Positions 1-37,170 of a stretch of DNA of 37,170 bases are shown here, piece by piece. The stretch's first letter is position 1, and each line of letters begins with the position of its first letter. Under the pieces are notes generated by a model. The model saw only the letters and a program-made list of their open reading frames with translations, ran no database searches and had not been told where the DNA came from. The position numbers and the translations under genes were made by a program. Origin of the DNA: Chiloscyllium plagiosum (lineage: Eukaryota); NCBI RefSeq assembly GCF_004010195.1, contig NC_057757.1, forward strand, positions 8,235,902-8,273,071. The letters are read 5' to 3'.

Positions 1-262
1 ATTGTCTTGCCACTTTCAGGGAGCTATGGAATTGCACCCCAAGATCCTCTGTACATCAATGATTCCAATTTTCCTGCTATTTACTGTATACTTTCATCTT
101 GCCAATTTTGATCTGCCAAAATGCATCACTTCACACTAGTCTGGATAAAACCCCATCTGCCATTTCACCAATCAACTTTCAACTGACCTCTGGCCTGCTG
201 AACTTTCCACAACCTTACTCACTGTCTGCTTCTCCGCCGATTTCTGTGTCATTTACGAACTT
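1..262 (-). mobile_element. CR1-type LINE fragment (RT 3' region)
   Basis: Typical CR1 minus-strand text (gccactttcagggagctatgga...ccaaaatgcatcacttcacac...ccatctgcca). Counterpart of 19496-19757. Confidence 0.75.
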
Positions 263-269
263 GATGGCA

Positions 270-570
270 TAAACATCTCATGAACTGCTGTAATATCAAA
301 GAGTAAGCAATGGTGCTGAACATGGTGCACTCATTAATAATGAACATTCTCACTTATGAACTTATAATGGATGGAAGGCCATTGATGTAACAGCTGGAGA
401 TGATTGTTCCGAGGACACTGCCAGGTGAAATTCCTATGGAGATGTACTGGAGCTGAGATGACTAGCCTCTAGCTATCATACATATCTTCATATGTGCCAG
501 ACATGCTTCCAACCAGCAGAGAATGTTCCCCTGATTCCCATTGACTCCAGTTATGTTCAGGCTCCTCGAT
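270..570 (-). mobile_element. L2/CR1-superclade LINE RT fragment
   Basis: Degenerate RT core (GVPQGSVLGP- and FADD-like segments on the minus strand). It is the continuation of the element whose 3' part is seen at 17718-18870. Confidence 0.65.
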
Positions 571-1767
571 AGTTCATGATCATGGTAATAAGGAAATTGA
601 TACTTTCAGTAAGGAGTAAGCTTTGTAGGGGACTACTTAACCAGGGAACAGTACTGTGACACTGGCCTTTTCCAACATTTATGAATGAATCGATAAGTAA
701 TGATCACTGAGATGGCATCAGAGATACATTCAAGAGAACCAATCCAGGACTGATTGTCATATATTCCCAACAGCTGCCTTGTCGGTCAATTAGAAAGTTG
801 CCTTCAGCCCATTAAATTAATAAAGTCTTTCTTGATCCAGATTGCAGTCCTGGGGTTTGACTAATTTCATCTATAAACAGAAAGAAAACATCACAGTTTG
901 ACCTGGTTCTGTGTCAAGGGCAAGTATTAGTAGGACAATATTTAGGGAGAGAGTAGACCCGATTCTGGAAAATGGCATCGTATGGTCCAGTTTATGATTT
1001 ATCAACAGGCAGAAAGCCCTCTCAAACTGGGTAAGAAAGGATTGGGACTGAATAAATTGGAGTCAAAGTTTGACAGGGTTAACTCACTGGGTTAACATCA
1101 AAGAAAGGATGTTTCATTATTTACAAAGACATACTATCACCAAAGGGAAAAGTCAACAAACAAATCCACGAGGTAGAAATTAAGGCAAGTTCTTCTCATG
1201 ATAGAGTACGGATAGAAAATAGACCAGAGATCCAGGCTGAATAGAACAGTTTCAGAGGACAGCTGGAAAAGCCAATATGAGAAACAGAGGGATTATGAGA
1301 AGAAACTGGCAGTGAAGATAGAAATTAATTACAAAGGCTTCTGTAGATATATGATTGGCAAATGTGTAGTAAAGGGAAGACTGAAGATGAGTGCGGAATA
1401 TAAAATGCATTTGTGTATGTGGGGGCATCATTCGGTTATTTAATGAACACTTTATAATGATCTTCACTGAGCAGGTGACAAAGTAATTCAGTAACTTGAG
1501 GTGTTTGAAATTCATGATGAGATATTGGATAGGCTAATCAAACTGACAGGTAATAAGTAAATTGATACCTTTCAGTGAGGTGTAAGCTTTGTAGGGGTCT
1601 ACTTCCTCGGGGATCTATACTGTGGTGCTGGCCTTTGCCGACATTGGCCAATTTATCAATAAATAATAAATACTGAGAAGGCATCTGAATACATTCAGGA
1701 GAACCGATCCAGGACTGACTGTCATCAGTATTCATGTGGAAAACGAGAGAAACTGGAACAGTTCTAA

Positions 1768-2150
1768 GTTGTAAGTTTGCTCACTGAGCTGGGAGGTTTG
1801 TTTTCAGCAATTTCGACACCATCAGTGCAACATCACCAGTGAGCCTCTGATGAGGTACTGGTGTTATGTCCCACTTTCTATTTATGTGTCTTGGTTTCTT
1901 GAGGCGGGCGATATAATTTCCAGTTCTTTTTCTCAAAGGCTGGGAAATGAGGTCCAAATCGATGTGTTTATCGATGAAGTTCCGTTTGAATGTCAGGCCT
2001 CTAGGAATTCTCATGCGTGTCTCTGTTTAGATATTCTCGGATCGATGTATTGTCCCAGTGAAATCAACGTCCATCTTCATCTGTATGGAAGGATACTAGT
2101 GATAGTGGGTCACTTCTTTTGGTAGTTAGTTGGTGTTCGTGTGGCTAGTT
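1768..2150 (-). mobile_element. Penelope-like element 3' fragment: GIY-YIG endonuclease C-terminus plus 3' UTR
   Basis: Minus-strand peptides across the three copies (LATRIHEHQL..KRSDPLSLVSFH.DEDGH; NFIDKHIDLDLISQPLRKRT) fit a PLE GIY-YIG domain. A decayed hammerhead-like motif lies in the UTR. Confidence 0.8.
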
Positions 2151-2589
2151 CAGCCCTCCCTCTGACACTGATCTTTTTCTGGGTGGGGCCGGCCGTCAGC
2201 ATTTTAGCTTCAGGCCCAGCCCCTACCCCTCCCCACCCCGTGTAAGATGGCGTTAATGGCCGCCCTCTCCCCAGGTGTCCATTAGCAGCTACTTCAGAAG
2301 AAAAACTCTTTAAAGAGAAAAAAACAAAACACAAAATGTGCCGACTCTGTGTGTCACCAAACACAATAATATGTATCAGAATGAAAAATCCTCCCACAGT
2401 CAGAGAGGTGAAAGTGATGAAGAAACTGTGTCAAGTCCCAAAGCACATTCTTCCGAAGCACGGCCGACCCCATACTCCAAACATTGTCTCTGCTTTATCT
2501 CTAGCTCGGCAAATGCTGCCAGACCTGAGTCACAATGAAAAGGTACTCTTGGGGTGAGTCCTCATTCAGAATTCTCATCCAGTTCAGTG

Positions 2590-2890
2590 GCGGACAGGGT
2601 ACAATATGGTAAAGTGTGTGAATTTATGTACTGGGATTAGAAGGAGAGAGGTGCAGACTGTTTTCTGAATGAGGAAAAGTTTCAGAAATCTGAAGCAGAA
2701 AGGGGCTTGTTAGCCCGTGTTCAGGATTTTTTTCAGGTTAAAATGCAACTTCAGTTGGCAGTGAGGAAGGTAAATGGAACGTTATGTTTGTTTGAGAAAG
2801 TTAGGATACCACAGCAGAAATATACTGCTCAGGCTGTATAAGGAATTTGGAATACTTTGAGCAGTTTTGGGTCCCATATAGAAGGATAGA
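2590..2890 (+). mobile_element. CR1-type LINE fragment
   Basis: CR1 ORF2 C-terminal-like text (aggaaggtaaatggaacgtt...gctgtataagg...tggaatac...gcagttttggg). Confidence 0.7.
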
Positions 2891-2891
2891 T

Positions 2892-3620
2892 TGTTTTAAT
2901 TTAAAAATATACTTTATTCATGAAGAAGTATACATGCATCCATAGTTACTAAAGAATGTTGGTTCTACACAATAGCATATAAAGAAAATAAAGCAAATAT
3001 TGGAGTTGGACACAATGCAATAAACAAAGCTAAGGCATCTGTTACTTGTGTAAAATGATATTTATATATTTGAACTACCAAAAGGTTCTGATAACAGAAC
3101 AAACACACATTTAACGTTGACAGAAAGACCTCAGATAGTGGTTTTTCCCCACTGTGTCTTGGCAGCAGCTGTCCCATGCTTTAGTGCGTCCCTCAGCACA
3201 TATGCCTGTCTGAAATGTCCCAGTCTACAGATCTTGGTCAGGATCAATGCCTTCCTCTGGAAAACCAATGTGTTTTAGGAAAACTAGAGAGTGTTGTTCA
3301 CCGAGTTGATGGACTTCCAGGCGCAGTCAATGTTTGTCTTGGTGGGCATCTATGGGAACAGACTGAAGAAAACAGCGTCCTGCATCACGGAACTGCTCGG
3401 GATGAAACTTAACAAAAAACTCTTTCTCTCGACTTTTCTTTGCACAGACACATTCCAGCAGAAGATGTGCGATAGTCTCCTTTTCCCCCAACCACTATCA
3501 TCAAACACTTCAGCCATTTTGAGGGCAGCGTCTTTTGTTGGACACAGTCCTGCTATTCAGGAAGTAACTCACAGGTAATGTCCTTCTCATCACCAGCCAA
3601 GCGATGTCTTGGTGCTTGTT
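2892..3620 (-). mobile_element. Tx1-type LINE, 5'-truncated, ORF2 C-terminus plus 3' UTR
   Basis: Minus strand reads NKHQDIAWLVMRRTLPV, a Cys/His zinc-finger-like region and an ORF end, then ATGAATAAAGTATATTTT plus an A-rich tail. Confidence 0.75.
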
Positions 3621-4888
3621 CGGGCACGTGCAGAATCTTGGAAGGAGATCAAGCCAACATGAGGCAGAAGATGGGTGTTTAGGTGGACTACTCCCTCTGC
3701 ATTGTAGATAAGAAGCTGGCCATCAGGTGCAATCTCTCGTACGCGGTGTAAGTCCGCACCATTCCGAGAATCTACGCTGTAGCAGTCACTCCAGCCATCT
3801 TCCACTTCATCTGGAGGTCTAAGATGAGCCACATCCACAGGGAGACCAAGTAGAAAGCTCTGGATAATGAGTGGGTTAATGAATGTACCCAAGCAGTCCA
3901 CGTCCTAATGGCTATCTTTGTGTGTGCTTGCATCAAGCTGCGGGTAGACTCTTTGCACACAAACACCAAGTGTCACTATGTGCTGAGATTCAGCCTGTCC
4001 TTGGTGTTCCTGCGACCTGTTGTGCTTTTCCAGCAACACATTTTCAGCTCTGTCCTTGGTGTTGCCAAGAATGGGACTTGCCTCATTGCCATGAAACACC
4101 CCAAGTCGTGGAAAATTCCATATCACCTGTTCTTCATGGAGAAATTTGGAAAGATAAAAAGTTCCTCAGGGAGTGATCTGCACATAGCATCCTTGAGACT
4201 CTGCAGGAAAAGGAGACTGTCAAAGCCATTTGGCACAATACCTCACACCAGAATTTTCCAACAATCTGAAGGTGAGAAAGGCATTAGCTGTGAGATCCTT
4301 CTTGTATTTCCAGACTGTGTGCACCACCGCACGCTACCCTCAAAGCGGCTGTGGGGGTACTAGAGACTTTCACACATCTCCTTCTGAAAATATGCTTTAA
4401 AGGAAGTGTGGAGAAAAAATGCAGTGGTTTTTGTCGAGGGATCCTGACTGCTCCATCACACAGAACTCTGTGCTCTCTGGTGTGTTCCCGGAATGCAGAG
4501 ACAAACATTGACCGTGTCTGGATGACCATCAATTTGTTAGAAGATACTAGTTGATCTGCCTGGAATTCATTGGACTTCCACAGCAAGGTATTGATCCTTC
4601 CCAACAGTTGCAGACTGGCATGTTCCAAGGTCCAGAACTATGTGCTGAGGGGAAAGAACACTGTCGGAGATCTTCCTCCTGAGGTTAAATGGGACTGTTC
4701 AGTTATTGGATCCTTCCAGTGCCTCCTCTATATGTTAACATAATCTTGTAAGAAATGCCTTTGGTTTGATTGGTGGATAGAGTCAAACTCTAATCTTTGT
4801 TTTCTTCAATGTGCTACCGTACAGAACTGAACTGTTTGAGTGACTATGTATGGATACAAAGATATTTAATGAAGAAAGGATATTATTT
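3621..4888 (+). mobile_element. Tx1-type LINE, 5'-truncated, ORF2 C-terminal part plus 3' UTR
   Basis: Frameshifted peptides IFHFIWRSKM, MAIFVCACIKL..NTKCHYVLRF, SWKIPYHLFFMEKF, ETFTHLLL.C, AETNIDRVW.TIN. Confidence 0.8.
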
Positions 4889-5145
4889 GGGATGGCACTG
4901 TAGCTCATTGGCTAGCACTGCTGCCTCACAGTGTGAAGGAAACAGATTTGATTCCCACCTTGAGCGACTGTCTGTGTAGAGTTTGCACATTTCCCCCCTG
5001 CCTACAGTGTTTCCTCTGGGTGCTTCTCCCACAACCTAAAGATGTGCAGGTAAGGTGAATTCGCCATGCCACATTGCCCATAGTGCGAAGTGCACTAGTC
5101 AGTGGTAAATGTCGGGCAATGGGTCTGGGTATGTACTCTTCGGAG
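4889..5145 (+). mobile_element. HE1-like tRNA-derived V-SINE
   Basis: Head ggcactgtagctcattggctagcactgctgcctcacag and V-domain ctgtgtagagtttgcacattt...aaagatgtgcaggtaaggtgaatt. Confidence 0.85.
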
Positions 5146-5238
5146 GTGAAAATGTGTTGCTGGAAAAGCGTAGCAGGTCAGGCAGCATCCAGGGAACAGG
5201 AGAATGGACGTTTCGGGCATAAACCCTTCTTCAGGAAA
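5146..5238 (-). mobile_element. Short Penelope-derived terminal repeat with a hammerhead-like motif
   Basis: Minus strand CCTGAAGAAGGGTTTATGCCCGAAACGTC followed by gatgctgcctgacctgct. Related copies occur at 14944-15088 and 32182-32313. Confidence 0.7.
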
Positions 5239-6129
5239 TGTTCTTTGGAGGCTCTAATCTATATCTTTATTTTAAAATATAAAAAGCATTGAGCTGAAGG
5301 AGGTGGTGAACAAGTCGTGTCAACCGCAGGCTCAGAATGATCTTTCTGAGTAAAGTTCCTATCACTGGACCCAATGAGATAGGCGCACTGTCAGGATTTC
5401 AAACCTTCACTTTCCAATTGTAAATATTGTCTAACTTATACAGTGTGATTGCCAAGTATCACTTTCAATCTGATGTAAACAAAATATTTGTTAAACAACT
5501 GTAAATAATATAACTTTCAGTTAACCTGATTTGACTTCCTGGAGGTTTGATATGGGAATGGAAATTGGATTTTGTTGTCATGTATATCCAAGTATATGAA
5601 TGCACCTGCACAGTGAAAAGTAAAAAATAAGATGTCTCAAAATTATAGGTTCACATCAATTGGTTTGGCTTTTCTCCCAGTCAGAATCTGTCCACTCTGC
5701 TGGAGAATGGGGAAACCGCTATCCAGTAACTGGAAGACCTTTGCTGTCCGATTCTTGAAACTGTTGATCTTCCTGCTGATTCATGGTTTAGCCCCAGTAT
5801 TGGAAGAGAGAAGGTGGAAGCCCTGCATTCAAAAAGAGAGACAGAAAGCAGAAAGAATAGCCCAGTCAGTTTAACATAACACAGGGAAACTGTTGGAAGG
5901 TATTATTAAACCAGATGTAGTAAGATACATTGATCAATTCAAGTTCATCTGGCAGAGTCAAAATCGTTTCGTGATTCTGCTAAATTTCTTTGAGGGTGGA
6001 ACATGTGTCATTGATAAAGGGGACTGTACTGAGCTTGTGTTTTTTTAAATAAGGTGAGAAGGCAAAGGTTATGGCAGGATGTCATAACCTTTGCCTTCTG
6101 AGGCTTTATGTTAGTTGTCCAATTTCCAT

Positions 6130-6830
6130 TTCTTTTTACTCGTTGGCACTTACTGCTACCTCTTCACCGTGGATGTGCAATCCCTTTGCATATCTGTCTC
6201 TCATCAGGATTTTCTGAAGGCTCTCTGATTCTTCCTCAAACAGAGACCTGAACAGTTCCCAACCACTACCATCCGTTTTTGCCAGTATGGTATAATTTGT
6301 AACATTTCTTTGTTAACTTGTCTCACTTTCTCCAAGTCCAATATGTGGTTCTGGCTACCTGTACGAGTCCCTGTTGTATCTATGTCTTTTTGGGGTAATA
6401 TGGAATGTTCTTTGGTCCAGTACCAGATGGGGATCCACCTCCAACACTGCCTCCAATATACTGGTGATGCAATTGATGCTATTACTGGTTATGCAAAAAT
6501 TAGAAGAGAGAAGATCAATTTGCTTCCAATTTCTAAACCTCTCTCATAGCCCTCTGATCCATTTCTGACATTCTTTCCTTGATCTCTGTTTCCATTTCTG
6601 ATAAAGGTTGTACACCAATATCCATTACACACCCATCGACTCCCACAGTTACCTTGAATACTCTTCCTCACATCCTGCTTACTGCAAGAAATCCATTCCA
6701 TTCTCCGTTACTGCATCTTTATCTGTGCTGATGATGTCATCTTTCACACCCCCTCCCCGTGTATCCAACATCACCTCCTTTATCCTCAACTGAGGATTCC
6801 CCTCGTCCACTCTGGTAAATATGGCCACCA
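6130..6830 (+). mobile_element. Penelope-like RT fragment (degenerate)
   Basis: YTNIHYTPIDSHSYLEYSSSHPAYCKKSIPFS matches the PLE RT C-terminal/thumb motif. QYTGDAI resembles a decayed RYIDD. Confidence 0.75.
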
Positions 6831-6849
6831 CTCATATACTCAATGAATC

Positions 6850-7265
6850 AACAAAAGAGGCGATAATAGTTCAGTTGAGAACTTTAAAAAAAGGGGCAGC
6901 CACAGTTTATTGGCACTGACCAAATCCACTGAGGAAAATAGAACTGCAGGATATAAGGCATTTCTGAATGTTAAAACATTTGAGCAGGAGTGGCTGGGGA
7001 TTTCATCTCTCAAATATTGAGTGGGAAATGAACAGAGTGAATGGCTCTGAGAACACCAAATTCTAGTATCATATTTAACTAAGCGCATCAGCACAAAATA
7101 GCACAATGATACAGATAGCAAGTCCAGGTGTAATCTTCTGAAATGAAGCCAGGACTTTGGATGAATTGCCAGAGAAGGAGTATTTTTGAGTCAGTGACAT
7201 TAGTACAGTCAGAATTAGCACAAATATGGAACAAGAGAAAGACAACAAGGGTAGAGCTTTGGTGT
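6850..7265 (+). mobile_element. Old CR1 endonuclease-region fragment
   Basis: ggggatttcatctctcaaatattgagtggg resembles GDFNFPNIDW. Confidence 0.5.
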
Positions 7266-7279
7266 CTGCTGCAGGCAAG

Positions 7280-8152
7280 TAGAGTCATAAGGATGTACAG
7301 CCCGGAAACAAACCCTTCAGAGCAACTCATCCATGGTGACCACATATCCCAACCTAATCTAGTCCCACTTGCCAGCACCTGGCTTGTATCCCTCCAAACC
7401 CCTCCTACTCATATACCCACCCAATTGTACCAACCTCCACCACCTCCTCTAGCAGCTCATTCCAAACACATACCAAGCTCTGCGTGATAAAGTTGTCCCT
7501 TAAATCTCATTTATATCTTTCCACTCTCACTCTAAACCTAATCCCTCGATTTCTGGACTCCCCCAACTCGGGAAAATACCTTGTCTATTTACCCTATACA
7601 TCATGATTTTGTAAACATCTATAAGTTCACCCCTTAGCCCCTGATGCTCCAGGGAAACAGCCCCAGCCTTTTCAGCCTCTGCCTATAGCTCAAATCCTTT
7701 AACCCAGGCAACATTCTTACAAATCATTTCTGAAGCCTTTCAAGTTCCAATAGGGAAGAGATCAGAATTATACACAATATTGCAAAAGTAGCCTAACGAA
7801 TGTCCTTATTAGCCACAACATGTCCTCGCAATTCCTATACTCAATCCTCTGACCAATAAAGGAAAGTATACCAAAGGCCTTCTTCACTATACTATCGACC
7901 TGTGAGTCTACTTTCAAGGATCTATGAAGCTGCACTCTAAGGACTCTTTGTTCAGCATCACTCCCTAGAAACTTACCATTAAGTGTATAAGTCCTGCTAA
8001 TATTTGCTTTCCCACAGTTGCACTCACAGTTATCAATATTAAATTCCATCTGCCAATCCTCGGCCATTGGCCCATCTGATCAAGGTCATGTTATAACCTG
8101 AAGTCACCTTCTTTGCTGTACACTACACTTCCAATTTTGGTGTCGTCTGCAA
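7280..8152 (-). mobile_element. CR1/HER1-like LINE 3' fragment (truncated by deletion)
   Basis: tagagtcata tail; minus-strand peptide WQMEFNIDNCE...KKAFGILSFIGQRIEYR...RTFVR. Confidence 0.9.
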
Positions 8153-8233
8153 GTTCGAGTCCCTTGCATTGCAAATAATAAAGGCGCAGTGTGTAACAAG
8201 AATACTATTGTCTGACCAAACGTTTCATCAACA
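8151..8233 (+). mobile_element. 3' remnant of solo LTR
   Basis: Matches 34379-34461, contains AATAAA and ends CAACA. Confidence 0.55.
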
Positions 8234-8244
8234 ATAGCATTATC

Positions 8245-8890
8245 GAGTCATTGAGCTTCCAGCATGGAAACAGGAACTTTGGTCCAACTCGTTCACACTG
8301 ACCACATATCCTAAATTAATCTAATCCCATTTGCCTTTGGTTGGCCCATATCCCTCCTATTCATATACCAATCCAGATGCCTTTTAAATATTGTAATTGT
8401 ACTCGCCTCCATAGCATACTCTGGCAGCTCATTCTATGCATGTACCACCGTCTGAGTGAAAAAAAAGTCATTATGTCCCTTCTAAAATTTTTCTTTCTCA
8501 CCTTAAACCTATGCAATCTAGTTTTGGATGGTGCTATCCTGAAAAAGAAATACACACACAGCTTGGCAATTAACCCTATCTATGTCACTCATCACCTTTC
8601 AAACTTTGATGAGGTCACCCCTCAGCCTCTGACACTCCAGTGAAAACGGCCACAGCCTTTTCAGCCTCTCCTTCGAGCTCAAACCCTCCAACCCTGGCAA
8701 AAAAACGTGTACTTCCTTTCTGCACCCTTTCAAGTTTAACAACATCCTTCCTATAGCAGGTAGGTCAGAATTGAACATGGCATTCCAAATGTGACCGAAC
8801 CAATGTGCGAGACAGCCGAAACATGACCACGCAACTGCTATACACAATGCACTATCCAGTACAGGCAAGCTTACTAAACACCTTCTTCGG
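8245..8890 (-). mobile_element. CR1/HER1-like LINE 3' fragment
   Basis: LPGLEGLS.KERLKRL..FSLE.QRLRGDLI.V on the minus strand; gagtcat tail. Confidence 0.9.
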
Positions 8891-8899
8891 TCATCCTGC

Positions 8900-9093
8900 T
8901 GTAGTCCGAGTGGACCCAGAGGTGCTCTCTTATTACTGAGACACAACCATTGTGAGTTTAATCTGAGGGTGACCGTGCCACAGGAGAAGGACAAGGTTGA
9001 GAAGGTGGGGCTTTCCTGTGATCTCAGACAGTGTGTGAATTGAACCTGTGCTGTTGGTGTCACTCAACATCACAAACCAGCCATTCAGCCAAC
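8900..9093 (-). mobile_element. tRNA-derived SINE
   Basis: Minus strand GTTGGCTGAATGGCTGGTTTGTGATG...GGTTCAATTC (A/B-box-like head). Confidence 0.65.
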
Positions 9094-9104
9094 ACTGCTG
9101 AAGG

Positions 9105-9220
9105 AGTTCAGTTAGTACAGTTGGCTGGAAGGATGGTGTGAGATGTAGAGAGGTGAGGTGATCCTTAGGTTAAACTCAACATTAGCTTTCTTTGTCCATG
9201 AGGGAAAAGCCCTCTGGAAC
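9105..9220 (+). mobile_element. tRNA-derived SINE, same family, internally deleted
   Basis: ttagtacagttggctggaaggatggt head and gtgatccttaggttaaactca body match the reverse complement of 8900-9093. Confidence 0.5.
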
Positions 9221-11174
9221 AAGGGGAATTCCTTCCATGTCCCTTTGTCAAAATCTTGGAAAATCGCTCGCCCCTGCTCTCCTTCACACCAGCTGCCAAT
9301 TGTTTGTCCAGCATTAGCAGTGCAGTGGTACAAGAAAGTAGCTGCCACAACATTATCAAGGAAAATAAATTGTGGCTCAACCATCGAAGGCCAAGTCGAT
9401 TTAATTGAATAAACACATCTGAACAAAGCATTTTGACAGCGAAGATTATCCCCGCTGCATTGTGTGGAGGTGTGTGTTGAACGGAAAAGGTTGTTCCCAC
9501 TGCTGCAAGGGAATTCAGCAGATTGTTGAATGGTCACTTGGACCACATTTTAACTATGATGACATTCATTGAGCACAGAACAGTGCTGGCTCAATTTTCT
9601 TTGAGAAGTTTTTGAACTGGAACGTTTTTTCAGACTGCACTGTCAGGAGTCCACATAGCAGATTATAAAATCACTGCCGCTGAAAGTTAGAAAAAGTTTG
9701 TGTAATCCTGAAAAATAGTCGATATTTGGTCAGTCCTTGTCTCAGATTTACTTGTAAGCATCGTGATCCAAAACTGTTCCGTGTTTATATTTGAAAGGAA
9801 TAAAATATAGTCCCCTTGCCAACAGCGCTGGAAATTTGTTGCCGTTATTGCAACGAGAGAGTGTTCTGTAACCAGAATTGAAGCTGTAATTGTATGAGAG
9901 CATTGTTATCTCTGATGTTGTTGTGACATAACACAAGTATCAGGACAACACAGTAACTTCTAGAGTAAGCAGTTTCACATTCAAACCGGCAAGGAGTGAT
10001 GACTGTTAGTATAAGGGCATGATATCACGAGCATACTCAAGATATTGTGTGAGAGAAGAGTTTCTGTCCCCTGTCATCTGGGGACAGGCTTACTGTCAAT
10101 ACTTCAATACCTCATTTTCCAGTTGTAAATGTTGTCTTACTGAATTATCCAATGTTGCCAACTAATGTTTTCAATGTGATATACACAAAATAAACCATAC
10201 CTGAGTGGATTTGTAAAATGACTGTAAATAATGTAACTGTTTAGTCAACCTAATTGATTCCATAGAAGTTTGCTTTAAGACTGACAAACAGAATTAGGTT
10301 TTATATGCATATGTCCTCAAGTGTAAGAATACATGAGGACAGTATAAAGATACAGAATTACCATTCTCTGCTGCATTGTGGTATCAAAACCAAGATATCT
10401 GCAATAGTATAGATTCAATTCTAATGCTTTGGCCACACACCAGTCAGAATGTTTCAGTTCCTAAAGAATGCATCTGCTCTAATGGAGAATGGGAAGCCAC
10501 TATCCAGCGAGTGAAAGAGCTTTCCTATCAGATTCCTGAAACTGTTCCTTATTCTGGTAATTCATGATTCAGTCCCAGTGTTTTGGAAGACAGCCCTGCA
10601 TCCAAAAAAGGAGTATGAAATCTGGAAACATTAACCAATTAATTTAACACGTCACAGGGATTTCTTTGAGAATGTAACATAGGTCATTGACAAAGTGAAT
10701 GCAGAGAGCATAACTTTTCTTTAAATGAAGTGACACATCATTTAAAGGTCTCGACAGGAATTAAAAAGGTTCAAAGTGTGAGGGAAATGTTCTCTCCTCA
10801 GTCGAACTTCAGAAAACATTAGTTCACATCTCAATGTATTTCATCTGCAGGAGGCTGAGAGTTGATAATGTACAATGTGTGAGGTGCATTTTCATTTGCA
10901 AAGCTGAGACAAATGATTCTGAAGCTGTCAGTCAGCCAGCCATTTGCTTATGGTATCCATTTCATGTTAGCACAGCACTGACATTGACTTTGTATACAGG
11001 GAAAGGCAAGAATGTTTGGGGGTTTGGGAATCCAAGTCAATGAATCATTGAGTCACTCAGTGCCATATCCATTCTGACCGTTTTACCCTAGAAATCTCCA
11101 TTTACTCTGTCTCCCTTCAAATTCACAGCACATGTTATCAGTGTTCCAAGCTAACAAAAGTGGGCCACATATAA

Positions 11175-11420
11175 AATTCAAAGTAAAGCTTACCCTAAAC
11201 TGTCTTCGCCTAAACCTCCCAGAGCTGGTGAAGAATGGAGTTAGATACAGAGTAAAGCTGCTTTTACATTTTCCGCATGGAACACTCCCACGAGAGTGAC
11301 AGCACAGGGAGCTCTCTTGATGATGTCGCAGTCAAATATTTCAAAGAAAGGCATAATCCGATAAGAGATGCAGTGTTAAGCTCAGTCTAACCTGTCTCAG
11401 TCACACGCCTCCCAAACACA
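11175..11420 (+). repeat. Degenerate tandem repeat of about 65-70 bp (3-4 units)
   Basis: Recurring (ag)atacagagtaaagct...ctg/t...aa(c)ac(t)ccc units at about 11178, 11241 and 11365. Confidence 0.6.
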
Positions 11421-11988
11421 GATACACGCATTCACAGTAATACATCTAGATGGACATTGACAATAAGAGTGAGTTCAATGCCGTCTTCATTTTTGGAAGT
11501 CCACCTTGTTCACTAAGTTCTTTTCCCTCAGGAAAAGTATTATGCTCTCCTCACTTTGTCCTTCACTTGACTCCAGATCATGTAAAATTGGTGGTTAGTG
11601 AATAAGTGCTGACCTCAGCAGCAATGCGCACATTCAGTGTGTGCAAAGAATCACAATTCAATCAGTGAGTGAAATGCTCTTGTTTAAAGAGGCCAGTTCC
11701 TAACCTCTCGTACAGAAGGACAGCTCAGAGACATAATTTCACACTTGAAATAAACCATCTCGATGCAACATTGTTTGAAATAATTTGTGATCTCCAAATG
11801 GGGGTTATTGCTGGTAGATTCCAGAATTGCTTTTGTTATTTTATTATAATATGCTGAGCAGAAATGCCTCACCATAATTTGGATTAAACACATTGTTGTA
11901 ATTAGTTATTCATTGTCAGAAATGCAAAAAAAAGCAACAAAGTTGAGCAATACTGCAATCTCGATCTCCCCAAGGAGCTTCGACACAG

Positions 11989-11994
11989 TATAAG
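11989..11994 (+). promoter_or_regulatory. Candidate TATA-like box for the GPCR gene
   Basis: TATAAG about 90 nt upstream of the ATG at 12079 in non-repetitive sequence. Positional inference only. Confidence 0.3.
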
Positions 11995-12078
11995 TCAACG
12001 TCTCTGGGAATGCATCAGCTCAGAGCTTCTAAGAATCCTATCAGTTGCCGTAAGGGACAGATCACCTCGCATGGAAAA

Positions 12079-12145
12079 ATGCACCGACCAATTGATCAAG
12101 TGAAGCAAGTGTTCGACACCATCCTTGCTTTTGTTGGGCTTCCTG
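12079..12145 (+). CDS. GPR139-like: GPR139/GPR142-like class A GPCR, coding exon 1 (MHRPIDQVKQVFDTILAFVGLP-G)
   Basis: ATG in aaaATGc context, 22 codons plus 1 nt encoding a short N-terminus and the first half of TM1, followed by donor G|GTAAG at 12146. It joins in phase 1 to GT-AAT at 13517, rebuilding the TM1 motif GLPGN. Confidence 0.85.
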
Positions 12146-12417
12146 GTAAGGCATTATGACATTTGATCCTATTTTAAACTGCTGTTGATCTGATCACTGG
12201 TTTCATCTTTTGAATAATAATGTCTCCAGTTCACTGACTGGCCAGTCTTATCCACACACTCGAACAGTGAAAGCAATTCACTGAACAGAATTCTCGGTAC
12301 AATTCTCCACTGATGGAGACACCCAACGTTCAAACGCTCTGCATTTTCTGATTTTGCATTCTGTCATCTGTTCTGGTTTCATATGGTTTGAAGATATGCG
12401 GAGAGATTATGCAAGTT

Positions 12418-12510
12418 ACTTCTGAGGAAGTGCGACTGGACCCGAAACATGAACTCTGCTTTCTTTCTCACAGATGCTGCTAGTATTGCCGAACATTTTC
12501 TGTTTTGTTA
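12418..12510 (+). mobile_element. Short Penelope-derived repeat in the GPCR intron
   Basis: ctgaggaag...actggacccgaaac..aactctg..cacagatgctgc. Same family as 33205-33304 on the minus strand. Confidence 0.6.
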
Positions 12511-13516
12511 TACAAATGAAGCCTGCTTACTTGAGAAATTTGAAGTTTAAGAGATGATCTGAGCGAAGTCCTATAATAAAGGAAAAGACAGGAAAAGATT
12601 AATCACTTCCATTGTTTGGAGATTCCAGGATGAGGGAGAAGACTCTGGGATTGATATCCTGAGTATTCTGAAGAGATTTTAAAAAGCACTTCAACACATA
12701 AAAGGGTGGGAGAGGCAAATGGCAATCGATACTGGATCATTTTAAATGAGATAGTACTATTTTTTGGTAATCAAAGGCGTAGAAGGACATGTGCCTGATT
12801 TTGATTTGTAAAGTTTCATCTAATTACCACCCCTTTTGGAAATTCCCTCCTCTCGTCACATCTGTTCAGGAGACTGAAATTTTGACAGATTGCCCTCCTG
12901 ATCTCTACACGTTAAGATGTTTGTCATGCACAGATATATCAATTTACAGTGCAAATATCACAACAATCCTAACATTCTCAGATTGTCACTGAGGGGGCCT
13001 TGCATGCACTGCGATACTGCACTTGTGTAAGGCACATAGAGTAGTCCTGTTTGGCATCTTCTGCAGGCTCAGATTACCTGTTTTCTCGTCCTGCTGTGGC
13101 TTCAGTCAGCATGTGCTCCAATGCTAAAAAGGGGAAGTTTATTTTATCGACAGTCCCATGACTGAGTTGGGAGTGAGGTCTCTAGCGGAGTTCTGTACCT
13201 GCCAGAGTTGGATCTGAGAATCTGTTACACTAATTCAGATAGTTCCCTCGGAAACAAACAACATCACATACTTCTTTCTGCTCTCCTGAGGAGGTGTAGT
13301 GTGCTCAATCCCTGTCCAAACTCCATAATATCTGGAGTGATTGGGTTGGAGGGTTATCTGAAGTGGGTGTGAAAGTATTAAAATTCAAACCCAACATTTC
13401 CACTCACAAAGTTCACCTGGTTTTAGCAGTAAACCCATATTGTTGCACTTTGGAACCAGGCAGGAGGAATTTCTGATCAGTAATTCATTGTTTTATTTTA
13501 CATTTGTCTTCCACAG

Positions 13517-13737
13517 GTAATTTGTTGGTGATTGGTATACTTTCACGGGGAAAGTGCGGGCTTTCCCCTTGCACTAGCCGCTACCTGGTGGTTATGGCAG
13601 CTGCCGATCTGATGGTCATTATTATTGATGTTATAGCGAAGATGTTTAGCTATTATTATTACCCGCAGTCTTTCCTGAACATCACTCCTGTGTGCAGTGT
13701 TAAGGGGGTCCTATTACGTGCTGCCACGGACTGCTCT
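13517..13737 (+). CDS. GPR139-like: GPR139/GPR142-like class A GPCR, coding exon 2 (partial, truncated by assembly gap)
   Basis: Pyrimidine-rich acceptor tttgtcttccacAG ending at 13516. Translation GNLLVIGILSRGKCGLSPCTSRYLVVMAAADLMVIIIDVI...ITPVCSVKGVLLRAATDCS shows TM1 GN (N1.50), TM2 MAAADL (D2.50) and the PVC cysteine at the top of TM3. No stop before the gap. Confidence 0.9.
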
Positions 13738-14237
13738 NNNNNNNNNNNNNNNNNNNNNNNNNNNNNNNNNNNNNNNNNNNNNNNNNNNNNNNNNNNNNNN
13801 NNNNNNNNNNNNNNNNNNNNNNNNNNNNNNNNNNNNNNNNNNNNNNNNNNNNNNNNNNNNNNNNNNNNNNNNNNNNNNNNNNNNNNNNNNNNNNNNNNNN
13901 NNNNNNNNNNNNNNNNNNNNNNNNNNNNNNNNNNNNNNNNNNNNNNNNNNNNNNNNNNNNNNNNNNNNNNNNNNNNNNNNNNNNNNNNNNNNNNNNNNNN
14001 NNNNNNNNNNNNNNNNNNNNNNNNNNNNNNNNNNNNNNNNNNNNNNNNNNNNNNNNNNNNNNNNNNNNNNNNNNNNNNNNNNNNNNNNNNNNNNNNNNNN
14101 NNNNNNNNNNNNNNNNNNNNNNNNNNNNNNNNNNNNNNNNNNNNNNNNNNNNNNNNNNNNNNNNNNNNNNNNNNNNNNNNNNNNNNNNNNNNNNNNNNNN
14201 NNNNNNNNNNNNNNNNNNNNNNNNNNNNNNNNNNNNN
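13738..14237. other. Assembly gap (exactly 500 N)
   Basis: Run of N with a round length, typical of an unsized scaffolding gap. Confidence 0.98.
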
Positions 14238-14943
14238 CGACAATGCAGTTGAAAAATCTCCAGCCACTCCTTTTCCCTCAACCCCCCCACATATGTCAGG
14301 CAGACTTTTAATGAATCATGCAGAGTTTATTTTGGTGGCTGCTGATAGATCACGGAACATCATGGACACTGAGCTGTAAGTTGCTAGATCGGTTTGAAGT
14401 CTCCTCCCTTTAGCACAGAGATAGTACCACACAATTTGATGCAGTGTCTATAAAATGTGGGGCAGGCAGATTGGTGACAATGCAGTGAATGATGTTTATT
14501 TTCCCATTTGTTAGTTCCCTCACCCCCTGCTGCAGCCCCAGTCCCGCAGCCGTGTCCTTTTGGACTGTTCCCAGCTCAGTCAGCAGATGGAGCTGCTGAG
14601 CCTCTCTTGGTGATGGGCACTGAAGCCTCCCACACAAGAGTACATTCTCTGTCCTTTCCATCTTCAATGTTGTGGTCAGAGAAATTTGAGGGACGTGGTA
14701 ATTGATAATCAGCAGAAAGTTTCTGGGCCTGTGTTTAACCTGATGCCATGAGGCTTCATGGGGTCTGGCATCAATGTGGAACACCCGCCTCCCTGAGTAC
14801 ATACTATGGAGCTGTTCCCTCTGCTGGCTCTGTCCTCCCAGTGGGGCAGGATCTGCCCTGAGATGATCATAGTGTTGTCTGGGGCATTTTCTGTAAAGTG
14901 GGATTCTGTGAACGTGACTGTGTTCAATTGTTGCTGGGTTCGT
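14238..14943 (-). mobile_element. L2/CR1-superclade LINE, AP-endonuclease region fragment
   Basis: Peptides HEASWHQVKH..NFLLI..YH.P, ENVLL.G, KDTAAGLGLQQGVRELTNGK.NI...VTNLPA. Confidence 0.75.
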
Positions 14944-15088
14944 CTGTGAGAAATATACCACAGTTAAGAAGTGTGGTGCTAAAAAAGCACAGCCAGTCAG
15001 GCTGCATCAGAGGAGCAGAAATTCTTGATAAAGAGCTAACGCTCGAAGCGTCAACTCTGCAGCATCTGCAGTCCTCACTTTCTCCTAA
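14944..15088. mobile_element. Short Penelope-derived repeat, two halves in inverted arrangement
   Basis: The left half is the reverse complement of 32215-32275-like sequence; the right half matches 32182-32216 and gcatctgcagtcctcactttctcct. Confidence 0.6.
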
Positions 15089-16282
15089 AATAATGCAGCA
15101 GGTCAGTTACAAATTTTACACAATGAAGAGTGAGAGTTTCTTTATTTCTTTGACTCTTAAAAAAAACAAGCCAAACCAAATTATTTTTTCAGTTGAAGAT
15201 TATTTAGTTATTGTTCATTTTAATAATCAGAACACACACCTAATTATTGCACAATTTTGGAACAATAGCAAACAGTTAATTATTGCTCAGTTCAATAACC
15301 ACATTTAACAGCTGATTCTTGTTCAAATGAGTAACCACACAACCTCTGCACAATCACATACACCTGCAACACTATTGAAAAGGCCTGAATCCAAATCTGG
15401 TTATTCTGGGCCACACTGGCATCTCCAGGAAAGAATGACCAGTTCTTCATCTGTCCATACAGCTTCCAAAATGGATCTGGACAGTTTTTCAAACATTTCC
15501 TCACAACAGACAATTTAGAGAGGTACTTGAACAAGGAGGAAGTGCATGGAGCAGATTGGTCAATAGACCAGCACAACGCTCAACGCAATTTTGACCATAT
15601 ATGCAAATGACCTGCCAATGGCCATGTCTCTCAAGTTTATCTGTTGATGGTATCTAGTGTGCCACATAAGCTTCGTAATTCTGCAGGGAATTAAAGGGGC
15701 ATAAGGAAAATACACCCTCATTAGCTAATAATCTGAAAGACAAATGTTAGAATCTGATGAAATGTCAACATCCACCATGTTTCTTATTGATGAAATCAAA
15801 TCTGTGAAAGCTGCATATCGATCTTCCAAACAAGGCTTCAGTTCAGAAGGAAATCAAGGCTTTGGATAATGGCCACAGTTCATCCTTTCAGGGTTTCAAA
15901 AGTAGTGAGAATCCTGAACTGGAGAAACATTATCAGGTTGCCATATACTTCACACAGAGAGGGAGAGGGTCTTTCTTCTTTGAATCCCTTAGTTTTGTGA
16001 AACTAAAACCTAAGCCCAAAATGATTTGGCAGACACATGTCAGTACAAAGACTTTCTTCCAAAGCAGGGATTTCCAGCAATTCAGACCAATAAACACTGA
16101 CACATCTGCTTGAAAGCATTTCCAAAGCTGTTTGAATTCCTACAATCAACAGATGAAGAACAGCTCACATTCTACTGTAGTCCTCATTTCTAAAAAAAAA
16201 ACATAAACATATCCTTGAAATCCTTGATTTGAAAAATTCTACAATGTAGAAAATGTTGAGATAGTTTCAATTTCCCATATAG

Positions 16283-17466
16283 TTTTATTTTATTCATTTA
16301 TTGCATGTGGGCATCGCTGGCTGGGCCAGCATTTGTTTTACATCTCTAAGTGCCCTTGAGAAGACTACCTTTTTGAACTGCTGCAGTTCATTCAGGTAGA
16401 TATACAATGCCCTTAAGGAGGGAATTTCAGGGTATGGACCCAGTCATTGTGAATGAATGGTAACATATTTCCAAGTCAGACTGGTGAGTGGCTTGAAGGG
16501 AAACTGCTGGGTGTGTTAGTCCCATGCATATGCTGCCCTTGTGCATCTAAAATGTAGTGGTCATGGGTTTAGAAGGTGCTGTCTGAGGATCGTTGGTGTA
16601 TTTTAGCCATGCATCTGATAGATAGCACATACTGCTGCTGCTGAGCGTTGGTGATGGAAGGAGTGGATATTTGTGGACAGGATGCCAATCCAGCATGCTG
16701 CTTTGTCCTGGATGGTATTGAGCTTCTTGGCTATTGTTAGAGCTGCTTTTGTCCAGATAAGTGGAGAGGATTCCAGCAGACTCCTCAAATGTGCTTTGTA
16801 GATGGTGGACAGGCTTTGAGGAGTCAGGAGGTGAGTTACTCACCACAGTGTTCTTCGCCTTAAACTTAATCTTGTAGCCACTGTGTTTATAAGGCAAGTT
16901 CATAAAAATATAGGTGGAGGTGATGGCTTAGTGGTATTATCACTGGACTGTTAACCCAGAGATCCAGTGAATATTTGAACGACAGCTTTGAAGATGGTGG
17001 AATTTGAATACAAAAATAAAAGAAACTTGAATTAGGAGTCCACTGATGACCGTGAATCCATTGCCGATTGTCAGATACACCCATCTCATTCACTAACGTC
17101 CTTTAGAAAACAAAACTTCCATCTATATCAGGGCTGGACGACATGTGAATCCTGACCCACAATATTATGGTTGACTCTTAACTATCCTCTGGAAAATTAG
17201 GGATGGGCAATAAAGGTTGGCCTATCCAGCAACACCCTTGTCCTGAGAATGAATTTTAAAAAAAAACTGCATTTCAGTTTCTGGGCAATGGTAACCCTCA
17301 GGCTGTTTATGGTGTGCGATTCAATAATAGTATCACCATTGAATGTCAAGAGATGATAGTTAGATTCACTCTTTTTGGAGGTGATCATCGCTTTGTACTT
17401 CTGTGATCAAACAGTTATTTTCCATTTGTCAGCCTAACCTTGGATATTGTCCCGGTCTTGCTGTAT
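16283..17466 (-). mobile_element. L2/CR1-superclade LINE 3' fragment interrupted by a SINE
   Basis: RSLLESSPLIW..AA.TIAKKLNTIQDKAA..IG..STNIHSFHHQR is a LINE ORF2 C-terminus. The 3' tail is at 16283-16365 and the element resumes at 17267. Confidence 0.8.
16913..17266 (+). mobile_element. SacSINE1/DeuSINE-like tRNA-derived SINE
   Basis: A-box-like tggcttagtggta, body gatggtggaatttgaat...cccatct..ttcactaa.gtcctttag, LINE-like tail aattagggatgggcaataaa and an A run. Confidence 0.75.
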
Positions 17467-18313
17467 TATGAACATTGAACAGTAAATAGACTTTCTCCAA
17501 AGCAGGGATTTCCAGCAATTCAGACCAATAAACACTAACACATCTGCTTGAAAGCATTTCCAAAGCTGTTTGAATTCCTACAATCAACAGATGAATAACA
17601 GCTCACATTCTACTGTAGTCCTCATTTCAAAAAAAAACAAACATATCCTTGAAATCTTTGATTTGAAAAACTCTACAATGTAGAAAATGTTGAGATAGTT
17701 TCAATTTCCCATATAGCTTTATTTTATTCATTCATGGCACGTGGGCATCGCTGGCTGGGCCAGCATTTGTTTTACATCTCTAAGTGCCCTTGAGAAGACT
17801 ACCTTTTTGAACTGCTGCAGTTCATGCAGATAGATACACAATGCCCTTAAGGAGGGAATTTCAGGGTATGGACCCAGTCATTGTGAATGAATGGTAACAT
17901 AATTCCAAGTCAGAGTGGTGAGTGGTTTGAAGGGTGCCCTTGTGCATCTAAAATGTAGTGGTCATGGGGTTAGAAGGTGCTGTCTGAGGATCGTTGGTGT
18001 ATTTTAGCCATGCATCTGATAGATAGCACATACTGCTGCTGCTGAGCGTTGGTGATGGAAGGAGTGGATATTTGTGGACAGGATGCCAATCCAGCATGCT
18101 GCTTTGTCCTGAATGGTATTGAGCTTCTTGGCTATTGTTGGAGCTGCTTTTGTCCAAATAAGTGGAGAGGATTCCAGCAGACTCCTCAAATGTGCTTTGT
18201 AGATGGTGGACAGGCTTTGAGGAATCAGGAGGTGAGTTACTCACCACAGTGTTCTTCGCCTTAAACTTAATCTTGTAGCCACTGTGTTTATAAGGCAAGT
18301 TCATAAAAATATA

Positions 18314-18670
18314 GGTGGAGGTGATGGTTTAGTGGTATTATCGCTGGACTGTTAACCCAGAGACCCAGTGAATATTTGAACGACAGCTTTGAAGATGGTG
18401 GAATTTGAATACAAAAATAAAAGAAACCTGAATTAGGAGTCCACTGATGACCGTGAATCCATTGCCGATTGTCAGATACATCCATCTCATTCACTAACGT
18501 CCTTTAGAAAACAAAACTGCCATCTATATCAGGGCTGGACGACATGTGAATCCTGACCCACAATATTGTGGTTGACTCTTAACTATCCTCTGGAAAATTA
18601 GGGATGGACAATAAAGGTTGGCCTATCCAGCAACACCCTTGTCCTGAGAATGAATTTTTTTTTTAAAAAA
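18314..18670 (+). mobile_element. SacSINE1/DeuSINE-like SINE (duplicate copy)
   Basis: Near-identical to 16913-17266. Confidence 0.75.
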
Positions 18671-18870
18671 CTGCATTTCAGTTTCTGGGCAATGGTAACC
18701 CTCAGGCTGTTTATGGTGTGCGATTCAATAATAGTATCACCATTGAATGTCAAGAGATGATAGTTAGATTCACTCTTTTTGGAGGTGATCATCGCTTTGT
18801 ACTTCTGTGATCAAACAGTTATTTTCCATTTGTCAGCCTAACCTTGGATATTGTCCCGGTCTTGCTGTAT

Positions 18871-19757
18871 TATGAACATCGAACAGTAAATCACAGGAGC
18901 AAGTCCTTCAGCCTACCATATCTGTAGCTGACCATGTTGCCATTATAAACTAGTTCCATCTGCCTGCACGTAGTCTGTATCCACCTGTTCCCAGTTTGTT
19001 CATGTGTTGATATAAATGCCTCTTAAATAGCCTTTTGCTATTGTATCTTCTTCTGTTACTTTCCCTGCCAACATGTTCCAGGCACTTACCACCTTCTGTT
19101 CAAAAAGAAACTGGGCTTGCATATCTCTTTCAAACTTTTCCTTTCCCACTTTAAACTTGTGACCCTTCACATTTGACATTTCCATCCTTGGAAAAGCACT
19201 CTAACTCTGCATCTATCAATTTCTCTTCTAAATTTAAATATTTCTATCAGGTTGCCCCTTCAGCCTTCAATGCTCTAGTGAAAATATTCTATCACTCCAA
19301 TCCAAGTAATGGCCTGTTACACGTCTTTTGGAGCTTCTCCAAAGCCTCCACATCCAAACCTGCACTGTACACTATACTCCCAATGTGGCTAAACTAAAAT
19401 TTTATGTATCTGCAACATGATATGCCAAATTTGATACTTAATACCCTCACCAATTAAAACAACTGTGCTGTATGTCTTCTCTACAACCTAATCCTATTGT
19501 CTTGCCACTTTCAGGGAGCTATGGAATTGCACCCCAAGATCCTCTGTACATCAATGATTCCAATTTTCCTGCTATTTACTGTATACTTTCATCTTGCCAA
19601 TTTTGATCTGCCAAAATGCATCACTTCACACTAGTCTGGATAAAACCCCATCTGCCATTTCACCAATCAACTTTCAACTGACCTCTGTCCTGCTGAACTT
19701 TTCACAACCTTACTCACTGTCTGCTTCTCCCCCGATTTCTGTGTCATTTACGAACTT
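18871..19757 (-). mobile_element. CR1-type LINE 3' fragment
   Basis: gaacat/gaacagta tail; peptide KGHKFKVGKEKFERDM..LF.QKVVSAWNML. Confidence 0.85.
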
Positions 19758-21260
19758 GATGGCATAAACATCTCATGAACTGCTGTAATATCAAAGAGTA
19801 AGCAATGGTGCTGAACATGGTGCACTCATTAATAATGAACATTCTCACTTCTGAACTTATAATGGATGGAAGGCCATTGATGTAACAGCTGGAGATGGTT
19901 GTTCCAAGGACACTGCCAGGTGAAATTCCTATGGAGATGTACTGGAGCTGAGATGACTAGCCTCTAGCTATCATACATATCTTCATATGTGCCAGACATG
20001 CTTCCAACCAGCAGAGAATGTTCCCCTGATTCCCATTGACTCCAGTTATGTTCAGGCTCCTCGATAGTTCATGATCATGGTAATAAGGAAATTGATACTT
20101 TCAGTAAGGAGTAAGCTTTGTAGGGGACTACTTAACCAGGGATCAGTACTGTGACACTGGCCTTTTCCAACATTTATGAATGAATCAAGAAGTAATGATC
20201 ACTGAGATGGCATCAGAGATACATTCAAGAGAACCAATCCAGGACTGACTGTCATATATTCCCAACAGCTGCCTTGTCGGTCAATTAGAAAGTTGCCTTC
20301 AGCCCATTAAATTAATAAAGTCTTTCTTGATCCAGATTGCAGTCCTGTGGTTTGACTAATTTCATCTATAAACAGAAAGAAAACATCACAGTTTGACCTG
20401 CTTGTGTCAAGGGCAAGTATTAGTAGGACAATATTTAGGGAGAGAGTAGACCCGATTCTGGAAAATGGCATTGTATGGTCCAGTTTATGATTTATCAACA
20501 GGCAGAAAACCCTCTCAAACTGGGTAAGAAAGGATTGGGACTGAATAAATTGGAGTCAAAGTTTGACAGGGTTAACTCACTGGGTTAACATCAAAGAAAG
20601 GATGTTTCATTATTAACAAAGACATACTGTCACCAAAGGGAAAAGTCAACAAACAAATCCATGAGTTAGAAATTAAGGCAAGTTCTTCTCATGATAGAGT
20701 ACGGATAGAAAATAGACCAGCGATCCAGGCTGAATAGAAAAGTTTCAGAGGACAGCTGGAAAAGCCAATATGAGAAACAGAGGGATTATGAGAAGAAACT
20801 GGCAGTGAAGATAGAAATTAATTACAAACGCTTCTGTAGATATATGAAGAGCAAATGTGTAGTAAAGGGAAGACTGAAGATGAGTGCGGAATATAAAATG
20901 CATTTGTGTATGTGGGGACATCATTCGGTTATTAAATGAACACTTTATAATGATCTTCACTGAGCAGGTGACAAAGTAGTTCAGTAACTTGAGGTGTTTG
21001 AAATTCATGATGAGATATTGGATAGGCTGCTGAAACTGACAGGTAATAAGTAAATTGATACCTTTCAGTCAGGTGTAAGCTTTGTAGGGGTCTACTTCCT
21101 CGGGGATCTATACTGTGGTGCTGGCCTTTGCCGACATTGGCCAATGTATCAATAAATAATAAATACTGAGAAGGCATCTGAATACATTCAGGAGAACCGA
21201 TCCAGGACTGACTGTCATCAGTATTCATGTGGAAAGCGAGAGAAACTGGAACAGTTCTAA

Positions 21261-21651
21261 GTTGTAAGTTTGCTCACTGAGCTGGGAGGTTTGTTTTCAG
21301 ACATTTCGACACCATCAGTGCAAAATCAACAGTGAGCCTCTGATGAAGTTCTGGTGTTATGTCCCACTTTCTATTTATGTGTCTTGGTCTCTTGAGGCAG
21401 GCGATATCATTTCTAGTTCTTTTCCTCAGAGGCTGGGAAATGAGGTCCAAATCGATGTGTTTATCGATGAAGTTCCGTTTGAATGTCAGGCCTCTAGGAA
21501 TTCTCATGCGTGTCTCTGTTTAGATATTCTCGGATCGATGTATTGTCCCAGTCAAATCAGTGTCCATCTTCATCTATATGGAAGGATACTAGTGATAGTG
21601 GGTCACTTCTTTTGGTAGTTAGTTGGTGTTCGTGTATCCTGGTGGCTAGTT
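21261..21651 (-). mobile_element. Penelope-like GIY-YIG fragment (copy B1)
   Basis: Duplicate of 1768-2150; LATRIHEHQLTTKRSDPLSLVSFHIDEDGH. Confidence 0.8.
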
Positions 21652-22391
21652 CAGCCCTCCCTCTGACACTGATCTTTTTCTGGGTGGGGCCGGCCACCAG
21701 CATTTTAGCTTCAGGCCCAGCCCCTACCCCTCCCACCCCGTGCAAGATGGCGTTAATGGCCGCCCTCTCCCCAGGTGTCCATTAGCAGCTACTTCAGAAG
21801 AAAAACTCTTTAAAGAGAAAAAAACCAAAACACAAAATGTGGTAACTCTGTGTGTCACCAAACACAATAATATGTATCAGAATGAAAAACCTCCCACAGT
21901 CAGAGAGGTGAAAGTGATGAAGAAACTGTGTCAAGTCCCAAAGCACATTCTTCCGAAGCACGGCCGACCCCATACTCCAAACATTGTCTCTGCTTTATCT
22001 CTAGCTCGGCAGATGCTGCCAGACCTGAGTCACAATGAAAAGGTACTCTTGGGGTGAGTCCTCATTCAGGATTCTCATCCAGTTCAGTGGCGGACAGGGT
22101 ACAATATGGTAAAGTCTGTGAGTTTATGTACTGGGATTAGAAGGAGAGAGGTGCAGACTGTTTCCTGAATGAGGAAAAGTTTCAGAAATCTGAAGCAGAA
22201 AGGGGCTTGTTAGCCCGTGTTCAGGATTCTTTTCAGGTTAAAATGCAACTTCAGTTGGCAGTTAGGAAGGTAAATGGAACGTTATGTTTGTTTGAGAAAG
22301 TTAGTAAACCAGAGCAGAAATATACTGCTCAGGCTGTATAAGGAATTTGGAATACTGTGAGCAGTTTTGGGTCCCATATAGAAGGATAGAC

Positions 22392-22781
22392 TGTTTTAAT
22401 TTCAAAAATATACTTTATTCATGAAAAAGTATACATGCATCCATAGTTACTAAAGAATGTTGGTTCTACACAATAGCATATAAAGAAAATAAAGCAAATA
22501 TTGGAGTTGGACACAATGCAATAAACAAACCTAAGGCATCTGTTACTTGTGTAAAATGATATTTATATATATTTGAACTACCAAAAGGTTCTGATAACAG
22601 AACAAACACACATTTAACTTTGACAGAAAGACCTCAGATAGTGGTTTTTCCCCACTGTGTCTTGGCAGCAGCTGCCCCATGCTTTAGTGCGTCCCTCAGC
22701 ACATATGCCTGTCTGAAATGTCCCAGTCTGCAGCACTTGGTCAGGATCAATGCCTTCCTCTGGAAGACCAATGTATTTTAG
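22392..22781 (-). mobile_element. Tx1-type 3' end (cut by the tandem duplication junction)
   Basis: Duplicate of 2892-3278. Confidence 0.7.
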
Positions 22782-23112
22782 TATTAAATGAACACTTTAT
22801 AATGATCTTCACTGAGCAGGTGACAAAGTAGTTCAGTAACTTGAGGTGTTTGAAATTCATGATGAGATATTGGATAGGCTGCTGAAACTGACAGGTAATA
22901 AGTAAATTGATACCTTTCAGTCAGGTGTAAGCTTTGTAGGGGTCTACTTCCTCGGGGATCTATACTGTGGTGCTGGCCATTGCCAACATTTGCCAATGTA
23001 TCAATAAATAATAAATACTGAGAAGGCATCAGAATACATTCAGGAGAACCGATCCAGGACTGACTGTCATCAGTATTCATGTGGAAAACGAGAGAAACTG
23101 GAATAGTTCTAG

Positions 23113-23503
23113 GTTGTAAGTTTGCTCACTGAGCTGGGAGGTTTGTTTTCAGACATTTCGACACCATCAGTGCAATATCATCAGTGAGCCTCTGATGAAG
23201 TGCTGGTGTTATGTCCCACTTTCTATTTATGTGTCTTGGTCTCTTGAGGTGGGCGATATCATTTCTAGTTCTTTTTCTCAGAGGCTGGGAAATGAGGTCC
23301 AAATCGATGTGTTTATCGATGAAGTTCCATTTGAATGTCAGGCCTCTAGGAATTCTCATGCGTGTCTCTGTTTAGATATTCTCGGATCGATGTATTGTCC
23401 CAGTCAAATCAGTGTCCATCTTCATCTGTATGGAAGGATACTAGTGATAGTGGGTCACTTCTTTTGGTAGTTAGTTGGTGTTCGTGTATCCTGGTGGCTA
23501 GTT
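23113..23503 (-). mobile_element. Penelope-like GIY-YIG fragment (copy B2)
   Basis: Duplicate of 21261-21651. Confidence 0.8.
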
Positions 23504-23933
23504 CAGCCCTCCCTCTGACACTGATCTTTTTCTGGGTGGGGCCGGCCGCCAGCATTTTAGCTTCAGGCCCAGCCCCTACCCCTCCCCACCCCGTGCAAGA
23601 TGGCGTTAATGGCCGCCCCTCCCCAGGTGTCCATTAGCAAATACTTCAGAAGAAAAACTCTTTAAAGAGAAAAAACCAAAACACAAAATGTGCCGACTCT
23701 GTTGTCACCAAACACAATAATATGTATCAAAATGAAAAATCCTCCCACAGACAGAGAGGTGAAAGTGATGAAGAAACTGTGTCAAGTCCCAAAGCACATT
23801 CTTCCGAAGCACGGCCGACCCCATACTCCAAACATTGTCTCTGCTTTATCTCTAGCTCGGCAGATGCTGCCAGACCTGAGTCACAATGAAAAGGTACTCT
23901 TGGGGTGAGTCCTCATTCAGGATTCACATCCAG

Positions 23934-24011
23934 NNNNNNNNNNNNNNNNNNNNNNNNNNNNNNNNNNNNNNNNNNNNNNNNNNNNNNNNNNNNNNNNNNN
24001 NNNNNNNNNNN
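23934..24011. other. Assembly gap (78 N)
   Basis: Run of N. Its flanks map to about 22082 and 22412 in the adjacent duplicate, implying about 330 bp missing. Confidence 0.95.
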
Positions 24012-24722
24012 ACTTTATTCATGAAAAAGTATACATGCATCCATAGTTACTAAAGAATGTTGGTTCTACACAATAGCATATAAAGAAAATAAAGCAAATA
24101 TTGGAGTTGGACACAAAGCAATAAACAAACCTAAGGCATCTGTTACTTGTGTAAAATGATATTTATATATATTGAACTACCAAAAGGTTCTGATAACAGA
24201 ACAAACACACATTTACCTTTGACAGAAAGACCTCAGATAGTGGTTTTTCCCCACTGTGTCTTGGCAGCAGCTGCCCCATGCTTTAGTGCGTCCCTCAGCA
24301 CATATGCCTGTCTGAAATGTCCCAGTCTGCAGCACTTGGTCAGGATCAATGCCTTCCTCTGGAAGACCAATGTATTTTAGGAAAACTAGAGAGTGTTGTT
24401 CACCGAGTTGATGGACCTCCAGGATCAGTCAATGTTTGTCTTGGTGGGCATCTATGGGAACAGACTGAAGAAAACAGCGTCCTGCCTCACGGAACTGCTC
24501 GGGATGAAACTCAACAAAAATACTCTTTCTCTCAACTTTCTTTGCAAAGGCACATTCCAGCAGAAGATGTGCGATAGTCTCCATCTCCCCCAACCACGAT
24601 CATCAAACACTTCAGCCATTTCGAGGGCAGCGTCTGTTGGTGGACACAGTCCTGCTATTCAGGAAGTAACTCACAGATAATGTCCTTCTCATCACCAGCC
24701 AAGCGATGTCTTGGTGCTTGTT
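24012..24722 (-). mobile_element. Tx1-type LINE 3' fragment (copy B)
   Basis: Duplicate of 2892-3620. Confidence 0.75.
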
Positions 24723-26034
24723 GGGGCACGTGCAGAATTTTGGAAGGAGATCAAGCCAACATGAGGCAGAAGCTGGGCATTTAGGTGGACTACTCCCTCT
24801 ACATTGTAGATAAGAAGCTGGCCATCAGGTGCAATCTCTCATACGCGGTGTAAGTCCGCACCATTCCCAGAACCTACGCTGTGGCAGTCACTCCAGCCAT
24901 TTTCCACTTCATCTGGAGGTCTAAGATGAGCCACATCCACAGGGAGACCAAGTAGAAAGCTCTGGATAATGAGTGGGTTAATGAATGTACCCAAGCAGCC
25001 CACATCCTAATGGCCATCTTTGTGTGTGGCTGCATCAAGCTGCGGGTAGACTCTTTGCACACAAACACCAAGTGTCACTATGTGCTGAGATGCAGCCTGT
25101 CCTTGGTGTTCCTTTGACCTGCTGTGCTTTTCCAGCAACACATTTTCAGCTCTGACCTTGGTGTTGCCAAGAATGGGACTTGCCTCGTTGCCATGAAACA
25201 CTCCAAGTCGTGGAAAATTCCATATCACCTGTTCTTCATGGAGAAATTTGGAAAGAACAAAAATCCCTCAGGGAGTGATCTGCACATAGCATCCTTGAGA
25301 CTCTGCAGGAAAAGGAGACTGTCAAAGCCATTTGGCACAATACCTCACACCAGAATTTTCCAACAATCTGCAGGTGAGAAAGGCATTAGCTGTGAGATCC
25401 TTCTTGTATTTCCAAACTATGTGCACCACCGCCGCTACCCTCAAAGCGGCTTGGGGGTGCTAGAGACTGTCACACATCTCCTTCTGAAAATATGCTTTAA
25501 AGGAAGTCTGGAGAAAAAATGCAGTGGTTTTTGTCGAGGTATCCTGACTGCTCCATCACACAGAACTCTGTGCTCTCTGGTGTGTTCCCCGGAATGCAGA
25601 GACAAACATTGACCGTGTCTGGACGAGTATCTTCAATTTGTTAGAAGATACTCGTTGGTCTGCCTGAAATTCATTGATCTTCCACAGCAAGGTATTGACC
25701 CTTACCAACTGTTGCAGACTGGCATGTTCCAAGGTCCAGGACTATGTGCTGAGGGACACAGTAAAGCTTAGGGCAGCTACCTCAAAGGGGCAGTGGGGAA
25801 AGAACACTGTCTGAGATCTTCCTCCTGAGGGTAAATGGGACTGTTCAGTTATTGGATCCTTCCAGTGCCTCCTCTATATGTTAACATAATCTTGTAAGAA
25901 ATGCCTTTGGTTAGATTGGTGGATAGAGTCAAACTACAATCTTTGTTTTCTTCAATGTGCTACCGTACAGAACTGAACTGTTTGAGTGACTATGTATGCA
26001 TACAAAGATACTTAATGAAGAAAGGATATTATTT
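24723..26034 (+). mobile_element. Tx1-type LINE 3' fragment (copy B)
   Basis: Duplicate of 3621-4888. It retains the ORF end (VQDYVLRDTVKLRAATSKGQWGKNTV) that is partly deleted in copy A. Confidence 0.8.
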
Positions 26035-26246
26035 AGGATGGCACGGTGGCTCATTGGCTTCACAGTATGAAGGAAACAGGTTTGATTTCCACCTTGAGCG
26101 ATTGTGTGTAGAGTTTGCACATTTTCCCTCTGTCTACAGTGTTTCCTCTGGGTGCTTCTCCCACAACCTAAAGATGTGCAGGTAAGGTGAATTCGCCATG
26201 CCACATTGCCCATAGTGCTAAGTGCACTAGTCAGTGGTAAATGTCG
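26035..26246 (+). mobile_element. HE1-like V-SINE (copy B, cut by gap)
   Basis: Duplicate of 4889-5114. Confidence 0.85.
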
Positions 26247-26300
26247 NNNNNNNNNNNNNNNNNNNNNNNNNNNNNNNNNNNNNNNNNNNNNNNNNNNNNN
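26247..26300. other. Assembly gap (54 N)
   Basis: Run of N. Its flanks map to 5114 and 5348 in copy A, implying about 230 bp missing. Confidence 0.95.
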
Positions 26301-27159
26301 GAGTAAAGTTCCTATCACTGGACCCAATGAGATAGGCTCACTGTCAGGATTTCAAACCCTCACTTTCCAATTGTAAATATTGTCTAACTTATACAGTGTG
26401 GTTGCCAAGTATCACTTTCAATCTGATGTAAACAAAATATTTGTTAAACAACTGTAAATAATATAACTGTTCAGTTAACCTGATTGACTTCCTGGAGGTT
26501 TGATATGGGAATGGAAATTGGATTTTGTTGTCATGTATATCCAAGTATATGAATGCACGTGCACAGTGAAAAGTGAAAAATAAGATGTCTCAAAATTATA
26601 GGTTCACATCAATTGGTTTGGCTATACCCCAGTCAGAATCTGTCCACTCTGGTGGAGAATGGGGAAACCGCTATCCAGTAACTGAAAGACCTTTGCTGTC
26701 CGATTCTTGAAACTGTTGCTCTTCCTGGTGATTCATGGTTTAGCCCCAGTATTGGAAGAGAGCAGGTGGAAGCCCTGCATTCAAAAAGGGAGAGAGAAAG
26801 CAGAAAGAATAGCCCAGTCAGTTTAACATAACACAGGGAAACTGTTGGAAGGTATTATTCAACCAGATGTAGTAGGATACATTGATCAGTTCAAGTTCAT
26901 CTGGCAGAGTCAAAATCGTTTCGTGATTCTGCTAAATTTCTTTGAGGATGGAACATGTGTCATTGATAAAGGGGACTGTACTGAGCTTGTGTTTTTTAAA
27001 TAAGGTGAGAAGGCAAAGGTTATGGCAGGATGGAAAGGTTCAAGGTGTAGGGGGAATTATTTAGCGGGAGAACGGTAGCTTACTGAATTGGGAAAGAAAT
27101 TGGAAGGAATATTTAACAGTCATAAGTCTTCTGAGGCTTTATGTTAGTTGTCCAATTTC

Positions 27160-27860
27160 CATTTCTTTTTTCTCGTTGGCACTTACTGCCTCCTCTTCAC
27201 CGTGGATGTGCAATCCCTTTGCATATCTGTCTCTCATCAGGATTTTCTGAAGGCTCTCTGATTCTTCCTCAAATAGAGACCTGAACAATTCCCAACCACT
27301 ACCATTTTTGCCAGTATGGTCTAATTTGTAACATTTCTTTGTTAACTTGTCTCACTTTCTCTAAGTCCAATATGTGGTTCTGGCTACCTGTACGAGTCCC
27401 TGTTGTATCTATGTCTTTTTGGGGTAATATGGAATGTTATTTGGTCCAGTACCAGATGGGGATCCACCTCCAACACTTCCTCCAATATACTGGTGATGCA
27501 ATTGATGCTATTACTGGTTATGCAAAAATTAGAAGAGAGAAGATCAATTTGCTTCCAATTTCTAAACCTCTCTCATAGCCCTCTGATCCATTTCTGACAT
27601 TCTTTCCTTGATCTCTGTTTCCATTTATGATAAAGGTTGTACACCAATATCCATTACACACCCATCGACTCCCACAGTTACCTTGAATACTCTTCCTCAC
27701 ATCCTGCTTACTGCAAGAAATCCATTCCATTCTCCGTTACTGCATCTTTATCTGTGCTAATGATGTCATTTTTCACACCCCCTCCCCGTGTATCCAACAT
27801 CACCTCCTTTGTCCTCAACTGAGGATTCCCCTCCTCCACTCTGGTAAATATGGCCGCCAC
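27160..27860 (+). mobile_element. Penelope-like RT fragment (copy B)
   Basis: Duplicate of 6130-6830. Confidence 0.75.
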
Positions 27861-28298
27861 TCATATACTCAATGAATCAACACAAGAGGCGATAATAGTT
27901 CAGTTGAGAACTTTTTAAAAAGGGGCAGCCACAGTTTATTGGCACTGACCAAATCCTCTGAGGAAAATAGAAGTGCAGGATGTAAGGCATTTCTGAATGT
28001 TAAAACATTTGAGCAGGAGTGGCTGGGGATTTCATCTCTCAAATATTGAGTGGGAAATGAACAGAGTGAATGGCTCTGAGAACACCAAATTCTTGAATCA
28101 TATTTAACCAAGCGCATCAGCACAAAATAGCACAATGATACAGATAGCAAGTCCAGGTGTAATCTTCTGAAATGAAGCCAGGACTTGCTAGAGAGGGAGT
28201 ATTTTTGAGCCAGTGACATTAGTACAGTCACAATTAGCACAAATATGGAACAAGAGAAAGACAATAAGGGTAGAGCTTTGATGTCTGCTGCAGGCAAG

Positions 28299-30383
28299 TA
28301 GAGTCATAGGGATGTACAGCCCGGAAACAAACCCTTCAGAGCAACTCATCCATGGTGACCACATATCCCAACCTAATCTAGTCCCACTTGCCAGCACCTG
28401 GCTTGTATCCCTCCAAACCCCTCCTACTCATATACCCACCCAATTGTACCAGCCTCCACCACCTCCTCTAGCAGCTCATTCCAAACACATACCAAGCTCT
28501 GCGTGATAAAGTTGCCCCTTAAATCTCGTTTATATCTTTCCACTCTCACCCTAAACCTAATCCCTCGATTTCTGGATTCCCCCAACTCGGGAAAATACCT
28601 TGTCTATTTACCCTATACATGCCCTTCATGATTTTGTAAACATCTATAAGTTCACCCCTTATCCCCTGATGCTCCAGGGAAACAGCCCCAGCCTTTTCAG
28701 CCTCTGCCTATAGCTCAAATCCTTTAACCCAGGCAACATTCTTGCAAATCATTTCTGAAGCCTTTCAAGTTCCAATAGGGAAGAGATCAGAATTATACAC
28801 AATATTCCAAAAGTGGCCTAACGAATGTCCTTATTAGCCACAACATGTTCTCGCAATTCCTATACTCAATCCTCTGACCAATAAAGGAAAGTGTACCAAA
28901 GGCCTTCTTCACTATACTATCGAACTGTGAGTCTACTTTCAAGGATCTATGAAGCTGCACTCTAAGGACTCTTTGTTCAGCATCACTCCCTAGAACCTTA
29001 CCATTAAGTGTATAAGTCCTGCTAATATTTGCTTTCCCACAATACAGCACTCACAGTTATCAATATTAAACTCCATCTGCCAGTCCTCGGCCATTGGCCC
29101 ATCCGATCAAGGTCATGTTGTAACCTGAGGTCACCTTCTTTGCTGTCCACTACACCTCCAATTTTGGTGTCATCTGCAAACTTGCTATCTTACTATCTAT
29201 ACCTCCTATGTTCACATACAAATCATTTATATAAATGATGCAAAATAGAATCCTTGTGGCATTGCACTGGTCACAGGCCTCCAGTCTGAAAAGCAACTCT
29301 CCACCACCACCTTCAAGCCAGTTCTGTATTCAAATGGCTACTTCTCCCTGCATTCCATGAGATCTCACCTTGCTAACCAGTGTCCCATGGGGAATATTGT
29401 TGAATGTCTTCCTGAAGTCCATATAGATCATGTACACTGCTCTGCCCTCATCACTCCTTTTTGTTACTTCATCAACAAACTCAATCAAGACATGATTTTC
29501 CACGCACAAAGCCATGTTGACTATCCCTAATCAGTCCTTGCCTTTCCAAATGCATGTAAATCCTGTCCCTCCAGATTCCCTCCAACACCTTGTCCACCAC
29601 CAATGTCAGGCTCATCGGTCTATAGCTTCCTGGCTTGTCCTTGTCACCTTTCTTAAATAGTACCACGTTAGCCAACCTCTAGTCTTCTGGCACCTCACCT
29701 GTGACTATTGATGATACAAATATCACAGCAAGGGGCCCAGCGATCACTTCCATATCTTCCCACGGAACTCTAGGATACATCTGAGCAGGTCATGGGGATT
29801 TATCCACCTTTATGCATTTCAAACATCCAGCTCTTCCACCTCTGTAATATGGACATTTGTCAAAATGTTACCATCTATTTTCCTACATTCTATATCTTCC
29901 TTGTCCTTCTTCACAGTAAACACAGATGCAAAACACTCGACTGGTATCTCCCCCGTCTCCTGCAACTCCACACAAAGGCCACCTTGCTGATCTTTTGAGG
30001 GGCCTATTCTCTCCCTAGTTACCCGTTTGTCCTTAATGTATTTGTAAACACCCTTTGGATTCTCCTTAGTCTTATTTGTCAAAGCTATCTCATGTCCCCT
30101 TTTGCTCTCCTGATTTCCCTCTTAAGTATACTCCTGAATGTTTATACTCTAAGAACTCACTCAATCTATCGTGTCTACACCTGATATATGCTTCCTTATT
30201 TTTCTTAACCAAACCCTCAATTTCTCTAGTCATCCAGCATTCCCTACACCTAACAACCTTTCCTTTCACCAGAACTGGAAAGTACGGTCTCTGGACTCTC
30301 GTTATCTCATTGGTGAAGGCTTCCCATTTTCCAGCCATTCCTGTACCTGCAAATATCTGCCCTTAAATTAGCTTTTGAAAGTT
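28299..30383 (-). mobile_element. CR1/HER1-like LINE, long degenerate ORF2 (linker, RT, 3' end)
   Basis: Peptides KENPKGVYKYIKDKRVTRERIG, ANVVLFKKGDKDKPGSYRPMSLT, SQHGFVRGKSCL, IYMDFRKTFNNIPHG. Confidence 0.92.
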
Positions 30384-31085
30384 AGAGTCATAGGAGATGT
30401 CCAGCATGGAAACTGACCCTTCGGTCCAACCCGTCCATGGCGACGAAATATCCCAACCCAATATAGTCCCACCTGCCAGCACACGGCCCATATCTCTCCA
30501 AACCTTTCCTATTCATATACCCATCCGAATGCCTATTAAATGTTGCAATTCTACCAGCCTCCACTACTTCTCCTGGCAGCTCATTCCATACACGTACCAC
30601 CCTCTGCGTGAACAAGTTGCCCCATAGATCTCTTTTACATGTTTCCCTTCTCTCCCTAAACCTATGACCACTAGTTCTGGACTCCCCCACCCCAGGGAAA
30701 GACTTTGCCTATTTATCCTATCCATGCCCCTCATAATTTTGTAAACCTCTATAAGATCACCCCTCAGCCTCCGACGCTCCAGGGAAAACAGCCCCAGCCT
30801 GTTCAGCGTCTCCCTATAGCTCAAATCCTCCAAACCTGGCAACATCCTTGTAAATCTTTTCTGAACCCTTTTCAAGTTTCACAACATCCTTCCGATAGGA
30901 AGGAGACCAGAACTGCATGTAATATTCCAACAGTGGCCTAACCAATGTCCTGTACAGTCGCAACATGACCTCCCAACTCCTGTACTCAATGCTCTGACCA
31001 TTAAGAGAGAGCATACCAAATGCCTTCTTCACTATCGTTATACCTGCGACTCCACTTTCAAGGAGCTATGAACCTGCACTTCAAG
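30384..31085 (-). mobile_element. Younger CR1/HER1-like LINE 3' fragment nested in the older CR1
   Basis: New agagtcata tail; well-preserved LYRTLVRPLLEY..QFWSPSYRKD, RFTRMLPGL, LFSLERRRLRGDLIEVYKIM, QRVVRVWNELP. Confidence 0.92.
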
Positions 31086-31360
31086 GCCTTCTCGTAGGTA
31101 CATCCACATGTTTAATCAGAAAATTTTCTTGTACACACTTAACAAATTCCTCTCCATCTAAAACCTTCATTCTATGGCAATCCCAGTCTATGTTTGGAAT
31201 GTTAAAAGCCCCTACCATAACCATTCTGTTATTCTTACAGGTAACTGAGACCTCCTTACAAATTTGTTTCTCAATTTCCCTCTGACTATTAGGGCGTGTA
31301 TAATACAATGCTAATTTGGTGATCTCCCTTTCTTACTTCTCAGTTCCACCCAAATAACTT
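31086..31360 (-). mobile_element. CR1 endonuclease fragment
   Basis: YTRPNSQREIEKQIC...VMVGAFNIPNIDWD...FVKCVQENFL. Confidence 0.85.
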
Positions 31361-32181
31361 TTATGAATCTGAGAGATTTTATGGTGACATTGGACTGGAT
31401 GTGGATGCTTGAAAAGAAAATGAAGAAACATATGGATTTCAAAACTGAGATTCTTGAGACACAGTTTAGACATGACCCAACAACATAAATAGTTATATTT
31501 CCATATCCAGAACCCCATTCCTGTCCCCAGGCATGGAGGGTGAGAGGGAACAGCAAAACAAAGATTCTACTCATGATAAAAGAAATCCTGAAATTATCGC
31601 CCAATAGACAATCCAAATGGACGAAATATAAACTAAAAACAAAACTCAGAAAGGCCAAGGTAGCATAGAGAAAATATTCGCGAATTAGTTGGATAAATAA
31701 GAAAGATGTTTACCAGTAGATTAATACCAAAGGTATATCCATGACAATTATAAGATGTTAAAGCAATACAAGATGATTGATGTAAGCCAATGCTCATTCT
31801 TGCACTATTGTACATACACAAACCTAGAAATCCAATGCATTACTTATTATTTAATAACTTCAATCGCTTTGAATCATGTAACTGAGTTTGCGATTTATTC
31901 CATGTTAATGAATATAAACCTGTTGTGAAGATCTATTGAAAGATTCACCTGAAGAAGCATCTCATGAATTTACATTGAAGGGGAAATTTTCCGGTGACCA
32001 AACCACTGCATCAAGGGAAGATAGAGTGGATCATCGAGACTGTGGTGGAGAACCATGTCCCATTGTTTCTATGACTATTAATATGAGGCATTCTTGAAAT
32101 AACACCCCAGACAGCAGCTCATGTTTCTTCAACAATAACATCACAGACAGGAGCAGGGAAATGATATCTGGATATGGCTTC

Positions 32182-32313
32182 ATTCATGATGAGTGCTTAT
32201 GCCTGAAACTTCGAATCTCCTGCTCCTCAGATGCTACCTGACCTGCTGGGCTTTGCCAGCACCACACTTTTTTGACTCTGACTCTCCAGCATCTGCAGTC
32301 CTCACTTTCTCCT
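32182..32313 (+). mobile_element. Short Penelope-derived repeat with a decayed hammerhead-like motif
   Basis: attc-atgatga-gtgcttatgcct-gaaac-ttc-gaat, then gatgctacctgacctgctg. Confidence 0.65.
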
Positions 32314-32399
32314 GATGGCCTCATTTTGGACAGTGATGTCATTGAAACCAATTAAATGGCCCAATACCAAAAATTTCCTAACATAACACGCTAGGCAGG

Positions 32400-33150
32400 G
32401 GATAGAACACAGGACATAGAACTCTTTCCAAGAGTCGCTTAAATGTCCCTAATGTATCTGAGTCTACGACCACTGCTGGCAGTGCATTCTATGCACCCAG
32501 CGCTCTCTATATAAAGAACCTACCTCTCACATCTCCCCTAACCCTTCCTCCAATTCTCTTAAAATTAAGCCCACTTGTGATAGAATTTCTGCCATGGGAA
32601 AACGTCTCTAGCTATCTACTCTGTCTATGCCTCTCAATATCTTGTACACCTCTATCAAGTCACTTCTCATCGATCTTGGCTACAATGAGAAAAGTCCTAT
32701 CTCCTCAACCTTTCTTCATAAGATATGCCCTCCTGTCCAGACAGGATCCTGGGAAATCTCCTCTTCACCCTCTCTAAAGCTTTCACATCTTTGCTATAAT
32801 GAGGCGAGCAGAACTGAACACAATACTTCAAGAGCTACAGCATAACCTCATGACTCTTGCTAATGACAGCCAACACAATATACACCTTCTTAGCAACCCT
32901 ATCAACTTGGGTGTCAACTTTGAGGGATCTATAGACATGGATCCAAAGATCCCTCTGTTTCTCCACACTGCCAAGAATCCTGCCTTTTCCCTTGTATTCT
33001 GCATTCAAATTCAAACTTCCAAAATGAATCACTTCACACTTTTCTAGGTTGAACTCCATCTGCCACTTATCAGACCAGTTCTGCAACGTGTCAATGTCCC
33101 GTTGCAACCCCCAATAGCTGTTCACACTATCCACAATTCCACCAACCTGA
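32400..33150 (-). mobile_element. CR1-type LINE 3' fragment
   Basis: LQRDIDTLQNWSDKWQMEFNLEKCEVIHFG...EKQRDL. Confidence 0.88.
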
Positions 33151-33204
33151 ATGGCCTGTTTCTACATTATAGAGGTTCTGTATGAAAGAGGTGTTGAAAC
33201 AGAA

Positions 33205-33304
33205 GAGCCCAACAGAAATTTCTGGAGAAACTCAACAGGTTTGGCAACATTTATGCAGAGAAAATAGAGTTAACATTTCGAACCCAGTGACCCTTCATCT
33301 GAAA
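33205..33304 (-). mobile_element. Short Penelope-derived repeat
   Basis: Minus strand cagatgaagggtcactgggttcgaaatgttaactct. Same family as 12418-12510. Confidence 0.6.
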
Positions 33305-33339
33305 TAATTTGATCGGGTTCTCCAAAATCAAGCCCAATG

Positions 33340-33850
33340 GTCTGTTTTTGTCGTAAATGGAAGGGGAGGCAAGAGAGAAAAGAGAGAGGCACTTTTGGTT
33401 AGGGAAAACACCATGACAGTACTTTGAGAAGATATTCCTGAGGTATCATGCATTGAAGCTGTATGGGTGAAACTGAGAAAAAAAAGATATGATCACTTTG
33501 ATGGGATTATAATTGTAGATCCTGCATTAGTTAGCAGGATATTGAGAAGCAAATATGAAGGGACTTTGCTGATAACTGTAAGAAACAGGATTGCAATAGA
33601 AGGGGTTTTCAATTTTACAAACATAGACTGGGACTGGATGGGGGGGAATTTGTTAAATGCATTCAAGAATACTGTCTCAATCAATATGTAAATTGCCCTG
33701 CAAGAGGAGGGGCAAAACTCAACCTCCCCTTGAGAAATAAGGGAGGGCAGGTGACTGTGGCAGACGTGGGGAAACACTTGGGGTAATTCTATTAGTTTTA
33801 AAACAGTTCTGGAAAATAATAGGTTGGTCCACAACTTAAAGTTTTGTAGT
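33340..33850 (+). mobile_element. CR1 endonuclease fragment
   Basis: EAVWVKLRKK, GVFNFTNIDWD. Confidence 0.7.
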
Positions 33851-33931
33851 TGTCTTTGCGGTTCATTCATTCTCTGCATATTACATCTTTGTCAGTGTGA
33901 TTTGTAAAATTTATTTCCCAGTCTTTGATAT

Positions 33932-34461
33932 TGTAATCGGAGCGGGATTTAATCTACTATTGGGCTAATCTTTGCACATCTGATAGAAGGGGTTAAAATA
34001 AAGCAAAGACAATTTAAACAAGACAGGTTCAAAACAAGATACATATGGAGGAGCTCTCACTAGAAATTATGCCATGTAAAACCCAAGTGTTGAGCCGTTG
34101 GCTATGCAGCAAACTGTAACCTGCTCCTGTTTAAGCAAATAGGAAGCTGTGAACCACATTTAATTTCTCTGGCGGGAGTCTAAGGCAATGACCTAATCTC
34201 AAGCGAGGCATAACTAAAACGGAATATGATTAGTCTATGGTGTTGCCAAGACTTGAAAATCCATACCTAACTGGTCAATAAGAAGAAATAGATATATATC
34301 TGACGTGGATTTGTGTATAAAAATATGATTGCAACCACCAAAAGGCAGACTCCACGCAAGGGTGACGGTTCAACCTTTAAGTTCGAGTCCCTTGCATTGC
34401 AAATAATAAGGGCGCAGTGTGTAACAAGAATACTATTGTCTGACCAAACGTTTCATCAACA
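33932..34461 (+). mobile_element. Probable solo LTR (about 530 bp)
   Basis: TGT...ACA termini, flanks ATAT/ATAG (4-bp target duplication with one mismatch), TATAAA at about 34316, and a polyA-signal position at about 34403 (AATAAA in the copy A remnant). Confidence 0.6.
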
Positions 34462-34472
34462 ATAGCATCATC

Positions 34473-35120
34473 GAGTCATTGAGCTTCCAGCATGGAAACA
34501 GGAACTTTGGTCCAACTCGTTCATGCTGACCACATATCCTAAATTAATCTAATCCCATTTGCCTTTGGTTGGCCCATATCCCTCCTATTCATATACCAAT
34601 CCAGATGCCTTTTAAATATTGTAATTGTACTCGCCTCCACAGCATACTCTGGCAGCTCATTCTATGCATGTACCACCTTCTGTGTGAAAAAAAAAGTCAT
34701 TATGTCCCTTCTAAAACTTTTCTTTCTCACCTTAAACCTATGCAATCTAGTTTTGGATGGTGCTATCCTGAAAAAAAAAATACATACACACCTTGGAAAT
34801 TAACCCTATCTTTGTCACTCATCACCTTTCAAACTTCGACGAGGTCACCCCTCAGCCTCTGACACTCCAGTGAAAACAGCCACAGCCTTTTCAGCCTCTC
34901 CTTCAAGCTCAAACCCTCCAACCCTGGCAAAATACTTGTACTTCTTTTCTGCACCCTTTCAAGTTTAACAACATCCTTCCTATAGCAGGTAGACCAGAAT
35001 TGAACGTGGCATTCCAAATGTGACCGAACCAATGTCCGAGACAGCCGAAACATGACCACGCAACTGCTATACTCAATGCACTATCCAGTACAGGCAAGCT
35101 TACCAAACACCTTCTTCGGT
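34473..35120 (-). mobile_element. CR1/HER1-like LINE 3' fragment (copy B)
   Basis: Duplicate of 8245-8890; RTLVRSHLECHVQFWSTCYRKDVVKLERVQKR. Confidence 0.9.
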
Positions 35121-35129
35121 CATCCTGCT

Positions 35130-35450
35130 GTAGTCCGAGTGGACCCAGAGGTGCTCCCTTATTAGTGAGACACAACCATTGTGAGTTTAACCTGAGGGTG
35201 ACCGTGCCACAGGAGAAGGACAAGGTTGAGAAGGTGAGGCCTTCCTGTGATCTCAGACAGTGTGTGAATTGAACCTGTGCTGTTGCTGTCACTCAACATC
35301 ACAAACCAGCCATTCAGCCAACACTGCTGAAGGCGTTCAGTTAGTACAGTTGGCTGGAAGGATGGTGTGAGATGTAGAGAGGTGAGGTGATCCTTAGGTT
35401 AAACTCAACATTAGCTTTCTTTGTCCATGAGGAAAAAGCCCTCTGGAACA
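35130..35450. mobile_element. Divergent pair of tRNA-derived SINEs (copy B)
   Basis: Duplicate of 8900-9220. Confidence 0.55.
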
Positions 35451-37170
35451 AGGGGAATTCCTTCCATGTCCCTTTGTCAAAATCTTGGAAAATCACTCGC
35501 CCCTGCTCTCCTTCACACCAGCTGCCAATTGTTTGTCCAGCATTAGGAGTGCAGTGGTACAAAAAAGTAGCTGCCACAACATTATCAAGGAAAATAAATT
35601 GTGGCTCAGCCATCGAAGGCCAAGTTGATTTAATTGATTAAACACATCTGAACAAAGCATTTTGACAGCGAAGATTATCCCTGCTGCAGTGTGTGGAGGT
35701 GTGTGTTGAACGGGAAAGGTCGTTCCCACTGCTGTAAGGGAATTCAGCAGATTGTTGAATGGTCACTTGCACCACATTTTAACTATGATGACATTCATTG
35801 AGCACAGAACAGTGCTGGCTCAATTTTCTTTGAGAAGTTTTTGAACTGGAACGTATTTTCAGACTGCACTGTCAGGAGTCCACGTAGCAGATTATAAAAT
35901 CACTGCTGCTGAAAGTTAGAAAAAGTTTGTGTAATCCTGAAAAATAGTCTGATATTTGGTCAGTCCTTGTCTCAGATTTACTTGTAAGCATCGTGATCCA
36001 AAACTGTTCTGTGTTTATGTTTGAAAGGAATAAAATATAGTCCCCTTGCCAACAGCGCTGGAAATTGGTTACCATCATTGCAACGAGAGTGTGTTCTGTA
36101 ACCAGAACTGAAGCTGTAATTGTATAAGAGCATTGTTATCTCTGGTGTTGTTATGACATAACACAAGTATCAGCACAACACAGTAACTTCTAGAGTAAGC
36201 AGTTTCACATTCAAACCGACAAGGAGTGATGACTGTTAGTATAAGGGCATGATATCACGAGCATATTCAAGATATTGTCTGAGAGAAGAGTTTCTGTCCC
36301 CTGTCATTTGGGGACAGGCTTACTGTCAATACTTCAATACCTCATTTTCCAGTTGTAAATGCTGTCTTACTGAATTATCCAATGTTGCCAACTAATGTTT
36401 TCAATGTGATATACACAAAATAAACCATACTTGACAAAATTTGTAAAATGACTGTAAATAATGTAAATGTTTAGTCAACCTAATTGATTCCATAGAAGTT
36501 TGCTTTAAGACTTACAAACAGAATTAGGTTTTATATACACATGTCCTCAAGTGTAAGAATACATGAGGACAGTATAAAGATACAGAGTTACCATTCTCTG
36601 CTGCATTGTGGTATCAAAACCAAAATATCTGCAATAGTATAGATTCAATTCTAATGCTTTGGCCACACACCAGTCAGAATGTTTCAGTTCCTAAAGAATG
36701 CATCTGCTCTAATGGAGAATGGGAAGCCACTATCCAGCGAGTGAAAGAGCTTTCCTATCAGATTCCTGAAACTGTTCCTTATTCTGGTAATTCATGATTC
36801 AGTCCCAGTGTATTGGAAGACAGCCCTGCATCCAAAAAAGGAGTATGAAATCTGGAAACATTGACCAGTTAATTTAACATGTCACAGGGATTTCTTTGAG
36901 GATGTAACATGTGTCATTGACAAAGTGAATGTAGAGAGCATAACTTTCCTTTAAATGAAGTGACACATCATTTAAAGGTCACGACAGGAATTAAAAAGGT
37001 TCAAGGTGTGAGGGAAATGTTCCCTCCTCAGTCGAACTTCAGAAAACATTGGTTCACATCTCATTGTATTTCATCTGCAGGAGGCTGAGATGATAATGTA
37101 CAATGTGTGAGGTGCATTTTCATTTGCAAAGCTGAGACAAATGATTCTGAAGCTGTCAGTCAGCCAGCCA

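Follow-up and report, generated by a model that had tools for sequence, protein, structure and literature searches.

What kind of receptor does Chiloscyllium plagiosum encode between positions 12079 and 13737 of the analysed 37,170-nt stretch of DNA (hereafter the window), and how does it relate to GPR139, whose name most of its relatives carry? The candidate receptor gene is represented by its first third only, namely exon 1 and the visible part of exon 2, and the remainder lies in an assembly gap:

12079..12145, plus strand: coding exon 1 (67 nt; 22 codons plus one base from the start ATG at 12079), encoding most of TM1 behind a very short N-terminus; full-length relatives have matching N-termini
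12146..13516, plus strand: intron (1371 nt, GT-AG, phase 1) inside a TM1 Gly codon
13517..13737, plus strand: visible part of coding exon 2, encoding the end of TM1, ICL1 (RGKCGLS), TM2, ECL1 and the first half of TM3 with Cys3.25
13738..14237, no strand: assembly gap of 500 N, which begins in TM3 and hides the rest of exon 2

The splice joint was predicted from sequence and homology, with a donor GTAAGG at 12146 and an acceptor ...TTCCACAG ending at 13516; the phase-1 intron splits the Gly codon immediately 5' of the TM1 Asn. Spliced reading of the visible part yields 288 nt, or 96 codons, with zero stops and zero frameshifts. The protein carries RGKCGLS in ICL1 and MAAADL in TM2 together with N1.50, D2.50 and C3.25, and the later class A motifs fall in the gap. 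The receptor gene at 12079 is real. The first-pass annotation had described a two-exon receptor with a tiny N-terminus, a phase-1 intron in TM1 and these two motifs, and had named stops or frameshifts in the gap-filled exon, coupled with no expression, as grounds against its reading. All of these details were recovered by the spliced reading and the visible 96 codons are intact; of the complete two-exon receptor, the start, the intron and the 96 codons stand, and the rest is hidden by the 500-N gap from TM3 onwards.

A search with the 7tm_1 profile gave E 0.0036 for the window fragment, which misses the cut-off, and 65-75 bits for full-length relatives, which pass it. The structural model of the closest full-length relative (P0005; pLDDT 89.8) displayed seven helices plus helix 8, a beta-hairpin in ECL2 and almost no N-terminus, and its fold neighbours were GPR139 first, followed by opioid and neurotensin receptors. 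Judged by motifs and this model, the window fragment and its family are class A (rhodopsin-like) GPCRs.

The nearest full-length relatives are 322 aa long, so about 226 codons and a stop (~680 nt) are missing, which is above the nominal 500 N. Comparison of the DNA to the right of the gap with 120 relatives revealed no convincing match (best E 0.065). A run of 500 N is a scaffolding gap convention, and given the space needed and the lack of a relative match 3' of it, the gap is likely a scaffolding placeholder.

The residue at the splice junction is Gly in the window copy versus Val in 34 of 37 relatives, and because of this replacement the start of exon 2 reads like a splice donor (GTAATT, directly 3' of the acceptor; window 13510-13522). 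Upstream of the gene three further features were found:

11967..11976, plus strand: EBF/Olf-1-like site with one mismatch to the consensus, taken as a lead only
11989..11994, plus strand: TATA-like TATAAG, ~85 nt 5' of the ATG at 12079
12071..12103, plus strand: out-of-frame upstream ATG with a 10-codon ORF that overlaps the start codon

The TATAAG site reads Tyr-Lys at the equal place in mis-extended models from two other sharks, and its sequence is likely conserved. For the EBF/Olf-1-like site about 0.06 occurrences per 150 nt are expected by chance; the stretch at 11967 is conserved, at the level of its protein reading, in one whale shark and one bamboo shark model. EBF is active in olfactory neurons and in B cells. 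The two closest relatives that align upstream read His-Arg-Lys-Met at the 12071 region, which is incompatible with the upstream ATG. Either this ATG or the junction Gly could reduce output of the window copy, and neither proves decay. We rejected an in-frame ATG at 12010 as start codon because it lies 16 nt 3' of the TATA-like box and because the spacing seen most often among family members fits 12079. Summed contig depth in DNA runs was 15-40 times the intron level at 11534-11801 and 11936-12069, which suggests promoter stretches common to many paralogues, or a repeat.

A protein search with exon 2 matched 171 longer proteins. Among the best 120 of these, 118 were named and all were elasmobranch, from 19 species, with 58-75% identity and mostly the label 'probable GPR139'; 96 of these 120 carry RGxCG[LV]S. 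Family counts from these protein searches refer to the matches listed and are lower bounds: Heterodontus has at least 32 members on 16 sequences, 10 of them on one, and five of the seven matches listed for whale shark lie on a single 8.1-Mb contig. With a full-length member as query, 126 representatives of clusters formed at 50% identity reached E 1e-30 or better. Names were looked up for 30 of the 150 representatives listed. Twenty of these, mostly from inside the family, comprised 15 chondrichthyan proteins (one from Callorhinchus), four unnamed and one distant catfish protein; the ten from the distant end comprised two elasmobranch proteins, seven from salamander, coelacanth, teleost, lamprey or amphioxus and one unnamed. 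Family members share the motifs DRF, P5.50 and N-T-x-x-Y.

In a tree of 198 rows (FastTree), Heterodontus, Pristiophorus and Mobula genes formed subclades of their own species, and a chimaera gene nested within the shark and ray family. The expansion therefore likely predates the split of chimaeras and elasmobranchs and is still running. In an IQ-TREE run of 40 rows the window fragment fell in a family subclade (support 100/100) and grouped with whale and zebra shark genes (100/98). Its first loop, short N-terminus and tree nesting all place the window gene, as far as can be read from the visible third, in a chondrichthyan GPR139-like expansion, and clustering together with the subclades indicates birth-and-death evolution of the family. 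The first-pass annotation had proposed such a clustered family and named one or two genomic copies as grounds for dropping it; the 171 matches, the clusters and at least 32 members in Heterodontus agree with the proposal.

If the window gene were instead the one-to-one orthologue of GPR139, it would be a brain sensor of L-Trp and L-Phe. Database names favour this reading, as does human GPR139 being the best solved-structure match for full-length relatives (sequence E 4e-11, fold rank 1); a search of the window fragment against the PDB at E 1 did not find GPR139. The pannexin matches of the fragment (E 0.11 or worse) were rejected as chance. In a structure comparison, P0005 was only 21% identical to human GPR139, as against 70% for the zebrafish orthologue (PMC7318219, excerpt), and an amphioxus receptor scored 101 bits to human GPR139 versus 46 for a shark family member. 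The Trp/Phe-binding pocket of GPR139 is described as E3.32, F3.33, H5.42, W6.48, R6.51 and N7.39 in the excerpted account of PMC7318219. The window protein has L3.32 and R3.33 in place of E3.32 and F3.33, and of the six residues the family keeps W6.48 only (97% of members). The shark family also has Cys3.25 in 96% of its members, which is absent at the aligned place in human GPR139. Aromatic amino acids activate the class A orphans GPR139 and GPR142, and GPR139 shares the two-exon structure (PMC7318219, excerpt); GPR139 is one conserved gene, whereas the shark family comprises dozens or more paralogues, many in each species. Our trees were built without true GPR139 or GPR142 sequences. As far as sequence goes, orthology with GPR139 is refuted, in agreement with the first-pass view that this is not the true orthologue, and we regard such an identity as scarcely credible. 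That view had further suggested an amino-acid, peptide or immune sensing system; since the Trp/Phe-binding residues are not kept, a GPR139-type amino-acid ligand is unlikely.

The family has a close relative outside cartilaginous fish. An amphibian protein (e.g. XP_069092602.1) was represented by 20 clusters, with each species occurring once and 66-74% identity to the newt protein, and a sturgeon protein, 46% identical to the newt protein, joins this clade. The gene is present in all three amphibian orders and sturgeon, is mislabelled as GPR139 and has a nearly invariant pocket; none was seen among amniotes or teleosts in the relative search. The amphibian and sturgeon clade was the sister of the whole shark expansion with support of 100/99 in two IQ-TREE runs (40 and 20 rows). 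Forcing the amphibian clade together with the next clade (that of XP_005988539.1) was rejected (p-AU 0.0059), and outside its own members the amphibian clade scored best against the shark family (175 vs 146 bits). FastTree flagged the sister node for long branches; the node was retained by the two mixture-model trees and the AU test. The sister gene resembles the shark family in C3.55, T3.43, its first loop and a DP-E-RR-S-LL stretch ahead of TM6, and differs in having one copy per species, a nearly invariant pocket (96% identity) and N instead of D at 2.50. A receptor dedicated to one endogenous ligand would be expected to have a pocket of this kind.

Coelacanth, sharks, teleosts, amphibians and reptiles (turtles and squamates) have one-to-one members of the next clade, and no mammal or bird was present among its named rows. 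It is a second single-copy orphan mislabelled as GPR139, and annotation fuses two of its models with TMEM183A, which is likely an adjacent gene. GPR210A/B are GPR139-related orphans of fish, gar and coelacanth, and the available part of PMC6504862 does not mention sharks in this context. To the same neighbourhood belong the 'probable GPR139' genes that are single-copy in bony fish and tetrapods, with ~25-32% identity to the shark family; one such clade includes one-to-one orthologues in sharks and falls outside the expansion. Given a single-copy amphibian and sturgeon sister and a next clade in wider vertebrates, the lineage is an old jawed-vertebrate gene and the expansion alone is chondrichthyan. 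The first-pass annotation thus went too far in calling the system specific to cartilaginous fish; our trees nested the fragment in the chondrichthyan family with this single-copy gene as sister. To our reading of the searched literature, the sister relationship is new here, as is the controlled comparison of binding pockets that follows.

The alignment comprised 167 full-length family members, each covering residues 30-300 of protein P0009 with at least 38% identity to it (shorter matches were left out), and two control clades of 20 amphibian and 59 next-clade proteins. The 28 pocket positions follow a generic list numbered from motifs, with an uncertain anchor in TM4. Identity in the predicted pocket of the family was 33% compared with 60% at other helix positions, and the control clades showed the reverse, with 96% vs 82% in the amphibian and 78% vs 65% in the next clade. 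By permutation the family pocket was low (P<0.0001) and the control pockets were high (P 0.0002 and 0.007). Among 46 close family pairs the pocket differed at 425 of 1285 sites (33%), compared with 1207 of 6887 elsewhere (17.5%), whereas control pairs differed at 7/280 pocket sites vs 203/1503 elsewhere (2.5% vs 13.5%) and at 44/672 vs 552/3678 (6.5% vs 15%). Measured against outer-half helix positions alone, the excess in the family pocket was weaker (P 0.025; 0.06, 0.15 and 0.03 in three taxa). The whole outside face therefore varies; part of the pocket signal is general extracellular variability and could reflect relaxed constraint. Family identity was 63-69% in intracellular regions and 35-46% in extracellular ones, and core activation residues were 96-100% conserved over the 167 paralogues, from chimaera to rays. 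A predicted pocket that varies while the intracellular face stays conserved is, at the level of sequence, the signature of a receptor repertoire, in line with the first-pass likening to chemoreceptor clusters.

The first-pass annotation had also placed the gene inside a large direct repeat. Two copies are found in the window:

1..10942, plus strand: direct repeat copy 1, whose end, set by the window limit, lies 1.1 kb 5' of the gene
19496..37170, plus strand: direct repeat copy 2, interrupted by a 5.2-kb insert (29180-34378), containing a duplicated 1.15-kb block and running out at the window edge

Positions 1-8152 pair with 19496-29179 and 8151-10942 with 34379-37170 at 93-97% identity, with 2.3-4.0% substitutions between copies. 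The last 42 bases of the window equal 10901-10942 exactly and the match shows no breakpoint at the edge. The repeat thus goes on beyond the window, and it is plausible that the gene would recur near 38.3 kb. Within the window neither the gene nor 10943-13737 has a partner, so the repeat itself stands and carriage of the receptor in a tandem unit is deduced from the repeat reaching the window edge. The copies flank the 500-N gap on opposite sides, so their tandem order rests on scaffolding. In one DNA run of a closely matching organism the intron stretch 13219-13385 occurred in two versions, which differ from the window at 2 and 7 sites and have depths of 3.5 and 8.5, depths that are no measure of copy number; a second DNA run gave divergent versions only, among the pieces listed. 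The two versions fit a second, ~96% identical gene copy or deep alleles, and copy-number polymorphism is possible.

Elsewhere in the window, comparison with the 120 relatives revealed no other receptor pieces, only retroelement-like matches that stem from mis-extended models; several database models of the shark family have retroelement-like sequence fused to their N-terminus. Decayed retroelement-like pieces lie on the minus strand at 7280-8888 and 28299-31089. A Pfam scan of 32 of the 44 stop-to-stop ORFs (at least 100 aa) gave none over the cut-off, an Rfam scan of the window gave no match, and one short tandem repeat was found. Positions 16041-18891 hold a head-to-tail duplication of a 1.4-kb unit (95% identical) with no protein family found, and at 20930-23933 a 1.15-kb block is repeated beside a 78-N gap, which may be an assembly overlap.

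Spliced reads across the window intron were absent from the ~2% and ~6% sampled of two single-cell runs of unstated tissue. These runs contained a trace of partial exon 2 matches, and nearly all of the 408 aligned reads were a short repeat near 15056-15090; sampling at this level is evidence neither for nor against expression. In the accessible part of a catshark study, no GPCR is among the 50 genes most specific to a brain-and-olfactory library (PMC11979771); this counts against a sensory repertoire, although each of its genes would be expected to be expressed at a low level. The searched literature, mostly open papers, contained no description of a chondrichthyan expansion. The term GPR139 is absent from the main texts of PMC11979771, PMC8455134 and PMC7677710 and from the readable supplements of PMC8455134, PMC10529500, PMC10115646 and PMC7677710; its absence from one short supplement of a nurse shark spleen paper is a weak test. 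The genes of the family are already catalogued, under the misleading name GPR139.

Sharks have large olfactory organs. Cartilaginous fish are described as GPCR-poor (PMC8455134, excerpt), and about 10-50 olfactory receptors are given for them in the excerpted part of PMC10116579, where the shark family is not among the chemoreceptor families surveyed. The family resembles OR, TAAR, V1R/ORA, V2R/OlfC, FPR and MRGPR receptors in its clustered lineage-specific duplication, variable pocket and conserved intracellular face, and differs from them by having no sequence kinship and an intron in TM1. Closest in kind are the nematode srw receptors, which likewise form birth-and-death clusters and come from the FMRFamide/myosuppressin group, sister to GPR139/142 (PMC2576165, PMC8557429, both in part), and differ in their independent origin. 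The Srw profile (PF10324) matched none of 8 proteins at E 0.001, and a precomputed Srw label was attached to 2 of 120 listed relatives. As far as the excerpts go, srw receptors have been proposed to sense environmental peptides (PMC2576165), and the wider receptor group is neuropeptide-receptor-like and activated by peptides with aromatic C-termini (PMC8557429). By analogy, srw may serve as a precedent for a chemosensory repertoire built from this receptor group.

On this sequence-based evidence we consider it evenly balanced whether the window gene is a single tuning unit within a chemosensory repertoire that responds to peptide-like cues from outside. A GPR139-related ancestor, still single-copy in amphibians and sturgeon, would have given rise to a large clustered and still-duplicating family in cartilaginous fish, growing by segmental duplications on a 20-kb scale of which the window's repeat may be an example. 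Each paralogue would bind different ligands in an open pocket, shaped in the P0005 model by the ECL2 beta-hairpin and a TM3-ECL2 disulfide, and all would signal by one common G-protein route through the conserved intracellular face; expression would be in sensory cells. The bolder form, a fifth vertebrate chemoreceptor family, derived from a neuropeptide-type orphan receptor, that forms the largest sensory repertoire of cartilaginous fish with one receptor per cell in nose or skin, we hold tentatively and with some doubt.

The variable-pocket signature also fits immune or somatosensory repertoires. Receptors on leukocytes or skin cells that detect microbial or damage peptides, like formyl-peptide or mast-cell MRGPR receptors, would show the same pocket variability and clustering. 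MAS1 and its relatives are absent from cartilaginous fish according to the available part of PMC8455134, which would leave this niche open; the two intron versions may indicate copy polymorphism, and the EBF-like site would suit B cells as well as olfactory neurons. Against such an innate-immune or barrier repertoire speak the neuropeptide-receptor-like character of the wider clade (PMC8557429, excerpt) and, weakly, the nurse shark spleen file, and we judge it unlikely. Mrgprs have a tiny N-terminus, tandem clusters and a variable pocket, a likeness that together with the missing MAS1 family (PMC8455134, excerpt) recommends a somatosensory repertoire for itch, pain or solitary chemosensory cells in ganglia and skin, analogous to the rodent receptors. 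No Mrgpr occurs among the sequence or structural neighbours of the family, however, and this role appears distinctly improbable.

Amplification could also be largely non-adaptive, a by-product of segmental duplication with a relaxed outer face and many dead copies, where the window copy may itself be decaying and its repeat may be two haplotypes set side by side by scaffolding. The position of the repeat copies on opposite sides of the 500-N join, the odd junction Gly and upstream ATG of this copy and the lack of RNA support in the sampled single-cell reads are in line with this account. It conflicts with the conservation of core activation residues across the 167 paralogues, with pocket differences that are about twofold over other helix positions even in close pairs and with the unbroken 96 codons, and 2.3-4.0% substitutions over 11 kb plus a 5-kb insert would be high for alleles; we consider it very unlikely.

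For a chemosensory repertoire, which we prefer, the window's own copy contributes little, as it is a 96-codon fragment. The amphibian sister gene is a tractable handle, since knowing what it binds and where it is expressed in Xenopus or axolotl would reveal the starting point of the expansion. If true, a fifth chemoreceptor family would overturn the view of shark smell as resting on 10-50 receptors and would parallel the srw expansion of nematodes. A hidden family of dozens or more paralogues per genome, with a pocket of the repertoire type, would alter the picture of shark receptors, be it in smell, skin sensing or immunity.
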